From NCBI GenBank assembly GCA_964510945.1, contig CAZEED010000001.1, positions 98,774 through 162,773 on the forward strand: 64,000 bases of DNA, in the 5' to 3' direction. This DNA comes from an uncultured Candidatus Saccharibacteria bacterium (lineage in GTDB: Bacteria; Patescibacteriota; Saccharimonadia; Saccharimonadales; JAGQNJ01). The position numbers and the translations under genes were made by a program. The first letter of the stretch is position 1. Every line of letters begins with the position of its first letter. Below the pieces are notes generated by a model. It was not told where the DNA came from. It made no database searches and saw only the letters and a list, made by a program, of their open reading frames with translations. Shown here piece after piece: positions 1-64,000 of the stretch.

Positions 1-27
1 TTGAAGTTACTGGACCGAAGTTTGAAA

Positions 28-2583
28 TTACCGAATTTCTTGAAGATATTTCTTAATCTTTGGTTCGTCACGTTTTCGCCATGCGGTACGGGCGTCGATA
101 TCAGCAAGACCAATTTCAATGTTCTGCTTTAAGGTTTTATTCGATAAGTGCGGGACAAACAAATCTTCGTATTGCTTTTTTTGTTCATTCGTAGTTACTA
201 CGCTAGCAAAGTACGTAGGTAGATAGTCAAAAGATTTGCTATCACCAAGCTGTTTCTCTATCCACTTCCAGTTATCGACAACATAATCCCACATGACATC
301 TCTGATGTAGTAGTTTCGGAGAAATAATACAATCCAACGCGTTAAGTCTTGGGGCCGAACAAAACCTTTTTCGCCAAGAGCTTTTTTGATAATTGAGCTT
401 GCAGATTTTGGATCTCTAGTACTAGATAGGGCTCCGGCGATATCCATTTGCAAATCTGGCGAAGCATCTTCGTATTTTGATACAAGGTCGTCAGTGACTT
501 TCTTGCCTTTTTCTCTGACTGCAGCGCTAAGAATCACAGACCTGAGCTCCGAAGGAATTTCTATTATATTTTTCGTTTCATACATTGTAATTGCCTGTTC
601 TAAAGACTTTTTGTCATCAGATCCGACCATGATGGCAATTAAAGTCCGCCTGAACTGTTTTTGATTCGCATCATCAGACTTTTTATCTTCCCAGCCAAGT
701 TTTTCAAGATGACTACTAGCGAGTTGGACCTTGAGATGTTTTAACTTTTCTTCCGCTTTCTCATCTCCTTCAGTTAACTGATGAGATGCGCCAATGATCC
801 GTAGCATTGTAGTCCAGACAGAGTCTCGTTGCTCTGGCTGGTTAGCGACAACTACCTTTAGCCCATCAACAATAGAGGTATCGCCCCTTCTGGCCAGCAT
901 ATACATATCGTTAAGGGTGTTAATACGACCTTCAGCGGGCATGGAGTCGTCATGTAAGGCTTTGGCTACGGTTTTTTTATGATCAGCTGATTGGTAATCA
1001 ACAAAATAATGACCACTACCGTGAGTGTTAAAAAGCGTATTAACATCACCGTCAACTGTAATTTCGGACTCTTTCATTATTTTGGGATGTATTGAGGTAT
1101 TGGCAAGTAGTGGAATTGGCCAAACCGAACTCGATTTTTCGACAGAATCGAGTAGAAACCGCTGTTGCTTCAGTTTGAGGCCAGTATCAGACTCGCTAAC
1201 GTGTAGTACTGGCATACCTGGTTGTGTTATCCAGGCATCCATTAGTGCCGGAACATCGTGTTTAGTTACTGAGCCTAGACTGTCCCAAAGATCATTCCGA
1301 GTGGCGTTACGATATGCGAACTTTTCAAAGTATTTTTTCAATCCCAACCTAAAATCATCATCGCCAATATATTCTCTTAGCATTTTTATTAAACGTCCAC
1401 CTTTAGCGTAGACAATCCCGGGATCGAATAGAGTTTCGATAAGTTCTGGATCGTTTACTGGGACTACGACTGGTTGAATACCACTATAGACATCGCGACT
1501 AGTTGTAGACAGGACATCTTGAGATGTGTATAGCTCCCATTGATTCCACTCTGGATGAATTTCATCCAAGGCAATATGTTCCATAACGCTAGCAAAACTT
1601 TCGTTTAACCACAGATCATCCCACCATTTCATTGTGACTAGGTTGCCAAACCATTGGTGTGAAATTTCGTGAGCGATTACTAGGCTAACATATTGCTCGG
1701 TAGAAATTGAACGATTCTTAGGATCGGCTAGAAGTACTACCTCGCGGTAGGTGATTAAACCCCAATTTTCCATGGCGCCTGCGTCAAAATCAGGCAAAGC
1801 TACCATGTCGAGTTTTTTTAACGGATAAGGAGTCTGAAAATAGTCGGTAAAGAACTCTAATATTTTAATTCCCTCGTCGACAGAATACCGTAAATGGCTT
1901 TTATCTCTGGCGGTGCATGCCCAACTTCTTATTGTTACGCCGTCCTTGGTTTTGCCTTCAATAAAGTTCATGTCACCACAGACAAAAGCTAAAAGGTATG
2001 TGGACATTATAGGAGTTGTCTTAAACGTTGTTACTTTCCGGTTAGCAACTCTATTGACGCTTAATTCATTGGTATTGGATAAAACTATGTCAGTCTTGTC
2101 AGTTTTTAGCGTAAGGTCAAAGGTTGACTTTGCATCTGGTTCGTCAATGCACGGGAAGGCTTTTCGAGCATGATGACTTTCAAATTGTGTCGCTATCAGA
2201 CTCTTCTTTTTATTCTTTTCAGTGAAAGAGCTTGAATAAATCCCGAGCATTTGTTCGCTTATTTTCGCTACATACTTAATAGTGATTATATATTCACCGG
2301 GATAGATCAACTCGTCAGTGTGGATTCTTACCTCGTGCAATGATTTATGGGTATTTACTCTTTTAATTTTGACGTCAATATTTTGTTTTTTGTTGTGTAA
2401 TGAAGCGCTAATAATCTTAAGATTCTGCTGATGAAATGTTACCCGTTTACTTGGTCTGCCAACTTTTTTGCCTGTAATCGTTACTTGTCCCGATACGGAG
2501 CTGTTAGTTTTATCAATATCAAGTATCAAGTTGTAGTTATTTGGTGCAAATTGCTTTATTAGATGATCGACTTTCTTTGCCAT
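28..2583 (-). CDS. pepN: Aminopeptidase N (M1 family zinc metallopeptidase)
   Basis: 851 aa ORF with the GAMEN exopeptidase motif and HEISHQWFG(x18)E zinc-binding HEXXH+E signature. ATG start at 2583. Confidence 0.9.
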   Translation of the reverse strand: MAKKVDHLIKQFAPNNYNLILDIDKTNSSVSGQVTITGKKVGRPSKRVTFHQQNLKIISASLHNKKQNIDVKIKRVNTHKSLHEVRIHTDELIYPGEYIITIKYVAKISEQMLGIYSSSFTEKNKKKSLIATQFESHHARKAFPCIDEPDAKSTFDLTLKTDKTDIVLSNTNELSVNRVANRKVTTFKTTPIMSTYLLAFVCGDMNFIEGKTKDGVTIRSWACTARDKSHLRYSVDEGIKILEFFTDYFQTPYPLKKLDMVALPDFDAGAMENWGLITYREVVLLADPKNRSISTEQYVSLVIAHEISHQWFGNLVTMKWWDDLWLNESFASVMEHIALDEIHPEWNQWELYTSQDVLSTTSRDVYSGIQPVVVPVNDPELIETLFDPGIVYAKGGRLIKMLREYIGDDDFRLGLKKYFEKFAYRNATRNDLWDSLGSVTKHDVPALMDAWITQPGMPVLHVSESDTGLKLKQQRFLLDSVEKSSSVWPIPLLANTSIHPKIMKESEITVDGDVNTLFNTHGSGHYFVDYQSADHKKTVAKALHDDSMPAEGRINTLNDMYMLARRGDTSIVDGLKVVVANQPEQRDSVWTTMLRIIGASHQLTEGDEKAEEKLKHLKVQLASSHLEKLGWEDKKSDDANQKQFRRTLIAIMVGSDDKKSLEQAITMYETKNIIEIPSELRSVILSAAVREKGKKVTDDLVSKYEDASPDLQMDIAGALSSTRDPKSASSIIKKALGEKGFVRPQDLTRWIVLFLRNYYIRDVMWDYVVDNWKWIEKQLGDSKSFDYLPTYFASVVTTNEQKKQYEDLFVPHLSNKTLKQNIEIGLADIDARTAWRKRDEPKIKKYLQEIR

Positions 2584-2711
2584 ACAGAAATATATACTAA
2601 CATGCTCTGGCGATAGCTAGCTTGACTGGGCATTAAGCGACTGATATGATATCTATAGTTAGGTCGGCCGGAAGGTCGACTTTTTAAATGCTAAACGGAA
2701 GGAAAAATATA

Positions 2712-3929
2712 ATGGATTTAGACATGAAACAGTTAGCGTTAGCCGTACGGACTATCGCAGAAGAGAAAAATTTGCCGGAAGAAACAGTTAAAGAAAGCGT
2801 AGAGCAAGCTTTAGCAGCAGCTTACAGACGAGATTATGGAGATCGTGAACAAGAAGTCCGAGTAACTATGAACCTTAATACAGGCGATATTGACGCTTAT
2901 GTCACTAAAGACGTCGTAGAAAAAGTTGAAGACGACAAAATTCAGATAAGTCTTCGCGATGCCAGTGTGATGAAGAAAGACGCTAAAGTAGGCGATCAGA
3001 TTGAAGTGCATCAAACAGTCGAAAGTTTTGGACGAGTAGCAGCCCAGACAGCAAAACAAGTAATTTTACAAAAACTTCGAGAAAGTGAACGCGAGATCAT
3101 CTTGGCCGAATACGAAGATAAAATCGGAACAGTAATCAATGGAATCGTGTCCCGAGTTGAAGGACGACTAGTGCGCGTTGACATTGGCAAGGCGCAAGGA
3201 ATAATGCCGGTTAGCGAACAGATTCAGGGCGAACACTACTATAGTGGTCAAAGGGTTAAAGTATACCTAAAAGACGTTGAGCGCGGGCTTCGAGGACCAC
3301 AGCTAATAGTGTCTAGAGGAAATACCGAGTTTATAGAATGGTTATTCCAAAACGAAGTGCCCGAGATGGAGAGTGGCGCTGTAGAAATCAAAAAGATTGC
3401 CCGTGAGGCTGGCGTCAGGACAAAACTTGCCGTTAATTCGACTGTACCTGGTGTTGATCCGGTAGGGACATTTGTTGGTGGACACGGCACCAGGGTAAAC
3501 GCGGTGATGAGCGAAGTTGGCGAACAAGAAAAAATCGATATTGTAGTCTGGGATGATGACGTTAAACAGTTCATAATCAATGCTTTGAGCCCAACAAAGG
3601 TTACTAAAGTAGAATTAGATGAAGCTACAAAAAAAGCAAAAGTTTTCGTACCGGAAGATCAACTATCAATTGCTATCGGTAAGAGTGGGCAGAACGTCAG
3701 GCTTGCGAGCAAACTCTCTGGCTATGAGCTAGATATTGAAGGTGATAAATCAAAGGTTGAAGAACCGACTTCTGCTGACGAGAATCCTGAAGTTACAGGA
3801 CCAGTACAAGCTAAGCCTGCGCATAAACCAGCAGAAACTGTTGATACTAAACCAAAAAAGTTAAAGAAGAAAAGTGAGCTAGAAAGTAGCCTGCTCGATG
3901 CTGTCGAAGAACACGGTACTGAAGAGTAA
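2712..3929 (+). CDS. nusA: Transcription termination/antitermination factor NusA
   Basis: N-terminal NusA domain (KQLALAV..EQALAAAYRRDYG), S1 and KH regions, acidic C-terminal tail. ATG at 2712 has a GGAAGG RBS; the track start 2688 is an alternative. Confidence 0.85.
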   Translation: MDLDMKQLALAVRTIAEEKNLPEETVKESVEQALAAAYRRDYGDREQEVRVTMNLNTGDIDAYVTKDVVEKVEDDKIQISLRDASVMKKDAKVGDQIEVHQTVESFGRVAAQTAKQVILQKLRESEREIILAEYEDKIGTVINGIVSRVEGRLVRVDIGKAQGIMPVSEQIQGEHYYSGQRVKVYLKDVERGLRGPQLIVSRGNTEFIEWLFQNEVPEMESGAVEIKKIAREAGVRTKLAVNSTVPGVDPVGTFVGGHGTRVNAVMSEVGEQEKIDIVVWDDDVKQFIINALSPTKVTKVELDEATKKAKVFVPEDQLSIAIGKSGQNVRLASKLSGYELDIEGDKSKVEEPTSADENPEVTGPVQAKPAHKPAETVDTKPKKLKKKSELESSLLDAVEEHGTEE

Positions 3930-3955
3930 AAGAAGAATAGGTAAATTACATAAAC

Positions 3956-3983
3956 GGCACTCTTGACCCATGTCAAGAATGCC
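3956..3983 (+). promoter_or_regulatory. Imperfect palindrome GGCACTCTTGAC-N4-GTCAAGAATGCC sharing the GCACTCTTGAC half-site with the two CIRCE-like elements
   Basis: Read directly from the sequence. Lies 27 nt after the nusA stop. Function unknown; possibly a third operator or a terminator-like hairpin. Confidence 0.3.
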
Positions 3984-4030
3984 AAGTATGTTCATCCGCT
4001 GGCACTATCTCTCCAGCGAACTACTCTAAC

Positions 4031-4095
4031 TATTTAGTAATAACTTCACTTTAGTGTAGCTACGGCTACACTAAACTCTGAGTTATTACTAAATA
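4031..4095. repeat. Long imperfect inverted repeat (~30 nt arms) in the nusA-clpC intergenic region
   Basis: tatttagtaataacttcactttagtgtagc / gctacactaaactctgagttattactaaata seen in the sequence. No following T-tract. Confidence 0.4.
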
Positions 4096-4137
4096 GCGAG
4101 TACTTCATCTTTATAGATACGCTTTCGAACAAACATA

Positions 4138-4175
4138 TTGGCACTCTTGACATGAGAGTGCTAATTTCATAATAT
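4138..4175 (+). promoter_or_regulatory. CIRCE-like operator (TTGGCACTC-N9-GAGTGCTAA) overlapping a sigma70-like promoter (-35 TTGACA 4147-4152, 17 nt spacer, -10 TAATAT 4170-4175) upstream of clpC
   Basis: 8/9 and 9/9 match to the CIRCE half-sites with the canonical 9-nt spacer. The spacer carries the -35 hexamer. Confidence 0.6.
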
Positions 4176-4226
4176 GGGAATACGATTATAGTCGTATACA
4201 AAATTAATTCGAGGGATAATTAATAC

Positions 4227-6701
4227 ATGCACCCAAATTCATCTGACTTTCAAGAGTTCTTAAATCACCTGACGGAAAACGCCCTGCAAAGTTTGCGACA
4301 CGCCGACGCTATTGCTCGTAGTGCAAATAGTCCGTACGTAGGTACAGAGCACCTACTGCTCGGTGTATTGGCGCAGGAAGGGTCGTTAGGCTCAAAAGTG
4401 TTAGTTGACGCAGGCGTAACTCTTGATAAAGCTCGGGTTGCGCTAAATCTAAGCCCAAAGAATATCATAATTAATATGGGCGCTAAGGGGCTGAGTGAGA
4501 CCGCAAAATTGACATTAAAAATGGCCTACGATGTAGCACAGGAATTTAATCAAGAGTTCTGCGGGACAGAGCATATTGTGTATAGTATTTTGACTCAGAA
4601 GAATGCTCGAGCCACAGTTTTGGTTAGAGATATGAGAGTTGATGTTGATCGACTAATAACTGAGCTAGAACAATTTTTAAATAAGCAACAATATGATGAG
4701 AACGGCAGTCCGGGTTCAACAAAGCGAGTTAAAAAAGGCAGAAAAACTGCTTTAGACTTTTTTGGCACAGATTTGACCGCTCAGGCAAAAGAAGGAAAGC
4801 TTGATCCAGTAGTTGGTAGAGACCCACAGATCAGACGACTAATCACTATTTTAAATCGTAGAACCAAAAATAACCCAGTATTGATCGGTGAGCCAGGAGT
4901 AGGAAAAACTGCAATCGCTGAGGGGCTTGCTCAAAGAATAGTAAGCGAGGACGTTCCTGACGGTTTGTTGGACAAAAAGATAATAATGCTCGATCTAGCG
5001 GGTATGATCGCAGGGACTAAATACAGGGGCGAATTTGAAGATCGCCTGAAGAAAGTCATGAATGAACTAGAACGAGATAGGAATATTATAATTTTTATCG
5101 ACGAACTTCATTTGATTGTTGGTGCAGGCGCCGCTGAGGGTGCTATGGATGCCGGGAATATTCTAAAACCGGCACTCGCTCGAGGTAAGATTCAGATGAT
5201 TGGTGCTACGACGACAAATGAATATACTAAGCACATCGAGAAAGACGCCGCGTTAGAGCGTCGACTACAGCCCATTCAAGTGCCAGAAACGAACGTTAAT
5301 GAAACAATAGCAATCCTAAAAGGTCTGCGTAAACATTACGAAGCTTTCCACGGAGTAACTATTAGCGATGAAGTTATAACGGATACTGTTCAGCTAGCTA
5401 AAAGGTATATTAATGACAGATTCATGCCTGATAAAGCAATTGATCTTATAGACGAGACTGCGGCGCATCTTCGCCTAGATAAAGGTAGAACACCACCGGA
5501 AGTGAGAAGGCTTAAACAAGAGCTGAAGTTAGTTAATACCCGTATTGAAGATGCAGTTGATGCGGAAGATTACGAGAGAGCCGCCCAAAATAAACAAAGG
5601 GCCAGTCAGATTCAAGAAGAGCTCAAAAAACTAAATTCAAATGAAAAAGTAAACAAAAAAATTGTTATGAATAGCGAGGATGTCGCCGGAACAGTTGCAC
5701 GTATGACCGGTGTACCAGCTAGAAAAGTTATTAGATCTGAAGCAAAGTATCTGATGAACCTAGAAAAGTCTTTAGGTAAGTATGTTATAGGTCAAGACGA
5801 GGCCGTTGAGGCCGTATCTAAGGCTATTAGACGAAATAGATCAGGAGTTGGTAGCGAAAAACGGCCTGTTGGCTCATTCATTTTCCTAGGACCAACAGGG
5901 GTAGGTAAAACGGAACTTGCTAGAGTGCTGGCTAGAGAATTTTATGGATCAGAAGAAGCGCTAGTAAAAATAGACATGAGTGAATTTAGCGAACGACATA
6001 CTGTTGCGCGTTTAGTAGGTGCTCCTGCAGGATACGTTGGATACGATGATGGCGGACAATTAACTGACAAAATCAGACGTCAACCTTATAGTTTAGTTTT
6101 GTTTGACGAGATTGAAAAAGCTCATCCTGAAGTTTTTAACATGCTACTACAAATATTAGAAGATGGACATTTAACTGACGCCAAAGGACGAAAAATTGAT
6201 TTTACTAACACTATAGTGATTATGACTAGCAATATCGGAGCCGAAAAACTCCAGAAAGAAGCGTCATTTGGCTTTTCGGTAAACACTAGCAAACAATTAG
6301 AAAATCTCGACGAGCTTCACAAAGCCAATAAAGATAAGGTGCTAGATGATTTGAAGAAAATGCTACGTCCAGAACTGCTGAATAGAATCGATAAAACAAT
6401 CGTATTTAGAGCTTTAACGAAAAAAGATATTATTCGAATACTTGATCTTCAGGTTGATGAGTTGAAAGAGCGTTTAGTAAAGCATGGTCTTAGCGTTAAA
6501 CTGACGCCTCAGGCTAAGCAATACATGCTAGACAATGGTTATGATGCCAAAAACGGTGTCCGACCGCTCAGACGGCTCCTGCAAGACACGTTGGAGGACT
6601 ATATTGCATCAGAGCTATTGTCTGACAAATATAAAAAAGGCGACATCATATCTATTGATACAAAAAAACACGATTTGACGTATAAAGTAGCTACTGAATA
6701 A
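4227..6701 (+). CDS. clpC: ATP-dependent Clp protease ATPase subunit ClpC-type (Clp_N, two AAA+ modules)
   Basis: Two Walker A motifs ([16 protein letters not shown]). N-terminal Clp repeat domain. Short middle domain typical of ClpC rather than ClpB. Confidence 0.88.
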
Positions 6702-6725
6702 GCATTTTTAGTTATAATAGATAGA

Positions 6726-7694
6726 ATGAATTCCAGAAAGAAATCATTTGAGATATTCATTGTTTTCTGTTTATTGTTGGTTGGATTAGGATTTGTCTTT
6801 CGACAGGATTTGATGGATTGGTACACGCTCAGGACCTATGACCCTCCGGCATCTATTGAAAAAATAACAAAAACCAATAAATTCACCGAGTCAGGAAAAA
6901 GATATTTTTATGTAGCTCGTCCCGCGATCGTTAGAGGGGCACAATTTAATCAAAAGTGTCGGGATGGTTTGCCGACAGAGTTTTCTATAGTCCTGGGGTG
7001 TTATATCAATACTGACGGTATCTATCTTTTTAGAGTCACGGATAAGCGATTAAATGGAATTGTAGAAGTAACAGCAGCACATGAAATGTTGCATTCGGCA
7101 TACGACCGATTAAACAGTGATCAAAAAAACGAAGTAGATAAAATGTTGCAAGAAGCTTACCAGGGAATAAAAGACGTTAGGATTAAACGAACGATCGAGC
7201 AATACAAGCAACAAGATCCCTCGAGTGTCCCGAACGAACTACATTCTATACTCGGAACAGAAGTCGCAAATTTGCCCGAAGATCTCGAAAATTATTATAA
7301 GCAATATTTTAAAGATAGGACCACTATTACAGATCTGTCGTCTAGCTATGAATCAGAATTTAGCTCAAGACAGAATAAGGCCGACCAAATTGGCTTGCAG
7401 CTTTCGGGCCTTAAGTCTGAAATTGATTCCGCCCAGCAGTCAGCTAATCAAAAGCGCGCCCAACTCTTAGGTGATAAAAGTTCGTTAGATGATTTATTGG
7501 CGAGCGGAAAAACAGACGAGTATAATTCGCGTGTCGATTCATTCAATAACGAAGTCGCTGTTTACAACGCACTCGTTAAGCAAATTCAAACAAAAATAAA
7601 GTCGTATAACTTGCTGGTAGCCGAGTACCAAGACGTTTCTGTAGAGATAAATGATTTATATCAATCTATAGACAGCCGTCCAAAGTCCCTGTAA
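6726..7694 (+). CDS. Hypothetical membrane-anchored protein with HEMLH motif and C-terminal coiled-coil region
   Basis: N-terminal TM helix (IFIVFCLLLVGLGFVF). HEXXH-like HEMLH. Q/S/L-rich heptad-like C-terminus. Confidence 0.6.
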   Translation: MNSRKKSFEIFIVFCLLLVGLGFVFRQDLMDWYTLRTYDPPASIEKITKTNKFTESGKRYFYVARPAIVRGAQFNQKCRDGLPTEFSIVLGCYINTDGIYLFRVTDKRLNGIVEVTAAHEMLHSAYDRLNSDQKNEVDKMLQEAYQGIKDVRIKRTIEQYKQQDPSSVPNELHSILGTEVANLPEDLENYYKQYFKDRTTITDLSSSYESEFSSRQNKADQIGLQLSGLKSEIDSAQQSANQKRAQLLGDKSSLDDLLASGKTDEYNSRVDSFNNEVAVYNALVKQIQTKIKSYNLLVAEYQDVSVEINDLYQSIDSRPKSL

Positions 7695-7714
7695 TCTGAT
7701 ACAATTTTATCTAT

Positions 7715-9049
7715 ATGGCAAAACAGCAAAGAATGTATGTTTGTAGTAATTGTGGTGCTGAGTCTATTGTCTGGGCGGGAAAATGTCAGAGTTGCCAAGA
7801 ATGGAATACTTTAGAAGAAGTAGTAATCGAGAAGAATGTCAGTAAAAGCGCTTCTAAAACGGAAATAAAAATTGTTAACGCAAAAGATGCAATCAACAAT
7901 TTTGAAAAACGAATTGTTGTTGGAATAAGTGAAGTTGATAAAGTTTTGGGCGGAGGATTGGTTAAGGGTGGAGTTGTATTAATTGCTGGAGAACCCGGAA
8001 TTGGAAAAAGCACTCTTTTGTTACAGATGGCCGATGGTTCGGGTGAAAAATCGAAAGTTTTATATGTTAGTGCAGAAGAATCTATTCATCAAGTCGGTCT
8101 GAGAGCGGGTAGGTTAGGAGTAGAAAAAAGTAATATTTCTTTATCGGACGAAACAGATGTGGATTCAATCTCAAACGCGATAAGTTCAAAAAAATTTGAT
8201 GTAGTGATAGTGGATTCTATTCAAACTATATCTACAAATCTACTATCAAGTTCATCTGGTTCTATTAGCCAAATCACTAGTTGTGCTCATATGTTGATCG
8301 AAGCAGCAAAATCATCAAATACAGCAATTATGATCGTTGGACATGTCACTAAAGAGGGAAGTATTGCTGGACCAAAGATCCTCGAGCATCTTGTTGATGT
8401 AGTATTACAGCTGGAAGGTGATAGATACGGTGGCTTTAAATTACTGAGGAGTATAAAAAATCGTTTTGGGAGTACCAATGAGGTGGCTATTTTGGAAATG
8501 GCTGAGAATGGACTAAGAATAGTAGATAACCCTTCAAAAGAACTGCTAAAAGAGCGGCAAATAACTGATGGATCGGTAGTGCTAGCTACAATGGAAGGCA
8601 CACGGCCAGTGCTAGTTGAGGTTCAGGCGCTTGTAAACAAAACTGCCTACGGCTACCCTAAACGCACCGCTAGTGGATTTGATATAAATAGGCTAAATCT
8701 TCTGATTGCAGTTCTAGAGAAAAGGACTAAGCTAAATCTTGCCGATAAAGATATATACATTAATATCGTTGGGGGTATTAGAGTGACCGAGAATGCCGCT
8801 GACCTAGCTGTTTGTATGGCTATAGGATCAGCGGCGAAAGGTCTTAAACTAAAAACTAACTCTGTGGTTTTTGGAGAAATTGGACTAAGCGGTGAAGTTC
8901 GGCATGTTGCAAGTGTTGAAAAAAGAATTCTAGAATCAACAAAAATGGGTTTTAAACAGACGATTGGGCCAAAATCAATGGCCGTAACTAGCCCAAATCA
9001 TTACCGAGCTAAAGATATTCGTACAACTTTAAACGACTTCTTGAAATAG
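7715..9049 (+). CDS. radA: DNA repair protein RadA/Sms
   Basis: N-terminal C4 zinc finger (CSNCGAE..CQSCQEW). RecA-like Walker A GEPGIGKST. Lon-protease-like C-terminal domain. Confidence 0.9.
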   Translation: MAKQQRMYVCSNCGAESIVWAGKCQSCQEWNTLEEVVIEKNVSKSASKTEIKIVNAKDAINNFEKRIVVGISEVDKVLGGGLVKGGVVLIAGEPGIGKSTLLLQMADGSGEKSKVLYVSAEESIHQVGLRAGRLGVEKSNISLSDETDVDSISNAISSKKFDVVIVDSIQTISTNLLSSSSGSISQITSCAHMLIEAAKSSNTAIMIVGHVTKEGSIAGPKILEHLVDVVLQLEGDRYGGFKLLRSIKNRFGSTNEVAILEMAENGLRIVDNPSKELLKERQITDGSVVLATMEGTRPVLVEVQALVNKTAYGYPKRTASGFDINRLNLLIAVLEKRTKLNLADKDIYINIVGGIRVTENAADLAVCMAIGSAAKGLKLKTNSVVFGEIGLSGEVRHVASVEKRILESTKMGFKQTIGPKSMAVTSPNHYRAKDIRTTLNDFLK

Positions 9050-9064
9050 ATACTTTATTTATTT

Positions 9065-12000
9065 CTACAGAGGGTACGTGAAGCTGATACTACTGTATTT
9101 TCCATTTGCCGTTACTGTAGCGGTATAGCTCTTGCCGATTTCTACATCTCTGAGTAGTGATTTACTTGACGTCGAAGAACAACTATTAGGTCCGCTAGTT
9201 TCTTTAAGACAAACTTGGTAGGTTGTGCCAGACGGCAGTGTTGAGCCTGACCACTGAATTTTTACTTTGTCGCTACCTTGGTCGGAAACTGACAGTGAAC
9301 CAACGCTTGATCCGTCAGATGATTCACCGCTAATAGTTGAAGAATCGGTTGCGTCATACAATACGCTATCGATTACTGTTGCTGTCACAGTCCTTGAACC
9401 ATTAAAGTTTGGTTTGTAGTTTTTATATATCACTGTGCCTGGCTTTGTAATAGTGAAAGAACCTCCAGCAATCTGAGAACCGTTAACAGAAAAGGTAACT
9501 TTGCCTTTAAATCTCTCGCTAGACAAAGGATGTGTGCCTTGGCTAATCGTTGCAACTAAATTATAGCTATTAGATCCTTGTTTTTGAACAGACAAGCTAA
9601 TCTTAGGCTTACTGTCGCTACATTTATGTACGTCATCCTGTTGACTCGAACTATTTCCTCCAGCATCGACATAAGTGTCACCCGAGAAACTAGAAGCGTC
9701 GGTTTCGGTAAGAGTTTTCTTAGCTCGCGTTGGTGTACAGCTTGTAGCTATTTTGTTGGATACTATATCAATAGTCTTTTTTGAAGCAGATTTCTTTTTG
9801 TTGTTTTGATACCAACTAGGGAATAGATCTGTTGCTGGGCTTGGCTCTACAGAACCTATACCGACATGTGTTCTAATTACAAAGGCAGGATCTTGTTTTA
9901 CACCCGCTGGTTTTGTCCAATCTTTTGCCTTTTTACCATCGTGAGCTGATTGCATCCATCCTTGCCAAATCGGCTGGGTCATATTCTCCATTGTGCCACT
10001 CATTTCAACTTGTCTAGTGTGATGCCCAACCCACACGCTGGCTGCATATTTAGATGAGTAGCCTGTCATCCACCCGTCTTTTCCGTCGTTAGTCGTTCCG
10101 GTTTTCATGGCAAATTTCCAGCCATTAGGTCCAATCTGAGGTTTTCGTCCAGCTGGGAAGTAACTAGCATTAGGATCAGATAATATGTTGTTAATAATGT
10201 AAGCCGCGTCTGCTTTAACAGCTTGTCTTGATTTACCTTTTTCGTCTCGACTCCAGTCGTATACTGGTTTTGATGTTGAATCTTCAATCTTTAAGATATA
10301 GGTCTGTGGAATCCATTTTCCGTTTCTAGAAAGAGAAGCTTGAGCGTGTACATGTTCGTCGAGTTTAAGAAAAGCTCCATCACCAATCGCTGATGACGCT
10401 CCACATTGGATTTCTTTTGTCAGCGCTTGGTTACCGTAACATTTATAGCCACTCTCTAATCCAAGGTTCTCAGCAGTCTTTATAGTTTTATCAACACCGT
10501 TAATAAGCATTGCTTTTACCGCTGGGACGTTCCTAGAACCACCTAAAGCATAGCGAATTGTTAGTGGTCCCGGATATCGAAAATCGTAATCGTAGAGGCA
10601 GTTACCGCTTCCTCGTGGTGGAGGTAGCCCTTTATTAGTACAATCATAGCCTTCAAGTGGGCCTTGGGTGTCATATAACACTGAGCCAGCCCCAAAATTG
10701 TTCTGGTTATCTATTAGCGATACATAGTCGTATGGTTTAAAGCTTGATCCGGGAGGTAGTTTAGTTTGAGCATAGTTTAGTTGTCCGTATTGCTTATTAG
10801 TAAAATCGTTACCGCCAACTAGTGCTACCATTTGACCTGTTTCTACGTCTTCAGCTGCGATTGCAGCGTTATCTCCACCTTGAGCATAGATTTGACCCAT
10901 ACCTGCGGCAACTTGTTCTTCAGCCTTTTTCTGAAGTCCTAGATCAAGAGAGGTAGTAACTTTCCACCCACCAATGTCGGCAGTTTCTGAAGCAATTTTA
11001 TTCTGGATTTGGTTTTTTGCTGCTAGTACAAACCATGGTGCTTTAATACCAGCAAATTTTGCTTTTCTAGGCTTAACAGTTTTTAGTACATCTACTTTCT
11101 TGGCTTTGTCTCGTTGGGCCGATGTAATCATATTTTGTTCTACCATGAGGTCAAGAATATAGTGTTGTCGATTTAGGAAAGCTTCTTTTTCAAAATCTTG
11201 GCTATACGGTGAATAGTATCTTGGTGACTGTGGAATAGCCGCGAGCATCGCAGATTCTGCAATGGTTAGCTCGTCGGCTGATTTATTAAAGTAATCTCTA
11301 GCTGCGGCTTCAGCCCCATACTCGATTCCACCATAGGGCGCAGTATTTAAATATCCAGCTAATATCTCTTGTTTTGAATAACTTCTCTCTAACTCAACGG
11401 CTAGGATAACTTCTTTTACTTTTCTGCTAACAGTTCTTTCTTGAGTCCAGTTTTGGGTTAACTTAACTAATTGTTGAGTGATAGTTGAACCACCCTGCGT
11501 ACTACCGCCGAAGGCGTTATTCCAAGCGGCTCTAGAAATACCTCTAACATCGAACCCTCCGTGTTTGAAGAAGTCTTTATCTTCTATAGCAACAGTCGCA
11601 TCTTTTAGGTTTTGGGAGATCTTGTCATCTTCTACAGGTATTCTTTTTGCAGCGTCATAATCTTCCCACAGCAGCACTTTACCGCTTCGATCGTAATACT
11701 GAATACTACCGCCTAAATTACTACCAGTAATTGATCGTAAGTCGGGTAGATCTTTACGAAAGTATGCAAACATACCAACCAAAATTAAAAAACCAGCTAT
11801 AAAACCAATACCCATAATTTTTAGGGCCATTATCCCACCTTCACGACTGAACCAGTATTGATAAAGTCTTTTTGGGTGAAGGCGATATACGAATCGCTGT
11901 AGTTTACCTTTAGGCATTCCAGCTAATCGCTCGGCCTTGGACCTTGATTTCTGATCATTTCTAATTTTTAACTTATCAGAGATACTTCGATGAATTTTTA

Positions 12001-12067
12001 CAGTTGCACCACTTCTGGTTGTGAACGTATTTCTTCCGACTCTAGGGCTACGGCGACTTCGTGCCAT
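9065..12067 (-). CDS. Class A penicillin-binding protein (glycosyltransferase GT51 + transpeptidase) with ~300 aa Ser/Thr-rich C-terminal extension
   Basis: GT51 motifs (EDKDFFKHGGFD, GGSTITQQLVK). Transpeptidase region. N-terminal cytoplasmic tail plus TM. C-terminal beta-rich FN3/Ig-like segments. Confidence 0.85.
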   Translation of the reverse strand: MARSRRSPRVGRNTFTTRSGATVKIHRSISDKLKIRNDQKSRSKAERLAGMPKGKLQRFVYRLHPKRLYQYWFSREGGIMALKIMGIGFIAGFLILVGMFAYFRKDLPDLRSITGSNLGGSIQYYDRSGKVLLWEDYDAAKRIPVEDDKISQNLKDATVAIEDKDFFKHGGFDVRGISRAAWNNAFGGSTQGGSTITQQLVKLTQNWTQERTVSRKVKEVILAVELERSYSKQEILAGYLNTAPYGGIEYGAEAAARDYFNKSADELTIAESAMLAAIPQSPRYYSPYSQDFEKEAFLNRQHYILDLMVEQNMITSAQRDKAKKVDVLKTVKPRKAKFAGIKAPWFVLAAKNQIQNKIASETADIGGWKVTTSLDLGLQKKAEEQVAAGMGQIYAQGGDNAAIAAEDVETGQMVALVGGNDFTNKQYGQLNYAQTKLPPGSSFKPYDYVSLIDNQNNFGAGSVLYDTQGPLEGYDCTNKGLPPPRGSGNCLYDYDFRYPGPLTIRYALGGSRNVPAVKAMLINGVDKTIKTAENLGLESGYKCYGNQALTKEIQCGASSAIGDGAFLKLDEHVHAQASLSRNGKWIPQTYILKIEDSTSKPVYDWSRDEKGKSRQAVKADAAYIINNILSDPNASYFPAGRKPQIGPNGWKFAMKTGTTNDGKDGWMTGYSSKYAASVWVGHHTRQVEMSGTMENMTQPIWQGWMQSAHDGKKAKDWTKPAGVKQDPAFVIRTHVGIGSVEPSPATDLFPSWYQNNKKKSASKKTIDIVSNKIATSCTPTRAKKTLTETDASSFSGDTYVDAGGNSSSQQDDVHKCSDSKPKISLSVQKQGSNSYNLVATISQGTHPLSSERFKGKVTFSVNGSQIAGGSFTITKPGTVIYKNYKPNFNGSRTVTATVIDSVLYDATDSSTISGESSDGSSVGSLSVSDQGSDKVKIQWSGSTLPSGTTYQVCLKETSGPNSCSSTSSKSLLRDVEIGKSYTATVTANGKYSSISFTYPL

Positions 12068-12222
12068 TGTATGTATTTCTCCTTGAATTTAACATGATCA
12101 TTATAGCAAATGTTAGTAATATTATCGCTATCTATATGCAAAAGTAGTTGTGTAAAAATATCAGAATAGTAATCAAGTAAGAAAATTTGCATTCGACAAA
12201 AACCTGATATACTTTTGCGTAC

Positions 12223-12993
12223 ATGGCTAAAGAAAACACAAAACATAAGCGTGCTGATCAGTATAATGATCCAAAACATAATTATAAGAAATACTGGGAT
12301 GGCCGCGAATATGAAAATGCCGCTGAAGAGCTTGCAATTAGAAGACTGTTAAAAAACAGATCATTTAAACATGCTGTAGATGTTGGTGGAGGCTATGGTC
12401 GGCTTTGTATATTGCTAGAAGAATTTGCGAAAAAAGTAACCCTTGCAGAACCAAGTAAGCAACAGCTAGATATCGCAAAAGAGTATTTGGCGAATCACAA
12501 ACGGATAGAACGGGAATTAATGCAAGCTGATGACCTAAAGTTTAAAGACGATAGTGTTGATCTAGTAACGATGGTGAGGGTGATGCATCATCTTCCAGAC
12601 CCTTCACTAGAGTTTTCAGAGATTGCCAGAATACTATCTAATGATGGGGTTTTTATATTAGAGATTGCAAACCTAGCACATATACGTAATAGGATTAAAT
12701 ACATGATGAAGGGCAAGAAAATTCCGATTGACCCAGTAGATATACGAAGCCCGAAAAACCGCAATAAGAACGAGATCGAATTTGTTAATCACAATCCAAA
12801 AAAAGTCGCAAAACAACTTGCGCACGCTGGTTTAAAAGTTGATAAAGTTCTGTCTGTTTCTAACCTTCGTAGCCCTGGACTCAAAAAAATTGCACCGATA
12901 AGCGCGATGGTAACTGTTGAAAAGTTTCTTCAGCGTCCGCTTGCAAGAGCGCATTTTGGCCCTAGCGTATTTTTCTTAGTCAAAAAAGCCTAA
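12223..12993 (+). CDS. Class I SAM-dependent methyltransferase
   Basis: Motif I VDVGGGYGRL. Methyltransferase-fold spacing. Confidence 0.7.
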   Translation: MAKENTKHKRADQYNDPKHNYKKYWDGREYENAAEELAIRRLLKNRSFKHAVDVGGGYGRLCILLEEFAKKVTLAEPSKQQLDIAKEYLANHKRIERELMQADDLKFKDDSVDLVTMVRVMHHLPDPSLEFSEIARILSNDGVFILEIANLAHIRNRIKYMMKGKKIPIDPVDIRSPKNRNKNEIEFVNHNPKKVAKQLAHAGLKVDKVLSVSNLRSPGLKKIAPISAMVTVEKFLQRPLARAHFGPSVFFLVKKA

Positions 12994-13033
12994 GTTAAAA
13001 CAAGCCGTTAATTACCGCTATACTATTAGGTAA

Positions 13034-15070
13034 ATGGTGATGATCAAAGAACTATCTGAACTACGTGGAGTTGGGCCTGCTGTCGTAAATAGCCTGAAAT
13101 CTGTGGATATCCGCTCCATAGAAGATTTAATTAATTATTATCCACGGCGGTATGAAGACTATTCTAACTTGTCACTAATAAGCCAGATTAAACCTGGACA
13201 AGTTTCTATCAAAGGTAGGGTGACAAGTATTCATGGTCGGTATGTACGACGAGGCATGCATATTACTGAAGCAGTGATAACAGATAAAACAGGGTCTGTT
13301 CGGATGGTGTGGTTTAACCAGCCTTATCGATCGAACTCGATAAAAACTGATAACGAATATTTTGTTTCTGGTCTGTTTCAGCTAAGCCGGCAAAAAATGA
13401 GCATCATGAATCCTTCGTTAGAATTAGTCACTGATTTTCCCTTAAACACAGCTCGAATAATTCCAATTTATCCTCAATCAAAAACTGTTAAATCTACACA
13501 ACTTAGAAAATATATAAAAGCTGCTTTTGATAGTGATTTTGAAATTTTGGAAGTTTTGCCAAATAAACTAAAAAAGAAATACAAGTTATTGAGTTTAAAA
13601 CAAGCTTTATTCCAACTGCACTTTCCAAGTTCAAAAGAGGATTTAGATACTGCGAAATATACGCTAGGCTTTATAGAGTTATTTGAATTGATTATGGCAA
13701 ATCAGATGACTAAAAACGAGATTGGCAAAATAGCATCTATACCAGTAAATTTTGATGAAAAAGTTGCAAAAAAATTCGTAAAAAATCTTAAATTTACGTT
13801 AACAACTGATCAACGTGTAGTAACCTGGCAGATATTAAAGGATATCGACAGTGAGGTAGCTATGAATCGACTGCTTGAGGGAGACGTGGGTTCTGGTAAA
13901 ACTGTTGTGGCGGCGATGGCAAGTGCAATGGTGATGGCAAGAGATCTACAAGTTTTAGTCCTAGCTCCAACTGAGATTCTAGCCAGACAGCACGCGATAA
14001 CTTTTTCAGAGCTCCTAAGTCCACTTGATTTAGATAAGCAGGTGACATTGCTGGTAGGTAGTATGAACAAAAGCCAAAAACAAAATGCATATGAATCAAT
14101 TAAATCCGGTCAGTCGAAGTTAGTAGTCGGAACGCACGCAATATTACAAGAGAGCCTCGATGTCCACTCGCTTGGCTTGATTGTTGTTGATGAGCAACAT
14201 CGGTTTGGTGTCGAACAAAGAAAAGCCTTACTTAAAAAAGCTGGCCATATGCCGCACATGTTAAGCATGACTGCTACACCAATACCTAGGAGTTTAGCTC
14301 TAACCGTTTACGGTGATCTCGAGATCAGTATCTTAAAAACCAAGCCTATTAATCGCAAACCCATTGATACGCAGATGGTACTTGAAAATGAAAGAACTAA
14401 GATATATGAGAGTTTAAAAACAAACATAGAGAATAATGAACAAATATTTGTTGTTTGTCCTATAATTGACGATTCTGAAGTAATTAAAGCCAGATCTGTT
14501 AATGAAGTCTATAATGATTTAGCCAATAATATTTTTACTAATAATATTGTTGCTTTGTTACATGGTCGTTTGTCGTCAGATGACAAACAAAAAATAATGC
14601 AAGATTTTGTAGCTGGCAAGATCGATGTCCTAGTGTCGACAACTGTTATTGAAGTTGGGGTAGATGTGCCTAATGCTACGATAATGTGTATAGAGTCGCC
14701 AGAGCGCTTTGGGCTAGCTCAGATCCATCAGTTACGCGGAAGGATCGGCAGAGGGGATAAGAGCGGAACATGTTATATGATGCTCAATAGTAACGAGAAC
14801 CCATCTAGAAGGCTCAGAGCGGTGTTATCTAGCAATGATGGATTCAAGCTGGCTGAGCTTGATCTAGAGCTCCGTGGACCAGGGGCAATATATGGTGAGT
14901 CTCAGCATGGAGAATTAGATCTTAGGATGGTTAACTTAACTGATACGAATCTTATAAAAAATGCCCGAAAAGCCGCTTTAGAGTTATTAGACGAAGACCC
15001 CAACCTGCTACAATATAGTGGACTAAAAAAGCGGATAGAAAATCTACAAAAAATAACACATCTAAACTAA
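13034..15070 (+). CDS. recG: ATP-dependent DNA helicase RecG
   Basis: Wedge/OB domain. Helicase motifs (GDVGSGKT, DEQHRFGV). RecG-type C-terminal region. Confidence 0.9.
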   Translation: MVMIKELSELRGVGPAVVNSLKSVDIRSIEDLINYYPRRYEDYSNLSLISQIKPGQVSIKGRVTSIHGRYVRRGMHITEAVITDKTGSVRMVWFNQPYRSNSIKTDNEYFVSGLFQLSRQKMSIMNPSLELVTDFPLNTARIIPIYPQSKTVKSTQLRKYIKAAFDSDFEILEVLPNKLKKKYKLLSLKQALFQLHFPSSKEDLDTAKYTLGFIELFELIMANQMTKNEIGKIASIPVNFDEKVAKKFVKNLKFTLTTDQRVVTWQILKDIDSEVAMNRLLEGDVGSGKTVVAAMASAMVMARDLQVLVLAPTEILARQHAITFSELLSPLDLDKQVTLLVGSMNKSQKQNAYESIKSGQSKLVVGTHAILQESLDVHSLGLIVVDEQHRFGVEQRKALLKKAGHMPHMLSMTATPIPRSLALTVYGDLEISILKTKPINRKPIDTQMVLENERTKIYESLKTNIENNEQIFVVCPIIDDSEVIKARSVNEVYNDLANNIFTNNIVALLHGRLSSDDKQKIMQDFVAGKIDVLVSTTVIEVGVDVPNATIMCIESPERFGLAQIHQLRGRIGRGDKSGTCYMMLNSNENPSRRLRAVLSSNDGFKLAELDLELRGPGAIYGESQHGELDLRMVNLTDTNLIKNARKAALELLDEDPNLLQYSGLKKRIENLQKITHLN

Positions 15071-15082
15071 ACAAGGACAATC

Positions 15083-15898
15083 ATGTATTCAGGCTCGACA
15101 CTTACACCATTTTCAGGACGAATTTTAGGTGCGCACCAAAAACTCGATAGGGTTGCTAGAAATAATTTAGACAAAATAACTCAGAATAAGGATGATTTTC
15201 CGGCATCGAAAAAAATCCTTCATTTTGAAGGTAAGAAAGGGCCTGATGCCATAAAGCGAAAAAGTCCTTCCAAAGATGAACCTTGGCATTATTATAGTCC
15301 GTTTGACGATAAAGACTCTCAACTTTTAGATTTAATCGACGACCATTACAAAAAGCTGGTTAACGAGCTAAAGTCTAATAACCAAGAGCGAATAGCTTTT
15401 GAAGCCGCTTGGCTTGCTCATGCAATAACTGACGGTTTAACGCCAGCTCATCACTATCCATACGAGGAAAAGGTTGAAGAATTATGGGAAGGTAGCAAAG
15501 ATCAACGAACGACTCTTAGTAAGAAATGGTTTCCGCCTGCAGATACAAAGCGTGGACGAATTAAAAAAACATGGAAGTATCTTGGCCCAAAGGGTTTAAT
15601 GAGTACTCATGGGTTATTTGAATTTGGGATTGCCACAATTATCGCACCCTTATCAATGAAAGAATCTGTTCCAACTCAAGAAGATATTGTTAACGCACGA
15701 AAAATTGGCCATATTGAAACATTCAAGCATTCGGCAAGAGAAATTGCCGTTCTTGATATGTACGAAAGATTTATGAAAAAAGGTTGGTCGCCAAAGTTGG
15801 TTGTCAATGTTCGAAATAAGTTAGGCCCGACTATTGCAAAAACTATCACACTTATTTGGTTTTTAGCCGTTAGTGAAGCAAAAAATGATAAAGCATAA
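15083..15898 (+). CDS. Hypothetical protein, possible zinc phospholipase C / S1-P1 nuclease-like fold
   Basis: H-x3-D-x5-HH spacing (LAHAITDGLTPAHH) resembles the PLC/P1 nuclease zinc ligands. No signal peptide. Weak assignment. Confidence 0.45.
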   Translation: MYSGSTLTPFSGRILGAHQKLDRVARNNLDKITQNKDDFPASKKILHFEGKKGPDAIKRKSPSKDEPWHYYSPFDDKDSQLLDLIDDHYKKLVNELKSNNQERIAFEAAWLAHAITDGLTPAHHYPYEEKVEELWEGSKDQRTTLSKKWFPPADTKRGRIKKTWKYLGPKGLMSTHGLFEFGIATIIAPLSMKESVPTQEDIVNARKIGHIETFKHSAREIAVLDMYERFMKKGWSPKLVVNVRNKLGPTIAKTITLIWFLAVSEAKNDKA

Positions 15899-15903
15899 TT
15901 AGC

Positions 15904-16437
15904 ATGAGAGTAATTGCCGGATTTTTAAAAGGACAGCAAATCATAGCACCCTCAGGCCATAGAACACATCCTATGAGCGAAAAGGTTAGGGGTGGCCTGT
16001 TTAACGTTTTAGGAGATTTAAGCGGGCTTGATATTCTGGACGCGTTTGCAGGTAGTGGAGCGTTGAGTATTGAAGCGATTAGTCGAGGCGCTAACGGTGT
16101 TGTTGCCATCGATATAGACAAAAAAGCCAATACTGTTTTAAAACAAAATATCAAAGCTCTGAAAATTCCTGATCGAATAAAGCCTATTAATGCTAACGCC
16201 AGCGGTTGGTCAGACAATAATCCAGATGCTCAGTTTGACATTGTAATAGCTGCGCCACCGTATGATGGGATAAAAATGCAGATGTTAGTTAAACTAGTAC
16301 AACATGTTAAATCTGGGGGATTGTATATTCTTGACTGGCCGGGAAAAATGGAAATTCCTGACTTTGATTCTTTATCTCAACTTAGAGTAAAAAACTATGG
16401 CGACGCACAACTGGTCTTTTATAAAAAAACAGGGTAA
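15904..16437 (+). CDS. rsmD: 16S rRNA (guanine966-N2)-methyltransferase RsmD
   Basis: N-terminal RsmD signature (RVIAG..KG..I..P.G..TRP..EKVRGGLFN..G). DAFAGSGALSIEA and PPY motif. Confidence 0.85.
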   Translation: MRVIAGFLKGQQIIAPSGHRTHPMSEKVRGGLFNVLGDLSGLDILDAFAGSGALSIEAISRGANGVVAIDIDKKANTVLKQNIKALKIPDRIKPINANASGWSDNNPDAQFDIVIAAPPYDGIKMQMLVKLVQHVKSGGLYILDWPGKMEIPDFDSLSQLRVKNYGDAQLVFYKKTG

Positions 16438-16461
16438 AATCTTACAGTATTCATTGCTCAA

Positions 16462-16546
16462 GCCGGAGTGGTGGAATTGGTAGACACGCTAGTCTTAGGA
16501 ACTAGTGCCGCAAGGCGTGAAGGTTCGAGTCCTTTCTCCGGCACCA
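16462..16546 (+). tRNA. tRNA-Leu (anticodon TAG), long variable arm, encoded CCA
   Basis: Acceptor gccggag/ctccggc. Anticodon loop cttaggaa. Long extra arm. T-arm ggttcgagtcc. Confidence 0.9.
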
Positions 16547-16565
16547 AATATCAGGGATTTATATT

Positions 16566-16811
16566 ATGCAGCCAGAATTATCGAAAAATTACGTAGAAGT
16601 GCCTCTTGGGGATGGAACTGTAGAGCGCAACAGTCCGCTATATGTGGGGGCTATGATAGATGGCGGACAAGCTAGTCTGTCGATCAGAGGTGACATAAGT
16701 TTCAGAAATCTGGTCGGAGAACAAGCACATGAAGAGTATATTGGATATCTTAACCCATCTCAGCGAGTAACTCTTCGAGAAAGGTTACTGGGGAAGCTAG
16801 GTATAGTGTAG
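16566..16811 (+). CDS. Hypothetical small protein (81 aa)
   Basis: ORF only. No recognisable motifs. Its 3' end abuts a consensus promoter. Confidence 0.3.
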   Translation: MQPELSKNYVEVPLGDGTVERNSPLYVGAMIDGGQASLSIRGDISFRNLVGEQAHEEYIGYLNPSQRVTLRERLLGKLGIV

Positions 16812-16840
16812 TTGCGTAGCATTGCCTAGTATGTTATAAT
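16812..16840 (+). promoter_or_regulatory. Sigma70-like promoter (-35 TTGCGT, 17 nt spacer, -10 TATAAT)
   Basis: Read directly from the sequence. Drives a ~120 nt transcript that ends at the intrinsic terminator at 16937-16965. Confidence 0.45.
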
Positions 16841-16936
16841 AATATTGTAATGAATATAATTTACATTAACCAAAATCATGTACATCTGTTGCCGGAGCTG
16901 ATCGGTTAGTTTACTATTTTCCTAAAAAACATACAA

Positions 16937-16965
16937 ACGCCGGATCTCCCCGGCGTTTTTTCTTT
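16937..16965 (+). terminator. Rho-independent terminator (7 bp GC stem acgccgg/ccggcgt + T6CT4) immediately upstream of hisS
   Basis: Perfect stem followed by a T-tract. 32 nt before the hisS ATG. Confidence 0.7.
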
Positions 16966-16996
16966 TAAAAGATAACAAATGTATAATAGAGGAAAT

Positions 16997-18235
16997 ATGA
17001 AACTTTCAACACAACCATATAAAGGAACACGAGATTTTTACCCCGATGATATGCGCATTCGCAAATGGATGTTCGATAAGTGGCGCAAGGCCTGTGAATC
17101 GTTTGGTTACGAGGAATACGATGGCCCAATTTTGGAGCCACTTGAGCTTTACGCCGCTAAAACAAGTGACGAAATTGTAAACGAGCAAACTTATGCCTTT
17201 ACCGATAGAGGTGAGCGTAAGGTGGTCATGCGCCCAGAAATGACGCCGACCGTAAGTAGGATGGTCGCGGGACGCCGCCAGGAGCTTACTTATCCGTTGC
17301 GAATGTTTAGTATACCCAACTGCTTTCGATATGAGCGGCCACAAAAAGGTCGTTTACGCGAGTTTTGGCAGCTGAATGCCGATATTTTCGGTGTTGTTGG
17401 CACTGAAGCTGATATTGAAGTAATTATGCTTGCCGATGAAATCATGAAATTATTTGGCGCTAAGCCTGAGCAATATGAGATACAAATAAGTAGTCGAAAA
17501 ATAGTCCAAGATATTTTTGACGAATTAAATCTTTTGGACTATCAAAGAAAAGATATAGTTACACTGATAGATAAAAAAGAAAAAGTCGATAAACAAGAAT
17601 GGGAGAATCTATTCTATGAAGTACTTGAGAAAAATACTGCTGACAAAATATTAGAATTTTTACGTGAAGACGAAACGCCAGAAAATGCAAATAAAGTTAT
17701 ACAAGAGCTAAAGCGACGTAGCATCAAAAATGTTGTTTTTAATAGGTATCTAACCAGAGGATTTGAGTACTACACGGACATTGTGTTTGAGGTGTTCGAT
17801 ACCAACCCAGACAATAATCGCTCAATGTTTGGTGGTGGTCGCTATGATGTATTAGTGGGTGCATTTGGCGTAGAACCGGTACCAACTGTAGGTTTTGGAA
17901 TGGGCGACGCAACCTTTCAGAACTTTTTGGAGAGCAATAACTTAATCCCAGAATTGAACACACAAACTGATATCTATATTGCTACTATTGGCGATGCGGT
18001 TTTTGGTGCACAAGATGTCGCCCAAGAACTTCGAAGCAAGGGCTTAAATGTTGCGATTGATCTTTCGGGTAAAAAACTAGAAAAACAAATCAAAACTGCT
18101 GACAAAAAGGGCATAAAAAACGTACTTTTTGTGGGTGAAGAAGAACTAAAAACGGATAAGTACAAGCTAAAAAACCTAGATACCGGTGATGAACAGAATC
18201 TTTCAGTGAATGAAATAGATGAAAAGCTAAATTAA
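16997..18235 (+). CDS. hisS: Histidine--tRNA ligase
   Basis: Class II aaRS motifs and HisS N-terminus (KGTRDFYP). ATG at 16997 has a GAGG RBS; the track start 16979 lies inside a TGnTATAAT-like sequence. Confidence 0.9.
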   Translation: MKLSTQPYKGTRDFYPDDMRIRKWMFDKWRKACESFGYEEYDGPILEPLELYAAKTSDEIVNEQTYAFTDRGERKVVMRPEMTPTVSRMVAGRRQELTYPLRMFSIPNCFRYERPQKGRLREFWQLNADIFGVVGTEADIEVIMLADEIMKLFGAKPEQYEIQISSRKIVQDIFDELNLLDYQRKDIVTLIDKKEKVDKQEWENLFYEVLEKNTADKILEFLREDETPENANKVIQELKRRSIKNVVFNRYLTRGFEYYTDIVFEVFDTNPDNNRSMFGGGRYDVLVGAFGVEPVPTVGFGMGDATFQNFLESNNLIPELNTQTDIYIATIGDAVFGAQDVAQELRSKGLNVAIDLSGKKLEKQIKTADKKGIKNVLFVGEEELKTDKYKLKNLDTGDEQNLSVNEIDEKLN

Positions 18236-18691
18236 ATGCGAGCGATAAATCATGCGTTAACTGGGTCGATTATTGGATTTATTATTGTGAGTCCAATTGC
18301 TATTCCAATAGCTTTTGCTTCGCATTTTGTTCTCGATAGTTTGCCTCATTATGGAGACAGAAGTAGATCCGAGGTGGAAATTCACAACAGTAAGGAATTT
18401 AAAGTATTGCTCGTAATCGACGCAATTTTGTGCGGGCTACTCGTGATTGTACTTGGTATTAGCGGTGCAGATAACTGGCAATTAGCGGGTCTGTGTGCGT
18501 TTGCAGCTGCATCGCCAGACTTGTTTTCTATTCCACGATTTAAACGGTCAATAACTGAAAAGAAGGAATACGTCGGTAATGCATTTCAGAGATTCCACAA
18601 AAAGATCCAATGGGGCGAAAAACCTTGGGGTAAGTACGTTGAAATTTTTTGGTTTAGTGCCTCAGTTGTAATACTGGCAATAATTATCTGA
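18236..18691 (+). CDS. Hypothetical polytopic membrane protein
   Basis: About 4 predicted TM helices. Start abuts the hisS stop. Confidence 0.55.
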   Translation: MRAINHALTGSIIGFIIVSPIAIPIAFASHFVLDSLPHYGDRSRSEVEIHNSKEFKVLLVIDAILCGLLVIVLGISGADNWQLAGLCAFAAASPDLFSIPRFKRSITEKKEYVGNAFQRFHKKIQWGEKPWGKYVEIFWFSASVVILAIII

Positions 18692-18711
18692 ATCTGTTAA
18701 TATAGCAAACC

Positions 18712-19992
18712 ATGCAAGTAAAAAGACAAAATATCACTGATACAAAATTAACACTGACGGTTTCGGCTGATCCTAAAGATCTTGAGACAATTAAACAGAT
18801 TACACTCGAAAGACTTCGATCATCCGTAAAGCTACCAGGTTTTCGTGAAGGAAAAGTTCCTATCAATCTAGTCGAGAAAAACGTTGATCAGCAGACTTTA
18901 CAGACAGAGTTTATGGATGAAGCGCTAAATCAGTTGTATCCGCAGGCTGCGAAAAACGAAAAAATTCGACCTGTCGATAGACCCAAGATATCTATTAAAA
19001 AGTTCGTACCGTATGCAGACTTAGAATTCGAAGCAGAAGTTGAGATATTAGGACCAATAAAGCTCGCTAATTACAAAACCATAAAAAAACCTCTAAATAA
19101 AGTGTCTGTAACGGATAAAGAAGTTGACGATGTGTTGGATAATTTAGCTATAAGACAATCTAATAAAACTGAAGTTAAACGATTAGCAAAAAATTCTGAT
19201 GAAGTTTGGATTGATTTTAGTGGAGTCGACTCAAAAAACCAGCCCATTCCTGGTGCAGACGGTAAAGACTATCCTTTAGTACTTGGCAGTAAAACGTTTA
19301 TTCCTGGTTTTGAAGAAAAGTTAGTTGGTAAAAAAGCCAAAGATGAAGTCACATTTACACTGACATTTCCTAAAGACTATGGTGCAAAAAAACTTGCCGG
19401 TCAAAAAGTCACATTTACAGTGACCGTTAAAAAAGTCGAAGAAGTTACAAAACCCAAGATTGACGATGATTTTGCAAAAAACGCCGGACCATTCAAAAAC
19501 CTCGCAGGGCTAAAATCTGACATTAAAGCCCAGCTGTTGGCTGAAAAGCAAAAACAGGTGTTGCAGCAACAAGAATCAGATATTATTCGTGAAGTTACTG
19601 AAAAATCGACTGTTTCTATACCAGATTCACTTGTTACTGATCAAGTTGAACGACTGCTTCAAGATTTTAAACAAGATCTTACTTATCGTGGTTTAACCTA
19701 TCCAGAGTTTTTAAAACAAGAAGGTTTTACTAAAGAATCGTATAAAGAAGAAGTATTACTCCCTGAAGCGAAGAGTAGAGTTAAAGCTGGACTAGTATTG
19801 GCAGAAATAGCTGAAAAAGAAAGTATAAGTGTGTCGTCTGATGAGGTTGACGCAAGGATCCAGACTTTAAAAGCTCAATATACTGATCCAAAAATGCACG
19901 AAGAACTAGATAAAGAAGATTCAAAACGAGATATTTCGTCTAGGTTAATGACTGAAAAAACTATCAACCAATTAGTTAGCTATTCAAAATAA
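18712..19992 (+). CDS. tig: Trigger factor
   Basis: Ribosome-binding N-domain (GFREGKVP). FKBP-type PPIase region. C-terminal chaperone arms. Confidence 0.9.
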   Translation: MQVKRQNITDTKLTLTVSADPKDLETIKQITLERLRSSVKLPGFREGKVPINLVEKNVDQQTLQTEFMDEALNQLYPQAAKNEKIRPVDRPKISIKKFVPYADLEFEAEVEILGPIKLANYKTIKKPLNKVSVTDKEVDDVLDNLAIRQSNKTEVKRLAKNSDEVWIDFSGVDSKNQPIPGADGKDYPLVLGSKTFIPGFEEKLVGKKAKDEVTFTLTFPKDYGAKKLAGQKVTFTVTVKKVEEVTKPKIDDDFAKNAGPFKNLAGLKSDIKAQLLAEKQKQVLQQQESDIIREVTEKSTVSIPDSLVTDQVERLLQDFKQDLTYRGLTYPEFLKQEGFTKESYKEEVLLPEAKSRVKAGLVLAEIAEKESISVSSDEVDARIQTLKAQYTDPKMHEELDKEDSKRDISSRLMTEKTINQLVSYSK

Positions 19993-19995
19993 ATA

Positions 19996-20024
19996 TTGAC
20001 AAAACCACCCTTAACTTATACAAT
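19996..20024 (+). promoter_or_regulatory. Consensus-like promoter (-35 TTGACA, 17 nt, -10 TACAAT) ending 6 nt before an ATG (possible leaderless start)
   Basis: Read directly from the sequence. Confidence 0.45.
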
Positions 20025-20030
20025 AGTGTG

Positions 20031-20408
20031 ATGTCAAGGAAACCCGAATTAAACTTTGAAGACGTTCGTTCAAATGAAGATTTAGTGAATCTAGGTGTTG
20101 AGCTAGAAAGAAGATACCCTGAGCTTGAACTTGGAATTCTAACAGTCATGTCAAGATACATTGATACACAAAGAGGACCGAATGATGTTGATAACGCAGT
20201 TAACGGATTAAAAAGTTTGGTTATGAGCGGCATCGATCATAGCGACATGACTGAACAAGTAGTACAACCTCATGGTAGCGCACTTACCTCAACTACGTAC
20301 AGAAGGCTCGAAAGACGAGGAATCCTACCTGCTTTTCGGGTTGACGTATCGAAGTCGTCAGCACCAGATCATGGGGTCATTGGAAAGATCTTAACACGTA
20401 AAAACTAG
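20031..20408 (+). CDS. Hypothetical protein (about 125 aa), possibly translated from a leaderless mRNA
   Basis: ORF between tig and clpP. No recognisable motifs. Stop overlaps the CIRCE-like element. Confidence 0.35.
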
Positions 20409-20431
20409 CACTCTTGACACGAGAGTGCCAA
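20405..20431 (+). promoter_or_regulatory. CIRCE-like operator (CTAGCACTC-N9-GAGTGCCAA) with embedded TTGACA -35 upstream of clpP
   Basis: Matches the CIRCE consensus TTAGCACTC-N9-GAGTGCTAA at 16/18 positions. Lies 40 nt before the clpP ATG. Confidence 0.6.
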
Positions 20432-20470
20432 TTAATGTATTCTATTTGTACAATAAAAGGAGAGAAAATA

Positions 20471-21070
20471 ATGTCCACGAAAGCATCATCAGTATTAATC
20501 CCGACAGTTATTGAATCAGATGGTAGAGTTGAACGGGCTTATGATATATATTCGCGTTTACTCAAAGATCGAATTATATTTTTAGGCACAGACGTTAACG
20601 AGCACACTGCTAATTTAATTGTTGCTCAATTGCTGTTTCTTGAGTCTGAAGACCCAAAGAAAGATATTAAGCTATATATCAATAGTCCAGGTGGTAGTGT
20701 TTATGACGCTCTGGCAATTTATGACACTATGCAGTTTGTAAAAAACGACATAGAGACGGTTGGAATCGGTATCCAAGCTAGTGCAGCGGCATTTTTATTA
20801 AGCTCTGGAACTAAAGGTAAGCGGTTTTTGCTAAAAAACGCCACGGCAATGATCCATCAGCCTTCAGCAGGTACTCGTGGCAAGGTTACTGATATGGAGA
20901 TTGACCTTAAAGAAGGTATAAGAATTAAGCATAAATTAAACGAAATTATGGCCAAAAATACCGGTAAACCTATCAAGCAAGTCGAAAAAGACATGGACCG
21001 AGATTATTGGATGACATCTGATGAAGCAGTAAAATACGGCCTAGCCGACAAAGTCATCACCAACCGCTAA
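20471..21070 (+). CDS. clpP: ATP-dependent Clp protease proteolytic subunit
   Basis: ClpP family (Ser-His-Asp protease fold, GxSxG region with ASAAAF, MIHQP). ATG 20471 with AAAGGAGAG RBS, in frame with the longer track ORF. Confidence 0.9.
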
Positions 21071-21082
21071 AATACCCACTTT

Positions 21083-21682
21083 ATGAGTACATTGCAAAAT
21101 CGATCTGAAAAATATTTAGTATCAGTTGCCGAAGCGACTCAATGGATTGTTGAAATGGGTTTACCGGAAGAACATATACCCCAATACAATTCTTTAAATA
21201 GATTGTATTGGGGTGGACATTTTGGTCAGGCAGTAATAGTTCTCGCTAACCAAGAGCCAGTAAATCGCAGTATGGATCTAGGTCTAATCTATGCCGCAGT
21301 AAGTGCTCGTAACTCTTGCAGCTATTTGGGGACACCAATTAAATCTCGACAAGATCAATTCGCTAAATCGTATAGTAAATTCGGTAAAGCATGGGCAGCT
21401 GCAGATAATAGGTTCCAGAAGGGATTAGAGCCCAGTATGATGGGTGCGTTAGCATTTGTGTTCGCTCCATCAAAGAGCGAATTAAGTTCTCCAATACCTG
21501 GTGGTGTACTTATCGCGGCACATCCCTCAAATTCTGAATATTTGCCGGATTTCTGCGGATTGTATGGGTGGGATACTAATAGATATGCGCCTTTTGAGGA
21601 TGAAGATCATAAAGTCGGCGCAGCAGAAGACCATTACCCTAATAGACTCGGATTCCTATTACCTGAAGTTCAGCCAAACTAG
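21083..21682 (+). CDS. Hypothetical cytoplasmic protein (199 aa)
   Basis: ORF with no recognisable motifs. Occupies the position where clpX normally follows clpP. Confidence 0.55.
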   Translation: MSTLQNRSEKYLVSVAEATQWIVEMGLPEEHIPQYNSLNRLYWGGHFGQAVIVLANQEPVNRSMDLGLIYAAVSARNSCSYLGTPIKSRQDQFAKSYSKFGKAWAAADNRFQKGLEPSMMGALAFVFAPSKSELSSPIPGGVLIAAHPSNSEYLPDFCGLYGWDTNRYAPFEDEDHKVGAAEDHYPNRLGFLLPEVQPN

Positions 21683-21696
21683 TCTTGGATCAATAA

Positions 21697-21786
21697 ATCT
21701 ATGAAGACACGGATAGGGATTACTGGATGACTTCGGACGAAGCAGTAAAATACGGTCTAGCCGACAAAGTCATCACAAACCGTTAG
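21697..21786 (+). pseudogene. Diverged duplicate of the clpP 3' end (encodes [29 protein letters not shown])
   Basis: About 80 nt alignable to clpP 20990-21070. Many synonymous differences, with the encoded peptide identical except for a single Met-to-Thr substitution. Confidence 0.7.
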
Positions 21787-21824
21787 TACTTGCTAATTTT
21801 GAATATCGAGAATACAGTTTTAAT

Positions 21825-22457
21825 ATGGCGAAACTAGAACAGATAACTGCACATCGAGCTACTACACAATTAATGCCAGTGCGTCGGTTCGTCGAAAGAC
21901 ATAGATTTGATTTATCAAGAAATGCACCAGCTACACTTGATCGTTTCGGATCATTTTTCTCAACCGTTGTTAATGTGGGTAGATACGCAATCGATCCGTC
22001 AATCTTACAGTTTTTAGTCAGAGAAGATAAAACAAACCGCATGATGGGATTTGCAACTATAATTCCTAACATTGTTGTTGAGCCGCCGGTAGGAGCAGCT
22101 GTTACAGGAAATTATCTTGATTACGTTCTCTCTGACTCGGTATCAGAGTCAATTCACGAGTCTGTTTCTAAGGCTTTACTTAGACGGAACGAAAAGTATG
22201 AACTAAAATATCATGGCATATCAGAGTCTAGATTTGTCGGAGAAGAAACGTATGCTCAAGTGAATACTATTGCAGTTAATCGGTTCCCTGAAAGAGATAG
22301 GTATGACATACCCAACAGGGGTTTAATCCGAATGATTCCACCCCTAACGGGGGTAGTTTCGCTTGAATCACCACAAGTTACTGGTCTTGAAACGCAAGGA
22401 TTCGTTCCTTCAGATCAGGTTGTGTTTCACTATATGTCAAACCGAGCAGTCAGTTAG
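21825..22457 (+). CDS. Hypothetical protein (210 aa)
   Basis: ORF with no recognisable motifs. Sits 39 nt after the clpP-fragment copy. Confidence 0.55.
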   Translation: MAKLEQITAHRATTQLMPVRRFVERHRFDLSRNAPATLDRFGSFFSTVVNVGRYAIDPSILQFLVREDKTNRMMGFATIIPNIVVEPPVGAAVTGNYLDYVLSDSVSESIHESVSKALLRRNEKYELKYHGISESRFVGEETYAQVNTIAVNRFPERDRYDIPNRGLIRMIPPLTGVVSLESPQVTGLETQGFVPSDQVVFHYMSNRAVS

Positions 22458-22631
22458 TTTAGCATTTCCTACTACAATAAGCGCTTGACATAATTAAATT
22501 GTTATATAAACTATGATTCAAGAAGTAGGGTAAGCGGGCCTTGCTATGATTTATCAAAAAATTGTGTGAGCTACCCCTTAGAGATCTTCGTTCAAAATCA
22601 ATCTAACAGATTCAAGGAGAACTTGCTCTAT

Positions 22632-25600
22632 ATGGCAAAGTCGCTAACGCTCACGTCTGGTAAACGGCAATATTTCACAAAAACAGAAAACATCTTAGAT
22701 CTACCAAATTTAGTTGACCACCAAAACAAATCTTTTCAATGGTTCATCGAAGAAGGCCTCGGCGAATTACTAGCAGAAGTTAGTCCAATCGAAGACTACA
22801 CAGGCACAAAATTATCACTAAGCTTCAAAGACTATCGATTCGAAAAGCCAAAACTAACAGAACAAGAAGCTCGCGAGAATAACGTAAGTTTTGACGCGCC
22901 TCTTAAAGCGACAGTTGTTCTTACTAATAAAGTTACCGGTGAAGTTAAAAAACAAGAGATTTATCTTGGCGATTATCCATGTATGACCTCACGGGGAACT
23001 TTTGTGATTAATGGCGCAGAACGTGTTGTAGTAAGCCAGCTTATTAGATCAGCTGGCGTTTTCTTTACTAGCGAACAAAGCGCAGGGAAGAATTTGTACG
23101 GAGCCAAGGTTATTCCCGGACGAGGTGCGTGGCTAGAATTTGAGACATCCGCCAAAGGCGCAATGTTTGTAAAAATTGATCGAAAACGAAAAATTCCTGT
23201 TACTACACTGCTTAGAGCATTAGGTGTTTCTGATGCCAAGATGAAAGAAGAATTTGCTCATGTTGATCAAGGTAGTGAAAGTTACATTGACATGACTCTT
23301 GATAAAGATCCGGCTCGAGGCACAAATGAAGCCTTAATTGAAGTCTACAGACGTCTTCGACCAGGGGATCTTGCTACAGTTGATAACGCTCGTAGCTTGC
23401 TTGAAAACATGTTCTATAACTTTAAACGTTTTGATTTTAGTCGTGTCGGAAGATACAAAATCAACAAACGCTTAGATATCGATCTACCAAATACTATCGA
23501 AAACCGAGTGATGAGATTAGAAGACCTCATCGCAATTATTGCTGAAATTATTCGACTTAATAATACACAAGAACCGGCTGATGACATTGACTCGCTTGCA
23601 AATAGGCGAGTCAAATTAGTTGGAGAGCTTGTTCAGCGTCAGTTCCGTATCGGATTACTTCGAATGGAGAGAAACACTAAAGACCGAATGTCGATGAGTG
23701 AGATTGAGACAGTTACACCAGGTCAACTGATTAACGCACGTCCAGTTGTTGCTGCGGTTAGAGAATTCTTCGCTAGTTCGCAGTTATCTCAGTTTATGGA
23801 TCAGATTAACCCGTTGTCAGAGCTTGCACACAAAAGACGATTGAGCTCAATGGGCCCGGGTGGATTATCAAGAGAGCGAGCCGGCTTTGAGGTTAGAGAT
23901 GCGCACGCTACACACTATGGCCGTATTTGCGCGGTTGAAACACCTGAAGGTGCCAATATTGGTTTAGTGTTAAACATGGCAACTTATGCTCGAATTAATG
24001 ATTACGGATTTATTGAAACGCCTTATCGAAAAGTAACTAACGCTGTAACAGCCAAAAAAGCTGCCGGACACATTGCCGCAGTAAACCTAGAAAATGAAAA
24101 AGGCGCAGTAATCGTTAAAGCAGGTGAAAAAATCTCAGATGCTCAGGCTAAAAAACTCGAAGCCGTTAAAAAACAAGTTACTTGGCCGATAAAAGCCAAA
24201 GCAACCGATGAAATAATATATTTAGATGCCTTCGAAGAAGGAAAAGCCGTTATTGCCAGTGCTGGAGAAACAATTGATGACGACGGTTATTTCGTTAATG
24301 ATCGTGTTTCTGCTCGAATCCGACTAAAAACTGGTGAGATCGACGCTAACGAAGTTACTCATATGGATGCTTCTAGACGTCAGATCATTGGATCAAGTGC
24401 GGGATTGATTCCATTCATTGAGAAAAACTATGTTTATAGGAGTTTGATGGGAAGCAACCAGCAACGTCAAGCAGTACCGCTAATTAATCCACAATCTCCA
24501 ATTGTTGGAACTGGTCTAGAATCGACTGTAGCTGAAAATACTGGACAACTAATTGTTGCCGAGGAAAATGGAGAAATCATCAAAGCCGAAGCTGATGAAG
24601 TTGTAATTAAATACAATAAATTAGGTAAGAGAAGCTACTATCCACAACATTTTGTACGAAGTAACGAAGGAAGTTGTATTAATCAAAAGGTCGTGGTAAA
24701 TACTGGCGATAAAGTTAAAGCCGGTACACCGCTTATTGAGGGAATGTCTATTCAAGGTGGAGAGTTAGCGTTAGGAAAAGACCTAATCGTGGCATTTATG
24801 CCATGGAAAGGCTATAACTTTGAAGACGCTGTAATTATCTCTAGAAAACTTGTTGAAGATGATACTTTGACATCAATTCATATCGTCGACTTTATGACTG
24901 AAGTTAGAGAGACAAAACTTGGACCAGAAATCGTTACAAGAGATATTCCGAACGTCTCAGAAGAAGCATTAAGGCACCTTGATGATGACGGAATAGTGCG
25001 GATTGGTGCAGAAGTACATCCTGGGGATATTTTAGTAGGAAAGATTACACCAAAGGGTGAGCAAGAGCTGTCAAGCGAAGAACGACTTCTTCGAGCAATC
25101 TTTGGTGAAAAAGCTAAAGATGTTAGAGATACATCACAGCGCATGAGTAACGGTAAACACGGAAAAGTTGTTGGAGTCAAAGTATTCTCTAGAGAAAATG
25201 GTCATGAACTAAAAGCCGGTGTCATCATGCAGATTCAAGTCTTTGTGGCACAAATGCGCAAGATCGCTGTAGGTGATAAATTAGGTGGTCGACACGGTAA
25301 CAAGGGTGTAATCGCCCGAATACTTCCAGTTGAAGATATGCCATTTATGGAAGACGGAACGCCTGTAGACATCATCCTAAACCCTCTAGGTGTGCCGAGT
25401 CGTATGAACATTGGACAATTATTTGAGACTCACTTAGGTATGGCTGCGCACGCTTTAGGCTTTAAAGTTGCTACTCCACCATTTAATGGCGTGCCTCTAG
25501 AAAAGATCCGTAGCCTCCTTAAAGAAGCGGGACTTCCTGAAACAGGCAAACAACAGTTATATGATGGAAGAACTGGCGATAGATTTACAGAATTAACTAC

Positions 25601-26171
25601 TGTTGGTTCAATGTACATGATCAAACTAAATCACATGATTGTAGATAAAATCCATGCTCGTTCAACCGGACCATACACAATGGTTACACAACAACCTTTG
25701 GGTGGTAAAGCTCAGAATGGTGGTCAAAGATTTGGAGAAATGGAAGTATGGGCTTTAGAGGCTTACGGCGCCGCCCACACTCTACAAGAGATGCTAACTA
25801 TTAAGTCTGACGATGTTTACGGACGTTCAAAAGCTTACGAGTCAATTATTAAAGGAACAGAAATTGTTGGACCGAAGGTCCCTGAAAGCTTTAACGTTCT
25901 TGTTAAAGAACTTCAAGGACTAGGACTAAAAGTTGATCTGTTTACTAAAGAAAAAGCCATCGATGCTGAAGATATTCTGTCAGAAAATATCAAAACTGAA
26001 GGAAGTCATCCTTCTGATATAGATGTACCTCAGCCTGAAGCATCAGAAGTTGACGTTACAGAAGACGTAACAATAGATGAATTTGACGTAATGGATATCG
26101 ACAGTACGGCTCCGGAGAATGAAGTTACACTGGATGCACCTATCGACGGAAAGGAGATGGAAAATGCGTAG
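22632..26171 (+). CDS. rpoB: DNA-directed RNA polymerase subunit beta
   Basis: Full RpoB conserved blocks. ATG 22632 (MAKSLTL) with AAGGAGA RBS is preferred over the GTG at 22566. Acidic C-terminal tail. Confidence 0.92.
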   Translation: MAKSLTLTSGKRQYFTKTENILDLPNLVDHQNKSFQWFIEEGLGELLAEVSPIEDYTGTKLSLSFKDYRFEKPKLTEQEARENNVSFDAPLKATVVLTNKVTGEVKKQEIYLGDYPCMTSRGTFVINGAERVVVSQLIRSAGVFFTSEQSAGKNLYGAKVIPGRGAWLEFETSAKGAMFVKIDRKRKIPVTTLLRALGVSDAKMKEEFAHVDQGSESYIDMTLDKDPARGTNEALIEVYRRLRPGDLATVDNARSLLENMFYNFKRFDFSRVGRYKINKRLDIDLPNTIENRVMRLEDLIAIIAEIIRLNNTQEPADDIDSLANRRVKLVGELVQRQFRIGLLRMERNTKDRMSMSEIETVTPGQLINARPVVAAVREFFASSQLSQFMDQINPLSELAHKRRLSSMGPGGLSRERAGFEVRDAHATHYGRICAVETPEGANIGLVLNMATYARINDYGFIETPYRKVTNAVTAKKAAGHIAAVNLENEKGAVIVKAGEKISDAQAKKLEAVKKQVTWPIKAKATDEIIYLDAFEEGKAVIASAGETIDDDGYFVNDRVSARIRLKTGEIDANEVTHMDASRRQIIGSSAGLIPFIEKNYVYRSLMGSNQQRQAVPLINPQSPIVGTGLESTVAENTGQLIVAEENGEIIKAEADEVVIKYNKLGKRSYYPQHFVRSNEGSCINQKVVVNTGDKVKAGTPLIEGMSIQGGELALGKDLIVAFMPWKGYNFEDAVIISRKLVEDDTLTSIHIVDFMTEVRETKLGPEIVTRDIPNVSEEALRHLDDDGIVRIGAEVHPGDILVGKITPKGEQELSSEERLLRAIFGEKAKDVRDTSQRMSNGKHGKVVGVKVFSRENGHELKAGVIMQIQVFVAQMRKIAVGDKLGGRHGNKGVIARILPVEDMPFMEDGTPVDIILNPLGVPSRMNIGQLFETHLGMAAHALGFKVATPPFNGVPLEKIRSLLKEAGLPETGKQQLYDGRTGDRFTELTTVGSMYMIKLNHMIVDKIHARSTGPYTMVTQQPLGGKAQNGGQRFGEMEVWALEAYGAAHTLQEMLTIKSDDVYGRSKAYESIIKGTEIVGPKVPESFNVLVKELQGLGLKVDLFTKEKAIDAEDILSENIKTEGSHPSDIDVPQPEASEVDVTEDVTIDEFDVMDIDSTAPENEVTLDAPIDGKEMENA

Positions 26172-29100
26172 ATATTCACATGGACCTGACATAACAGATT
26201 TTGATGCAGTGAGACTTGCAGTTGCAAGTTCAGCTGATATTTCAGACTGGTCATACGGAGAGGTTACAAAACCAGAGACTATAAACTACCGAACTCAAAA
26301 ACCAGAACGAGATGGACTGTTTTGTGAAAGGATCTTTGGACCAGTTAAAGATATCAATCCACATGACGCTAAATATAAAGGCGTTAGATCAAGAGAAGCT
26401 GCAGTTGATAAAAAAGGTGAGATCGTTACTCGTAGTATTGTGCGACGTGAAAGAATGGGCCATATTCAACTTGCATCACCAGTTGCACATATTTGGTTCT
26501 TACGAGGCACACCATCAGCGATGGGGCTACTACTTGGCTTGACTGTAAAAAATCTTGAGCGTGTTGCCTACTTCGCTAGTTACATCATTAAAAAAGTCGA
26601 CGTTAAGAAGCGCGATCAACTACTAACTGATAGAGAAGCGCAGACTGATGCAGCAAAACAAGCTATTGACGCCAGATATGAGGCTGAAGCTAAAAAAGAC
26701 GATGCCAATATTAAAGCACTTGCCGAAATGCGTACTAAAGAGCTTGAAGAGTTGGTTAACGAGTTTAACGAGTTTAAAGAACAAATTGATATGTTAGTCG
26801 AATACGGCCTTATCAACGAAGGTGACTATCAAAACCTTCCGGATAATTTGAAAGAAATCATCGAAGTTGGTATGGGCGGTAACGCTTTGAAACAAATGCT
26901 AGACGAGATTGAACTTGAAGATCTAATTAAACAACTCAATGAAGAAGCTGAAGGCGCAAAAGGCCAACGTAAGAAAAAACTACTAAAACGTCTAAGATTA
27001 CTCGAGAGCATGAATAGAGCTGGTATAAAGCCTAACTCTATGTGTTTACAAGTTTTGCCAGTTATACCTCCAGACCTTCGTCCAATGGTTCAGTTGACTG
27101 GCGGTAGGTTTGCTACATCAGACCTAAACGATCTTTACAGACGTGTTATCAACCGAAATAATCGATTGAAAAAACTAATTGACCTAAATGCTCCAGAAGT
27201 TATTTGCCGTAACGAGCAGAGAATGCTTCAAGAAGCTGTCGACGCACTAATTGATAACGGCAATGCCCGCTCTGGACGTGCAGTAGCAGCATCCGGTCAA
27301 CGACGACGCCTAAAGTCACTTAGCGATATGCTTAAGGGTAAACAAGGACGTTTCCGTCAAAACTTGCTTGGTAAACGTGTAGATTATTCTGGTCGTTCAG
27401 TCATTGTATCTGGACCAGAGCTTAAGATTGACCAATGTGGACTGCCGAAGATGATGGCTCTAGAATTGTTCAAACCATTTGTAATAGGGTCGTTAATAGA
27501 AAACGATTACGCGCACAACATTAGAAGTGCGACAAGAATGATTGAGCTAGGCGAAACACCAGTTTGGGATGCACTAGATGAGGTTATTAAAGAAAAATAT
27601 GTATTGCTAAACCGTGCTCCAAGTCTTCACAGATTAAGTATCCAGTCGTTTAAGCCGATTCTTATTGAAGGTAAAGCTATTCAGCTTCACCCACTAGTTT
27701 GTAGAGGTTTTAACGCTGACTTCGATGGAGACCAAATGGCTGTACATTTGCCGTTATCTGATGCTTCACAAAAAGAAGCTAAAGAAATAATGGCTGCAAA
27801 TAAAAACCTATTGAAGCCAGCAGATGGTTCACCGATACTACACATAGAACAAGATATTGTGCTTGGATGTTACTACTTGACATATATAAAGCCAGGTAGC
27901 GAGACTAAACCAAGAGCCTTTAAATCCCTAGAAGAAGCGATGATGGCTTATGATTGCGAGTATATCAAGCTTCAATCCGCTGTACGTGTTCCATTTAGAG
28001 GTAAAGTACAAGAAACTACATTAGGTAGACTACTCTTCAACGAGATCTTCCCAGAGGATTTTGAATTTCACAATACTACAATGACCAAAAAACTTTTAGG
28101 ACAGGTTATGTCTGAAGTTTACGAGAAGTATGGTCAAGACGTAACTGCTGAAATTGCAGATGACTTAAAAGATATTGGATTCGAATATGCGACAGTTTCT
28201 GGTCTGTCTCTCGGAATCTCAGATTTTAGCGATATTGTTGGGCTAGATAAGAAACTAAGTGAAGGTGAAACAAAATCTGCAGATATTAGCACACAATACA
28301 ATGAAGGGTTCATTACAGATGATGAGCGCTATAGACTAACTGTGAATAACTGGAAAACAATTGATTCTGACATTCAAGAAATGCTAACCAAACAATTTAC
28401 ACAAGAAGACAGTGCCATGGCTACAGCTGTGACATCTGGAGCTAGAGGTAATATTGGACAGGTTAAAACTGCTGTTGGAATGCTTGGAATTACTCAGGAT
28501 ACTACTGGACGAGCTATTGAGCTTCCAATTAGATCTAGCTACAAAAAAGGTCTAAATCCATTGGAATACTTTACCGCGACACGTGGTGCTCGAAAGCAAA
28601 TGATTGATACAGCCCTAAAAACCGCTGACTCAGGATATTTGACTCGACGTTTAGTAGACGTGAGTCAAGATGTATTTACCGATGATGAAGAGGCGCCAGA
28701 TCCTGGCTTCCCAGTTTATAGGTCTGATTCGATTGAAATTGGCGTAACCCTTGGTTCTCGACTTGAAGGCCGATTTGCGGCTGAGACAGTCAAGCCACAT
28801 ATTAAAAAGGGTGAACTGATAACTAGAGCCATTGCTGAGATGATCGATAAAGACTTGAGTATTGAATCAGTTAAGATTATGAGCGTTCTAAGTTGTAGTA
28901 GCCCTCGCGGTATTAGCCGAAAATCTTATGGTATTGACCCAGCTACTGGTAACCTTGTCAGTGCGTACTATCCTGTTGGGGTAGTAGCAGCGCAAAGTAT
29001 TGGTGAACCGGGTACACAGTTGACTCTAAGAAGTTATCACGCTGGTGGACAATCGGTTGAAGATATAACAACTGGTCTGCCGCGTGTTGAAGAACTTTTC

Positions 29101-29976
29101 GAGACTCGCACACCAAAAGGACAGGCTGTATTGTCTGAGCTTGCCGGTACAGTTAATGTTTGGGAAGAGGGCGAAAAATATATTGTCCAAGTAACTTCAG
29201 ACGACAAATCGCGAGTCGATCTAGACCTTAATGATAGAATTGCCAAGATTGAATCTAATACTGAAGTTGGTGTTGGAGATGTAATCGCAATCGGGCCAAA
29301 TGATTCTGACCCACTTGTCGCGCCAGTTGCCGGAAAAGCATCTGTAACTAAGAAAAAGATTAGTATTAGCCCTGTAAGCGAACAGGTTGTGAAATACGAA
29401 ATACCTGGAAATAAGCCAGTTGTAGTCAAAGATGGCGACACTGTAGTAGCCGGACAACGACTAACTGGTGGATCGATTAGCCTACACGAGTTAATGGCAT
29501 TACAGGGCATAGAGGCAACTCAACGCTACATCATGAATGAAATCCTTCAGATCTTTGTATCGCAAGGGCAGAATATTGCTAACAAACACCTTGAAGTAAT
29601 TGTTAGACAAATGTTCTCCAGAGTACAGATAGATGATGCAGGTGATAGTGAATACGTAACAGGTGATATCGTCAGTAAAGTTGATGTGTTAGAGAAGAAC
29701 GAAGAACTAGCTAAGAACAAAAAACAGCTCGTTCAGTACAGTCAATTACTGCTGGGAATCACTAAAGCCTCACTATCAACAGAATCATTCTTGTCAGCCG
29801 CTAGTTTCCAGGATACTACTAGAGTACTTATAGCAGCAGCGACAAGTGGAAAAGTTGATTACCTAAGAGGGCTAAAAGAAAACGTAATCTTGGGACGCAT
29901 GATTCCAGTAGGAACAGGCTACAATGCCTACGACAAAAAAGATGCTACCCCCGTTGACGAAGAAGATGAAAAGTGA
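26164..29976 (+). CDS. rpoC: DNA-directed RNA polymerase subunit beta'
   Basis: RpoC conserved blocks including NADFDGD. ATG 26164 with AAGGAG RBS, overlapping the rpoB stop by 8 nt. Confidence 0.92.
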
Positions 29977-29993
29977 TAGGGTTATAGACTGAT

Positions 29994-30407
29994 ATGCCAA
30001 CAATTAACCAACTAATTCGAAAACCTAGAAAACCTGTGACTAAGAAATCAAAGTCGCCAGCGCTTCATCGGGTTGTTAATAACCTAAATACGACTAACTA
30101 CGAAAAGCCATCACCTTTCAAGCGTGGTGTCTGCGTTAAAGTAACAACAAAAACACCTAAAAAACCAAACTCTGCGCTCCGTAAAGTTGCCCGTGTTAGA
30201 TTGACTAATGGTCATGAAGTCTGGGCCTACATCGGTGGCGAAGGGCACAACTTACAAGAGCACGCTGTAGTACTAATCCGTGGTGGTCGAGTAAAAGACC
30301 TTCCGGGTGTTCGATATCACATCGTACGTGGTGCATTAGACCTTCAGGGTGTTTCTGACCGAAAACAAGGCCGATCTAAGTATGGTACAAAGAAGGCGAG
30401 TAAGTAG
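29994..30407 (+). CDS. rpsL: 30S ribosomal protein S12
   Basis: [29 protein letters not shown]. High conservation. Confidence 0.95.
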
Positions 30408-30884
30408 ATGCCAAGGAAAAAGACCAAAGAACTAATTCGAAAAATTCCTGGTGATCGCTTATACGACAGCGTCATGGTACAACGCGTAATTAATCGTGTA
30501 ATGCTAGATGGTAAAAAACAAGTTGCTGAACGTTTGGTCTATGGTGGTATGCAGGATGCTGCCGACAAACTTAAAGTTAAAAATCCTCTAGAAGTCTTTG
30601 ATAAAGCGCTTGGTAATATCCGTCCAAGTGTAGAGACTAGGTCTAGACGAGTTGGTGGAGCTAACTATCAGATACCATTTGAAGTTAAAGGCCAGAGACA
30701 ATCTCACCTTACAATTATGTGGTTTGTTGAAGCAGCACGTGCACGATCAGGCATGAGCATGAAAGATCGAATCGCCCAAGAGCTTATGGATGCGTATAAC
30801 GAATCCGGTTCAGCAGTTAAAAAACGCGAAGATATGCACAAAATGGCAGAAGCCAACCGTGCCTTCGCTCACTTCGCGAGATAG
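30408..30884 (+). CDS. rpsG: 30S ribosomal protein S7
   Basis: S7 family sequence. Confidence 0.95.
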   Translation: MPRKKTKELIRKIPGDRLYDSVMVQRVINRVMLDGKKQVAERLVYGGMQDAADKLKVKNPLEVFDKALGNIRPSVETRSRRVGGANYQIPFEVKGQRQSHLTIMWFVEAARARSGMSMKDRIAQELMDAYNESGSAVKKREDMHKMAEANRAFAHFAR

Positions 30885-30888
30885 CAGA

Positions 30889-31092
30889 ATGATTTCTGAA
30901 ACTGTCGGACGGTTTAAAAGAAACGTGGCTGATCAATTAGTCCAGCACGAAGATAGGCTAAGAACTTCGTTTGAAGATCAGGAAAATAATATCCGCCTAA
31001 ACTTTGAAGTTGCAGGTTTAAGCGTTGTCCATGCTTTAGCAAGTTTAGCAGTAACAACAGTTGAAATATTAACACCTAGGAGTACAGAATAA
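30889..31092 (+). CDS. Hypothetical small ORF (67 aa) filling the rpsG-fusA gap
   Basis: Starts 5 nt after the rpsG stop. Its stop is immediately adjacent to the fusA ATG. No strong SD. Could be noncoding. Confidence 0.25.
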   Translation: MISETVGRFKRNVADQLVQHEDRLRTSFEDQENNIRLNFEVAGLSVVHALASLAVTTVEILTPRSTE

Positions 31093-33180
31093 ATGGCGGA
31101 CAAAAAATCAGATCTAAAAAATTATAGAAATATCGGTATTATAGCGCATATTGATGCTGGTAAAACTACAACAACAGAGGGTATTCTTTACCGTACTGGC
31201 TTAAAGCACAAAATTGGTGCAGTTCACGAAGGTGAAACGACCACCGACTGGATGGAACAAGAACGCGAACGCGGTATCACCATCACATCTGCCGCGGTTA
31301 CCTGTTTCTGGAAAGATCACAAGATCAACATCATAGACACACCTGGGCACATTGACTTCACCGCCGAAGTTGAACGTAGCCTAAGAGTACTAGATGGTGC
31401 TGTAACAGTATTTGACGGCAAAATGGGTGTCGAGAGTCAATCAGAGACAGTATGGCGTCAAGCGAACAAATATAATGTCCCTCGGATCTGTTTTATTAAC
31501 AAAATTAACCAAACAGGTGGCGATTTCTACAAATCACTTGATACTATTCACGCAAGGTTAACAAAACGTGCTTTTCCGATACATCTACCATTAGGTTTCG
31601 AACAGTCGATTAATGGAATCATTGATCTGATTAGTATGAAAGCATACACCTATAAAGAGTTTACTGATCACGAATTAGTCGAATCAGACATCCCAGAGAA
31701 TATGGCAGATCAGGTAAAGAAGTACCGAAGTCTATTGGTCGAAAACGCAGTAGCCGAAGATGAAAAAATCCTAGAAAAATTCTTCGAAGTTGGAGAAGAT
31801 GGATTATCAGAGGATGAAATAAGGCAAGCCGTCCGAACAGCAACACTTACCAGTGATTTCTTCCCTGTAACGGGTGGTGATGGTCGCGGGGTGATTGTAG
31901 AGAAAGTCCTTGATGCAGTTAATGACTTTTTACCAAGCCCACTAGATCGTGGCTCTGTCTGGGGCACACATCCTAAGAGTGGCGATGAGATTGAAAGAAA
32001 ACCTTCAGAGTCTGAGCCAATGTCAGCTTTAGCGTTTAAAATTGCAACTGATCCTTTTGTAGGTAAATTATGCTTTGTAAGAGTATATTCAGGTAAGTTG
32101 CAGGCAGGATCATATGTCTATAACAGCTCTACAGGCGAAAAAGAACGTGTTGGACGCGTTGTACGTATGCAAGCCGATAAACGAGAAGACATTACAGAGA
32201 TTAGCGCTGGTGACATAGCTGCGATAGTAGGCCTAAAAGGTACTACGACTGGTAATACCCTATGTGACGTAAATAACACAGTTGTACTCGAGAATATTAC
32301 TTTCCCTGATCCACCGGTATCGATTGCCATTGAGCCAAAAACTAAAGCCGATCAAGAAAAGATGGGTATTGCTTTGCAAAGACTAGCCGAAGAAGATCCA
32401 ACCTTCCAAGTAAAGGTTGATCACGAGACAGGGCAAACAATTATTAAAGGGATGGGTGAATTGCACCTCGAAATCATTGTCGATCGAATGAAAAGAGAAT
32501 TTGCTGTTGAGGCTAACATTGGTCAACCGCAAGTTGCTTATCGCGAGACAATCCGAAAAGATGGTGTTGAAGTACAAGGCAAATTTATCCGACAATCAGG
32601 TGGACGAGGTCAATATGGTGACGTTTGGCTGCGACTTTCGCAAAATGAACAAGGTAAGGGCTTTGAATTCATCAACAAAATTAAGGGTGGTGTGATTCCT
32701 GCAGAATATATTAAGCCAGTTGAAGAGGGAATCAAAGAAGCCATGAGCAATGGAGTACTCGCTGGATATCCAGTCGTAGACATCGTTGCCGAACTTTATG
32801 ATGGTAGCTATCATGACGTGGACTCTAGTGAAATGGCCTTTAAAGTTGCAGGATCTATGGCATTACAAGCGGGTGTTAAACAAGCTGCGCCAGTATTACT
32901 AGAGCCAGTGATGAAAGTAGTAGTTGTTACACCTGAAGAGTTTATGGGTGAAGTTATTGGTGACCTTAATAGTAAACGTGGTCGTATCGAGTCTATGGAA
33001 GATCTAACAGCCGGTATTAAAGAAATTACAGCCTTTGTACCACTCGGAGAAATGTTTGGCTACACTACTAATCTACGTAGCAATACACAAGGTCGCGCTA
33101 GCTCAAGCATGGAGCTGGATCACTACGCTGATGTTCCAAGCCACGTAGCCGAAGCAATCATCGCCAAAAACAGTAAATAA
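31093..33180 (+). CDS. fusA: Elongation factor G
   Basis: GTPase motifs ([18 protein letters not shown]). EF-G domains II-V. Confidence 0.95.
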
Positions 33181-33241
33181 CATATTCATATAAATATATA
33201 GAAAAATCTCAAAGAATTAAATTTCAACACCTAGACAAATG

Positions 33242-34048
33242 CTATTTATTTATATTCGTTCCGTCTCCGAATAATTTACCAGAATTAAAATCAGCGCGCA
33301 TCCCCGTATAATCGCCAGTAGGTAACTGTATACTCCTAACCCTTATTGCAGCAATATCTATAGGATCTCCCATGACCGCTACATACATTCTCGCTTTTAC
33401 TTGTCTATTGACTGGGGTGCCATAGTCATCAGTGTCATATATGTACTCGTTAAAGCCGTAGCAACCTATTCTACGTGCAGTCTTATTACTTTCTTGTCGA
33501 TGGTCATAACTACTATTACTAGTTGTATACCATGATCTTGTTCCTTCTCTGTATAAACGAATGCTAACATGCGTATTCCAACTTTTTGCTTTCCAGCAAA
33601 GCTGTACTGCCATCGGACGATTACGAGTGTTTTCGGGCTTTGGAATGATAAAAGACTTTGATATATAGGTCATTCTTGGCGTATATAGACTAGTTCTAGA
33701 TCTCCAACCATTTATTTTACGCCCTTTAGAATTAGTGGATACTTTGATCTTGTGGCCAACAGACCTCCAATTTACTTGCGGAATACTAGTATCATACTGA
33801 TCTTCATTATTATTTTCTGCTGCTGCGTCGTCGTAGTTGAGTACTTTAATAGGTTTTTTCTCTACTATATCCCCAGCCGGATATGTTTTGCTGTAACCCT
33901 TCGATTGCGCGTCTGAATTTCTGATGTTGAATAAATCATTTTTGTATGCGAATACCCCTAAAGCTAACACTAAACCAATCAATAGCGACATAACTAATAT
34001 TGGTTGAAATCTACGATTTGTAGTTTTAGTTTTATTATTTGACTTCAT
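33242..34048 (-). CDS. Paralog A of an unknown secreted/membrane-anchored protein family (268 aa)
   Basis: Basic N-terminus plus single TM anchor. Conserved GWR, (M/L)A(V/L)xxCW(K/R), (H/Y)R(Y/Q)E, I(G/A)CYGF blocks shared with the two upstream paralogs. Confidence 0.7.
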   Translation of the reverse strand: MKSNNKTKTTNRRFQPILVMSLLIGLVLALGVFAYKNDLFNIRNSDAQSKGYSKTYPAGDIVEKKPIKVLNYDDAAAENNNEDQYDTSIPQVNWRSVGHKIKVSTNSKGRKINGWRSRTSLYTPRMTYISKSFIIPKPENTRNRPMAVQLCWKAKSWNTHVSIRLYREGTRSWYTTSNSSYDHRQESNKTARRIGCYGFNEYIYDTDDYGTPVNRQVKARMYVAVMGDPIDIAAIRVRSIQLPTGDYTGMRADFNSGKLFGDGTNINK

Positions 34049-34080
34049 ATGTTTAGTCTCATTTCAATTATTTAATATAA

Positions 34081-34881
34081 TTATCTTGTGATGTCCGTTT
34101 CGAATTGTCTCAGGTAATATCCATTACTGTCGTGTTCTTGTGGTTTTGTTGGTTCAAAGATTTTAATAGATGCCAGTTCAATGCCACCTTCAGGTACTTT
34201 AATGAAGAGTTTTGCTTTTATGGATTTTTTTATTCTTACCGCGTATTGTCCTCGATGTATTGGCTCACTCTGCGGATGTGATCTAGGTACGACAGATTTA
34301 TAGCCAACATCATAAAAACCCCAGCAAGCAATTTCGCGATACCGATTAGGATCGCTTTCATATCGATGGGTGAAATTTATATGATATGCTCCATCCTTGG
34401 TCCCCCACACTTTATTGATATCTCTACTCAAACGTAGTTTTATGGTTGTATTCTTTTCTAGAGCTCGCCAGCAAACATACACAGCCATTGGACGTTTTGA
34501 TGTAGGAATGGTAAACCATTTACTGAAGTAGACCCATCCTTCGTTATCTAGAGTGTGTTTTTCATCGGCGTGATTCATCCTCCAACCATCAATCATAGGG
34601 CCACCTGGTTTAGCGGGCATACGAATATTCCCGCCTTGAGATTTAACCGATACTAACTTACCTCTGTAATACTTGAATGGTGTGGGTTTGTAATTAACTA
34701 TTTTTCCCGCAGCATAGGTTTTATTATATCGTTTAGAATCCGCCGACGAATCTTTTAGATTCAGCAAATCCATACTAAAAATAACAAGTCCAATTACGAA
34801 TATTAATATAATTGAAAAAGTTATAATTTTTGATTTATTTGATAATTTAAGATCCTTATTTTTCTTTTTTTTGTTTGCCAT
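34081..34881 (-). CDS. Paralog B of the same family (266 aa)
   Basis: MANKKKKNK..signal-anchor..IRMPAKPGGPMIDGWR..MAVYVCWR..IACWGFYD. AAGGA RBS. A8 tract in codons 3-6. Confidence 0.7.
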   Translation of the reverse strand: MANKKKKNKDLKLSNKSKIITFSIILIFVIGLVIFSMDLLNLKDSSADSKRYNKTYAAGKIVNYKPTPFKYYRGKLVSVKSQGGNIRMPAKPGGPMIDGWRMNHADEKHTLDNEGWVYFSKWFTIPTSKRPMAVYVCWRALEKNTTIKLRLSRDINKVWGTKDGAYHINFTHRYESDPNRYREIACWGFYDVGYKSVVPRSHPQSEPIHRGQYAVRIKKSIKAKLFIKVPEGGIELASIKIFEPTKPQEHDSNGYYLRQFETDITR

Positions 34882-34912
34882 ATTTGTCCTTAGCTACATT
34901 TATTAGTTATCT

Positions 34913-35842
34913 TTAATTGGTGATGTCAGATTCAAACTGTCTATCGTAATAATTTGCACCGAGTTTAGATCTTTCAGGCGGTTGTGTTGGGTGAAAAACT
35001 TTTATTGAAGCAATTTCTACTTGGCCACGAACCTTTATATTAATTCTAGCCTTAATGGATTTGGATTTATTCATTTTTTTCATGTATTGCCCTGGATATA
35101 TTGGCTCGTTTTGCGGATGTGATCTAGGCACGACACGTTCATAGGCGATATCGTAAAAACCCCAACATTTTATTTTTTGCCACTCATCGTCACCATGTTC
35201 ATAACGATGTATATAGTTCATTATAGGCGCGCCATTTTTGTCTGACCATAATTCTCGTCTATTCTTGTTACTGAGCGTAGGACCTGCGAATAGAAGTTTT
35301 AATGATGTTTCTTTGCCGGACAATGATCTCCAGCAGACATATAAAGCTAGCGGTTTATCACTCTTGTCTTTTGGGATATTTATTTCTTTTGAAAAATAAG
35401 ACCAGTCAGGTAAATATGTAGTAAGTCTAGGGTTTACAGCTTTTTTATTGGGTTTTAACTTTTTAAAAAGTTTATCGTAGGTTGATGAGTTAACTAATGG
35501 CGATCGCCATCCCTTAATCATAGGACCTCCTGGTTTGGCAGGCATTCTTATGTTCTTTCCTAAAGATTTCATCATTACAAAATCATCGTCGCCGTATATT
35601 CCGCTATCTTTACGAACTTTTGTTTTGCCGTAGTTAACGATTTCGCCGGCTGGGTAAGTTCTATTGTAATTCTTAGAATCTGCAGATGAGTCTCTTAGAT
35701 TCAGCAAATCCATACTATAAATTAATAATGCAAGTACAATTACTAATAAAATTGAAAAAGTTATAATTTTTGTTTTATTTGATAATTTAAGATTCTTATT
35801 TTTCTTTTTTTGTTTGGCATTTTCTCTCCTATACTTAAGCAT
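34913..35842 (-). CDS. Paralog C of the same family (~309 aa from ATG 35842; track TTG at 35869)
   Basis: About 45% identity to paralog B overall, but near-identical DNA over the first ~60 codons and upstream region. Has an A7 tract where paralog B has A8. Confidence 0.65.
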   Translation of the reverse strand: MLKYRRENAKQKKKNKNLKLSNKTKIITFSILLVIVLALLIYSMDLLNLRDSSADSKNYNRTYPAGEIVNYGKTKVRKDSGIYGDDDFVMMKSLGKNIRMPAKPGGPMIKGWRSPLVNSSTYDKLFKKLKPNKKAVNPRLTTYLPDWSYFSKEINIPKDKSDKPLALYVCWRSLSGKETSLKLLFAGPTLSNKNRRELWSDKNGAPIMNYIHRYEHGDDEWQKIKCWGFYDIAYERVVPRSHPQNEPIYPGQYMKKMNKSKSIKARINIKVRGQVEIASIKVFHPTQPPERSKLGANYYDRQFESDITN

Positions 35843-36034
35843 TATACATAACACACTAATTGATTCCAATTTCTTATTTTATGTACTCTATTAACTATAA
35901 TTAAGAGTTAAAAGAATAATCCAAAAATGATTCTTTACTTGTATGCGTATTTTCGCTATTATATTCAGGTATCTCGCGTGAGTATTATATACTTATGCTA
36001 AATAATTAAGTAATTAACAGGAGTAACAACTAAA

Positions 36035-37216
36035 ATGGCAGATTTTGATCGAAGTAAACCACACGTAAACGTTGGAACAATGGGGCACGTTGACCATGGT
36101 AAAACAACACTAACAGCAGCAATTACAGCTGTACTAGCTAAAAAGCTTCCTAGCGACGTTAACAAACCAGTTAAATACGACGAAATTGACAAAGCACCAG
36201 AAGAAAAAGCACGTGGTATAACAATTGCGACATCTCACCAAGAATACGAGAGTAAAAAACGACACTACGCACACGTTGATATGCCAGGTCACGCTGACTA
36301 CGTCAAGAACATGATTACAGGTGCCGCACAGATTGACGGAGCGATTCTAGTAGTATCAGCTGCAGATGGCCCTATGCCTCAAACACGAGAACACGTACTA
36401 CTCGCAAAACAGGTCGGCGTTCCATCGATACTTGTATTCATGAACAAGATGGACCTTGCAGATCCAGAACTAGTTGAACTAGTAGAAATGGACATTCGTG
36501 AACTACTCGGCAAATACGAATTCGACGAGAACGCTCCAATTATTAAAGGTTCTGCAACTAAAGCTCTTGAAGGTAGTGCCGCAGATGAAGATGCCGTTAT
36601 GGAACTTGTCGACAAGATGGACGAATATGTTCCAGAACCAAAACGAGACCTTGATAAAGACTTCTTGATGGCTATTGAAGACGTTTTCTCAATTAAAGGA
36701 CGCGGAACTGTAGCAACCGGTCGTATTGAACAAGGAGTTGTTAAGGTAAACGAAGAAGTTGAAATTGTCGGTATCCATGATACAAAAAAGACTGTTGTTA
36801 CAGGTGTAGAGATGTTTAAAAAGAATCTAGATCAAGGTCAGGCTGGAGATAACGTCGGAATCTTACTTCGAGGTATCGAACGTGATGATATCGAACGTGG
36901 TCAAGTTTTGGCTAAACCCGGTTCAATTACGCCTCACACAGAATTTGACGCAGAAGTATACGTGCTAACAAAAGAAGAGGGTGGACGACACACCCCATTC
37001 TTTAAAGGTTACAAACCTCAATTCTACTTCCGAACAACGGACGTTACAGGTGAGGTAGAACTACCGGCTGATAAAGAAATGGTCATGCCTGGTGATACAG
37101 TAACTTTCAAGGTTAAATTGATCCAACCGATTGCTATGGATCAAGGTCAACGATTCGCCATCCGTGAAGGTGGACGAACAGTTGGCGCCGGTGTTGTAAC
37201 AAAAATTACAAAATAA
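36035..37216 (+). CDS. tuf: Elongation factor Tu
   Basis: [21 protein letters not shown] motifs. Full-length EF-Tu. Confidence 0.97.
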
Positions 37217-37251
37217 TAGTCCTTCCGCCACAAGGCAGACGAGAAGCCAAA

Positions 37252-37280
37252 AAGAGCCTCCAAAACAGAGGCTCTTTTCA
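37252..37280 (+). terminator. Rho-independent terminator after tuf (aagagcctc / gaggctctt + TTTC)
   Basis: 9-bp stem, 7-nt loop, T-rich tail. Confidence 0.7.
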
Positions 37281-37402
37281 TATTTATCATTTTGTTATAC
37301 AATACAGTAACAAACTAATCGTAATGACTAAAAGTCGTTGTATATGATCTATTTATCATTGCAAAGATGTTACATTACACCCATAAAGAAAGGTATTTTT
37401 AT

Positions 37403-37789
37403 ATGGCTGAAGCCGATAAGACACAACCAACAAAAAAGCCAGCAGCAAAGTCTGCTGATCTAAAAGAAAAGGCCGTAGCTTCTACGAGTCAAAGGATTCG
37501 GATCCGATTAAAGGCTTATGATCATAAAGTAATTGATCAGGCTACAAAACAAATTGTCGATACTGCAATTCGTACAGGTGCTAATATTGCAGGACCAATC
37601 CCACTGCCAACAAGAAGAACCGTCTATACAGTCGTAAAAAGTCCGCATGTCTTTAAAAAAGGCCGAGAGCAGTTCGAGATGCGTACGCACAAACGACTCA
37701 TTGACGTATTAGAACCAACCCCTAAGACAATTGACTCGTTAATGAACCTAAGTCTGCCCGCTGGTTGCGATGCAGAAATTAAAATGTAG
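37403..37789 (+). CDS. rpsJ: 30S ribosomal protein S10 with ~30 aa Lys/Ala-rich N-terminal extension
   Basis: Core [20 protein letters not shown] 37403 with AAAGAAAGG RBS. Confidence 0.9.
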
Positions 37790-37798
37790 ATTTCTTGT

Positions 37799-37990
37799 AT
37801 ACTTTTGTGCCGGCAAAAGTATGGCAAAACCTCGGGCTATCCGTTTGTCTTTACATATCTTCTTGTCAATAATCACAACAGCCTGCGGAACTCATCCGCC
37901 TGCTGGCGGACTCAAACAGTCCTCGGCATTCTAGTTGTGATTTTGACGAAGTTAATCAGGACAAGCCGGAGGCCCAAACAACATCATCGA
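37799..37990 (+). ncRNA. Structured RNA-like element, copy 1 (5' module only), homologous to 53015-53220
   Basis: Shared hairpin ATACTTTTG-loop-CAAAAGTAT. Conserved blocks CTCGGGCT, ACAACAGYCTGCGGAACTC, ACAGTCCTCG. One hairpin kept by compensatory change (tccgcc/ggcgga here, ccccgcacc/ggtgcgggg in copy 2). Confidence 0.35.
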
Positions 37991-38013
37991 AAATATAATG
38001 ATACAATACGTTT

Positions 38014-38277
38014 ATGGCAAAAAAACAAAAACGTATAAGAGAAACAGACGATGCATATTTCTTAAAACTAGTATTATTCATGATCTTGGGATCAATGTGG
38101 TTAAAAGTCAGTGATGGTCAATCTTGGCAAATTCCGTTACCCATAGGACTAGTTTTCGGAATACTACTGGCGAGACATGACCATTTTAGGATAGATCGTA
38201 AAATAGAATATGCTGTGCTACTAATTGCAGCGTTTGTGGGTTTTTGGGCGCCAATAGGGATTTATATTAATCTGTAA
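38014..38277 (+). CDS. Hypothetical small membrane protein (87 aa, 2 TM) inserted between rpsJ and rplC
   Basis: Two hydrophobic helices. Weak RBS. Confidence 0.4.
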   Translation: MAKKQKRIRETDDAYFLKLVLFMILGSMWLKVSDGQSWQIPLPIGLVFGILLARHDHFRIDRKIEYAVLLIAAFVGFWAPIGIYINL

Positions 38278-38433
38278 TATACACAACATATTGACAGAGG
38301 TAAGTTATTCGTGTTAATCTGTTATGGTATCAAGAAAAACCTTGGTGATTCTAGTGAAGGTTTGCTCGTTTTAACAGGGGCAAAAACCACATAAGAGCCA
38401 ATTTTTTTATGCAAATAAACGAAAGGTTAGATA

Positions 38434-39057
38434 GTGGACTTTAAGAGTCTTATTACAACTAAAATTGGAACAACAAGCACCATCGCTGAAGATGGTAGTG
38501 TTGAAGCAATTACTCTATTGTCGGCCACACCTAATACAATTACTCAGATAAAGACTGATGAAACTGATGGATACACTGCTATCCAACTAGGTTTTGAAGA
38601 TAAGAATAAATCAAAACTAGGCAAAGCACTTCTAGGACACGTCAAAAAATCTAAAGTAATGCCAAGAATTATCAAAGAAGTGCGTATTAATGAATTAAAT
38701 GAAGAACATAGCGTCGGCCAACAATTTACAGCCGACGTTTTTAGTGTTGGCGACATTGTTGATGCATCCGGTGTAAGTAAAGGAAAAGGCTGGGCTGGAA
38801 CAATTAAACGACACAACTTCCATCGTGGACGTAAAACACATGGTGGACGTAGTTATCGACGACCGGGTTCAATTGGATCAATGTATCCCCAAAAGATTTT
38901 TAAAGGTAAGAAAATGGCCGGACAAATGGGCAACGAAAACGTAACTGTTAAGAATTTAAAAGTTACTATTGTTGACGTTGAAAAGAATATTATTGGGGTA
39001 AAAGGGGCTGTCCCTGGTCCAAAACGCGGTACTGTAGTGCTGAGGGGAGTGAAATAG
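38434..39057 (+). CDS. rplC: 50S ribosomal protein L3 (GTG start)
   Basis: L3 family (KIGTT..EDG..). Conserved glycine-rich loop. Confidence 0.9.
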
Positions 39058-39058
39058 A

Positions 39059-39694
39059 ATGCAAGCCTCAACTTTTACCAAGACTGGTTCAAAAGCTACC
39101 TCAGCTACATCTTTGAATAAAGATATTTTTGGTCTAGAAGTGAAATCTACAGATTTATTGAAAAAAGCATATCTAGCAAACCAAGCAAAAGGGCGACACA
39201 CACCTGCTGTAACTAAACTTCGCGGAGAGGTCCGTGGTGGTGGTCGTAAGCCGTGGAGACAAAAAGGCACTGGTAATGCACGTGTTGGCTCGATTCGTAG
39301 CCCAATCTGGCGTGGCGGAGGGATAACCTTTGGCCCAACAGGAAATGAGAATCACGAAATTAGAATGTCTAAAACTGAGAAACGCACTGCTACAAAACAG
39401 GCATTGAGTCTAAAAACTAAAGATATATGTGTAATTGACAGTTTTGATATTAAAGATAAACCAATGACTAACAAAGTCTCCAAAGTTTTAGACAAAATTG
39501 CACCGAATAAGAAATTTCTAGTTGTGATTGATAAATCAGATGATACAACAAGCCAAACTTTCCGAAATATAGAGAAGGTTAGACTAATCACCGCTAATTC
39601 ACTTTGTGTCGCAAATGTACTCGATGCAGACAAAATACTCGTTACTAAAGACGCGCTAGCATTAATCTCAGAGAACTTAGGAGCTAAAAAATGA
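39059..39694 (+). CDS. rplD: 50S ribosomal protein L4
   Basis: L4 family sequence ([17 protein letters not shown]). Confidence 0.92.
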
Positions 39695-40191
39695 GCGCCA
39701 CAGCCGTAAAACCAACTACTCCTACCAAAAAATCAACTAAGCCAAGTACGGTTACTGGTATGTTGATGGCTTTAAAACCCAGAATTAGCGAAAAATCATA
39801 TACTTCAGCCGACATAGATAATGTTTACATATTTGAAGTACCAAAATCTGCTAACAAACATACAATTACCCGAGCTGTAGAATCTCAGTTTTCAGTAAAA
39901 GTATCTGATGTCAGAACAGTTAATGTTGTAGGCAAGCCAAAACGAGCGGTCAGAAAGCGACAAAGACCAGCCAGCGGTAAACGCAAAGACATCAAGAAAG
40001 CTTACGTTGGCCTTATTGTAGGTGATAGTATTAATATTTTCGGTAATGATGAGAAAAAGACAAAAACCGCAAAATCCGAAAAACCAGCTCAAGAAGCTAA
40101 AGCTACTGAGAAAGTTCAGAAAAAGTCTGGCTTAAGAGGCGCGTTCAATCGTGGTCCACGTCATACTCAAGATAAAGGCGGAGGTAAGTAA
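39691..40191 (+). CDS. rplW: 50S ribosomal protein L23 with ~70 aa Lys-rich C-terminal extension
   Basis: L23 core in the first ~95 aa. ATGA overlap with rplD. Extension is K/A/E-rich. Confidence 0.85.
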
Positions 40192-41045
40192 TGGCTATTA
40201 AGTATTACAAACCAACTACTCCAGCGAGACGAGGTATGACTAACCGTGACTTTACGCAAGTTACCGCAAAAAAACCTCTTAAATCTTTAACGACAATCAA
40301 AACTAGGACAAATGGACGTAACAACAGCGGTCGAATTACCGTTAGACATCGTGGTGGTGGCGCAAAACGATTCTACAGAAATGTAAATTTCAAACTATCA
40401 CCAGGTACTTCCGCTACTGTAGAAGCTATAGAATATGATCCTAATAGAACAGCTCATATCGCCAGAATCAAAGATAATGAAGGCAAGTATCACTACATTA
40501 TCGCACCAACAGGCGTTAAAGTAGGAGCAAAGATTGAGTGCGGGGAAGAAGTCCCTATCGAAAAAGGAAATCGACTAATATTAAAGAACATTCCAATCGG
40601 TAGTAGTATTCACAGTATTGAACTCGTCCCAGGACAAGGTGCAAAGCTGGTTAGATCTGCTGGTGCATCAGCACAGTTGGCAGCTAGAGAAGGAGAATAC
40701 GCCCAGATCAAGTTACCTAGCGGCGAAGTACGGTTGGTAAACATTAAATGTAGCGCGAGTCTAGGTGGAGTAGGTAATATTTCACACCAGAACGTGAAAT
40801 ATGGGTCTGCCGGTAGAAAACGACACATGGGCTTTAGACCATCCGTAAGAGGTGTTGTAATGAATGCTGTAGATCACCCACATGGTGGTGGTGACGGCGG
40901 AAGACACGGTATTGGTGGCGGTAAAAACCACGGTTCTGCACCACGAACGCCTTGGGGCCAAAAAACACTTGGTTACAAGACTAGGCGACGAAAAATTAGT
41001 AATAAATTTATTGTCCGTTCACGACATGAAAGTAAGAGGAGATAG
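40191..41045 (+). CDS. rplB: 50S ribosomal protein L2
   Basis: L2 family (HPHGGGDGG motif analogue, RNVNFKL). Confidence 0.95.
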
Positions 41046-41047
41046 AT

Positions 41048-41323
41048 ATGAGTCGATCACTTAAAAAAGGACCATATATTGACTTTAAGCTTGCTAAGAA
41101 AGTGGAAGCTTTAGCTAAAGAAGACCGTACAATTATCAAAACTTGGGCAAGATCTTGTACTATTCCTCCAGAATTCGTTGGACGAACGATCGCTGTTCAT
41201 AACGGTAAGGTTCACGTTCCGGTTTTTGTATCAGAGAATATGGTTGGTCATAAACTCGGCGAATTTTCTCCTACACGAAAATTCCGATCACACGGCGGTA
41301 AACTAGCGAAAGGTCAGAAATGA
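41048..41323 (+). CDS. rpsS: 30S ribosomal protein S19
   Basis: S19 family ([10 protein letters not shown]). Confidence 0.95.
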
Positions 41324-41712
41324 GTGTAAAAGCTATTGCTAAAGGTGTACAGATAAGCCCACGAAAAGTTGAAGTGGTTGCTGATTTAGTACGCAATCAA
41401 TCTGTTAAGAACGCTCTTACTATTTTGGAGCATACACCTCGCCGTAGCGCAGTAGCAGTTCAAAGCGTTATTAAATCTGCAAAAGCCAACGCCGAGAATA
41501 ATCATAACTACAAGCCTGATACTTTAACAATCACCGAGATATTTGTTACATGCGGCCCAAGAATGAAACGTTTTAGACCAGCAGCACGTGGCCGAGCATT
41601 ACCTTTCCAGAAAAAGTCATCACATATTCGAGTAGTTGTTGATGGCGAAAAACGAGTAGTAAAGAAAAAAACTGAATCAGTATCAGCAAATGCTAAAAAG
41701 GAGTCAAAATAA
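41320..41712 (+). CDS. rplV: 50S ribosomal protein L22
   Basis: L22 family sequence. Confidence 0.92.
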
Positions 41713-41818
41713 TGTTTTTCGTAAGGAAAAAGAGCAGCCAGATCCAGCGAATTTATTTCGCTGACCTGCGCGATGAGAAAAAACGTAGTTTTGTCTCATG
41801 GACCGGAGGGACGATATA

Positions 41819-42448
41819 ATGGGTCAAAAAGTAAATCCAATTAGCATGCGACTTCAAGCCAACAAAGATTGGCGTAGTAAATGGTTTGCTAACAAACGTG
41901 AATACCCAAAATATCTAAAACAAGATCTTGATGTCCGGCAATTGATCATAACTAAGCTTGGTACAAGGGCCTCAATCAACAAGGTTGATATTGAACGCTC
42001 GCCAAATCTTGTTACTGTGACTATTGTTACCGCAAAAGCCGGTGTAGTAATCGGACGAGGTGGTACAGGCGCAACAGAGCTAAAAACCGCAATTGAAAAA
42101 ATCTATGGCGTCCCAACCAGAGTAAATATCGAAGAAATTAAAAAACCAGAATTATACGCAAAATTAGTCGCCGAAAACATTGCCTTTCAATTACAACGAC
42201 GAATATCGTTTAGACGAGCAATTAAAATGGCAGCTCAAAATACAATGCGCTCTGGAGCTAAAGGTATCAGAATCCAGGTGTCAGGACGACTTAATGGTGC
42301 AGAGATGGCTAGACGAGAGAAAGAAATTCAAGGTAGCGTGCCTCTTCACACAATTAGAGCCGATATTGACTACGCCTACGTTCCTGCCCAAACACCAGCT
42401 GGAGTTATAGGGATTAAAGTATGGATTTATAAAGGAGAGGTAGCTTAG
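41819..42448 (+). CDS. rpsC: 30S ribosomal protein S3
   Basis: Starts MGQKVNPI (canonical S3 N-terminus). KH domain. Confidence 0.93.
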
Positions 42449-42450
42449 TC

Positions 42451-42870
42451 ATGTTAATGCCTAAACGGTCAAAGTTTAGAAAAGCCCGAAAAGGCCGTAT
42501 TACTGGTGTGGCAACCAGAGGTAACTCTATTGCTTTTGGTACATATGCACTGCAAGCCCAAGGCATTGATCGAATTACTTCTAGACAAATCGAAGCTGCC
42601 CGACAAGCTATGACAAGATATGTTAAGCGTGGTGGAAAGATTTGGATCAGAATTTTTCCTCACACTCCAGTTACACGAAAACCTCAAGACGTAAAAATGG
42701 GAAGTGGAAAAGGAAACCCAGAATTTTTCGTTGCAAAAGTTCGACCAGGGACAATTTTGTTTGAGATGCAAGGCGTAGAAGAAGAAATCGCGCGAGAAGC
42801 GATGAGACTTGCTAGTCATAAACTACCGGTCAAGACCAAGTTTTTGGTTAGAGAGGATGGATCACAATGA
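42451..42870 (+). CDS. rplP: 50S ribosomal protein L16
   Basis: [12 protein letters not shown]16 signature. Confidence 0.95.
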
Positions 42871-43067
42871 AATTAGCAGAAATCCGAAAACTACCTACAA
42901 AGAGTCTGACAGAGCAATCCACGAAAATTAGAGAAGAGATTGCTGATATGAGACGTCAATATGCACTAGGAGAAATCCAGAACACTAGAGGAATACGAAA
43001 TAAACGAAAAGAATTAGCTAGAATACTGACCGTGTTAGGCGAAGAGCTAGTGAAGGAGACGAAATAA
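42867..43067 (+). CDS. rpmC: 50S ribosomal protein L29
   Basis: Size, position and L29-like helix-rich sequence. Confidence 0.88.
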
Positions 43068-43345
43068 TGGCAAAACAATTTACCGGTATCGTAACAAGTG
43101 ATAAAGCCGACAAAACTATAGTCGTGACTATTTCTGTTAAGAAAACTCATCCAATTTATCGAAAGCAATTTACAGAGACTAATAAAATAATGGCGCATGA
43201 TGAAAAAAACGAAGCAAAAATTGGAGACAAAGTAATTATTTCAGAAACTAGGCCAATTAGTTCACGCAAGTCATTTAAGCTAGATAAAATCGTTGAGCGT
43301 CCGGTTCTTCAATTGACTAGCGATGACAAAGGGGACGAAAAGTGA
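43067..43345 (+). CDS. rpsQ: 30S ribosomal protein S17
   Basis: S17 family ([14 protein letters not shown]). Confidence 0.92.
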
Positions 43346-43710
43346 TACAACAAGAATCTAGACTAGTTGTGTGTGACAACAGCGGTGCAAAAGAGATTCT
43401 CTGCATACGTGTTCTTGGTGGTAGCCGTAAAAGATACGCACGGGTAGGTGACGTTATCGTTGCGACAGTAAAAGACGCTAGTCCATCTGGAAACGTGAAG
43501 AAAAAGTCCGTTGTTAGGGCTGTTGTGGTACGCACGAAATACGTAATCAACCGTAGAGACGGATCGTCAATCAAATTTGACGATAATGCCGCGATCATAA
43601 TTGGAGACGACAAACTACCTAAAGCCACTAGAATATTTGGTCCCGTACCAAGAGAACTTCGTGAAATGGGCTACAGTAAAATTGTTTCTCTCGCACCGGA
43701 GGTACTGTAA
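43342..43710 (+). CDS. rplN: 50S ribosomal protein L14
   Basis: MIQQESRL..DNSGAK L14 signature. Confidence 0.95.
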
Positions 43711-43982
43711 TGAATGAACAAGTATACAAGATCAAATTGAAGCTTAACGATACTGTGGAAGTTATTTCTGGCAAATACAAAGGCAAAAAAGGCAAAGTTG
43801 TCAAAACTCATCCAAAACTTAACAAAGTTACAGTTGAAGGTATCAATATTGTTAAAAAACATCAAAAAAAGCCAAACAAAAAATACCCACAAGGTGGAAT
43901 TATCGAATTAACTCAACCGATATGGGTATCCAAAGTCAAATTGTCTACCAAAGCTACAGGAAGCAAAGGAGTTAAGAAATGA
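43710..43982 (+). CDS. rplX: 50S ribosomal protein L24
   Basis: KOW motif ([10 protein letters not shown]). Confidence 0.9.
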
Positions 43983-44578
43983 CCGACGTAAGGACAAACT
44001 CCAAAATGCCTGTACGACTTAAAGCTCAGTATCAAACTGAGATTAGAAAACAGTTAATGGACGAACTAAAGCTGAGCAATATAAACGAAGTTCCTAAGCT
44101 AGAAAAAATTGTGTTAAATATTGGCCTTGGTAAAGCTAAGGATGATAAAAAAGCTATGGAAGTTGCGACTACTACACTAAAGAAAATTACTGGTCAAACA
44201 CCAGTTCAGACTTTAGCTAAAATCTCTGTTGCCGGCTTTAAGCTCCGAGAAGGTAACAAAATTGGCCTCAAAGTAACGCTTAGAGGTGACAAGATGTACG
44301 AATTTTTAGATCGATTAATCAACATAGTACTACCACGACTTCGAGATTTTCATGGTTTAAGCCTGAAATCTTTTGATAAACAGGGAAATTACAGTATCGG
44401 AATAGTTGATCAAACTGTTTTTCCTGAAATTACCTTCGAAGATAGTCCAATGACTCATGGTCTTCAAGCAGTTATAGTTACTAATTCTTTAGAAAAAGAA
44501 CATTGCAAGGCGCTACTAGAGAAATTTGGTCTGCCGTTTGAAAAAGAGTCAGATAATGATAAAGGAAAGGAGAACTAG
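43979..44578 (+). CDS. rplE: 50S ribosomal protein L5
   Basis: L5 family sequence. Confidence 0.93.
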
Positions 44579-44580
44579 CA

Positions 44581-44850
44581 ATGGCAAAAAAATCAATGAT
44601 TGCAAGAGATTTAAAGCGTCAAAAGATGATAATGAAATATGCTGCAAAACGAGCTGAGTTGAAATCTGTTGGAGATCAAGAAGGACTTGCTAGATTACCG
44701 AAAAATTCATCTCCTTCGCGATGGAATAACCGTTGTCTTGAGACTGGTCGATCTCGAGGTTATATGAGAACTTTTGGACTTTCAAGAATATCGTTCAGAG
44801 AACATGCAAACAAAGGGGAGATACCTGGTGTCACAAAATCAAGTTGGTAA
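44581..44850 (+). CDS. rpsN: 30S ribosomal protein S14 (long, zinc-independent form, 89 aa)
   Basis: [10 protein letters not shown]..; no CxxC pairs. Confidence 0.9.
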
Positions 44851-44854
44851 TAAT

Positions 44855-45265
44855 ATGAAAATCGTAGGCAGTACTTCAACTGATCCAATCGCTGATATGC
44901 TCAGTCGTATCAGGAACGCTATTTTAGTCCATAAAACAGAGATTATGGTTCCTCATTCAAAGTTGAAAAAGGCTGTCCTTCAAGTTCTTGTAGATAATAA
45001 TTTTATCTCAAAGTACGAAGAAATCTCGCTTGGAGTAGGTAAAGTTTTGAAAGTTACTATCAATACCCCAAGTGAAAATGCAAGAATTACGCACATCTCG
45101 AGGATTAGTAAGCCTGGACGCCGAATGTATGTAAAATCAAAGGACATTCCTAAAGTAAAACATGGTAGAGGAATTGTGATAGTCTCAACATCGAAAGGGC
45201 TGGTCACGGATAAGCAAGCTAGAGCTCAGGCTTTAGGCGGAGAGTTGATCTGTAAGGTATATTAA
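44855..45265 (+). CDS. rpsH: 30S ribosomal protein S8
   Basis: TDPIADMLSRIRNA signature. ATG 44855, 4 nt after the rpsN stop. The track start 44774 overlapping rpsN is rejected. Confidence 0.92.
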   Translation: MKIVGSTSTDPIADMLSRIRNAILVHKTEIMVPHSKLKKAVLQVLVDNNFISKYEEISLGVGKVLKVTINTPSENARITHISRISKPGRRMYVKSKDIPKVKHGRGIVIVSTSKGLVTDKQARAQALGGELICKVY

Positions 45266-45267
45266 TT

Positions 45268-45804
45268 ATGAGTAGAATAGGCAAATTACCAATAAATGTA
45301 CCTAGTAATGTGACAGTGTCTGTTGATAATGGCATTATTAAGGTTAATGGTCCAAAAGGTGAATTAACAGAAAACGTTCTTGTTGGAGTTAAAATCGAAC
45401 AAAAAGATAACCTTATAACAATTACAAGAAATTCTGACAGTAAAATTGACAAATCCAACCACGGCCTAATGCGAAGCTTAATCAATAATATGGTCATTGG
45501 TGTAACTGAAGGATTCAAAAAAGAACTAGAAGTTACGGGAGTAGGTTTTAGAGTAGCCGTATCTGGCAATGTACTAAAACTAAAAGTCGGATTTTCTCAT
45601 GAAATTGAATATAAATTCCCTGAAGGCATCAATGTATCAGTTGAGCAGAACAAAATAACAGTTGAAGGCATTAGCAAGCAACAAGTTGGTCAAACGGCCG
45701 CAGAAATCCGATCTTTTAAGAAACCTGAGCCATATAAAGGTAAAGGTATCAGCTACGTAGGCGAAAGAATTCTACGAAAAAGCGGTAAGTCAGGTAAAGA
45801 ATAG
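45268..45804 (+). CDS. rplF: 50S ribosomal protein L6
   Basis: L6 family (SRIGKLPI). Confidence 0.93.
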
Positions 45805-45812
45805 GTAAGATT

Positions 45813-46163
45813 ATGAATAGATTATTTAAAAAACAAACTAATTTGTTTAGACGAAAAGCTCGAATTCGAAAGAAGATTTCTGGAACGACAGAAAGACCTC
45901 GAATGAGCGTTCATATTAGTAACAAGAATATTACGATTCAATTGATTGACGATAGCAAACATACTACTTTAGTGGAATTGAACACATACAAAGAAAAGAA
46001 CAAGAGCCTAACAGACAAAGCAGTGTTAGCCGGCACTGAAATTGCTAAAAAAGCTAAAGCAAAAAAGATTAAGACTGTAGTGTTTGACCGTAACGGTAAG
46101 TTATATCATGGACGTATTAAAGCTCTTGCGGATGCAGCAAGAAAAGAAGGATTGGAGTTCTAG
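45813..46163 (+). CDS. rplR: 50S ribosomal protein L18
   Basis: L18 family sequence. Confidence 0.9.
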
Positions 46164-46727
46164 ATGTACCAGAAACAGACAGATAGAAAAAATGTTTTTG
46201 AAGAAAAACAATTTGACGAACGAATGGTGCACATAGATAGAGTTGCTAGAGTTGTAAAAGGTGGACGTCGATTCAGATTTCGTGCTCTAGTCATTGTAGG
46301 CGATCACAAAGGGAAAATCGGTGTAGGGACTTCTAAAGGCGCAGACGTTACAACAGCAGTAACCAAAGCAACTGACGTTGCTAAAAAGAATATGGTTCAG
46401 ATAAGCCTATATAACGATACAATCCCTCATGAATCACAAGCAAAAGTTAGTGGTGCAAAAATCCTAGTAAAGCCGGCAAGCCCAGGTACAGGTCTAATAG
46501 CTGGTGGAGTTGTGCGAGTCGTTCTAGAAGTAGCTGGTATTAAAAATGCTCTATCTAAGTCACTAGGTTCAAGTAATAAGATTAATATTGCTTATGCGAC
46601 AGTTGAAGCACTTAAAGCAATCGAGCCTATGAAAAATTGGGTAACGACATCCGATAAGCCTAAATCCGTAAAAAAGACCACAAAATTATCAGAAAAAGCT
46701 AAAGCATTAGATGAGGCCAAAGTATGA
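46164..46727 (+). CDS. rpsE: 30S ribosomal protein S5
   Basis: S5 family (VVKGGRRFRF, dsRBD). Confidence 0.93.
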   Translation: MYQKQTDRKNVFEEKQFDERMVHIDRVARVVKGGRRFRFRALVIVGDHKGKIGVGTSKGADVTTAVTKATDVAKKNMVQISLYNDTIPHESQAKVSGAKILVKPASPGTGLIAGGVVRVVLEVAGIKNALSKSLGSSNKINIAYATVEALKAIEPMKNWVTTSDKPKSVKKTTKLSEKAKALDEAKV

Positions 46728-47185
46728 AATATAACGAGTTAGAGCTAAAAAGCTATAAAAAAACCCGCCGAAAGGGTCGGGGTATTGGTTCTGGCGCCGG
46801 TAAAACGGCTGGTCGTGGAACAAAAGGTCAAAACTCTAGAACTGGTGGTGGCGTAAGGATAGGATTCGAAGGTGGCCAAACTACGTTAATGCAAAAAATG
46901 CCGAAAAAACGTGGTTTTACATCTCATCGTACAAAACCAATCGCTATTACACTGGACAAATTGAGCCTAATAAAAGGAAAAATAACTAACCAAGCAGTTT
47001 TTGAGACAAGATTAGTAGACGATGTTTACCTTCCTATAAAAGTTTTATCCGCTAAAAAAGATATTCCAAAGATGTCAATTGAACTTCAAGCTATATCAAG
47101 CGGGGCCTTAAAACAATTAGAAAAAGCCGGTGGCAGTTTTAAGAAAATCGATAATCCAAAACGTAGTAAAAAAGAAAAAGTTTAA
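46724..47185 (+). CDS. rplO: 50S ribosomal protein L15 (follows rpsE directly; no rpmD/L30 present)
   Basis: L15 family (GKTAGRGTKGQ). Confidence 0.9.
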   Translation: MKYNELELKSYKKTRRKGRGIGSGAGKTAGRGTKGQNSRTGGGVRIGFEGGQTTLMQKMPKKRGFTSHRTKPIAITLDKLSLIKGKITNQAVFETRLVDDVYLPIKVLSAKKDIPKMSIELQAISSGALKQLEKAGGSFKKIDNPKRSKKEKV

Positions 47186-47233
47186 AGCTACGAAATACAG
47201 TATTATATATAGTAATAACTAATTGAGGGTTTT

Positions 47234-48727
47234 ATGAGCTGGAAAACAATATGGCTGTCTTTTAAGAACAAGGATATGCGAAAACGGATTTTTGCCGTTC
47301 TCGGAATGCTATTTATTTTTAGAATACTCGCACATATTCCCATACCATTAGCCGACGGGGCCACTTTAAAGCAAATATTAGAGACTCTATTTGCTTCCAA
47401 AGATACTCCTCAACTACTTAGCTTTATAGATGTTTTATCTGGTGGAGCTTTAGCAAAATTCTCCATTATGCTAGTTGGTCTTGGGCCTTACATTAACGCA
47501 TCAATCATTATGCAGTTATTAACTAAGGCAATACCAAAGCTTGAAACTTTAAATAAAGAAGGCGAGTACGGGCGAAAAAAGATTAATCAATATACTAGAA
47601 TGTTAGCTCTGCCGCTTGCAGTCATTCAATCAATTGGAACAATATTCTTGGTAAGACAGACCGCTAGTCAGATCGGTGGTCTTGGCGACATCACTGCCAA
47701 CACTTCGATTGCTCAGTGGGCCTTGATGGTTACTGCGTTAACTGGTGGCTCTATGCTACTAATGTGGTTAGGCGAATTAATTACAGAAGAAGGTATCGGA
47801 AATGGTATCTCACTAGTGATTACCGTTGGTATTGTTAGCCGATTACCTAGCACTATATCATCCATTGCAAATGCAATATTTAAAGAAGGCGCCAAGACAA
47901 ATGTACTTGGTTTTACCTTACCGATTGATACCGATGCGTTACTATACGCCTTACTTATTGCTGGAACCGTAATTTTAGTTACAGTACTAGTAGTCAAGCT
48001 CAACGAAGCTTCCAGGAACCTTACTATTCATTATGCTAAACGAGTACAGGGAAATAGGGCCTATGGAGGCGTCCAGACCACTTTGCCAATAAAACTCATT
48101 ACAGCTGGAGTCATACCTATTATATTCGCTGTAGCGTTCTTAAGTGTCCCTAGCTTCGCAGGACAATTGATGAGTTCATCGAGCAATCCAAATATCCAAT
48201 CTTTAGGGCTTAATTTGACTCAATGGTTCCAACAACCAACCCCTCAGTCCTTCGCCGCAGGTGGCCTGCAACCATACATATATCCAATTGTATATTTTAC
48301 CTTAGTGTTTGCATTTACGTTTTTCTATACAAATATCACCTTCAACTCTCAAGAAATAGCCGAGAACCTTCAAAAACAAGGTGGATTCTTCTCAGGAGTT
48401 AGATCAGGTAAGCAAACTGAAAAATACCTATCAAAAATGGTCAACAAATTAACCTTATTCGGCGCCTTAAGCCTTGGAGCGTTGGCCGTTTTCCCGATAA
48501 TACTACAAGCCTTTATAAATACGAGTATCGCATTGCAAGGGACAAGTATTCTGATTTTAGTGGCTGTGGCACTTGAGACACTTCGACAGATTGAATCTCG
48601 AGCATTAATGGTAACTTACGACCAATATGATCAACCTGATTTCTTTTACGATACTTCTGATCCTGCAAGTGCCGCAACAGGGGGGAGAAGATTGCGATTT
48701 CGTGGACGAAAAAAATCAAAAAAATAA
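47234..48727 (+). CDS. secY: Protein translocase subunit SecY
   Basis: 10 TM SecY topology and conserved plug/TM2 region. Confidence 0.92.
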   Translation: MSWKTIWLSFKNKDMRKRIFAVLGMLFIFRILAHIPIPLADGATLKQILETLFASKDTPQLLSFIDVLSGGALAKFSIMLVGLGPYINASIIMQLLTKAIPKLETLNKEGEYGRKKINQYTRMLALPLAVIQSIGTIFLVRQTASQIGGLGDITANTSIAQWALMVTALTGGSMLLMWLGELITEEGIGNGISLVITVGIVSRLPSTISSIANAIFKEGAKTNVLGFTLPIDTDALLYALLIAGTVILVTVLVVKLNEASRNLTIHYAKRVQGNRAYGGVQTTLPIKLITAGVIPIIFAVAFLSVPSFAGQLMSSSSNPNIQSLGLNLTQWFQQPTPQSFAAGGLQPYIYPIVYFTLVFAFTFFYTNITFNSQEIAENLQKQGGFFSGVRSGKQTEKYLSKMVNKLTLFGALSLGALAVFPIILQAFINTSIALQGTSILILVAVALETLRQIESRALMVTYDQYDQPDFFYDTSDPASAATGGRRLRFRGRKKSKK

Positions 48728-48730
48728 CCC

Positions 48731-48760
48731 TTTACAAACAGATAAGAAGTAGGCTATAAT
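48731..48760 (+). promoter_or_regulatory. Sigma70-like promoter (TTTACAA, 17-18 nt spacer, TATAAT) for infA
   Basis: Read in the 50 nt secY-infA gap. Confidence 0.5.
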
Positions 48761-48777
48761 TACCTCTTGTTATATTT

Positions 48778-48999
48778 ATGACTAAACAAAAGGAAGTTAT
48801 TGAACTAGAAGGTAAAATAGTAGAGACGCTTCCTGGCGCTCAGTTCAAGGTAGAACTAGAGAATGGTCATCAAATTATAGCTCACGTCGCCGGTAAAATG
48901 AGGAAATATTTTATCCGCATTGTGCCAGGTGACAGCGTGACGGTCGAGTTGACCCCTTACGACCTAACTAAGGGAAGAATCACCTATCGCAAAACGTAA
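48778..48999 (+). CDS. infA: Translation initiation factor IF-1
   Basis: S1-like OB fold. IF-1 family sequence. Confidence 0.93.
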
Positions 49000-49099
49000 T
49001 ATTAAAGCAGTGTGTCCTTCGTAGCTTTAGCGAAGTAGGATCCGCATCGATCGTTTATAGCTAAACGATAACCCAATTAAGAGAGGAAAATCTAACGGG

Positions 49100-49216
49100 A
49101 TGAAAGTGCGTGCAAGTGTTAAAAAGATAAGTCCAGACGATAAGATAGTTCGTCGTAAAGGCCGTGTCTATATTATAAATAAACTAAAGCCTAAACATAA
49201 ACAGAGGCAAGGTTAA
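49100..49216 (+). CDS. rpmJ: 50S ribosomal protein L36, Cys-less (zinc-independent) variant
   Basis: [38 protein letters not shown]. The canonical C-x2-C-x12-C-x4-H ligands are replaced by S, D, N, H. Not in the ORF track (38 aa). Confidence 0.8.
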
Positions 49217-49218
49217 AT

Positions 49219-49605
49219 ATGGCTCGAATATCTGGAGTTACGATTCCTACTGATAAGCAAATAGAAATTGCGTTAACTTACGTATACGGAATCGGCAGAA
49301 AGTCTAGCCACGATATTTTAGTTAAAGCAAAGATTGATCCAACGATCAGAGTCAAAGATTTAACAGATAGTGAAATATCTAAAATTCAAGACATTATTAA
49401 TGAGCAATACTCAGTTGAAGGTGATTTACAACGAGTTGTTACAACAAATATTAAACGGCTTAAAGATATTGGATCCTACAGAGGTCTAAGGCATCAACGA
49501 AGCCTGCCTAGTAGAGGTCAACGAACAAGAACAAACGCCAGGACTCGTAGAGGTAAAAAAGTAACTGTAGGCGGTACTAAAGTTAAGGCAGCGACAAAAA
49601 CATAG
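49219..49605 (+). CDS. rpsM: 30S ribosomal protein S13
   Basis: [10 protein letters not shown] signature. Confidence 0.95.
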
Positions 49606-49612
49606 GTAATTT

Positions 49613-50071
49613 ATGAAAGAAGATAACCCAATTATTGAATCAAAAGCTCCAGAAGTAGCTGAAACGCTTGATACTGATAAAGTCGTTACTAAATCAGTAA
49701 AGCGAAAAAAAGTTAAACGAACTGTACCTTACGGTCAAATGCATATTCTCGCAACTTTTAATAATACAATTATTACTTTTACTGACTCTAAAGGTAACGC
49801 TTTGACATATAGCAGTGCAGGAGCATGTGGGTTTAGAGGATCGAAAAAAGGCACAGCCTACGCTGCCCAAATCGCTGCTGAGAAGGCTGCCAACAGTGCA
49901 AAACAGAATTTTGGACTGTCTAAAGTTGATATTTTTGTAAAAGGAGTAGGTCTTGGGCGAGAAGCCGCAATTAGGACTTTGATAAACGCGAACATAAAAG
50001 CTGAAAGTATAGCAGACGTTACTGGTGTACCACATGGTGGCGTTAGACCAAAGAAAGCACGGAGAGTATAG
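49613..50071 (+). CDS. rpsK: 30S ribosomal protein S11 with short N-terminal extension
   Basis: S11 family sequence. Confidence 0.92.
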   Translation: MKEDNPIIESKAPEVAETLDTDKVVTKSVKRKKVKRTVPYGQMHILATFNNTIITFTDSKGNALTYSSAGACGFRGSKKGTAYAAQIAAEKAANSAKQNFGLSKVDIFVKGVGLGREAAIRTLINANIKAESIADVTGVPHGGVRPKKARRV

Positions 50072-50692
50072 ATGGCCCGAGATAGAAGCAGTATTGTAAA
50101 ACAGAGTAGGAGAGAAGGCTATGCTTTGCATCCAAAAGCACATAAAGCCCTAGTAAAGAAAACTTCACTACCTGGTAAAGCACCAAATTATCGTGCTCGA
50201 AATAAAGATAGCCAGTATTCTCTGCAACTAAGAGAAAAGCAAAAAGTTAAAAGACTATATGGGCTATTAGAAAAACAATTCAGAAAATTAATGAAAGAAG
50301 CTAGCGCAACTAAAGGCCAATCCGGCGAAACGCTTCTAAAATATCTAGAACAGCGTGCTGATAATGTTGTTTACCGATCAAGTTTTGCAACAAGCCGTAG
50401 AGCCGCTAGACAACTCGTCACCCATGGTCATTTTGAGTTAAACGGTAAAAGATTTGATATTCCTTCAATAAGAATCAACCCAGGCGACGTTTTGAGCGTT
50501 CGCGATAAGAGCAAAAAATCCGAGTACTTTAAACTAATTGATGATCTTAGTCCTGCAGGAGCAGAAGGATCGATCAGTTGGTTAAAAGTTAATAGAAAGA
50601 AACTTGAAGTATCTGTTACGGCCCTCCCGCCGCGCGAAGAAGCCGAACCAGATATTAACGAGCAATTAATAGTAGAGTATTACTCACGATAA
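50072..50692 (+). CDS. rpsD: 30S ribosomal protein S4
   Basis: S4 family with S4 RNA-binding domain. Confidence 0.93.
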   Translation: MARDRSSIVKQSRREGYALHPKAHKALVKKTSLPGKAPNYRARNKDSQYSLQLREKQKVKRLYGLLEKQFRKLMKEASATKGQSGETLLKYLEQRADNVVYRSSFATSRRAARQLVTHGHFELNGKRFDIPSIRINPGDVLSVRDKSKKSEYFKLIDDLSPAGAEGSISWLKVNRKKLEVSVTALPPREEAEPDINEQLIVEYYSR

Positions 50693-50697
50693 GGGAG

Positions 50698-51645
50698 GTG
50701 AGCAGTCAAATGTCAAAATCAATTTATACACCAGGAGTAGTCACCGTAGACGACCATAGCAAAACAAGTGCAACGTTCGTCATTGAACCACTTCATACTG
50801 GATATGGTATGACTCTAGGGAATAGCCTTCGTCGAGTACTGTTATCTAGTATTTCAGGAGCATCTATCACAGCATTTAAAATTGAAGGTGTAACTCATGA
50901 ATTCACCGGAGTTCCAGGTATCAAAGAAGATGCTGTTGATATCATGCAGAACCTCAAAGGCGTCAATTTCAAAGTATTTAGTGAAGAGCCTCAGACGTTA
51001 AGGATCGTGAAAAAAGGTAGCGGGACAGTTACCGCAAAAGATATTGAAGTTAACGCAGATGTCGAAATTGTCAATCCTAAGCACGTTATATGCACGATTG
51101 ACGATTCTAAAGGTTCTTTTGTTGCCGACATAGTTGTCGAAACAGGTAGAGGCTACCGTCCAATCGAAGAAGGGGCACTACGAAAACCAAGTGATATGAT
51201 CGCAATTGATGCAATCTTTGGACCAGTACAGAGGGTTCGATATAAAGTTGAGCATACTCGTGTTGGCCAAATGACTGACCTAGACAAGCTAATAATTGAT
51301 GTAGACACTGACGGTTCTATATCTCCAAGCGATGCGTTTGAAGAAGCGGCTGCTATTTTAGTTAATCAATATACTGCTCTAGCTGGCCAGACTCGTGTTA
51401 AAGCGGCAGCACCAATTACTGCTGAGCCAGAAGTTGAAAACGCAGTTGAAGAACAAACAGAACTAATGACCCCAATCGAAGACCTCAACCTATCAGCCCG
51501 AACAACCAACGCACTTGTAAATAATGATATCCATACCTTAAAAGACCTATTTAGTCTTAGCGACATTGAATTACGAGAGCTAAAAGGCTTTGGATCAAAA
51601 GCACTAGATGAAGTGAAAGATAAAATGGCGGAACTGGAGCTGTAA
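50698..51645 (+). CDS. rpoA: DNA-directed RNA polymerase subunit alpha
   Basis: Alpha NTD dimerisation region and CTD (NLSARTTNAL). Confidence 0.93.
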   Translation: MSSQMSKSIYTPGVVTVDDHSKTSATFVIEPLHTGYGMTLGNSLRRVLLSSISGASITAFKIEGVTHEFTGVPGIKEDAVDIMQNLKGVNFKVFSEEPQTLRIVKKGSGTVTAKDIEVNADVEIVNPKHVICTIDDSKGSFVADIVVETGRGYRPIEEGALRKPSDMIAIDAIFGPVQRVRYKVEHTRVGQMTDLDKLIIDVDTDGSISPSDAFEEAAAILVNQYTALAGQTRVKAAAPITAEPEVENAVEEQTELMTPIEDLNLSARTTNALVNNDIHTLKDLFSLSDIELRELKGFGSKALDEVKDKMAELEL

Positions 51646-51646
51646 T

Positions 51647-52132
51647 ATGCATCGACACGGATATCAGGGAAGAAAGTTTGGCAGAGAGCGCGATCAGCGT
51701 AAATCTCTTATTAAGTCATTGGCTGATTCTTTGATTATCCATGAATCGATTGAAACAACCCTAGAGAAAGCTAAAGAAGTTAATCCGTACGTAGAAAAGC
51801 TAATAACCAAGGCAAAAAAAGGCGGGTTAGCTAATCGACGATACATTATTGCGCACCTTCAGACCAAAGAAGCATCACACAAGCTTGTTGATGGTATTGC
51901 ACCCCAACTAACCGGCCGAACCAGCGGACACCTTAGGATTGTAAAAACTACTTCTAGGCGTGGCGATAATGCCCAACTTGCTAGAATTAGTTTTGTTGAC
52001 GAACTTAAGCAGATTACTGCCGAAGAGTCTGCAAAAAAATCTTTAAGTAAACCAAGTGAGACATCACAAACGAAAAAAGTCGCTACAAAAATGACAGTAG
52101 CAAAAAAACCAGTTAAGGCGGAGAAAAAATAG
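51647..52132 (+). CDS. rplQ: 50S ribosomal protein L17 with Lys-rich C-terminal extension
   Basis: L17 core plus K/A-rich tail. Confidence 0.9.
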   Translation: MHRHGYQGRKFGRERDQRKSLIKSLADSLIIHESIETTLEKAKEVNPYVEKLITKAKKGGLANRRYIIAHLQTKEASHKLVDGIAPQLTGRTSGHLRIVKTTSRRGDNAQLARISFVDELKQITAEESAKKSLSKPSETSQTKKVATKMTVAKKPVKAEKK

Positions 52133-52573
52133 ATGAAAACTTATAGTGCCAAAAATACCGATGTAGAACGCAAATGGTGGCTGGTTGATGCTTCTGATTT
52201 AACTTTAGGTAGATTATCAACTGTTATTGCGACAAAACTCACAGGCAAAGATAAACCTATATTTAGCCCTCACGTTGATTGTGGCGACTATGTAGTAGTA
52301 ATAAACTCAGATAAATTAGTAGTTACTGGCGATAAACTTAACAAAAAGACTTATTATCGACATAGTGGCTTCCCTGGAAATCTTAAAGAGTCTAGCCTTC
52401 AAGAGCAAATCGATAAGGATTCGAGAAACGTAATTATATACTCGGTACGCGGAATGCTACCTAAAAACAAGTTACAAGACCCTAGAATAAAACGATTAAA
52501 AGTGTACGCTGGACCTGAGCACGATAACACCGCACAACAGCCAACAACGCTAAATCTTAAGGAAGGTAAATAA
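52133..52573 (+). CDS. rplM: 50S ribosomal protein L13
   Basis: L13 family sequence. Confidence 0.93.
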   Translation: MKTYSAKNTDVERKWWLVDASDLTLGRLSTVIATKLTGKDKPIFSPHVDCGDYVVVINSDKLVVTGDKLNKKTYYRHSGFPGNLKESSLQEQIDKDSRNVIIYSVRGMLPKNKLQDPRIKRLKVYAGPEHDNTAQQPTTLNLKEGK

Positions 52574-52974
52574 TGGCTATAAAAAACGCATATTTCTATG
52601 GTTTAGGACGAAGAAAAAGTGCCTCAGCACGAGTCAGGATTTCGGGCGGTAGCGGAAAATTCATTATCAATGATCACACAGCTGAAGATTATTTCGCTAA
52701 TAGTAAAAATTTGCTAAATGAACTAACAAAACCATTTACTGCGGTTGATCTAGTTAATAAGTTTGATGTTAGCGTTAAAGTTATTGGTGGAGGACACAGT
52801 GGACAAGCTGATGCCATTATCCTAGGTATTTCAAAAGCACTTGCAGTTATGAACGAAGATCTTAGAAGCACATTGCGTCGTGCAGACCTACTCGGTCGCG
52901 ATCCAAGAGAGAAAGAACGTAAGAAGTTCGGACTCAAGGGCGCTCGTAAACAAAGACAGTTCACAAAACGATAA
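52573..52974 (+). CDS. rpsI: 30S ribosomal protein S9
   Basis: S9 family with the GGGxxGQ motif. ATGA overlap with rplM. Confidence 0.93.
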   Translation: MAIKNAYFYGLGRRKSASARVRISGGSGKFIINDHTAEDYFANSKNLLNELTKPFTAVDLVNKFDVSVKVIGGGHSGQADAIILGISKALAVMNEDLRSTLRRADLLGRDPREKERKKFGLKGARKQRQFTKR

Positions 52975-53014
52975 TTTTCAAATTTTTGAGTAAAATAACA
53001 TTTTCGCAGTTTCA

Positions 53015-53392
53015 ATACTTTTGACCGCCAAAAGTATGACAAAAGCTCGGGCTTAACGTTTTTTCTTGACTAACTCACTAGTCAAGACAAACAACAGTCT
53101 GCGGAACTCCCCCGCACCTATTGCTTAGACAAAAGGTGCGGGGTCAGACAGTCCTCGCCTGATAGTTGTTTGTTTGACCTGAGTCATCAGGAAAAAGCCG
53201 ATGCCCAACACAAAAAACAACCCCGCAACGTTAGTCTGGTCGTTGGCCAGATAAACGATGAGTATTACATATTGTTGGCATCCGGCTTGTCCTGAATAAC
53301 TTCGTTAAAGTAACAACAAAAAAGGCGAGGACTGTTTGAAGTTAGTAGTATGCCTGAGTGGCATATTACTAACAAGTTTCGCAGTCTGTTGT
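53015..53392 (+). ncRNA. Structured RNA-like element, copy 2 (full length ~380 nt) with nested long-range helices
   Basis: 5' module homologous to 37799-37990. 16-bp helix 53145-53160/53323-53338. 13-bp helix 53091-53103/53380-53392. Local hairpins 53015-53037, 53067-53088, 53110-53143, 53344-53368. No ORF. Confidence 0.35.
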
Positions 53393-53657
53393 TATCTTTA
53401 ACTAGAAGTTATATAAAGACAAACGAAAAGCCAAGAGTTTTGTATTACTTTGGCGATACAAAGTAATAGTTTTTGAATTATATTTACAAAATTTCTGACA
53501 TGATTGATAATACTTGACAAATTATATATGAAGCTGTATTGTCTTATGGTTATGTTTCAAAACATTATAAACAACACAACTTATTGGTTTACCTCCAAAT
53601 ATTCATGGCGGCAAACTTCGTATTGTCTATAAAATAACAAACTATCAAGAAATATTA

Positions 53658-53680
53658 ACCGCCACCAAGGCGGTTTTTTA
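53658..53680 (+). terminator. Rho-independent terminator (accgcc/ggcggt + T6) upstream of the GC-richer cassette
   Basis: 6-bp GC stem, 5-nt loop, T-tract. Lies 20 nt before the ATG at 53700. Confidence 0.6.
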
Positions 53681-53699
53681 ATAGTAAAGGAGAATAATC

Positions 53700-53960
53700 A
53701 TGATAAGACCAGAGCATAATCCAGAGAGAGTAACGGCAGGTCTACCGGACCAGATAGAATCAATCCCGAGTAGATTGCTAATTGCTCTAGATCAAGGAGT
53801 AATTAAAGAATCAGATTTAGTACCAAATATTGCAGCGACTATAAGCAGTAATCATAGGCCCGAAGTTGACCCACCATTAAATATTCATGAACAAGTAGAA
53901 CGAACCAGACACATAAATCAATTAGCAGCTAGCTGCGTAGAACAATTTTCAAAACAATAA
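53700..53960 (+). CDS. Hypothetical protein (86 aa), first gene of the cassette
   Basis: Strong RBS AAAGGAGAA. No recognisable motifs. Confidence 0.45.
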   Translation: MIRPEHNPERVTAGLPDQIESIPSRLLIALDQGVIKESDLVPNIAATISSNHRPEVDPPLNIHEQVERTRHINQLAASCVEQFSKQ

Positions 53961-54025
53961 GATTTAAGGAGAAAATATCATGCAAACTATAACAACAGAA
54001 CAATTACATACAGCAACTGAAGCAC

Positions 54026-56200
54026 TTGAACGACGGGGGTTGGTTTGGCTCGCCTGAAATTGCAGCCATACGCTTAAGAGGATATCCGTACGAGCAAGTT
54101 ATCGACGGAGAACCTCACGACAGTACAGATACTTTAAATGGCTTTGCACGTAACGAGAGCTATGAAAACAATCTTGCCCTAAAGCTAGCTGAGCACGAAC
54201 CAGACCTAGAACCACTGCGAGAACTCGGATTTCATGGACTAGATGCCAAGGTGAAAAGCCCTGGTGCCCTAACCTATGAAGAGGCTTTTAGCCTAGCGAC
54301 CTTCGTATGCCTAACAAGCAACAGAGAGCTACACAAGGCTTTTGAGCCTGAGCTAGCAGGTATTGGTGAGCCGGAAACTTTGCGTCTTCAGGCGGTTTCA
54401 TTGCTTCAAGGCATGTCAACTCGTGAGAGCCTGATCGGTTTTGAACCACAGGAAATTGCTGGAATGGTAGCCGCTACTTTAGAGCTAGATACCGTGGCTC
54501 GAGTAGCATCCCCTAGCGAAACCCCGACATTCATTGTTGGCGGTATGGGCGGTGATAGGGGTATACCCTCTCACGGGGAGCAGTCAAAACTATTTAGTAC
54601 CTCTACGCTTGCTTCAATAGCATTGGCTGGACTCGTGGCTGTTCATAAGCATCACTCTTACCCCAATACATCCAAAGCAGCTGGCCAATCAGCTATAGAA
54701 GCTTTGGGCGCAAGATCCGATATGGAGGATGCCGCAACTATGGAACTGGCACTAGGCATATCTGGAATGCTTATGACGAGTTGTCATAGCGTAAGAACCC
54801 TGCACACCATATCCCATATTCTTAAGGGAGAAACAGTCAATCACGCTATCGGGCCTTTGGCGGTTCCGCATGCCAGCAGCGATAAAGTTAACGCTCTAGT
54901 TGGCGTGAACCATAATGTTCACCCGACAACAATCATTGAAACCTTGCGTGTACTACAGACTAAAGGTATCCAAGACTACGGTAATAGCGTAGCGTTTTGT
55001 GGAGTTACTGCTCCGGTTGAAGAGCTCCCTGCTGAGATCTTAGACCCTAAAGCTTACTATGCTGCTCCTGATCTAAAGGAGTTAATCATGCTGGATGAAG
55101 TAGCGCCACCACCATTTGTAACGATGGCATCATTCTTAGTTGATGGCCAATCAAGTGGACCGTATTTAATCGAACCAATTGACTTCATGGAAGCCGAAGA
55201 GGCAGAAGCTATGTCATCAGATGGATTGCTGATTCCAAATACCCTGGAAGACATCATGACAGCCAATAATGCGGTCATCCAGGCCCAGGATCATATGAAG
55301 ACAAAGTACGTGGCGATGACCGTTGCTTTGGCCAACTTCGCGAGAGATTATGCGCATCTGCCTGACGCACTTGATGTGGATGCTCGTACTGTGAACAGAG
55401 CCTATCTTCGAGCATGTTTTAGAGCTGCTGTAGAAAATATGAGCGATGGGTCTATGGAGAACACAACAAGACTCTACGGCGAAGCAACGCAGAAAGACAT
55501 GCTTCCAAACATAGATGTGGTGGTCTTGGATATCGATAACACCTTGATTCGCCCTAAAAACCAAGACTTCTACGAACAATACTCAGAAGCTGTAAACTTG
55601 GCCATTGCTAACTATCTTGGCGTTAACCTAGAAGAAGCTACAAAAGTTGCGGACTTTTTCAGGGAAAACTTTGGTGGTGGCGAACAAGCCTTGTTTTCAG
55701 GAGCTGTTGGGGATTACTTTCCACAATACGGGAATCCTAGCCCTGACTTCGAGCTGCTTTACGATGCTATGTCCCAGATCAAGATTGATGGTCAATTTGG
55801 TGATGATGGCTTGAGTGCCAAGCTAGTTAAATTACTACGAGCCAAAGGCAAGAAAGTTGTAGCTATGACCGATTCGCCTGAAAGTCTATCGAGGCAGACA
55901 CTAAAAGCATGCGGCTTCGACCCAGATTCTGATTTTGACCTGTACGTTCCCTACACCAAAGAATCCGGTCCCCCGAAAATCGTGCAGGCCGATGAGGCTT
56001 TCAAGAGCATCGCTGACTATTTCGAGGTAGATCCTAATAGAGTGCTGAGTGTGGGTGATAGTCTAACAAGAGATATTGTACCAGCAGAAAGGTCTGGTAT
56101 GAAAACGTGCCTTGTCTCTCAGTACGATGTGCCTGGATACGAAGGCCTACAAGTAACTAATCTTGCGGATACATTCCGCACATATAGGAGAAGTTTATGA
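54026..56200 (+). CDS. Fusion protein: glycosyltransferase family 3 (TrpD-like phosphoribosyltransferase/nucleoside phosphorylase fold) N-terminal and middle part + HAD-superfamily hydrolase C-terminal part
   Basis: TrpD-like blocks (GGMGGD, VHKHHSYPNTSKAAGQSAIEALG, NHAIGPL, MLDEVAPP). HAD motifs I (LDIDNTL) and IV (VGDSLTRD). Likely true start is ATG 53980 (AAGGAG RBS) joined by a +1 shift at the G5 run 54035-54039. Confidence 0.7.
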   Translation: MNDGGWFGSPEIAAIRLRGYPYEQVIDGEPHDSTDTLNGFARNESYENNLALKLAEHEPDLEPLRELGFHGLDAKVKSPGALTYEEAFSLATFVCLTSNRELHKAFEPELAGIGEPETLRLQAVSLLQGMSTRESLIGFEPQEIAGMVAATLELDTVARVASPSETPTFIVGGMGGDRGIPSHGEQSKLFSTSTLASIALAGLVAVHKHHSYPNTSKAAGQSAIEALGARSDMEDAATMELALGISGMLMTSCHSVRTLHTISHILKGETVNHAIGPLAVPHASSDKVNALVGVNHNVHPTTIIETLRVLQTKGIQDYGNSVAFCGVTAPVEELPAEILDPKAYYAAPDLKELIMLDEVAPPPFVTMASFLVDGQSSGPYLIEPIDFMEAEEAEAMSSDGLLIPNTLEDIMTANNAVIQAQDHMKTKYVAMTVALANFARDYAHLPDALDVDARTVNRAYLRACFRAAVENMSDGSMENTTRLYGEATQKDMLPNIDVVVLDIDNTLIRPKNQDFYEQYSEAVNLAIANYLGVNLEEATKVADFFRENFGGGEQALFSGAVGDYFPQYGNPSPDFELLYDAMSQIKIDGQFGDDGLSAKLVKLLRAKGKKVVAMTDSPESLSRQTLKACGFDPDSDFDLYVPYTKESGPPKIVQADEAFKSIADYFEVDPNRVLSVGDSLTRDIVPAERSGMKTCLVSQYDVPGYEGLQVTNLADTFRTYRRSL

Positions 56201-57060
56201 GTAACCCAGAAATTATCTATGAAGTTGGCGAAGGTAACCCTATCGTCGTCATCAACACAGGAACACATGGCAACGAATATCAACCAGTAGAAGCAGCTAA
56301 TCAGTTTGCGGAAAATTTTGACGGATCCGAGTTAGTAACGGGGACAGTAAGACTTATTGTCTCAAACCCCCCTGCCTTGGAGCAGAATAAAAGATTCTTA
56401 GACGAAGACTTAAATAGAGCTTTTCCTGGTGATCCATCTTCCCCAAGTCGAGAGGCAAGATTAGCCTCTCAAGTACTTGGGTTAGTTGATGATGCGGATT
56501 TTGTAGTTGATCTGCACACTGCTCCAGACGGACCACCTTTTACAATTTTGGGCTCAAGGGATAGATCAAGACTTGATCTTGCTGAGCTTGCGCCGGTTCA
56601 GGATATTGTTCTATTTGAAGCTACTGAACCATGCGCAATGGTTGATTTTACTAAGTGTGGTATAGGCATTGAGATAGGAGCTCACACGGACGAACAGTCA
56701 ACGCAAGAAGGGGTTTCAATTATCGAAGCATACCTCGAGCGATTAGGCCTAACTCCTTCGACCCTAACAGGTGGCCGTAAATACGCTTACTCAAGACGAG
56801 GCTTAGGCGATCTGTTCCCACATCAATACCATGAAGTATTTTCGCGCTTAACCAGAGCAGACATACCCGAAGATGCTATAGCACAACTCAAGAATCTTGA
56901 GCCAATAGATAGTGCAACACTGGGTTTGAACCTAGAGGAGCCCGTTGTTCATCCTGTGCTATGTGGCGACAAAGATTACTCTCCCGTCTTCTGCTACTTA
57001 GCTAAACCGGTGGATAGAGAAAGTCTGGGAGGAAGGAAACGATACAATGCTTATTTTTGA
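56197..57060 (+). CDS. Succinylglutamate desuccinylase/aspartoacylase (AstE/AspA) family zinc amidohydrolase
   Basis: Family hallmark GTHGNE near the N-terminus. Downstream DLH..P motif. ATGA overlap with the upstream gene. Confidence 0.72.
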   Translation: MSNPEIIYEVGEGNPIVVINTGTHGNEYQPVEAANQFAENFDGSELVTGTVRLIVSNPPALEQNKRFLDEDLNRAFPGDPSSPSREARLASQVLGLVDDADFVVDLHTAPDGPPFTILGSRDRSRLDLAELAPVQDIVLFEATEPCAMVDFTKCGIGIEIGAHTDEQSTQEGVSIIEAYLERLGLTPSTLTGGRKYAYSRRGLGDLFPHQYHEVFSRLTRADIPEDAIAQLKNLEPIDSATLGLNLEEPVVHPVLCGDKDYSPVFCYLAKPVDRESLGGRKRYNAYF

Positions 57061-57958
57061 TACTGACGCTGGGCATGACGATGTCTTAGCGATGCTGATG
57101 TTACTCAAGTCCAAACAGTTCGATGTGTTGGGCATAACTACGGTTGCCGGTAATTCAACGCTTGAAAATGCTACCCGTAATACCGCGTTTGCGCTTGATC
57201 TGTTAGGAAGACGCGATATTCCTATTTTTTCAGGCGCAGCTAAACCTCTCAAGAGACAGCTCGTCCAAGCGGTTGTTCACGGACATAGTGGTCTTGATGG
57301 TGCCGATACATCTAGAACTAGCTATACACTCACCAATAATGCTGTCAATAAGCTTATCGAGCTAGTTCGAGCTCACCCTTACGAAGTAACAATCCTGACA
57401 CTGGGGCCACTAACCAATATTGCAAAAGCATTCGAGGCTGACCCAGATCTTCCGACGCTTGTTAAGGGACTGGTCATTATGGGCGGTGTTGTTGATGGCG
57501 TTGGTAACAAAAACCGTGTCGCCGAGTTCAATATATTCGTTGACCCAGAAGCTGCCCATATCGTGTTTAGTGCAAATGTGAAAAAAACGCTCATTCCGTT
57601 TGATATATGTAGAGACATTGTTTTCCCGCTGAAAGACTTCGACAAGCTCAAAGGAACAAGCCTGCATAAGCCTGTTAAGAAAATGATGAAACCATTCATA
57701 TCTGGACTTAAGGCCGAAGAGGGAATCAACGGGGCGCTATTGCCTGATCCTATAGCAGCCTACTACCTATTAAACCCAAGAGTCTACACTATAAAACCAA
57801 TGGATATAGTCGTCGAAACATCTGGTAAGCATACTTCAGGAATGACAGTCATTGAAAAAAGAAAGAACAAACCACAAAAATATAATATAGAAGTAGCAAC
57901 AAGAATTATCGAAAATAAATTTAAACAACATTTCTTTAAGCTACTGAGGAAAGCCTAG
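57047..57958 (+). CDS. Inosine-uridine preferring nucleoside hydrolase family protein
   Basis: N-terminal DTDAGHDD aspartate cluster typical of IU-NH. Overlaps the previous gene by 14 nt. Confidence 0.8.
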   Translation: MLIFDTDAGHDDVLAMLMLLKSKQFDVLGITTVAGNSTLENATRNTAFALDLLGRRDIPIFSGAAKPLKRQLVQAVVHGHSGLDGADTSRTSYTLTNNAVNKLIELVRAHPYEVTILTLGPLTNIAKAFEADPDLPTLVKGLVIMGGVVDGVGNKNRVAEFNIFVDPEAAHIVFSANVKKTLIPFDICRDIVFPLKDFDKLKGTSLHKPVKKMMKPFISGLKAEEGINGALLPDPIAAYYLLNPRVYTIKPMDIVVETSGKHTSGMTVIEKRKNKPQKYNIEVATRIIENKFKQHFFKLLRKA

Positions 57959-58002
57959 AAGTTAATAACTAGGACGTAAATAATATATAATAGGAGAAAG
58001 TT

Positions 58003-59055
58003 ATGAGCAAACCACTTCAACAAGTTCAGGACAAGCCAGTAATTTTGACAGGCCTTCGGGCAAATAACGACTTGCACCTCGGTAGCTACCTAGGGGCGAT
58101 GTTACCTATGGCGCAGATGCAAAAGAAATATGGAGAAACCTATCAGTTGAATATGTTTATCCCTGACTTGCACAGTTTTACTACGCCTATCGACCACAGT
58201 AAGCTATACGAGCAATCAATACATAATCTAAAGTTATTTACAGCATCAGGACTAGATATAACTCATCCTGATACATATATATACCGTCAGAGTCGAGTAT
58301 CCGCCCATAGCGAATTAACCGTAATTTTGAACTGTTTTACCTATATGGGCGAGCTTCAGAGGATGACTCAGTTTAAAGAAAAGAGTGCGAAATCAGATTC
58401 CGTTTCTGTTGGACTTTTTGACTATCCGGTTCTTATGGCAGCGGATATTTTGCTTTACGGTGCAAAATACGTTCCGGTAGGGGCCGACCAGACGCAGCAC
58501 GTAGAACTAGCTCGAGATATTGCAATTCGCATGAACAACAAGTTCAACCGAGAATTATTTGTACTGCCAGAGGCCGAGAAAGATCAAATTGCCTTTGCGA
58601 CTCAAGACGAAAGATTACGCGTCAGGGATTTGCTTGATCCTTCTAAAAAAATGAGCAAATCTGACGAAACAGGTAAAGGAGTGATTTTCTTAGGTGATAG
58701 CCCTGAGACAGGTGCAAAAAAGATTATGAGCGCCACGACTGATAGTCTAGGTGAGATTAACTATGATTTTAATAAGCAACCAGGAATTAGTAATCTACTA
58801 GATATCTTAAGTGCACTTACCGATACACCAATAAAAGACACTGTCGCAAAATACAAAGGCCAAACACAATACGGCCCGCTAAAACAAGATGTTGCAGAAG
58901 CTGTAAAAAACTTCTTAACAAATTTCCAAACAAAATTAACGCAAGTTGATGAAAAAGCACTAATGGATAAGCTAGAAGAGTCAGAAAAAGCCATGAACAT
59001 AGTCGCAAACCAAACCCTACACAAAGTCCAAGAAGCCGTCGGTCTCCGTATTTAG
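58003..59055 (+). CDS. trpS: Tryptophan--tRNA ligase
   Basis: Class I HIGH-like motif (NDLHLGSYLG) and KMSKS. TrpS size. Confidence 0.88.
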   Translation: MSKPLQQVQDKPVILTGLRANNDLHLGSYLGAMLPMAQMQKKYGETYQLNMFIPDLHSFTTPIDHSKLYEQSIHNLKLFTASGLDITHPDTYIYRQSRVSAHSELTVILNCFTYMGELQRMTQFKEKSAKSDSVSVGLFDYPVLMAADILLYGAKYVPVGADQTQHVELARDIAIRMNNKFNRELFVLPEAEKDQIAFATQDERLRVRDLLDPSKKMSKSDETGKGVIFLGDSPETGAKKIMSATTDSLGEINYDFNKQPGISNLLDILSALTDTPIKDTVAKYKGQTQYGPLKQDVAEAVKNFLTNFQTKLTQVDEKALMDKLEESEKAMNIVANQTLHKVQEAVGLRI

Positions 59056-59056
59056 T

Positions 59057-59917
59057 ATGCAGAAAATCATAGTTGATCAGAATGAGAATACACGGCTTGA
59101 TTTGTTTTTAGTCTCAAAAATCCCCGAATTAAGTAGAAGTTCTATCGCAAAACTAATTAACGACGAAAAAGTATTAGTTAATAAAAAACCTTGTTCTAGT
59201 AAATATAAAACAAAGCTAGATGATGAAATAACTGTATATTTTGATCCTAGAGATTTGGATGAAATTCCAACAATCGATCTACCGATTTTGTATGAGGACG
59301 AAAACTGCGTTGTTATTGATAAGCCCTCGGGCATTTTAACGCATAGTAAAGGTGCATTTAATCCTGAGGCAACTGTAGCGACTTTTATCAGAGAAAAGAT
59401 AACGGATATAGACAGCGAACGGGCAGGTATTGTGCATCGACTAGATAGAGGCACTTCAGGTGTAATTATTTGCGCAAAAAACCAAAAGTCACTGGATTAC
59501 CTGCAAAAGCAATTTGCCGAGAGAAAAACAGTCAAAAAATATATCGCAATTATCGAAGGAGAGATTACCCCGAGCGAAGCCGTAATTGATATGCCGATTG
59601 CCAGAGATGTTAAAAATCCCAAAGCATTCTGTGTGAAAACAAGTGGTAAAAATGCAGTCACCAGCTATAAGGTACTAAAACAACACAATAACTATTCAAT
59701 GCTAAAACTAACCCCAAAAACCGGCAGAACTCATCAATTAAGAGTCCATTTATCACACCAAAAGCACCCAATTGTTGGCGACGACCTCTACGGCGGCAAG
59801 CCATTTAATAGAATTCTGCTTCATGCAAAAGACTTAACAATAAACTTGCCGGAAGGAAAAACAACGACTTTTGAGTCCAAACTGCCGTCCGAATTTACAG
59901 ATATAATGGATATATGA
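59057..59917 (+). CDS. RluA-family 23S rRNA pseudouridine synthase (RluD-like) with N-terminal S4 domain
   Basis: Catalytic HRLDRGTSG motif. S4-like N-terminus. Confidence 0.85.
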   Translation: MQKIIVDQNENTRLDLFLVSKIPELSRSSIAKLINDEKVLVNKKPCSSKYKTKLDDEITVYFDPRDLDEIPTIDLPILYEDENCVVIDKPSGILTHSKGAFNPEATVATFIREKITDIDSERAGIVHRLDRGTSGVIICAKNQKSLDYLQKQFAERKTVKKYIAIIEGEITPSEAVIDMPIARDVKNPKAFCVKTSGKNAVTSYKVLKQHNNYSMLKLTPKTGRTHQLRVHLSHQKHPIVGDDLYGGKPFNRILLHAKDLTINLPEGKTTTFESKLPSEFTDIMDI

Positions 59918-60765
59918 CGCAACCTCTAGTAAATCCTCGCACCAAAAATCAAGTTGATGATTTTATTAAAAATCCGTCACACGCTCTAATTATTTCTGGT
60001 CCTGACGGCTCAGGAAAAAATCAATTAACTGAATATATTTCACTGTCTATCCTCGAAACGTCTGATATAAATACTTATCCGTACTTACACAAAATCATGC
60101 CAATTGATAACAAACTTGGTATAGAACAAGTTAGAGAACTGCAAGAACTAACTAAACTTAAAATCCCTAGCAATAAAAGAATCTCTAGAATTGTAATAAT
60201 TGAAAAAGCAGATATTTTGGGTGACGAAGCCCAAAATGCACTGCTAAAAACATTAGAAGAGCCTCCAAAAGACACAATACTAATCTTAATTGTTAATGAT
60301 CAAAATAATCTACTGGGTACTGTAAGCTCAAGAGCAGTAACAATAGAGCTTTTACCTCCCACCAAAGATCAACTTTTAAAGCACTTTACTAATAAAGGTT
60401 TCGACAATACACAGGTTGAACGAGCGATCTTACTGGGATCTAACAGGCCGGAAATCATTAGCGACATACTAGAAAAGAATGAATCTAAATTCGAGAAATC
60501 AATATCTAAAGCAAAAGATATTCTGTCAAACAGTGAGTTTGATAGATTAGTTAAAATTAACGAACTGTCAAAAGACAAACAAGTTTCATCCGAGATTATA
60601 GATTCGCTAATACTAATTGCCCGATCAGCGATGAAGTCAGCAGCAAAACCGGAGCAAGTTAAACGCTGGCATAAGATACTTAAAAATGCTGATAAGGCAA
60701 AACAAATGATGGCCAAAAATGGCAATACCAAAATTATACTAACTGACTTGTTCTTGAACCTATAG
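59914..60765 (+). CDS. holB: DNA polymerase III delta' subunit
   Basis: AAA+-like P-loop GPDGSGK. LKTLEEPP and SRA(V)T sensor motifs typical of delta'. Confidence 0.7.
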   Translation: MTQPLVNPRTKNQVDDFIKNPSHALIISGPDGSGKNQLTEYISLSILETSDINTYPYLHKIMPIDNKLGIEQVRELQELTKLKIPSNKRISRIVIIEKADILGDEAQNALLKTLEEPPKDTILILIVNDQNNLLGTVSSRAVTIELLPPTKDQLLKHFTNKGFDNTQVERAILLGSNRPEIISDILEKNESKFEKSISKAKDILSNSEFDRLVKINELSKDKQVSSEIIDSLILIARSAMKSAAKPEQVKRWHKILKNADKAKQMMAKNGNTKIILTDLFLNL

Positions 60766-60780
60766 TATAATCATGTACAG

Positions 60781-61437
60781 ATGTTAGAACTATTATTTGT
60801 TATAGGATTTGGAGTTATCGCTTATCGGAGCGCTACAATTCGAGACGAGGATTTATCACCACTTCCGCGAAAACTTAGCGACAAACTAGGTCAATTATGG
60901 GGCATAGCCCACCAAGGGATGAAAGATAATAGCCTAATTCGGGCAGAAAAAGCCTTATTGACTATCCTTAAAATTGATAAAAAGAACGCTGCTGCCTATA
61001 ACCGTCTAGGAATCTTGTATGCAAAACAAAAAGAATACAAAGACGCCATAGATTGTTTTGAAATTGCTTCGAGCATCGAAGTTAGCCCGTCTAGTTTGCA
61101 CAACCTAGGTTTGATTTATTACGAAACAGAAAATTATGAAAAAGCCGCGACTGCGTTTGAGCAAGCTTTAAAACTTGAAGATAATCTTGCGGCAAGACAC
61201 GTAGCATACGCAAAAGTCCAAGAAAAATTAGGCAATAATAAACTCATGTTTGCAGAGCTAGAAAAGGCCGTAGAATTAGAGCCTACAAAAGAATCATTAA
61301 AATATCTTCATCAGGCTTATGAAAATAACGATATGCACGAACAAGCAAAAAGTATTCGTCGAAGACTAGACCGCGCGACCGTATCAAAAACAAAACCAAA
61401 AAAGCTTATTCGTCCAAAACGCAGAGTTGTTATTTAA
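60781..61437 (+). CDS. TPR-repeat protein with N-terminal TM anchor
   Basis: N-terminal hydrophobic helix followed by 3-4 TPR-like repeats. Confidence 0.6.
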   Translation: MLELLFVIGFGVIAYRSATIRDEDLSPLPRKLSDKLGQLWGIAHQGMKDNSLIRAEKALLTILKIDKKNAAAYNRLGILYAKQKEYKDAIDCFEIASSIEVSPSSLHNLGLIYYETENYEKAATAFEQALKLEDNLAARHVAYAKVQEKLGNNKLMFAELEKAVELEPTKESLKYLHQAYENNDMHEQAKSIRRRLDRATVSKTKPKKLIRPKRRVVI

Positions 61438-61611
61438 CCCCTGTTCTGATAAAATTTACAGGTACTTTTCGCTGTTTTAACCTAGCTTTTCAACCTAACG
61501 ATTCGATTTATTCGGCTCGAGCGATTGAAAGGCTAAGAAAAAGAAGCGACTAGAGATTGAAGGCAAATATTCGTAGAATGTTAGCGGAAAGTCGACCGTC
61601 GGTTCTGACGA

Positions 61612-61688
61612 GCCGCCTTAGCTCAGTTGGTTAGAGCGACGGTTTTGTAAACCGTAGGTCGTCGGTTCGAATCCGACAGGCGGCTCCA
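61612..61688 (+). tRNA. tRNA-Thr (anticodon TGT), encoded CCA
   Basis: Acceptor gccgcct/aggcggc. Anticodon loop tttgtaa. T-arm ggttcgaatcc. Confidence 0.9.
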
Positions 61689-61803
61689 AAAGAGACGTAT
61701 GCAACTTTATGTTACAGGCGGCTCCACAGAAAACTTCTACTAGTTTACTGGAGAGAAGTTTTCGAGGAAGCAACTGCAGCCCGAAGGGCTACAGGCGGCT
61801 CCA
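61676..61803 (+). repeat. Three direct copies of the 13-nt tRNA-Thr 3' end (ACAGGCGGCTCCA) at 61676, 61714 and 61791
   Basis: Exact 13-mer ×3. Spacers of 25 and 64 nt contain small hairpins. Confidence 0.6.
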
Positions 61804-61918
61804 TCCTTCGTCGCTGAAGCTATGAAGGATAAACATATAGAATGCCATGCGAGAGCATTCTAGAACATTTGAGGTGAGTTCAGAGAAGTGTTGACGACCC
61901 GAAACTCGGGTCGTTTAC

Positions 61919-62004
61919 GCAGGGTTAGTGAAGCGGTCAAACACGGCAGACTGTAAATCTGCTGGCTTATGCCTTCGTAGGTTCGAATCCTACACCCTGC
62001 ACCA
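61919..62004 (+). tRNA. tRNA-Tyr (anticodon GTA), long variable arm, encoded CCA
   Basis: Acceptor gcagggt/accctgc. Anticodon loop ctgtaaa. Long extra arm. Confidence 0.9.
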
Positions 62005-62011
62005 ACTATAG

Positions 62012-62037
62012 AATCCCGCATTTGTGGGATTTTTTAG
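62012..62037 (+). terminator. Terminator-like hairpin (atcccgca/tgtgggat) + T6 after tRNA-Tyr
   Basis: 8-bp stem with one G-T pair, then TTTTTT. Confidence 0.5.
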
Positions 62038-62143
62038 TTGGTCCTGATTAATAAATTCGAACCGACAGGCGAGAACAGTCGGGGACTGTTTGAGTTATAA
62101 ATATTTATAGCGAGATGCTTTAGCTCTCGAGCGGATAAATCAA

Positions 62144-62166
62144 TTCGAGTCCTACACCCTGCACCA
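62144..62166 (+). repeat. Duplicate of the tRNA-Tyr 3' end (22/23 nt) 140 nt downstream of the gene
   Basis: ttcgagtcctacaccctgcacca versus ttcgaatcctacaccctgcacca. A partial tRNA-Thr-like 3' fragment also lies at 62045-62060. Confidence 0.6.
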
Positions 62167-62220
62167 ATTCTGTAAAGTATTAAGGACGTCAGAACCGCGT
62201 CCTTTTGTTATAGTAGAGTC

Positions 62221-62379
62221 ATGAATTGTCCTAAATGCAACAAACCGATGCTCAAAGTTCGCTCAGAAATTACCAACAACCTCAAATCAGGTAAAGACTT
62301 TAAGGAGTACAATAAGTTCACATATGAATGTAAAACTGATGACATCTGGGTAACTACTGAGACTCCTGTATCAAAATAG
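62221..62379 (+). CDS. Hypothetical 52-aa protein with CPKC motif
   Basis: MNCPKCNKPM..YECKTDD. Only 3 Cys. Below the track cutoff. Confidence 0.3.
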   Translation: MNCPKCNKPMLKVRSEITNNLKSGKDFKEYNKFTYECKTDDIWVTTETPVSK

Positions 62380-62429
62380 ATCGTTATAATTGCTCAAAAG
62401 TTGCTAGAACCATAGCAAAACATAGTAAG

Positions 62430-62795
62430 ATGAAGTATGTAATGGTTGTTTCAGAAGTTGTTATTCATCACAAAGCACGATTTAATGTTGCTGTGCCAAT
62501 TACAACTGACGTAACAGGTGAATGTCTAGATATTGTTCAGGCATATTCAGATTCAATTCCCTCATTGGGAATACCTACATTAGAACATGTGATTCCTGGA
62601 CTAGTAGAAGTAGCATTAGTATCGTGGGAAGAAGCTAGATATAGCAAGAAAGTAATAGATTCATGGGTAAAAATTGGCGCGGGTAGGATATCGTTATCTG
62701 AACTATTCTATTGCCAACCCATACCTCATGATCCAAAAATTACGTATAATAGGGATGAACACTTCAAGCAATTAGAACTAGGTTTGCCAACATAG
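62430..62795 (+). CDS. Hypothetical protein (121 aa)
   Basis: ORF in the tRNA island. No recognisable motifs. Confidence 0.4.
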   Translation: MKYVMVVSEVVIHHKARFNVAVPITTDVTGECLDIVQAYSDSIPSLGIPTLEHVIPGLVEVALVSWEEARYSKKVIDSWVKIGAGRISLSELFYCQPIPHDPKITYNRDEHFKQLELGLPT

Positions 62796-62859
62796 CCCCG
62801 CCTGTCTGGTCAGAGGTAAAACATCCATACATATCGATTTTAAGTGGTACAATCAATAC

Positions 62860-63060
62860 ATGGAAAGAATTTCGATCCAAAAAACACCAATTGAAACAAA
62901 GTCCGATGGAGATCACGATACTTTATGGCTCGTAGAACCTAGCGAACAAGCTATAGTGGCTTTCGAAAGAAGAGAAGCCGAGATAATCATGGCAGAAACA
63001 CCTGACCCAGTCTTTGATGCAGATCACTGCATTGGAAGCCTGGTGCTAATGCCGACATAG
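62860..63060 (+). CDS. Hypothetical acidic 66-aa ORF whose stop overlaps tRNA-Thr(GGT)
   Basis: ORF only. Overlaps the tRNA 5' end by 10 nt. Confidence 0.25.
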   Translation: MERISIQKTPIETKSDGDHDTLWLVEPSEQAIVAFERREAEIIMAETPDPVFDADHCIGSLVLMPT

Positions 63061-63125
63061 CTCAGGGGTAGAGCGCATCCATGGTAAGGATGAGGTCCTG
63101 GGTTCAAATCCCAGTGTCGGCTCCA
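63051..63125 (+). tRNA. tRNA-Thr (anticodon GGT), encoded CCA
   Basis: Acceptor gccgaca/tgtcggc. Anticodon loop atggtaa. T-arm ggttcaaatcc. Confidence 0.9.
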
Positions 63126-63171
63126 AAATTTATACTTGAATATATCAATCTAATCTGTTAATCTATACTTC

Positions 63172-63378
63172 ATGGCTAAAAAAACAGGTAAACGAAAAAC
63201 TATTGGACTTGTGAGCGAACTCTCAGGTCATCGTCATTATTACACCAACAAGAATCAACAAAATACTCCGGACAAATTAAGCATCAAAAAATACGATCCA
63301 GTAGCCCGAAAACACGCACTTTATACAGAGACAAAGAAGAGTTTGGGCCGCAACGAAGTCAAACCTCGTAAAAAATAG
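63172..63378 (+). CDS. rpmG: 50S ribosomal protein L33, Cys-less form, with short basic C-terminal extension
   Basis: YYTNKNQQNTPDKLSIKKYDPVARKH matches the L33 core. No CxxC pairs. Confidence 0.82.
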   Translation: MAKKTGKRKTIGLVSELSGHRHYYTNKNQQNTPDKLSIKKYDPVARKHALYTETKKSLGRNEVKPRKK

Positions 63379-63558
63379 TTATCCACACCCCCTCTATTGA
63401 CATTCAGTTTACGTCATGTAAGCTGGTCTTTGTGTCTTTTGTCAGTGAGAGTGGAACGCTGTATTAAAAAGCCCTGGACACACAAACATTAATTAGAAAC
63501 ATATTTCTAAAACAAAAATAACCTAAAAACAAAAGGGCAACAATTAAGAGGAGGTGTT

Positions 63559-64000
63559 ATGCGAAAACTCGCACTACTAGCGATGCTAGTATTGGGTGTA
63601 CTTTTTATTAGTACTACCACAGGATCAGCACATGCTGAAACAATTAAAAAAGTAAGCAAAAGTAAACAGAAAATCGTAACAGTACAAAGTGGTGACTCAT
63701 TAGTAAAAATTGCTAATAAGCACAAAACTACCTATAAACGCATTTTTGATGCGAACAAAAAAATAGAGAGTCCAGACTTGATCTTTCCAGGTCAAAAACT
63801 AAGGATTCCCAAGAAAAGTGAGAAGCTAAGGTCTAGAACAGTAGCACAAGTAGTCTCTGCGCCAGTGACGAGAACTCAACCAGTTGCTGTGGCAGCACCG
63901 CAACCCGCTCCTGCACCAGCCAACTACGCTACAGGCGACAGTGTTTGGGATCAGATTGCTGCATGCGAATCAGGCGGTAATTGGGCCATCAATACCGGCA
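63559..64000 (+). CDS. Secreted LysM-domain protein with C-terminal Rpf/transglycosylase-like domain (partial, runs off the window)
   Basis: Signal peptide. LysM (VTVQSGDSLVKIANKH..IFPGQKLRIP). Pro/Ala linker. Rpf-like CESGGNWAINTG. RBS AAGAGGAGG. Confidence 0.7.
   Translation, partial: MRKLALLAMLVLGVLFISTTTGSAHAETIKKVSKSKQKIVTVQSGDSLVKIANKHKTTYKRIFDANKKIESPDLIFPGQKLRIPKKSEKLRSRTVAQVVSAPVTRTQPVAVAAPQPAPAPANYATGDSVWDQIAACESGGNWAINTG

Follow-up and report, generated by a model that had tools for sequence, protein, structure and literature searches.

A probable REPIN/MITE-like foldback repeat family of Candidatus Saccharibacteria built from a covarying ~200-nt unit

Results

The region downstream of rpsI

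We analysed a stretch of 64,000 nt (here called the window) from an uncultured Candidatus Saccharibacteria bacterium, which corresponds to positions 98,774-162,773 of the forward strand of contig CAZEED010000001.1 in assembly GCA_964510945.1. The gene rpsI (PF00380; protein cluster [quoted passage not shown]) lies at 52573-52974 on the + strand. A first-pass annotation of the window had described positions 53015-53392 in the gap behind rpsI as a strongly structured element without coding capacity. Both properties were borne out: ORFs within 52975-53699 comprise 40-42 aa only, none of them reaching 60 aa, and the + strand of 53000-53420 folds with -183.6 kcal/mol as compared to -97.4 ± 5.3 kcal/mol in 100 dinucleotide shuffles (z = -16.3). 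The - strand of the same region yields -172.9 kcal/mol (z = -10.6).

An inverted-repeat scan and the MFE fold both recovered the two long-range duplexes proposed earlier, i.e., an outer duplex joining 53091-53103 to 53380-53392 and a 16-bp duplex joining 53145-53160 to 53323-53338. The same holds for the hairpins at 53015-53037, 53110-53143 and 53344-53368, the latter spanning 53341-53373 in our analysis. A further hairpin had been placed at 53067-53088; it is present in the inverted-repeat scan, which pairs 53060-53072 with 53079-53091, but does not appear within those limits in the MFE fold, which pairs 53065-53073 with 53080-53088. A search of the whole window with Rfam 15 at the gathering threshold returned four tRNAs only, in agreement with the earlier statement that RNase P, tmRNA, SRP and 6S RNA could not be matched. 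At E<=10, a scan of 52900-53750 gave zero matches within 53000-53480 and a scan of one complete foldback element gave sub-threshold noise only, while Rfam on 15 related loci detected nothing except an unrelated RNase P and one tRNA.

Self-BLAST of the window together with a three-way alignment revealed one repeat that is present three times, namely at 53005-53215, as the reverse complement of 53265-53470, and at 37790-37990, with a mean column identity of 76% between the copies. The first two copies are part of a foldback element of 529 bp (52985-53513), which consists of two inverted units and a central spacer and of which the region flagged earlier is the inner part. The element begins 10 nt past the rpsI stop codon and ends directly before the TTGACA of a promoter-like site. 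Its left unit (c1L, 53000-53217, + strand) is co-oriented with rpsI and scores 167.6 bits (E = 1e-38) with R1, a covariance model of the unit. It contains a 5' hairpin termed hp1 (53015-53037, AUACUUUUG-accgc-CAAAAGUAU) and a rod extending from GGGC to GCCC (53049-53206). Within the rod lie the invariant core motif A (53091-53108, ACAACAGtCTGCGGAACT), which provides the 5' arm of the outer long-range duplex, a variable apical hairpin (53110-53143) with constant position and differing sequence and length across copies, and the invariant core motif B (53144-53160, TCAgACAGTCCTCGCC), which provides the 5' arm of the 16-bp duplex; all of these are on the + strand. The central spacer (53218-53264) includes a small hairpin at ~53229-53257. 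The right unit (c1R, 53265-53481) is inverted, i.e., on the - strand, and scores 157.7 bits (E = 2.7e-36). Its rod occupies 53275-53434, its cores 53323-53338 and 53375-53392, its variable hairpin 53341-53373 and its hp1 53443-53468.

When folded alone, c1L adopts the rod fold of the family with -78.6 kcal/mol, and the antisense right unit alone reaches -72.4 kcal/mol. For the whole doublet, an imperfect hairpin of ~200 bp is predicted (-207.9 kcal/mol). The extreme ends of the element show weak symmetry only (TTTTGAGTAAAATAAC vs the reverse complement TTTTGTAAATATAAT). c1L is 83% identical to a unit at locus L028 from another MAG, and c1R is closest to a unit at L030 from a third MAG (78%), whereas c1L and c1R share 66-74% identity. 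These values indicate that both arms are members of different subfamilies.

The two long-range duplexes exist because the motifs ACAACAGnCTGCG and CAAACAGTCCTCGCC, the two most conserved motifs of the unit, pair with their reverse complements in the inverted copy. Likewise, the enclosing helices arise because two units are arranged tail to tail, and the "380-nt RNA" of the first-pass annotation is this tail-to-tail pair. Thus, the long-range helices are a product of inverted duplication and not a selected RNA architecture.

A third copy of the unit stands alone (c2, 37791-37998, + strand; R1 164.5 bits) right after the stop codon of rpsJ (37787-37789), with hp1 at 37799-37825, core A at 37875-37892 and core B at ~37910-37927. 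These first 208 bp after rpsJ are free of ORFs. As a single copy, c2 cannot form long-range helices, yet its R1 score equals that of the other copies, and it folds alone into the rod (z = -6.9). It resides within the S10 operon, where read-through to rplC is required. Two side observations concern the same locus. The RpsJ protein encoded here has 128 aa, its N-terminus being ~25 residues longer than usual, and a hydrophobic ORF of 87 aa (38014-38277) without significant Pfam match is located between rpsJ and rplC, where it interrupts the normally contiguous S10 operon; this ORF is kept in every relative examined.

Family census and anatomy of the unit

The GTDB species genomes were searched with a 17-nt core pattern, which matched 118 stretches. 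Sixteen of these, originating from nine MAGs all labelled Candidatus Saccharibacteria or Patescibacteria, also showed a second motif or a model match. The remaining ~100 had neither and are chance matches in unrelated taxa. A two-motif pattern identified 53 metagenome stretches; plasmid, phage and viral-contig searches for the repeat gave no match. With R1 and a family cut-off of E<1e-10, we collected 64 copies (63 distinct), which derive from Candidatus Saccharibacteria/Patescibacteria MAGs and metagenomes only. Several copies, roughly ten or fewer, were detected per MAG. Our literature searches found no published description of a comparable repeat or ncRNA from Saccharibacteria or CPR.

The unit of ~200 nt is composed of the 5' hairpin, an A-rich linker and a rod of ~70 bp. 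Hairpin hp1 comprises 9-13 bp (consensus ACYUUKG...CAARRGU). At least 56 of 61 units have it, its stem occurring as 57 distinct strings. The rod is formed by 43 consensus pairs, including CUUGA/UCAGG with its nearly invariant U.G, GUCAA/UUGAC and ACAAC/GUUGU. At its apex resides an invariant core of ~40 nt (ACAACAGnCUGCGGAACU ... UCAAACAGUCCUCGnC ... UAGUUGU) together with a tip hairpin, whose sequence and length change in every subfamily. CUGCGGAACU opposite AGUCCUCGnC forms an invariant irregular apical helix, and a UCAAAC motif is conserved and unpaired. Many copies possess an additional hairpin upstream and another small one past the rod. Conservation peaks at the apex of the arm and not at its termini.

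A variant at locus L020 (4905-5120) has an hp1 that is 95% identical to that of c1R and the same rod base (CUGGGC...GCCC), whereas its rod interior is wholly different and lacks either core motif. A SnoaL-like gene separates this variant from a canonical unit. The variant may belong to a sister family with a common outer scaffold.

The helices of the unit covary

The first-pass annotation had suggested a covariation check in homologues. We ran it, and the helices of the ~200-nt unit covary in the relatives. In an alignment of 17 sequences (MAFFT/RNAalifold), 21 of 43 pairs showed compensatory changes. Among the 63 distinct sequences, whose alignment was fitted to R1 and therefore favours structure, changes on both sides occurred in 31 of the 43 pairs (458 cells), and 90.9% of the cells were paired as compared to 32-43% when the partners were slid by 1-3 columns; the independent MAFFT/RNAalifold alignment gives the same picture. 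The covariation score was 0.40 vs 0.04-0.08 in the controls, and none of 500 shuffles reached the observed values. The helices of the unit are thus maintained by compensatory changes over 63 distinct copies. Of the earlier functional-RNA reading, what stands is a non-coding, structured sequence with a second locus and covarying homologues. The proposal of one ~380-nt RNA with nested long-range helices was not upheld, as the covarying object is the self-folding ~200-nt unit.

With respect to the functional strand, our data are contradictory. G.U and U.G pairs together occupy 51 cells and A.C and C.A together 80 cells (invariant U.G excluded), and in 43 of 61 copies the rod folds more stably as its antisense strand, overall by ~2.7 kcal/mol. 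This stands against the mostly gene-co-oriented placement of the units (see below). One wobble and one mismatch are invariant on either strand; on the modelled strand, these are the U.G in CUUGA/UCAGG and the A.C in GGAACU/AGUCC, both invariant or nearly so.

Genomic context of single units and doublets

Across the collected genomes, the unit is a discrete module that is present several times per genome beside unrelated housekeeping genes. The gene upstream of solo units was co-oriented in 25 and opposite in 8 of 33 cases, and the solo units mostly start 0-90 nt past the stop codon of a co-oriented gene. Upstream genes encode e.g. type II secretion protein F, an aminotransferase, a response regulator, a DNA alkylation repair enzyme and PfkB. 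Other upstream genes encode aminoacyl-tRNA synthetases and ribosomal proteins (including rpsI, rpsJ and rpmA). One unit (L124, 1971-2163) and the 3' end of a convergently oriented gene for bacterial RNase P RNA (2194-2539, 271 bits) are 30 nt apart; thus, the repeat settles next to RNA genes too.

Tail-to-tail doublets were observed at ~14 loci. Most of their spacers measure 38-47 nt, and several contain a small hairpin. Head-to-head pairs amounted to zero among the collected copies. Single units score 129-167 bits with R1, which is the range of the better doublet arms. Where the arms of a doublet are unequal, the upstream gene runs in the direction of the better-kept arm in 11 cases as opposed to 3, a hint of transcription-linked selection and thereby of a host-level RNA role. 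For the detection of decayed partner arms, BLAST was too insensitive and duplex energy too noisy. The MAG RIFCSPHIGHO2_12_FULL_41_12 harbors four elements of ~500-570 bp with the ends ATTGCG...CGCAAT, which are 72-91% identical and have unrelated flanks. Their second arm is an inverted unit, conserved but degenerate.

Our search for a partner gene covered ~70 loci with fetched neighbourhoods of 2-15 kb from incomplete MAGs. All-against-all clustering of 324 neighbour ORFs revealed no recurrent protein family within 3 kb of the units, and when 133 neighbour proteins within ~1.3 kb were compared with Pfam, no family was common to more than two; both searches yielded housekeeping genes only. The matches beside units fall into 134 Pfam families, the 25 most frequent of which include no transposase, and the Pfam scan of the 20 larger ORFs in the window gave none either. 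Between widely spaced arms, ORFs for a SnoaL-like protein and an ArsR-type regulator were found, which are not transposases.

Both window loci are polymorphic among close relatives

Contigs encoding an identical RpsI protein fall into three classes after rpsI. The first (L173, L174, L176, L177 and others) is 100% identical to the window and has the element. In the second (L175, L180 and L181), the flanks are 96.5-97.7% identical and exactly 52985-53513 is missing. At this AT-rich empty site, 52984 is joined to 53514 with a 2-nt TT overlap. The third is represented by L172 (ERZ15185638 NODE_101), whose rpsI DNA is 99.5% identical and which diverges completely right past the stop codon; from position 3402, it encodes a 243-aa protein without Pfam match and then prephenate dehydratase. 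In this lineage, the comparison of these contigs points to a rearrangement hotspot downstream of rpsI.

The rpsJ copy is kept in the relatives L182, L184 and L185. In L183, L187 and L188, 37791-37998 is replaced by an unrelated sequence of 188 bp, while the flanks are 95-99% identical. An ORF for a proline-rich 50-aa protein (MPPKNEQPPEQQERKPYVPP..., no Pfam match) is found in the replacement (L183 2190-2377; L187, L188). As the alignments indicate, the spacer between rpsJ and rplC acts as a site of cassette exchange. Relatives of 95-99% identity differ at both window loci, either by presence or absence of the repeat or by its replacement. Since the 529-bp block is absent from relatives that are ~97% identical, it behaves as an interspersed or mobile repeat and not as a fixed RNA gene. 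The indel at rpsI could also represent a deletion in the relatives instead of an insertion here. Across the four copies of one MAG, there is no consistent target-site duplication.

Discussion

Most likely, with a probability of roughly 60%, the element belongs to a new, Candidatus Saccharibacteria-specific family of REPIN/MITE-like foldback repeats whose arms are selected for single-strand structure. Dispersal, subfamilies, doublets and presence/absence alleles together argue for an element that is interspersed and probably mobilised in trans. Selection on the folded strand, and not on terminal transposase sites, is indicated by the invariant apex, by compensatory stems and by single units that are kept equally well. 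We therefore picture a non-autonomous interspersed element that would have spread through an enzyme acting in trans or through inter-strain recombination, the folded single strand being the form that would be recognised during spread. As no terminator separates the rpsI stop codon from the element, transcription of rpsI would read into it. In the transcript, the local rod (-79 kcal/mol) would fold first, and the imperfect hairpin of ~200 bp (-208 kcal/mol) would follow once the second arm has been made. This hairpin would likely be a substrate of RNase III or act as a 3'-end block on the rpsI message.

Several observations speak against this reading. No transposase or partner gene was found at the ~70 loci, either within ~1.3 kb (Pfam) or within 3 kb (clustering), and a clear target-site duplication was not seen, the lone empty-site junction having a 2-nt TT overlap. 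Moreover, the apex is the most conserved part, whereas classical TIR transposons show the reverse, and solo units match doublet arms in conservation, unlike decaying REP singlets.

REP sequences are palindromes of 20-40 nt that occur in hundreds of copies and decay as singlets. REPINs are inverted doublets of REP sequences, with hairpins that form in ssDNA or mRNA and are maintained by compensatory changes (PMC3116915). REPINs are the closest described logic to the Saccharibacteria doublets. Both are non-coding, extragenic and multi-copy, form inverted doublets with a short spacer and a predicted long hairpin, and also occur as singlets. The Saccharibacteria unit differs in its length of ~200 nt, its nested multi-hairpin fold and its invariant apical core of ~40 nt. 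In addition, its solo units (129-167 bits) do not follow the singlet decay of REP/REPIN, and roughly ten or fewer copies were detected per MAG as compared to hundreds for REPINs. A RAYT or other Y1 transposase was not found near any copy in the fetched 2-15-kb neighbourhoods.

A likeness to MITEs lies in the small size of the elements (208 bp and 529 bp, thus below ~600 bp), in their non-coding nature and in 63 distinct copies at unrelated loci. As for the TIRs of MITEs, the arms are inverted copies of each other and the ends ATTGCG...CGCAAT recur in one MAG, whereas solo units have no TIR; a cognate autonomous IS was not found within 3 kb of the units. ERIC/IRU, the Neisseria Correia/NEMIS and the pneumococcal RUP/BOX elements are small intergenic repeats downstream of genes with which they are co-transcribed. 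They form long RNA hairpins that are possible targets of RNase III or RNase E, and their presence is polymorphic between strains. Structurally, they are simple hairpins of 100-160 bp that arise from terminal inverted repeats, with TA duplications. The Saccharibacteria repeat resembles this class as a non-coding sequence 3' of genes with presence/absence polymorphism. It differs in that every arm forms a rod of its own, with conserved asymmetric loops and apex-peaked conservation, and no TA duplication was found at one empty-site junction and in four copies of one MAG.

HEARO/IscB and TnpB omega-RNA are structured RNAs inside mobile elements, with many ORF-less copies and a pseudoknotted multi-stem scaffold. 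They share with the Saccharibacteria repeat a structure supported by covariation, copies without ORF and ends that can be defined from filled vs empty sites. Unlike them, the unit is a simple rod, and the foldback doublet form is foreign to those elements. Neither an IscB nor a TnpB gene was found beside any copy, and HEARO gave no Rfam match. Taken together, these comparisons suggest that the repeat is a new family among the interspersed palindromic or foldback repeats.

Other known structures were considered and rejected. Hairpin ribozymes carry AGAA opposite A/GUC in loop A, defined nucleotides in loop B and two helices that can dock. This comparison had been prompted by ACA/GUC in core B; however, an invariant AACU lies opposite AGUC, the place of loop B is taken by the variable hairpin, and Rfam gave no match even at E<=10. 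The integron attC site is an imperfect palindrome of 57-141 bp with the R''/R' cores RYYYAAC and GTTRRRY at its base, whereas our unit has ~200 nt and its rod base CGGGC...GCCC(R)GAC contains no R''/R' cores. An intrinsic terminator does not fit either: the only such hairpin inside units (53100-53116) is copy-specific, the family has no T-run, and hp1 is followed by the A-rich linker. Resemblances to an r-protein leader, to SRP and to Y RNA lack the defining features or extend over 6-10 nt only. An independent sRNA gene encoded opposite to the unit was rejected as well, since 61 copies revealed no promoter-like site that keeps a consistent distance.

A rival to be taken seriously, albeit less likely, is that the unit is a host-beneficial, cis-acting RNA module of 3'UTRs that has been recruited to many genes, e.g. 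as a stability or processing element, a protein platform or a part of a composite terminator. Doublets would then be the modules of two convergent transcription units, or one module with a decayed copy. The co-oriented upstream gene at 0-90 nt from the stop codon in 25 of 33 solo units fits such a role, as do the invariant core and the covarying stems over many genomes, the solo units being kept as well as doublet arms, and the 11:3 orientation of the intact arm in unequal doublets. A number of copies have a GC-rich hairpin 10-40 nt past the rod, in several cases with a T-run, so that the unit would lie between the stop codon and a terminator, and c2 inside the S10 operon must be read through to rplC. 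However, some copies are located after and not before a terminator-like hairpin, the upstream genes have no common function, and the presence at a locus varies even at 95-99% identity. No co-oriented gene precedes c1R or other second arms, and the wobble counts (51 vs 80) and the antisense rod being stabler in 43/61 copies do not point to the sense strand.

It appears doubtful that the unit works as folded ssDNA, be it as a substrate of recombination or transposition (similar to the ends of IS200/IS605, REP hairpins or attC) or as a single-strand initiation site. Its orientation bias would then reflect the replication strand and not transcription. This idea agrees with wobble and mismatch counts that are nearly symmetric between the strands, with one invariant of each per strand, with units that have no conserved promoter or terminator of their own, and with one mapped junction that shows no long target duplication. 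Furthermore, the doublet logic is like that of REPINs with their hairpins in ssDNA or mRNA and their compensatory changes (PMC3116915). Against it, no HUH/Y1 transposase or tyrosine recombinase is among the 25 most frequent of the 134 Pfam families in the neighbourhoods, REP and attC sites are shorter than the unit by a factor of five to ten, the unit being conserved at its tip instead of its base, and inspection of the alignment showed that attC R''/R' core sites are missing.

We consider it improbable that the ~200-nt unit represents an undescribed class of functional structured RNA confined to Saccharibacteria, in which the invariant irregular apical helix beside the variable hairpin would act as a small self-cleaving ribozyme or as a high-affinity site for a lineage-specific protein. 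Were it true, this class would have spread through these minimal genomes as a foldback element in the 3' UTRs of highly expressed genes, and it would be an RNA-based element, selfish or domesticated, whose neighbourhood encodes no protein partner.

Finally, a stand-alone functional RNA of ~380 nt with two nested long-range helices (ribozyme, processing RNA or long 3'UTR-derived sRNA) agrees with the extreme + strand stability, the nested helices in the MFE structure and the lack of both ORF and Rfam match, but is very improbable because the enclosing helices are invariant motifs pairing with their reverse complements in two inverted units and cannot form in the single units that make up most of the family, the arms come from different subfamilies with 66-74% identity to each other, the block is missing in close relatives, and no conserved promoter was found (antisense side of 61 copies; both strands at the window loci).

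The genomes of Saccharibacteria and other Patescibacteria have ~1 Mb and are strongly streamlined. In such genomes, a persistent multi-copy repeat of 200-530 bp is unexpected baggage, all the more so as its core is invariant and its stems evolve by compensatory changes across many species. One recent survey reported no group II introns in Patescibacteria (PMC13011429). The repeat is either a successful selfish element spread by some mobilising activity or a lineage-specific RNA module. At sites after essential, highly expressed genes, the predicted hairpin of ~200 bp would have to affect mRNA 3' ends. R1 offers a starting point for a census and for population studies, in which filled and empty alleles mark variable sites.

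Other features of the window

On the - strand, three consecutive ORFs of 268, 266 and 318 aa without Pfam match are located at 33245-35869, just upstream of tuf. Downstream of the foldback element, a promoter-like site, a leader and a terminator (53514-53682, + strand) form a native context outside the element that is kept in the empty-site relatives. The promoter-like site reads TTGACA-17-TATTGT (53514-53542), and the terminator at 53657-53675 with its T-run is the only canonical one in the consensus scan. The leader of ~130 nt between the element and an 86-aa ORF includes a short ORF that starts with ATG at 53546 or 53552, ends at 53632 and contains two Trp codons. A UGGCGG in it has the same sequence as the 3' half of the terminator stem and could thus act as an antiterminator. 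The downstream 724-aa protein has a HAD domain and a faint match to the anthranilate-phosphoribosyltransferase family (Glycos_transf_3). The stretch 53514-53690 matches Trp_leader weakly (E = 0.69) and may be a Trp-type attenuator.

Follow-up and report, generated by a model that had tools for sequence, protein, structure and literature searches.

A tryptophan-linked TrpD-like/HAD cassette with a putative +1 frameshift site, inserted upstream of trpS in a Saccharibacteria bacterium

RESULTS

Organization of the locus

The window, that is, the whole stretch of 64,000 nucleotides that was analyzed, carries the following features at and around a gene cassette that lies directly upstream of trpS:

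53514-53542, + strand: promoter-like site of the resident leader, TTGACA-17-TATTGT (consensus scan)
53546-53632, + strand: short leader ORF of 28 codons with two UGG codons (read from the sequence)
53657-53682, + strand: intrinsic-terminator hairpin (53657-53675) followed by a T-run (the U-run of the transcript), ending the leader
53700-53960, + strand: ORF of 86 aa, unknown function, no Pfam or NCBIfam match
53966-53971, + strand: Shine-Dalgarno sequence AAGGAG, 8 nt 5' of ATG 53980 (read from the sequence)
53980-54057, + strand: upstream ORF, frame 0, 25 codons, MQTITTEQLHTATEALERRGLVWLA then stop
53986-58032, + strand: acquired segment with the upstream ORF, TrpD-like/HAD fusion, AstE-like gene and IU-nucleoside hydrolase (blastn against L078)
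54026-56200, + strand: TrpD-like/HAD fusion ORF as called, 724 aa, TTG start
54035-54049, + strand: putative programmed +1 frameshift site (alignment of 16 sequences)
54047-55510, + strand: TrpD-fold phosphoribosyltransferase-like domain, in the +1 frame
55511-56200, + strand: C-terminal HAD phosphatase domain, PF00702, 44.8 bits (cut-off 26.4)
56197-57060, + strand: AstE/AspA-family zinc deacylase-like protein, 287 aa, PF24827 (AstE_AspA_cat), 84.6 bits
57047-57958, + strand: IU-type nucleoside N-ribohydrolase, 303 aa, PF01156 (IU_nuc_hydro), 292.6 bits
58003-59055, + strand: trpS, tryptophan--tRNA ligase, resident, directly 3' of the insertion, TIGR00233, 287.7 bits

The ORFs, gene overlaps and domains proposed in an earlier sequence-only reading were all confirmed by the ORF list and by profile searches, which matched the HAD, AstE_AspA and IU_nuc_hydro families as listed. 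The ORF coordinates account for both overlaps, ATGA at 56197 and 14 nt at 57047, and the description of a coupled gene cassette is supported.

The cassette is an insertion

When the window was compared by blastn with L078, a close Saccharibacteria relative, positions 53508-53985 and 58033-61470 aligned at ~80% identity, and nothing in L078 aligned to positions 53986-58032. The nearest homologues of the cassette were found in Microgenomates-type MAGs, and the same gene order was observed in the closest homologues, L034 and L010, and in the P0012 contig. The absence of the cassette at the syntenic L078 site and the origin of its nearest homologues support the horizontal acquisition that had been proposed from a rise in GC content. 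The rise itself is real but smaller than the 48 to 55% against 38% that had been claimed, with 500-nt windows giving 0.44 to 0.50 in the cassette and 0.33 to 0.43 in the flanks. With the window's other genes as the reference (0.396 +/- 0.024), the fusion gene has a GC of 0.471 (z 3.2) and a GC3 of 0.42 (z 3.0), the AstE-like gene a GC of 0.449 and the IU hydrolase 0.424. GC and GC3 were raised at this cassette and not at 12 related loci. In the explanation favored below, 53986-58032 is a three-gene operon that probably passed from a Microgenomates-type donor to a Saccharibacteria-type recipient and was placed directly upstream of the resident trpS.

The promoter-like site lies within a stretch 93% identical to L078, compared with ~80% for the flanking genes. 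The leader ORF is kept in L078 and L079 with an in-frame 3-nt indel as the sole difference, and the terminator hairpin is kept in L078 with changes confined to the loop. The 86-aa ORF is conserved among Saccharibacteria relatives, with homologues at 87% and 71% identity, and occupies the same position in L078 and L079. This conservation of sequence assigns both the terminator and the 86-aa ORF to the leader region of trpS, which is itself resident and conserved. The ORF had been counted as a cassette member and the terminator at 53658 as the cassette boundary; instead, the ORF is resident and the terminator sits within the conserved leader 5' of it. A role for the 86-aa ORF as a Trp repressor was rejected, as it has no similarity to the TrpR of L034. 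The window TrpRS is 91.5% identical to that of L078 and contains no W. The T-box and TrpR of relatives (see below) are both absent from the window. More speculatively, 53546-53632 may encode the leader peptide of a ribosome-mediated Trp attenuator, itself resident and outside the cassette. In our own reading of the sequence, GGCGG (53607-53611) could pair with CCGCC in the 5' arm of the terminator; the fold z-score of the leader was -2.8, and the Rfam Trp_leader model scored just 18.4 bits on it, below its gathering score of 41.

Enzymes and partner genes

The N-terminal part of the fusion has a TrpD fold with conserved PRPP-binding motifs and the HAD domain has DIDNT as motif I and GDSLTRD as motif IV. 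The proposed fusion of a TrpD-family domain to a HAD phosphatase is thus upheld by fold comparison, PRPP motifs and PF00702. In L006, L020, L022, L029 and others, the HAD protein is encoded by a separate adjoining gene. The module protein nevertheless differs from TrpD: identity is 14 to 25%, the protein is longer by about 120 residues at the N-terminus and about 100 at the C-terminus, KHGN is replaced by KHHS, and many His residues and Cys253 are invariant. TrpD's anthranilate-binding Asn and Arg are replaced by invariant Ser211 and Ser263, respectively, the latter in place of the carboxylate-binding Arg. Unlike TrpD, the protein is fused to a phosphatase and its gene lies outside a trp biosynthesis operon. 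TrpD is clearly a nearer relative than TrpD2/YbiB or the AMP and thymidine phosphorylases, none of which matched at E <= 1 in sequence and profile searches.

Partner genes were compared across 61 distinct loci with a TrpD-like gene. The AstE-like gene, although present in the window cassette as described, is an optional accessory found at about 11 of the 61 loci, with an M20 amidohydrolase in its place at others. The IU hydrolase, whose best solved relative is RihA (E 1e-51), has counterparts near the TrpD-like gene at 24/61 loci, usually directly after the TrpD-like or HAD gene. At many loci it is replaced or accompanied by BtpA, which the window version lacks; among proteins of solved structure, BtpA is closest in sequence to OMP decarboxylases (E about 0.003). 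Genes for chorismate mutase, EPSP synthase, an aminotransferase and an aromatic-type decarboxylase occur in some neighborhoods, and trpA, trpB, trpC and trpF were absent from the DNA examined at all 61 loci. The earlier statement that no described pathway matches the cassette is supported.

Linkage to tryptophan

Across the 61 loci, the TrpD-like gene is accompanied by genes for TrpRS, tRNA-Trp or Trp repressors or by T-box leaders with a UGG specifier. A TrpRS gene was present in the DNA examined at 35 loci, TrpR-family genes were adjacent at 18, and tRNA-Trp lay near the cluster at six, two of which share the same protein. T-box leaders were found directly 5' of the TrpD-like gene at about 30 loci, even with trpS on the opposite strand. 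Their specifier is UGG, and they have an F-box and a bulge, UGGC or UGGU, that overlaps a terminator; compensatory changes were observed in 34 of 50 predicted leader pairs, and the Rfam T-box model matches end to end (E 5.7e-9). Short-Stem-I T-boxes have been described mainly as translational, in Actinobacteria (PMC7583486), yet those found here have a short Stem I and end in terminators.

The proteins are also depleted of tryptophan, with 11 W in 31,493 residues of the TrpD-like enzymes and none in 56 of the 61 proteins. Trp makes up 0.035% of the TrpD-like core versus a background of 1.07%, a ~30-fold depletion, and the AstE-like protein and IU hydrolase of the window have zero W each. The linkage and the partner genes are kept down to ~31% identity; L032 and L004 have the trio with no TrpRS gene nearby. 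These data indicate that the module, which was undescribed before and is restricted to candidate-phyla bacteria, is tied specifically to tryptophan, and its regulation by tryptophan is well supported. In the sequence-only reading, trpS directly downstream, a position confirmed here, was a passing remark, whereas the link to Trp is our main result; the general nucleoside-scavenging rationale offered there does not fit this context of TrpRS, tRNA-Trp, TrpR, UGG-specifier T-boxes and Trp-free proteins.

A putative +1 frameshift site at a Trp codon

The window site at 54035-54049 reads GGGGG (Shine-Dalgarno-like), UUG (spacer), GUU (P-site codon), UGG (A-site Trp codon) and C. In the window and 15 other sequences from two clades, ribosomes can reach the conserved N-terminus of the enzyme solely by starting in a short upstream ORF and shifting +1, except that in the window, L001, L027 and L040 the enzyme frame runs through the site without a stop. 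The consensus, GGG(G)-NNN-[G/C]UU-UGG-C, has the architecture of the prfB site with a Trp codon replacing the stop. In the alignment, GGG at -6 to -4, the 3-nt spacer and [G/C]UU UGG are invariant, the final C is found in 14/16 sequences and GUU in 10/16 (L023 and L024 have GGGG-UAU-CUU-UGG-C), and G-runs span 3 to 5 across 16 independent assemblies. The 15 other sequences have homologous upstream ORFs ending G-[LVYC]-[LV]-W then stop, and equivalents of the Shine-Dalgarno sequence and ATG are present in most frameshift-type sequences (e.g., L034, L019, L024, L025 and L036). In most of the fusion clade, frame 0 ends 1 to 2 codons past UGG. The motif is enriched at these sites, which take 16 of its 38 hits and about 8 more as duplicates, against 7.3 expected.

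The enzyme frame is closed upstream, with TAG directly before UUU GGC in seven sequences, in which the next canonical start lies 19 to 67 codons downstream. Around the frame-0 stop, the enzyme frame of the aligned sequences contains no ATG, GTG or TTG. The N-terminal segment that needs the shift lies within the folded model at a pLDDT above 90. Directly 3' of the site, substitutions by codon position were 244/178/501, favoring third positions of the +1 frame (nominal p 8e-42 for the phase switch); purifying selection in that frame starts right at the site, and the upstream peptide is not conserved 5' of it. From these sequence patterns, the first enzyme is apparently made solely through an RF2-like +1 frameshift at a Trp codon. 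We regard the frame switch as demonstrated and infer that the shift responds to Trp-tRNA. The frameshift had been overlooked in the earlier reading. The TTG at 54026 was rejected as the real start of the 724-aa ORF in favor of ATG 53980, which lies in a different frame. In the window taken by itself, the enzyme might still start conventionally at this TTG, which is in the enzyme frame. The window also has GUU and not CUU as the P-site codon, and tRNA-Val re-pairs less well with UUU than tRNA-Leu does in prfB.

DISCUSSION

We propose, with a probability of roughly 0.55, that the window carries a Trp-starvation-induced, PRPP-dependent ribosylation/salvage module whose first enzyme is frameshift gated. 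The module would be switched on by tryptophan shortage. Translation would begin at ATG 53980 in the 25-codon upstream ORF, and a ribosome awaiting scarce Trp-tRNA(Trp) at GGGGG-UUG-GUU-UGG-C would shift +1, as at prfB, and enter the 717-codon Trp-free frame to make the enzyme. With plentiful Trp-tRNA, UGG would be decoded and frame 0 would stop two codons on, giving no enzyme. We infer the chemistry, including the reaction direction, substrate and physiological product, as follows. The TrpD-fold enzyme retains the PRPP-binding residues, whereas its acceptor pocket differs, and the most likely reaction of the fusion is phosphoribosylation of an aromatic amine or N-heterocycle followed by removal of the 5'-phosphate. 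The IU-type N-ribohydrolase would cleave a riboside, and the AspA-type deacylase would take an acyl group off either an N-acyl aromatic amino acid or a precursor. If phosphoribosyl transfer, dephosphorylation and hydrolysis of the N-ribosidic bond took place one after another, PRPP would simply be turned into ribose in a futile cycle; either the base must therefore be modified in its ribosylated state, or the reactions do not form a continuous series. Overall, the module most likely serves to salvage or convert a Trp-related precursor under Trp starvation.

The canonical prfB site, AGGGGG-UAU-CUU-UGA-C, has the same layout (PMC12421855): a short frame-0 ORF, a Shine-Dalgarno-like GGGGG, a 3-nt spacer before the P-site codon, an NUU-U slippery run, a slow A-site codon followed by C, and the functional protein in the +1 frame. 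In contrast to prfB, a sense codon, UGG, occupies the A site, most P-site codons are GUU, the molecule sensed would be Trp-tRNA(Trp) instead of RF2, and the product is a metabolic enzyme and not the factor that reads the codon. Slow sense-codon decoding with CUU in the P site also causes +1 shifts at Ty1 CUU-AGG-C in yeast and in Gallant's starvation frameshifting in E. coli (PMC5009743). However, Ty1 exploits a tRNA that is always rare and sets a fixed product ratio, and the shifts in E. coli arose in experiments or adventitiously, whereas the site described here would sense an amino acid physiologically. The proposed switch shares its signal, Trp or charged tRNA-Trp, with the T-boxes and TrpR that precede the same operon in relatives, and like trp attenuation it would read ribosome speed at Trp codons; unlike all three, it would decide within translation and not via transcription termination or repression. 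Mukai et al. described Microgenomates tRNA-Trp(A73)/ORF1/TrpRS-A operons with a trp repressor in 2017 (PMC5370408). These are the same neighborhoods, and Trp limitation was inferred there from Trp-free synthetases, but the TrpD-like gene, its partners, the T-boxes before it and the frameshift are unmentioned ("phosphoribosyl" occurs 0 times).

Other explanations were considered. Genes controlled by Trp T-boxes or TrpR in other bacteria almost always serve Trp synthesis, uptake or charging (PMC7583486 and general knowledge), which favors a noncanonical Trp/indole route in which a host anthranilate-like precursor is phosphoribosylated, the BtpA barrel replaces TrpF/TrpC-type steps, and the version with HAD and the IU hydrolase recycles or trims intermediates. 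The barrel in such a route is of a phosphoribosyl-binding type. TrpD as the closest fold, OMP decarboxylases as the nearest relatives of BtpA and the chorismate mutase, EPSP synthase, aminotransferase and decarboxylase genes in some neighborhoods point the same way. We nevertheless consider this route unlikely, given Ser211 and Ser263 in place of the anthranilate-binding residues, the lack of trpA, trpB, trpC and trpF at every locus examined, and a window version without BtpA; one barrel is also an improbable stand-in for three enzymes. Alternatively, the TrpD-like domain may run in reverse as a nucleotide phosphorylase or pyrophosphorylase (cf. archaeal AMP phosphorylase), breaking down nucleotides for carbon, ribose or PRPP with Trp charging as a general starvation signal. 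This is quite improbable: structure and motifs are far nearer TrpD than phosphorylases, KHSTGG, the phosphate motif of the phosphorylases, is absent, and the use of three different Trp-specific sensors would be left unexplained, as would the deacylases and the BtpA barrel.

Of similarly low probability is the absence of a programmed frameshift, the layout reflecting homopolymer assembly errors, pseudogenes, or a regulatory upstream ORF with re-initiation or a noncanonical start. A G-run such as the one at the site invites sequencing errors, an enzyme-frame TTG is present in the window, and a frame-0 end so close to UGG suits termination-re-initiation. Yet the same layout recurs in independent assemblies of both clades with different G-run lengths, starts beyond the TAG of the seven closed sequences would delete a conserved and well-modeled N-terminus, selection in the +1 frame begins at the site, and enzyme-frame starts near the frame-0 stop are lacking. 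Finally, candidate-phyla bacteria rely on scavenged nucleosides, IU hydrolase and HAD nucleotidase-like domains are typical of salvage enzymes, and L032 and L004 have the trio away from TrpRS, all in keeping with an ordinary nucleoside/nucleotide salvage cassette that starts at TTG 54026, has no Trp connection and adjoins trpS by an accident of insertion. That is essentially the view of the sequence-only reading. We find it highly improbable in light of T-boxes that precede the TrpD-like gene whatever the strand of trpS, adjacent TrpR genes, W-depleted proteins, a UGG inside the frameshift site and a linkage that lasts across such divergence.

Among natural starvation-specific trans-frame proteins, no example was known to a 2016 review (PMC5009743). 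If our preferred reading of a frameshift-gated, Trp-starvation-induced module is true, the site would be a natural "hungry-codon" amino acid sensor of this kind.

Gene content of the cassette

From sequence alone, the region upstream of trpS had been read as four forward ORFs with an ATGA overlap and a 14-nt overlap among them. ORF calls confirmed the positions, from which both overlaps follow.

Predicted genes of the cassette region (window numbering, ORF calls)
53700-53960, + strand, 86-aa ORF
54026-56200, + strand, 724-aa ORF with a TTG start (TrpD-like/HAD fusion)
56197-57060, + strand, 287-aa ORF, AstE-like
57047-57958, + strand, 303-aa ORF, IU-nucleoside hydrolase
58003-59055, + strand, trpS, confirmed as TrpRS by NCBIfam

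Pfam searches bore out three of the proposed domains, namely HAD, AstE/AspA (catalytic) and an IU-nucleoside hydrolase matched over its full length. The HAD hydrolase domain occupies residues 496 to 691 of the large protein (PF00702, 44.8 bits against a cut-off of 26.4) and carries motif I (DxDxT) as DIDNT and motif IV (GDxxxD) as GDSLTRD, as expected of a HAD-superfamily phosphatase; it reached no NCBIfam equivalog cut-off. The AstE-like protein scored 84.6 bits against PF24827 (cut-off, 25) and has the HxxE zinc motif as GTHGNE, placing it among the AstE/AspA zinc deacylases. No NCBIfam equivalog was reached for it either, the aspartoacylase model giving 69 bits against a cut-off of 180. The IU-type nucleoside hydrolase matched PF01156 over profile positions 1 to 297 (292.6 bits) and has the N-terminal DxDxxxDD calcium motif as DTDAGHDD, while the NCBIfam equivalog cut-offs for RihA, RihB and RihC were not reached.

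Probable insertion of the cassette upstream of a resident trpS

Horizontal acquisition had been proposed on the basis of a rise in GC content. The rise is real but modest and smaller than claimed, with per-gene values of 0.424 to 0.471 against 0.396 +/- 0.024 for the window's other genes: 0.471 for the fusion gene (z 3.2; GC3 0.42, z 3.0), 0.449 for the AstE-like gene and 0.424 for the IU hydrolase. In 12 related loci, the GC content of the same cluster was no higher than that of its own flanks.

The acquisition itself was upheld by comparison with L078, a close relative whose MAG is labelled Candidatus Saccharibacteria. The window and L078 share one backbone (rplQ, rplM, rpsI, the 86-aa ORF, further genes, trpS, rluD and holB), with about 80% DNA identity over 51004-52974, 53508-53985 and 58033-61470 and protein identities of 91.5% for TrpRS and 93% for RpsI. 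The segment 53986-58032, however, has no match anywhere in L078, which at this site carries about 1.4 kb of unrelated ORFs and an AstE-like gene only 20% identical to that of the window. Since the backbone is shared and the segment is unmatched, insertion or replacement very probably placed the cassette, which consists of the upstream ORF, the fusion, the AstE-like gene and the IU hydrolase, immediately before the resident trpS. Microgenomates-type contigs contain the nearest homologues of the fusion protein, in an identical gene order. The only relatives of the 86-aa ORF were found at 87% and 71% identity, one of them in L078. This ORF and the terminator at 53658, previously taken as a member and the boundary of the cassette, therefore belong to the resident backbone.

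At the cassette site, L078 has two overlapping small ORFs of 70 and 158 aa (9281-9932); next comes a divergent AstE-like gene of 237 aa, which immediately precedes trpS. The 158-aa ORF has a QRQGIAT motif resembling an acetyltransferase (GNAT) signature, and the pair may be one frameshifted gene.

The resident trpS leader and adjacent elements

Within the interval 53514-53682, a promoter-like site is followed by a 28-codon ORF that includes two UGG codons, and then by a terminator. Identity to L078 8810-8990 is 93%, exceeding that of the coding flanks (about 80%), and the sole difference within the ORF is an in-frame 3-nt indel (27 codons in L078). The leader region folds better than shuffled sequence (z = -2.8), and GGCGG at 53607-53611 could pair with the 5' arm of the terminator as an alternative structure. 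The Rfam Trp_leader model (RF00513) gave only 18.4 bits over 53546-53682 (gathering score, 41; E value of 0.89). As judged from two independent sequences, a leader-peptide attenuator of the resident trpS operon is plausible.

The 86-aa ORF was also considered as a decayed Trp repressor. This was rejected, as the resemblance amounted to a 13-residue match (E value of 0.01 to 0.03 in a 1.2-kb search) with 12 to 21% alignment identity, and BLASTP produced no alignment to the TrpR of the closest relative; the ORF is instead a conserved resident gene.

Between rpsI and the leader lies a noncoding, window-specific element (52975-53507; core, 53085-53400) with a very stable long-range fold (-159 kcal/mol over 316 nt). 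A partial, rearranged second copy with 71 to 78% identity is found about 15 kb upstream at 37799-37984. The element is absent from the syntenic site of L078 and matched no Rfam family; candidate explanations are a small mobile element and a structured RNA not yet described.

Distribution of the TrpD-like family and its partner genes

A search of 1.84 billion proteins with the TrpD-like domain returned 118 representatives at an E value of 0.001 or less, most of them standalone proteins of about 490 to 500 aa from Woese-, Gottesman-, Roizman-, Collier- and Blackburnbacteria. Gene neighborhood conservation, proposed earlier as a check, was assessed in the DNA of 61 distinct loci, with neighbors classified by phmmer, and partner genes were found to be retained even where identity to the window protein falls to about 31%. 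The phosphatase partner is a fused HAD domain in the window's clade and elsewhere a separate adjacent HAD gene or a low-molecular-weight phosphatase; the fusion in the window thus joins two genes that are neighbors in relatives. The next enzyme is an IU hydrolase (24 of 61 loci) and/or a BtpA-family TIM barrel (about 33 of 61). These two are not strict alternatives, as both occur together in the relative loci L049 and L070. An amidohydrolase is encoded less often, AstE-like in about 11 of the 61 loci and M20 in about 4, and the AstE-like gene is an optional accessory of the module. The judgement from sequence alone that the pathway matches no described one was sound: no publication was found that connects TrpD-like genes to BtpA, to nucleoside hydrolases or to candidate phyla.

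A distant member, L033 (5484-13458), combines the TrpD-like gene with an aminotransferase, an M20 amidohydrolase, BtpA, a class-Ib aaRS, a PLP-dependent (aromatic-type) decarboxylase and an 86-aa ORF. Of all the contexts, this cluster, which also has an EPSP synthase gene nearby, may offer the most clues to the pathway.

The module is linked to tryptophan

The link rests on five independent observations: the association of the module with TrpRS, with tRNA-Trp, with a repressor and with T-boxes, and the scarcity of tryptophan in its own proteins. A TrpRS gene, genuine by TIGR00233, was present in 35 of the 61 loci in the DNA examined (+/-10 kb per locus). In six loci, tRNA-Trp(CCA) genes lie near the cluster, two of the six encoding the same protein. 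Trp-repressor-family genes (PF01371, E value of about 1e-17) are adjacent in 18 of the 61, among them L034 and L010, the nearest to the window. Counted from the start of the conserved core, the 61 TrpD-like proteins have 11 Trp in 31,493 residues (0.035%) against 1.07% in neighboring ORFs, and 56 of them contain none. Tryptophan is likewise absent from 8 of 10 IU hydrolases and from the window's own AstE-like protein, IU hydrolase and TrpRS. We therefore hold with high confidence, the firmest of our assignments, that the cassette belongs to a Trp-responsive module.

In these bacteria, Mukai et al. described tRNA-Trp/ORF1/TrpRS-A operons, a repressor gene and Trp-free synthetases, with no mention of the TrpD-like gene (PMC5370408). 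They report ORF1 as Trp-free in their own set (PMC5370408), whereas a protein of about 340 aa that we take to be ORF1 from its position beside TrpRS ("unk332") is Trp-rich in the loci examined here, with 4 to 12 Trp residues.

Some TrpRS genes near the cluster are unusual in themselves. In L008, from a Blackburnbacteria genome, two paralogues (4417-5415 and 10955-12016), both above the TIGR00233 cut-off, flank a TrpD-like/BtpA pair, one of them paired with the putative ORF1 protein; a separate editing-domain gene (5415-5900) lies 3' of TrpRS. In the Microgenomates loci L024 (12294-14153, 619 aa) and L021 (12291-13685, 464 aa), TrpRS is fused to a YbaK-type tRNA-editing and/or tRNA-binding domain. 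An editing domain on TrpRS is unusual and hints at a near-cognate amino-acid problem.

T-box leaders precede the TrpD-like gene in relatives

A T-box leader lies directly 5' of the TrpD-like gene in about 30 of the 61 loci, even where trpS is on the opposite strand (e.g., L005, L007, L012, L014, L018 and L028).

Examples of T-box leaders with a short Stem I (relative loci, numbering of each locus)
L012, 3097-3343
L005, 6725-6970
L028, 2483-2722
about 27 further loci

The core, GGUGGNAC (seven specified bases), is found just upstream of the gene on the coding strand, embedded in CAAGGUGGCAC...CCCUUG and overlapping the terminator CCCUUG...CAAGGG-UUUUU. Further features are an F-box (CCGUUA), an AGUA box and, in the loop of a 5' hairpin, an invariant GAA-UGG-purine specifier; UGG was the specifier in all 17 leaders inspected. 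They thus have the structure of a T-box: a UGGN bulge in an antiterminator that competes with the terminator, a specifier, an F-box and Stems II/III, with compensatory changes in 34 of 50 predicted pairs. The Rfam T-box model (RF00230) aligned end to end with the relatives' leader (model positions 1 to 219, E value of 5.7e-9), and the score of 44.7 bits lies below the gathering score of 93 because the leader has just 6 nt in place of 72 distal Stem I positions. At the gathering threshold, Rfam missed every T-box in 18 loci; they were found by motif and alignment and confirmed at a permissive threshold. The leaders correspond to the "short Stem I" architecture described previously (PMC7583486). 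With this very short Stem I, the specifier sits in the terminal hairpin loop, yet the leaders end in classical terminators.

The T-box bulge is UGGC in most leaders and UGGU in L018, L023 and L024. These bulges would pair with G73 and A73 of tRNA-Trp, respectively, and both bases have been reported for Microgenomates tRNA-Trp (PMC5370408). In the window, no T-box was detected with Rfam at gathering and permissive thresholds or with a profile of the relatives' leaders, and there is no TrpR gene.

A conserved, putative +1 frameshift site at a tryptophan codon

The 724-aa ORF begins at a TTG without a Shine-Dalgarno site; an ATG at 53980, in another frame (frame 0), has AAGGAG 8 nt upstream. Shortly downstream, at 54035-54049, is the sequence GGGGG-UUG-GUU-UGG-C. 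L034, whose protein is only 67% identical to that of the window, nevertheless retains the ATG with its Shine-Dalgarno site, some 20 codons and CGGGGGUURGUUUGGCU. The ATG frame of both sequences reaches a stop a few codons past the site, while the enzyme is encoded onward in the +1 frame. Systematic scanning brought up this arrangement in 16 sequences, 10 from the HAD-fusion clade (the window, L034, L001, L003, L010, L011, L035, L036, L037 and L040) and 6 from the BtpA-linked clade (L019, L021, L023, L024, L025 and L027). In one variant, L026, the frames are split and the exact motif is absent.

In the alignment of the 16 sites, GGG is invariant at -6 to -4 with G at -7 in 14, the spacer is exactly 3 nt, and [G/C]UU-UGG is invariant, followed by C in 14. 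Frame 0 ends 1 to 2 codons past UGG in 8 of the 10 fusion-clade sequences. The pattern GGG-NNN-[CG]TT-TGG occurred 38 times in 885 kb against 7.3 expected from shuffles; 16 of the 38 are the annotated sites and about 8 are duplicate copies.

An extra G in the homopolymer at 54035-54039 could have arisen as an assembly error, an explanation that was dropped because the same frame split recurs in 15 other sequences. Ordinary initiation in the enzyme frame is a further alternative. Upstream of the site, stop codons close that frame. In seven sequences, a TAG in that frame stands directly before UUU GGC and the next canonical start is 19 to 67 codons downstream, so that the conserved segment FG[SD][DE]IA.I.L.G.PY, which is well modelled (pLDDT above 90), is unreachable by ordinary initiation there. 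Substitutions in the +1 frame directly downstream of the site show a third-position excess (by codon position, 244/178/501 for the fusion clade and 61/64/117 for the BtpA-linked clade, with nominal significance since pairs of homologues are not independent), and those upstream show no phase preference. These patterns make it likely, for the family, that the frame is truly switched and that the full-length enzyme depends on this switch. For the window itself the same conclusion is fairly probable, our confidence being lower because a TTG start is possible there.

The prfB site is the best-understood bacterial frameshift signal. It reads AGGGGG, 3 nt, CUU-UGA-C (PMC12421855). The 16 sites share its layout element by element, with a Shine-Dalgarno-like G-rich element, a 3-nt spacer, the slippery NUU-U run, a slow A-site codon followed by C and an early frame-0 stop. 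They differ in having UGG where prfB has UGA and, in 10 of the 16 including the window, GUU where prfB has CUU; the sites of L023 and L024, GGGG-UAU-CUU-UGG-C, are close to the prfB sequence. The window contains no prfB gene for comparison. By analogy with prfB, a ribosome stalled at UGG by a shortage of Trp-tRNA would slip by +1 and decode GGC next. The predicted trans-frame product of the window would be 739 aa (22 + 717) with no tryptophan, the single Trp of the 724-aa ORF call lying upstream of the junction and thus being left untranslated. The predicted junction would read ...EALERRGLV-GSPEIAAIR in the window and ...GQGLL-GSDEIANVR in L001. On this analogy, we lean slightly toward a frameshift tuned by the supply of Trp-tRNA.

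Frameshifting at "hungry" codons has been known for decades from starvation experiments. Of hungry-codon frameshifting that yields starvation-specific trans-frame proteins, Atkins et al. wrote in their review that "no examples are known" (PMC5009743), and we found no later literature on natural bacterial sensors of this type.

Predicted chemistry of the TrpD-like enzyme

The large protein had been assigned a glycosyltransferase-family-3 domain. As judged by modelling, this call is right at the level of the fold, although the Pfam match (PF00591, 16.9 to 17.9 bits) is below the gathering cut-off of 27. Across the family, 70 of 91 members match PF00591 at an E value of 0.01 or less (best, 4e-8). 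An alignment-based AlphaFold2 model of residues 1 to 495 (pLDDT of 93.3) has the N-terminal helical bundle and alpha/beta domain of TrpD, and its best 50 Foldseek matches in the PDB were all anthranilate phosphoribosyltransferases.

GGMGGD (172-177), S193-T194, K208 and D357-E358 are invariant in 91 sequences. In HMMER alignments to TrpD structures, they are the counterparts of the GTGGD motif, the S-T pair, the KHGN Lys and the D-E pair, which we take from TrpD structures to bind PRPP and metal. The anthranilate-binding positions are replaced: KHGN is KHHS (Asn to invariant Ser211), the carboxylate-binding Arg is invariant Ser263, and FN is N272-H273. H254, H260, H264 and H299 are also invariant, and C253 is nearly so. 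The predicted acceptor pocket would have H209, H210, S211, C253, H254, H260, S263, H264, E269, N272 and H273 as its lining. The protein was not classified as a TrpD orthologue because other invariant residues occupy these anthranilate-binding positions. We propose, at about even odds, that the enzyme works as TrpD does but uses PRPP to N-ribosylate another aromatic amine or heterocycle, and that the fused HAD domain then removes the phosphate.

With the N-ribohydrolase acting last, this order would be a futile one, unless the base is modified in its ribosylated form or the enzymes do not act in succession. The nearest solved relatives of BtpA by sequence are OMP decarboxylases (a weak match, E value of about 0.003), a hint that its substrate is the phosphoribosylated product. 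That deacylases of two unrelated families, AstE-like and M20, recur in the module suggests an N-acylated precursor. Alternatively, these enzymes could directly release an aromatic amino acid from its N-acyl form; mammalian aminoacylase-3, of the AspA family, prefers N-acetyl aromatic amino acids. A role of the module in supplying tryptophan is proposed only tentatively, at somewhat less than even odds.

Significance of the module

The carriers of the module are thought to lack Trp biosynthesis. Taking the evidence together, we favor, with a probability of about 0.55, a reading in which a UGG-sensing, RF2-like +1 site gates a Trp-free enzyme in at least two candidate-phyla clades, layered on T-box or TrpR control, and this enzyme would start an undescribed PRPP-dependent pathway of Trp starvation. 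The prfB-type site, the T-boxes and the TrpD fold are of known kinds; what is new is the use made of them.

The cassette is a transferred copy of a Trp-starvation module specific to candidate-phyla bacteria. The finding made from sequence alone is real, and its importance lies elsewhere than was proposed there, in this module and its apparent frameshift. The cassette, placed in a Saccharibacteria trpS operon, clearly exemplifies the transfer of a regulated module between candidate phyla. The site looks like the first natural amino-acid-sensing +1 frameshift, and the locus is a concrete, compact candidate for a natural hungry-codon sensor, in effect the prfB signal with the stop swapped for a Trp codon. 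The module, unique to candidate-phyla bacteria, would then be under three independent Trp sensors. Its carriers are presumed to live on hosts as amino-acid auxotrophs, and its chemistry could show how they cope with a shortage of the scarcest amino acid.

Follow-up and report, generated by a model that had tools for sequence, protein, structure and literature searches.

Displaced copies of a tRNA 3' end are routinely taken as the boundaries of prophages and genomic islands. Such copies follow two tRNA genes in a 64-kb stretch of Candidatus Saccharibacteria (Saccharimonadales) DNA (i.e., the window), at a locus whose gene order (TPR gene, tRNA-Thr[UGU], tRNA-Tyr, tRNA-Thr[GGU], and rpmG) is syntenic in 80 Saccharimonadales species (Table 1). 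The original prediction read them as scars left by the serial integration and excision of phages or ICEs. We asked whether the copies are the remnants of such elements or the products of another process.

Table 1. Features of the tRNA locus, in window coordinates
Feature	Position	Strand	Basis
TPR-repeat protein gene, left conserved anchor of the hotspot	60781..61437	+	Pfam TPR families; synteny, 80 Saccharimonadales loci
Leader cassette 5' of tRNA-Thr(UGU), polymorphic	61470..61611	+	Strain comparison
tRNA-Thr(UGU) (T1); repeat copy 0 is its 3'-terminal 13 nt (61676-61688)	61612..61688	+	ARAGORN; Rfam, 76.1 bits
Module A: 25-nt hairpin-forming insert and 13-mer copy 1 (61714-61726)	61689..61726	+	Exact 13-mer; folding
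Module B: two hairpin domains and 13-mer copy 2 (61791-61803)	61727..61803	+	RNAfold; covariance model
34-nt hairpin insert, TCCTTCGTCGCT..AGCTATGAAGGA	61804..61837	+	Inverted repeat I10
Module H, conserved structured Thr-Tyr spacer	61838..61918	+	Alignment of 22 species
tRNA-Tyr(GUA)	61919..62004	+	ARAGORN and Rfam
Terminator-like hairpin and T-run immediately 3' of tRNA-Tyr	62005..62036	+	RNAfold; sequence
Module C1: Thr-like T-loop/acceptor fragment (62056-62071), with the Tyr 3' copy (62144-62166) as its end	62037..62166	+	Repeat matches
Second terminator-like hairpin, 3' of the displaced Tyr copy	62182..62204	+	Terminator scan
Variable cargo, three small ORFs	62221..63060	+	ORF list
tRNA-Thr(GGU) (T2); right end of the cargo swap	63051..63125	+	ARAGORN and Rfam
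rpmG (ribosomal protein L33), right conserved anchor	63172..63378	+	Pfam PF00471; synteny

Repeated tRNA 3' ends

The last 13 nt of T1, ACAGGCGGCTCCA, start at position 61676 within the gene and, as predicted, recur exactly at 61714 and 61791. When up to two mismatches were allowed, this sequence had four matches in the 64 kb, versus 0.49 expected, a number reached in 0 of 100 shuffles. The predicted copy of the 23-nt tRNA-Tyr end was also found (22/23 identical, one mismatch; 0.00 expected), and its extension by the next base gave a 23/24 match (family D1). The Thr-like 3' fragment, TTCGAACCGACAGGCG, exists as well, but at 62056 to 62071 and not at 62045 to 62060 as predicted (an offset of approximately 11 nt); it matches T1 positions 61666 to 61682 minus one T. 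ARAGORN and RF00005 detected a cloverleaf in none of the copies and just the three annotated tRNAs between 61430 and 63200. The triple-repeat arrangement is no assembly artifact, since it is present in five independent assemblies (L212 to L215 and L218).

We compared 211 tRNAs from the window and from 80 related loci. For 26 of them, the 3'-terminal 12 nt were repeated downstream in direct orientation; such 12-mers were never found upstream in direct orientation or downstream in inverted orientation. Control 12-mers from the anticodon arm, the D arm, and the 5' end recurred downstream for 0 to 2 of the 211 tRNAs. The identity with the tRNA always had the CCA as its endpoint, and every copy was located 32 to 200 nt from its own tRNA. 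The lengths of the copied blocks were specific to the family (B, 12 to 13 nt; C1, 23 nt; C2, 14 to 19 nt; C3, 20 to 22 nt; C4, 25 nt), which is the pattern that distinct insertion systems would give.

Modules A and B downstream of tRNA-Thr

Module A folds into a hairpin that takes in the copied tRNA end. Outside the strains of the window species, its only homologue was detected in L007, as a tandem array of identical units that fold into an acceptor-like stem and a hairpin with a free UCCA. Module B consists of a long hairpin (domain 1; 61729 to 61763) and a second hairpin (domain 2; 61766 to 61802), in which GGAAGC..CUG pairs with the copied CAG..GCUCC (RNAfold of 10 homologues). Read as its reverse complement, the internal strand of module B matches the copied tRNA end imperfectly, and it varies with the tRNA served. 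Because both A and B carry such a strand, the copied end is locked in a hairpin, and in most copies of module B the CC of the CCA is paired with GGA.

A covariance model of module B detected 11 loci in the 1.35 Mb searched, all of them immediately 3' of tRNA-Thr genes. In an alignment fitted to this covariance model itself, both sides had changed in 13 of the 27 base pairs (0 of 500 shuffles were as high), and 88.6% of the cells were paired, versus 29 to 46% in slid controls. The numbers of G.U and A.C pairs (13 versus 12) indicated no functional strand, and 10 of the 11 hairpin copies had a conserved C.A mismatched or unpaired base. Several compensatory swaps distinguish domain 1 of strain L213 from that of the window, in flanks that are otherwise 94 to 96% identical.

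Module B follows T1 in eight species, six of which belong to the window clade, and is absent from L003 and L009 to L011. In L043, T2 is followed by two tandem units (T2a and T2b) that are mutually diverged, have an internal strand rematched to the T2 end, and carry the full T2 acceptor stem. Domain 1, GAGGAAGC, and the GCAGCCC hairpin, none of which is part of a tRNA, are common to the T1 and T2 versions.

The boundaries of these modules coincide with the repeats. Module B comes immediately after T1 in L001 and L002, while the window has module A and its 13-mer between them. The T1 CCA is joined directly to the TTTAG of module H in L003, L017, and others, and L005 has the same junction after the tRNA-end copy of module B. 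Module A adjoins the tRNA and is the restricted one, and module B is located farther out and is common to eight species. The view that the repeats behave like target-site copies is supported by this exact presence/absence and by the order of the units, with the younger A near the tRNA and the older B beyond it.

The same data bear on a purely duplicative origin, in which tRNA copies generated by unequal crossing-over or slippage were mostly lost and short-tract gene conversion kept the 3' ends identical. Tandem units that are identical do occur (module A in L007; Pro and Thr units in L251), as do partial tRNA pseudo-copies at the hotspot (i.e., a disrupted tRNA-Tyr in L019 and a 5' fragment in L035), and domain 2 of module B, with its 5' acceptor-like strand and 3' strand, resembles an internally deleted tRNA. 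However, only the 3' terminus was kept, at a length fixed for each family, and the near absence of 5' and internal fragments downstream is evident from the control counts. In addition, modules A and B of the window are different units, neither duplicating the other, and the T1 and T2 versions of module B were not independently derived from tRNAs, because their non-tRNA parts are common to both. We consider this origin very unlikely.

Tyr-side module and other insert families

The remainder of the Thr-Tyr spacer is also structured. The 34-nt hairpin insert is missing from strain L213 and has a relative in L001 and L015 immediately 3' of the tRNA-Tyr CCA. Module H comprises a hairpin with the loop TGCGAGA, followed by CAGRGARGTGTT and a variable hairpin (61894 to 61914); its stems exhibited compensatory changes in the 22-species alignment, and it had no match in Rfam.

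Downstream of tRNA-Tyr, module C1 has homologues in L001 and L002, also 3' of tRNA-Tyr, and strain L213 carries only its left half (to 62106). The hairpin immediately 3' of tRNA-Tyr was not flagged by a consensus terminator scan. The live Tyr CCA and the displaced copy are each followed by a terminator-like hairpin, which would be expected if the insert brought its own. Inspection by eye of the reverse complement of 62036 to 62166 revealed stops in several frames, and we rejected module C as the 3' end of a minus-strand integrase gene.

Unrelated insert families all terminate in the 3' end of their cognate tRNA. Family C2 was found after Tyr, Trp, and Thr(UGU), and an unrelated metagenome contig (L260) carries a related cassette. 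In L251, a single common hairpin occurs after four different tRNAs, together with identical tandem Pro and Thr units and 3'-half units with a substituted T arm. A metagenome scan for two 13-mers 15 to 45 nt apart gave 39 matches, 4 of which were linked to tRNAs; the other 35 were discarded as coding Thr-Gly-Gly-Ser repeats.

Conservation of this kind raises the possibility that the modules are host RNAs, i.e., tRNA-derived, minihelix-like products of the operon (processing or stability signals, decoys, or small RNAs) that are inherited vertically with no mobile step. The strong covariation in modules B and H (22 species for the latter), the position of A and B inside the co-transcribed Thr-Tyr spacer, the free UCCA of module A in L007, and the complete T2 acceptor stem in L043 are consistent with this explanation. 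The restriction of module B to tRNA-Thr genes and mostly to one clade could reflect long vertical inheritance with selection at the host level just as well as mobility. The original prediction had itself set a conserved structured transcript, combined with constant island content in related genomes, against an origin by integration; the repeats do lie within conserved covarying structures, but the island content varies (see below). Other observations speak against host RNAs, which we regard as an unlikely explanation. The pairing of CC with GGA in most copies of module B is unlike a functional acceptor end, the distribution of module B is patchy (at T2 it occurs in one species only), and the diverged T2a and T2b and the unlike A and B look like repeated insertions. 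Moreover, the families that share the cognate 3' end are otherwise unrelated, no Rfam family matched, and module C may be poorly transcribed, since it is located between two terminator-like hairpins.

Variable cargo and recombination at the locus

The small orphan ORFs predicted between the Tyr copy and T2 were confirmed (62221 to 62379, 52 amino acids [aa]; 62430 to 62795, 121 aa; 62860 to 63060, 66 aa). The 52-aa ORF is CxxC zinc-ribbon-like, and the 66-aa ORF overlaps the first 10 nt of T2. None of the three had a Pfam or PHROG match, and all of the homologues found were located at this hotspot, in L001, L002, L004, and L006. Strain L213 carries instead a 61-aa ORF and a 476-aa GATase, with the breakpoint at 63048. 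The strain comparison that the original prediction had proposed revealed that cargo differs between strains with identical TPR and rpmG proteins. This cargo sits past the Tyr copy, and its far end is without any copy; the repeats do not bound the kilobase-scale cargo at the locus.

Across the 80 species, the spacers between the tRNAs ranged from 1 nt to 7.5 kb, and the tRNA blocks were inverted in more than 12 species. Large serine recombinase elements, called from a protein with Resolvase, Recombinase, and Zn_ribbon_recom domains adjoining the target, were located next to T2 in L016 and next to tRNA-Tyr in L047. Among 109 island ORFs in the Pfam summary, two were recombinases, both of the serine type and both in other species; the ORF list and Pfam revealed no large serine recombinase ORF in the hotspot of the window itself. 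The element in L016, which is the only one wholly within a locus, had no repeat of at least 10 nt. Since spacers, inversions, strain-level cargo swaps, and serine recombinase elements all vary at a syntenic locus, it is a genuine recombination and insertion hotspot, as predicted.

Searches for integrases and related sequences

A crude motif screen of the window did not detect the integrase gene anticipated by the original prediction, and the same screen together with the Pfam summary (i.e., a non-exhaustive search) revealed no tyrosine integrase in the 10-kb flanks of the 80 species. No IntI-like ORF appeared in the motif screen, and a crude screen of the 64 kb and of approximately 20 kb per relative revealed no Y1 HUH transposase, TnpA, or RAYT. 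A distant attR, also proposed earlier, was not found either: within the 10-kb flanks examined, no copy of a tRNA end was located kilobases from its tRNA. In BLAST searches against phages and plasmids, the modules had no match except for tRNA-Tyr itself, and the collections searched contained no free, phage-borne, or plasmid-borne copy of a module. Rfam searches in the gathering mode and, for 61430 to 62230, in the E-value mode returned only tRNAs, with no RtT up to an E value of 10.

Several candidate matches were set aside. The weak Rfam matches (Plastid-ycf2, SpF41, YrlA, and others) were tRNA-antisense or chance matches. Neither Rfam nor ARAGORN detected SRP RNA or tmRNA pieces in the modules. 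In IMG/VR, 120 matches to CGAGGAAGC-N3-6-CAGCC were apparently chance or coding, with none followed by a tRNA-like end, and the single match to CAGGAGCTTGCTCCGAG was coding, with no tRNA nearby.

These results weigh on the classical explanation, in which the copies are attL/attR cores from serial tyrosine-integrase phages or ICEs and internal deletion left the attR-proximal tens of nucleotides. The locus demonstrably received mobile DNA (the serine elements), terminator-like hairpins are located 3' of both Tyr copies, and the Tyr block spans the T-loop to the 3' end, which we take to be a known integrase sublocation. Furthermore, according to the Islander paper (PMC4383910), tRNA-gene islands are defined by an intact tRNA accompanied by a displaced, directly oriented 3' fragment. 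The window shares with such islands an intact tRNA and a direct downstream copy ending at the gene end, presence/absence of A and B exactly at the repeats across species and strains, possible serial-insertion arrays at a regenerated target, and a hotspot locus. Unlike these islands, the inserts are 25 to 139 nt long and not kilobases, the kilobase-scale DNA is not bounded by the repeats, and no integrase, other gene, or coding capacity lies between the tRNA and its copy. The inserts are also conserved structured hairpins that do not decay, with covarying stems kept across species of 69 to 95% protein identity, and the same remnant of approximately 64 nt in eight species would need one ancient deletion followed by selection. 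The lack of copies more than 200 nt from the tRNA within the 10-kb flanks, the lack of phage or plasmid similarity, and the exclusively serine-type recombinases, one with an element free of repeats of 10 nt or more, likewise argue against the classical explanation. We consider this explanation improbable. Of the original footprint of serial integration, the behavior of the repeats as target-site copies of insertions at tRNA ends is supported, and an origin as remnants of phage- or ICE-sized elements is not.

Proposed insertion and retention of miniature cassettes

In our judgment, the chances are about even that the repeats end miniature cassettes that were inserted site-specifically at tRNA 3' ends and then kept as hairpins of the tRNA transcripts. 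These cassettes are noncoding, hairpin-rich units of 32 to 160 nt that begin exactly 3' of the tRNA CCA, where they would have been inserted. Insertion would spare the tRNA and set a copy of its last 12 to 25 nt, ending at the CCA, at the far end of the cassette. New cassettes would enter at the live tRNA end, and thus the units of an array would be progressively older with distance from the tRNA; A would therefore be younger than B in the window. Since tRNAs and cassettes share a transcript, the hairpin and the other stems are probably under selection, and the selected hairpins may keep the extra acceptor strand from mispairing with the tRNA 5' strand during maturation.

We infer that insertion is enzymatic and site specific. 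The candidate enzymes are a tyrosine integrase acting in trans and an HUH-type single-strand transposase that would read a hairpin and a guide. Several points count against this explanation: the crude motif screens, which covered approximately 20 kb per genome, revealed no recombinase or transposase that could move the cassettes, and the collections searched contained no free copy. In addition, a unit of 32 to 77 nt is smaller than a classical integrase would need as a double-stranded circular substrate, and by our reasoning a simple att crossover would not rematch both the internal strand and the copy to T2. More specifically, A, B, the L260 cassette, and the L251 3'-half units may form an undescribed mobile class, in which the internal complementary strand would recognize the tRNA end, insertion would occur at the CCA, the target could be changed, and the units would persist as inert hairpins in the precursor; we assign a low probability to this proposal. 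Separately from the cassettes, the kilobase-scale cargo between the tRNA and rpmG anchors is swapped among strains, probably by homologous recombination in a naturally competent host, and serine recombinase elements also land at the locus occasionally.

Comparison with known systems

The literature that we searched contained general papers on tRNA-gene islands and none on cassettes of this kind. The cassettes share with CIME-type and MITE-like elements a small size, the lack of genes, target repeats as boundaries, and presumably mobilization in trans. However, the described CIMEs are far larger, no autonomous partner was found, and the cassettes occupy a single type of site (the tRNA 3' end) without being dispersed, with none elsewhere in the 1.35 Mb searched with the covariance model.

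IS200/IS605 ends, PATEs, and REP/RAYT systems, which involve HUH single-strand transposition, have hairpins near the unit ends and a guide strand. Insertion of the IS200/IS605 type occurs 3' of a specific sequence with seamless presence/absence, and the units can be very small and arranged in tandem. The cassettes resemble these elements in their hairpins, in their apparent mode of insertion, and in that a strand 5' of the hairpin complements the 3' sequence and the unit ends approximately 9 to 13 nt past the hairpin foot. The anatomy of domain 2 is similar, and its internal strand tracks the tRNA type, but the pairing extends over 8 to 12 bp versus 4 to 5 bp. Further differences are the left end of the cassette, which has no room for a guide, the absence of the guide arrangement from module C and the L251 units, a repeated or recognized sequence of 12 to 13 nt versus 4 to 5 nt, and the negative crude screen for TnpA/RAYT.

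Integron arrays (attI/attC) also grow by serial insertion at one fixed site, and their unit-end hairpins are conserved in structure and variable in sequence, with a conserved mismatched or unpaired base, which here is C.A in 10 of the 11 copies. The cassettes differ from integron arrays in that no IntI gene was found (motif screen), the units lack ORFs and apparently attC R/L boxes, and the repeated core is a tRNA end.

In Escherichia coli, the 178-bp repeats of the tyrT operon are located downstream of tRNA-Tyr, end in its 3'-terminal nucleotides, and are co-transcribed. rtT RNA is mentioned in bioRxiv 10.1101/2024.07.17.603846. The units in the window share the position downstream of a tRNA-Tyr gene and the terminal tRNA nucleotides; however, they have no sequence or structure similarity to those repeats (including no RtT match), vary among themselves, follow several tRNAs, and include the tRNA end in inverted form as well.

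Implications

In Saccharibacteria, as well as in at least four further metagenomic contigs, gene-less structured cassettes of tens of nucleotides yield the same signature as islands, and such genomes could therefore mislead the tools that call islands. Mobility of the cassettes, if confirmed, would point to tRNA-end-specific insertion with programmable target recognition in a lineage with ultra-small genomes. In the case of host RNAs, the cassettes would, like the conserved spacer motif between Thr and Tyr, be new structured RNAs linked to tRNAs.

In addition, the locus is a clean hotspot anchored by core genes, at which close strains swap accessory genes; this makes it useful for work on gene flow among epibionts that are naturally competent, and it is perhaps usable as a neutral insertion site for genetics. 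Polymorphism extends to the leader cassette 5' of T1: strains L217 and L218 have a different leader despite an identical TPR protein, and a homologue of the window leader is located upstream of tRNA-Tyr in L001.

tRNA-end repeats and the tRNA-Thr/Tyr/Thr locus

ARAGORN and Rfam were concordant on three tRNA genes in the window, i.e., tRNA-Thr(UGU) (T1), tRNA-Tyr, and tRNA-Thr(GGU) (T2), all three with a genome-encoded CCA. The original prediction described repeated tRNA 3' ends here, and these proved to be real. The 13-mer ACAGGCGGCTCCA, which spans the T1 terminus from the last 2 nt of the T-stem through the 3' acceptor strand and discriminator to the CCA, occurs at 61676 (within T1), 61714, and 61791; at ≤2 mismatches, it has four matches in 64 kb (0.49 expected; 0 of 100 shuffles gave as many). 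The last 23 nt of tRNA-Tyr have a second copy, with one mismatch (22/23), at 62144-62166 (0.00 expected). The predicted Thr-like fragment (TTCGAACCGACAGGCG, the T1 T-loop-to-acceptor stretch less one T) also exists, at 62056-62071, shifted rightward by about 11 nt from the predicted position. Farther downstream, 62221-63060 is occupied by three ORFs (52, 121, and 66 aa), which had no match in Pfam or PHROG. The stop codon of the 66-aa ORF (62860-63060) lies within the first 10 nt of T2, and this ORF has a homologue at the equivalent position in L001, a related species-level locus.

Features of the locus in the window and in related sequences
Feature	Sequence	Coordinates	Remarks
TPR-repeat gene	window	end at 61437	5' of T1
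tRNA-Thr(UGU), T1	window	61612-61688	ARAGORN + Rfam
Module A	window	61689-61726	
Module B	window	61727-61803	
TCCTYCGTCGCT...AGCTATGRAGGA hairpin	window	61804-61837	34 nt; after CCA of second T1 copy
TCCTYCGTCGCT...AGCTATGRAGGA hairpin	L001	11217-11260	after CCA of tRNA-Tyr
TCCTYCGTCGCT...AGCTATGRAGGA hairpin	L015		downstream of tRNA-Tyr, after its CCA
Module H	window	61838-61918	structured T1-Tyr spacer
Module H	L002-L006, L009-L011, L014, L015, L017, L028, L029, L031, L040, L048, L054, L057, L065, L066, L071		T1-Tyr spacers
tRNA-Tyr(GUA)	window	61919-62004	ARAGORN + Rfam
Module C1	window	62037-62166	
tRNA-Thr(GGU), T2	window	63051-63125	ARAGORN + Rfam
rpmG	window	63172-63378	3' of T2
Inverted tRNA blocks	L006, L012, L015, L029, L030, L053, L055, L065, L066, L068, L069, L070, L072		one to three tRNAs
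193-211-aa protein	L016	11835-12470	
193-211-aa protein	L019	17958-18557	
193-211-aa protein	L030	11290-11874	
193-211-aa protein	L038	4700-5281	
Large serine recombinase	L016	12444-14084 (-)	Resolvase + Recombinase + Zn_ribbon_recom; abuts tRNA-Thr(GGU)
Large serine recombinase	L047	10884-12620 (-)	Resolvase + Recombinase + Zn_ribbon_recom; abuts tRNA-Tyr
tRNA array	L251	4400-7210, reverse complement	Ga0180007_10001339, unrelated metagenome contig

The TPR protein query yielded 80 species-level loci (67 to 95% identity), nearly all labeled Candidatus Saccharibacteria or Saccharimonadales. The gene order TPR/T1/Tyr/T2/rpmG is kept across these loci, while the spacing is not: the tRNAs are only 1 to 14 nt apart in L036, L045, and L059, and the gaps reach 537 nt (T1-Tyr), 7.5 kb (Tyr-T2), about 6.9 kb (TPR-T1), and about 5.4 kb (T2-rpmG). 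One or two tRNAs, or the entire block, are inverted relative to the TPR gene and rpmG in at least 12 to 13 species, and numerous contigs break within T1 or slightly upstream of rpmG. The gap ORFs form a mixed accessory set, including NUDIX (6 species), PurF-like amidotransferase (6 species), Ham1, HIT, HNH, D-Ala-D-Ala ligase, and other families. In L068 and L069, HNH endonuclease genes are found at this hotspot, and the tRNA order in L049 is T2-Tyr-T1.

Across the window and the 80 loci (211 tRNAs; 12-mers, within 700 nt), 26 tRNAs had a further downstream copy of their terminal 12-mer in direct orientation, with 0 recurrences upstream in direct or downstream in inverted orientation. The 12-mers of the anticodon arm, D-arm, and 5' end recurred downstream 0 to 2 times; those spanning the T-loop also recur, because neighboring tRNAs share that sequence. 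Within the 10-kb flanks, no tRNA-end copy lay >200 nt from its tRNA. In L019 (about 10810-10960), a copy of the first two thirds of tRNA-Tyr, with its T-arm split by about 70 nt and without the 3' acceptor strand, lies just upstream of the intact gene; here, the 5' part is the displaced one, the reverse of the usual 3' displacement.

Structured cassettes ending in copied tRNA ends

Reading the T1-Tyr spacers across all species revealed a modular build. Module B, a hairpin cassette, lies directly 3' of the T1 CCA in L001, L002, L004, L005, L006, L043, and L057 and is built of a long hairpin (domain 1), the conserved motif GAGGA(A)GC, a small hairpin, and a T1-end copy. This terminus is always 13/13 identical to the T1 end of its own species, and this holds even for the L004 variant ATAGGTGGCTCCA. 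All copies shared one two-domain fold in RNAfold; the 3' hairpin (domain 2) joins GGA(A)GC..CUG to CAG..GCUCC in the copied end, so that the final A alone is unpaired. The internal strand matches the reverse complement of the copied end imperfectly and tracks the tRNA served: GGAAGC-AA-CTG for T1 in the window (reverse complement of the copied end, TGGAGCCGCCTGT) and GGAAGCCGT-T-CG for T2 in L043 (TGGAGCCGTCGT). In the small hairpin, 10 of 11 copies retain a C.A mismatch. A covariance model derived from 10 copies and run over 1.35 Mb matched solely directly after tRNA-Thr genes, and it confirmed that two diverged copies lie in tandem behind T2 in L043. In the alignment fitted to this model, 13 of 27 pairs changed on both sides and 88.6% of cells pair (29 to 46% with slid partners; 0 of 500 shuffles reached the observed values).

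The inserts are under structural selection, and the copied tRNA end is locked in a hairpin, which, we infer, safeguards the folding of the tRNAs within the common transcript. The covariation of module B and its persistence by clade (on a rough TPR tree, 6 of its 8 species fall within the window clade) would also suit modules that are host-encoded RNAs, but we regard this as unlikely in view of the paired CCA, the patchy distribution, the diverged tandem units, and the many insert families.

Module A is essentially domain 2 by itself. A tandem array in L007 is its sole homologue; this array folds into a 5-bp acceptor-like stem and a hairpin with UCCA free. The TCCTYCGTCGCT...AGCTATGRAGGA hairpin always begins directly after a CCA; its window copy is missing from L213, a close strain's contig. 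Module H, a conserved motif of the T1-Tyr spacer, comprises a hairpin with the invariant loop TGCGAGA(R), the stretch TGAGG..TCA-GGGARGTGTT, and a variable hairpin abutting tRNA-Tyr. In an alignment of 22 species, the stem of its first hairpin carries many compensatory changes; no Rfam family matched module H.

tRNA-Tyr is followed by a terminator-like hairpin, about 110 nt, the Tyr 3' copy, and a second terminator-like hairpin. Homologues of this cassette (C1) occur in L001 and L002, while other families occur after Tyr, Trp, or T1, depending on the species (C2), after Tyr (C3), and after T1 and Tyr in L035 (C4). All four families follow the same logic, ending in the tRNA's own 3' copy, and the length of the identity block is family specific (i.e., 23, 14 to 19, 20 to 22, and 25 nt for C1 to C4, respectively).

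Origin of the cassettes

Exact indels separate T1|B in L002 from T1|A+13-mer|B in the window, and T1|H in L003 from T1|B+13-mer|H in L005, with an identical CCA|TTTAG junction. The units show polarity: A adjoins the tRNA and is limited to the window species and L007, while B lies farther away and is common to 8 species. Tandem units can be diverged from each other. Together with the family-specific block lengths, these observations argue for insertion at the 3' end of the tRNA, with the terminal block being duplicated. Such insertion is the core of the original prediction, and it agrees with the island signature as given in general terms in PMC4383910.

The prediction had further read the repeats as footprints of serial phage or ICE integration and excision, and the data do not fit such decayed remnants, since the inserts are tiny, gene-less, and structurally selected and do not bound the kb-scale cargo. 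No integrase accompanied the cassettes in a crude motif screen of the window and loci or in the Pfam summary of 109 hotspot ORFs, and searches of phage, plasmid, IMG/VR, and Rfam collections gave nothing that corresponds to the cassettes. Classical integrase scars, which would suit the Tyr cassette best and the Thr cassettes least, are an improbable source. Duplication and decay of whole tRNA genes seems more doubtful still, and very much so, for it explains neither the survival of the 3' terminus alone nor the non-tRNA sequence common to the T1 and T2 versions. The phenomenon would be tRNA-end target duplication without an island. Given the misfit with phage or ICE remnants, we favor, at about even chances, miniature cassettes that insert site-specifically after the CCA and persist as hairpins. 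The inserter could be a tyrosine integrase acting in trans or an HUH-type single-strand transposase reading the hairpin and complementary guide. IS200/IS605 ends have a hairpin plus complementary guide arrangement, which the anatomy of domain 2 may resemble; a crude motif screen of the sequences examined showed no HUH-type transposase gene.

Cargo and leader replacement among strains

Exact-protein look-ups retrieved contigs with identical TPR and rpmG proteins. The A + B arrangement of the window is also present in L212, L214, L215, and L218. The flanks of L213 are 94 to 96% identical to the window, while its cargo is different (a 61-aa ORF and a 476-aa amidotransferase), with exact replacement bounds at 62106 (mid module C) and 63048 (3 nt before T2); one module B stem shows several compensatory swaps between the two. 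In L217 and L218, the leader upstream of T1 differs from that of the window, while the T1-to-Tyr segment of L218 is 100% identical. Since strains with identical anchor proteins differ in cargo and leader, the predicted recombination hotspot is well supported. The cargo swap between conserved anchors would be most simply explained by homologous recombination, Saccharibacteria being naturally competent.

The leader (61470-61611; about 140 nt) is a swappable cassette, differing among identical-TPR strains (in L217 and L218, over the first 120 nt after the TPR gene). It holds an inverted partial match to module C (repeats I4 and I18), and a window-type leader ending ..GTCGACCGTCGGTTCTGACGA is placed before tRNA-Tyr in L001 (11031-11140). 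T1 acceptor and T-stem sequences differ sharply between neighbors on the TPR tree (L001-L080; e.g., 3' end CTCTGCCGGCTCCA in L009 and GACAGGCGGCTCCA in its relatives), which suggests exchange of the tRNA gene itself at the locus.

Only two recombinases were found among the loci, both of the large serine type and both with ORFs reading into the adjoining tRNA gene. The L016 element lies wholly inside the locus, with no tRNA-derived repeat of ≥10 nt ahead of rpmG; in L047, where a Toprim primase-like gene is also present, the element extends past the flank examined, and its far end is outside. Immediately upstream of T2, four species encode a conserved protein of 193 to 211 aa with no Pfam match, which by eye looks like a putative HTH domain with a possible homing-endonuclease-like region.

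Similar units at other tRNA genes

A metagenome scan for two T1-type 13-mers 15 to 45 nt apart matched mainly coding repeats, and four matches were tRNA linked, on contigs without the synteny of this locus. One contig (L260) carries a domain-2-type cassette. Another (L251) carries an array of Thr(UGU), Pro(UGG), Pro(GGG), and Thr(CGU) tRNAs, each with one or two units directly after the CCA; a unit copies the 3' half of its own tRNA (anticodon loop through CCA), except that a common GC hairpin (GTCG-TCCCGCC-NNN-GGCGGGA) takes the place of the T stem-loop. Thus, tRNA-following units with a cognate CCA tail also exist outside this genome. Units like those of L251 were also seen in metagenome contigs L257 and L250, and a Thr-like pseudo-tRNA with a substituted T-arm lies upstream of Thr(UGU) in L251.
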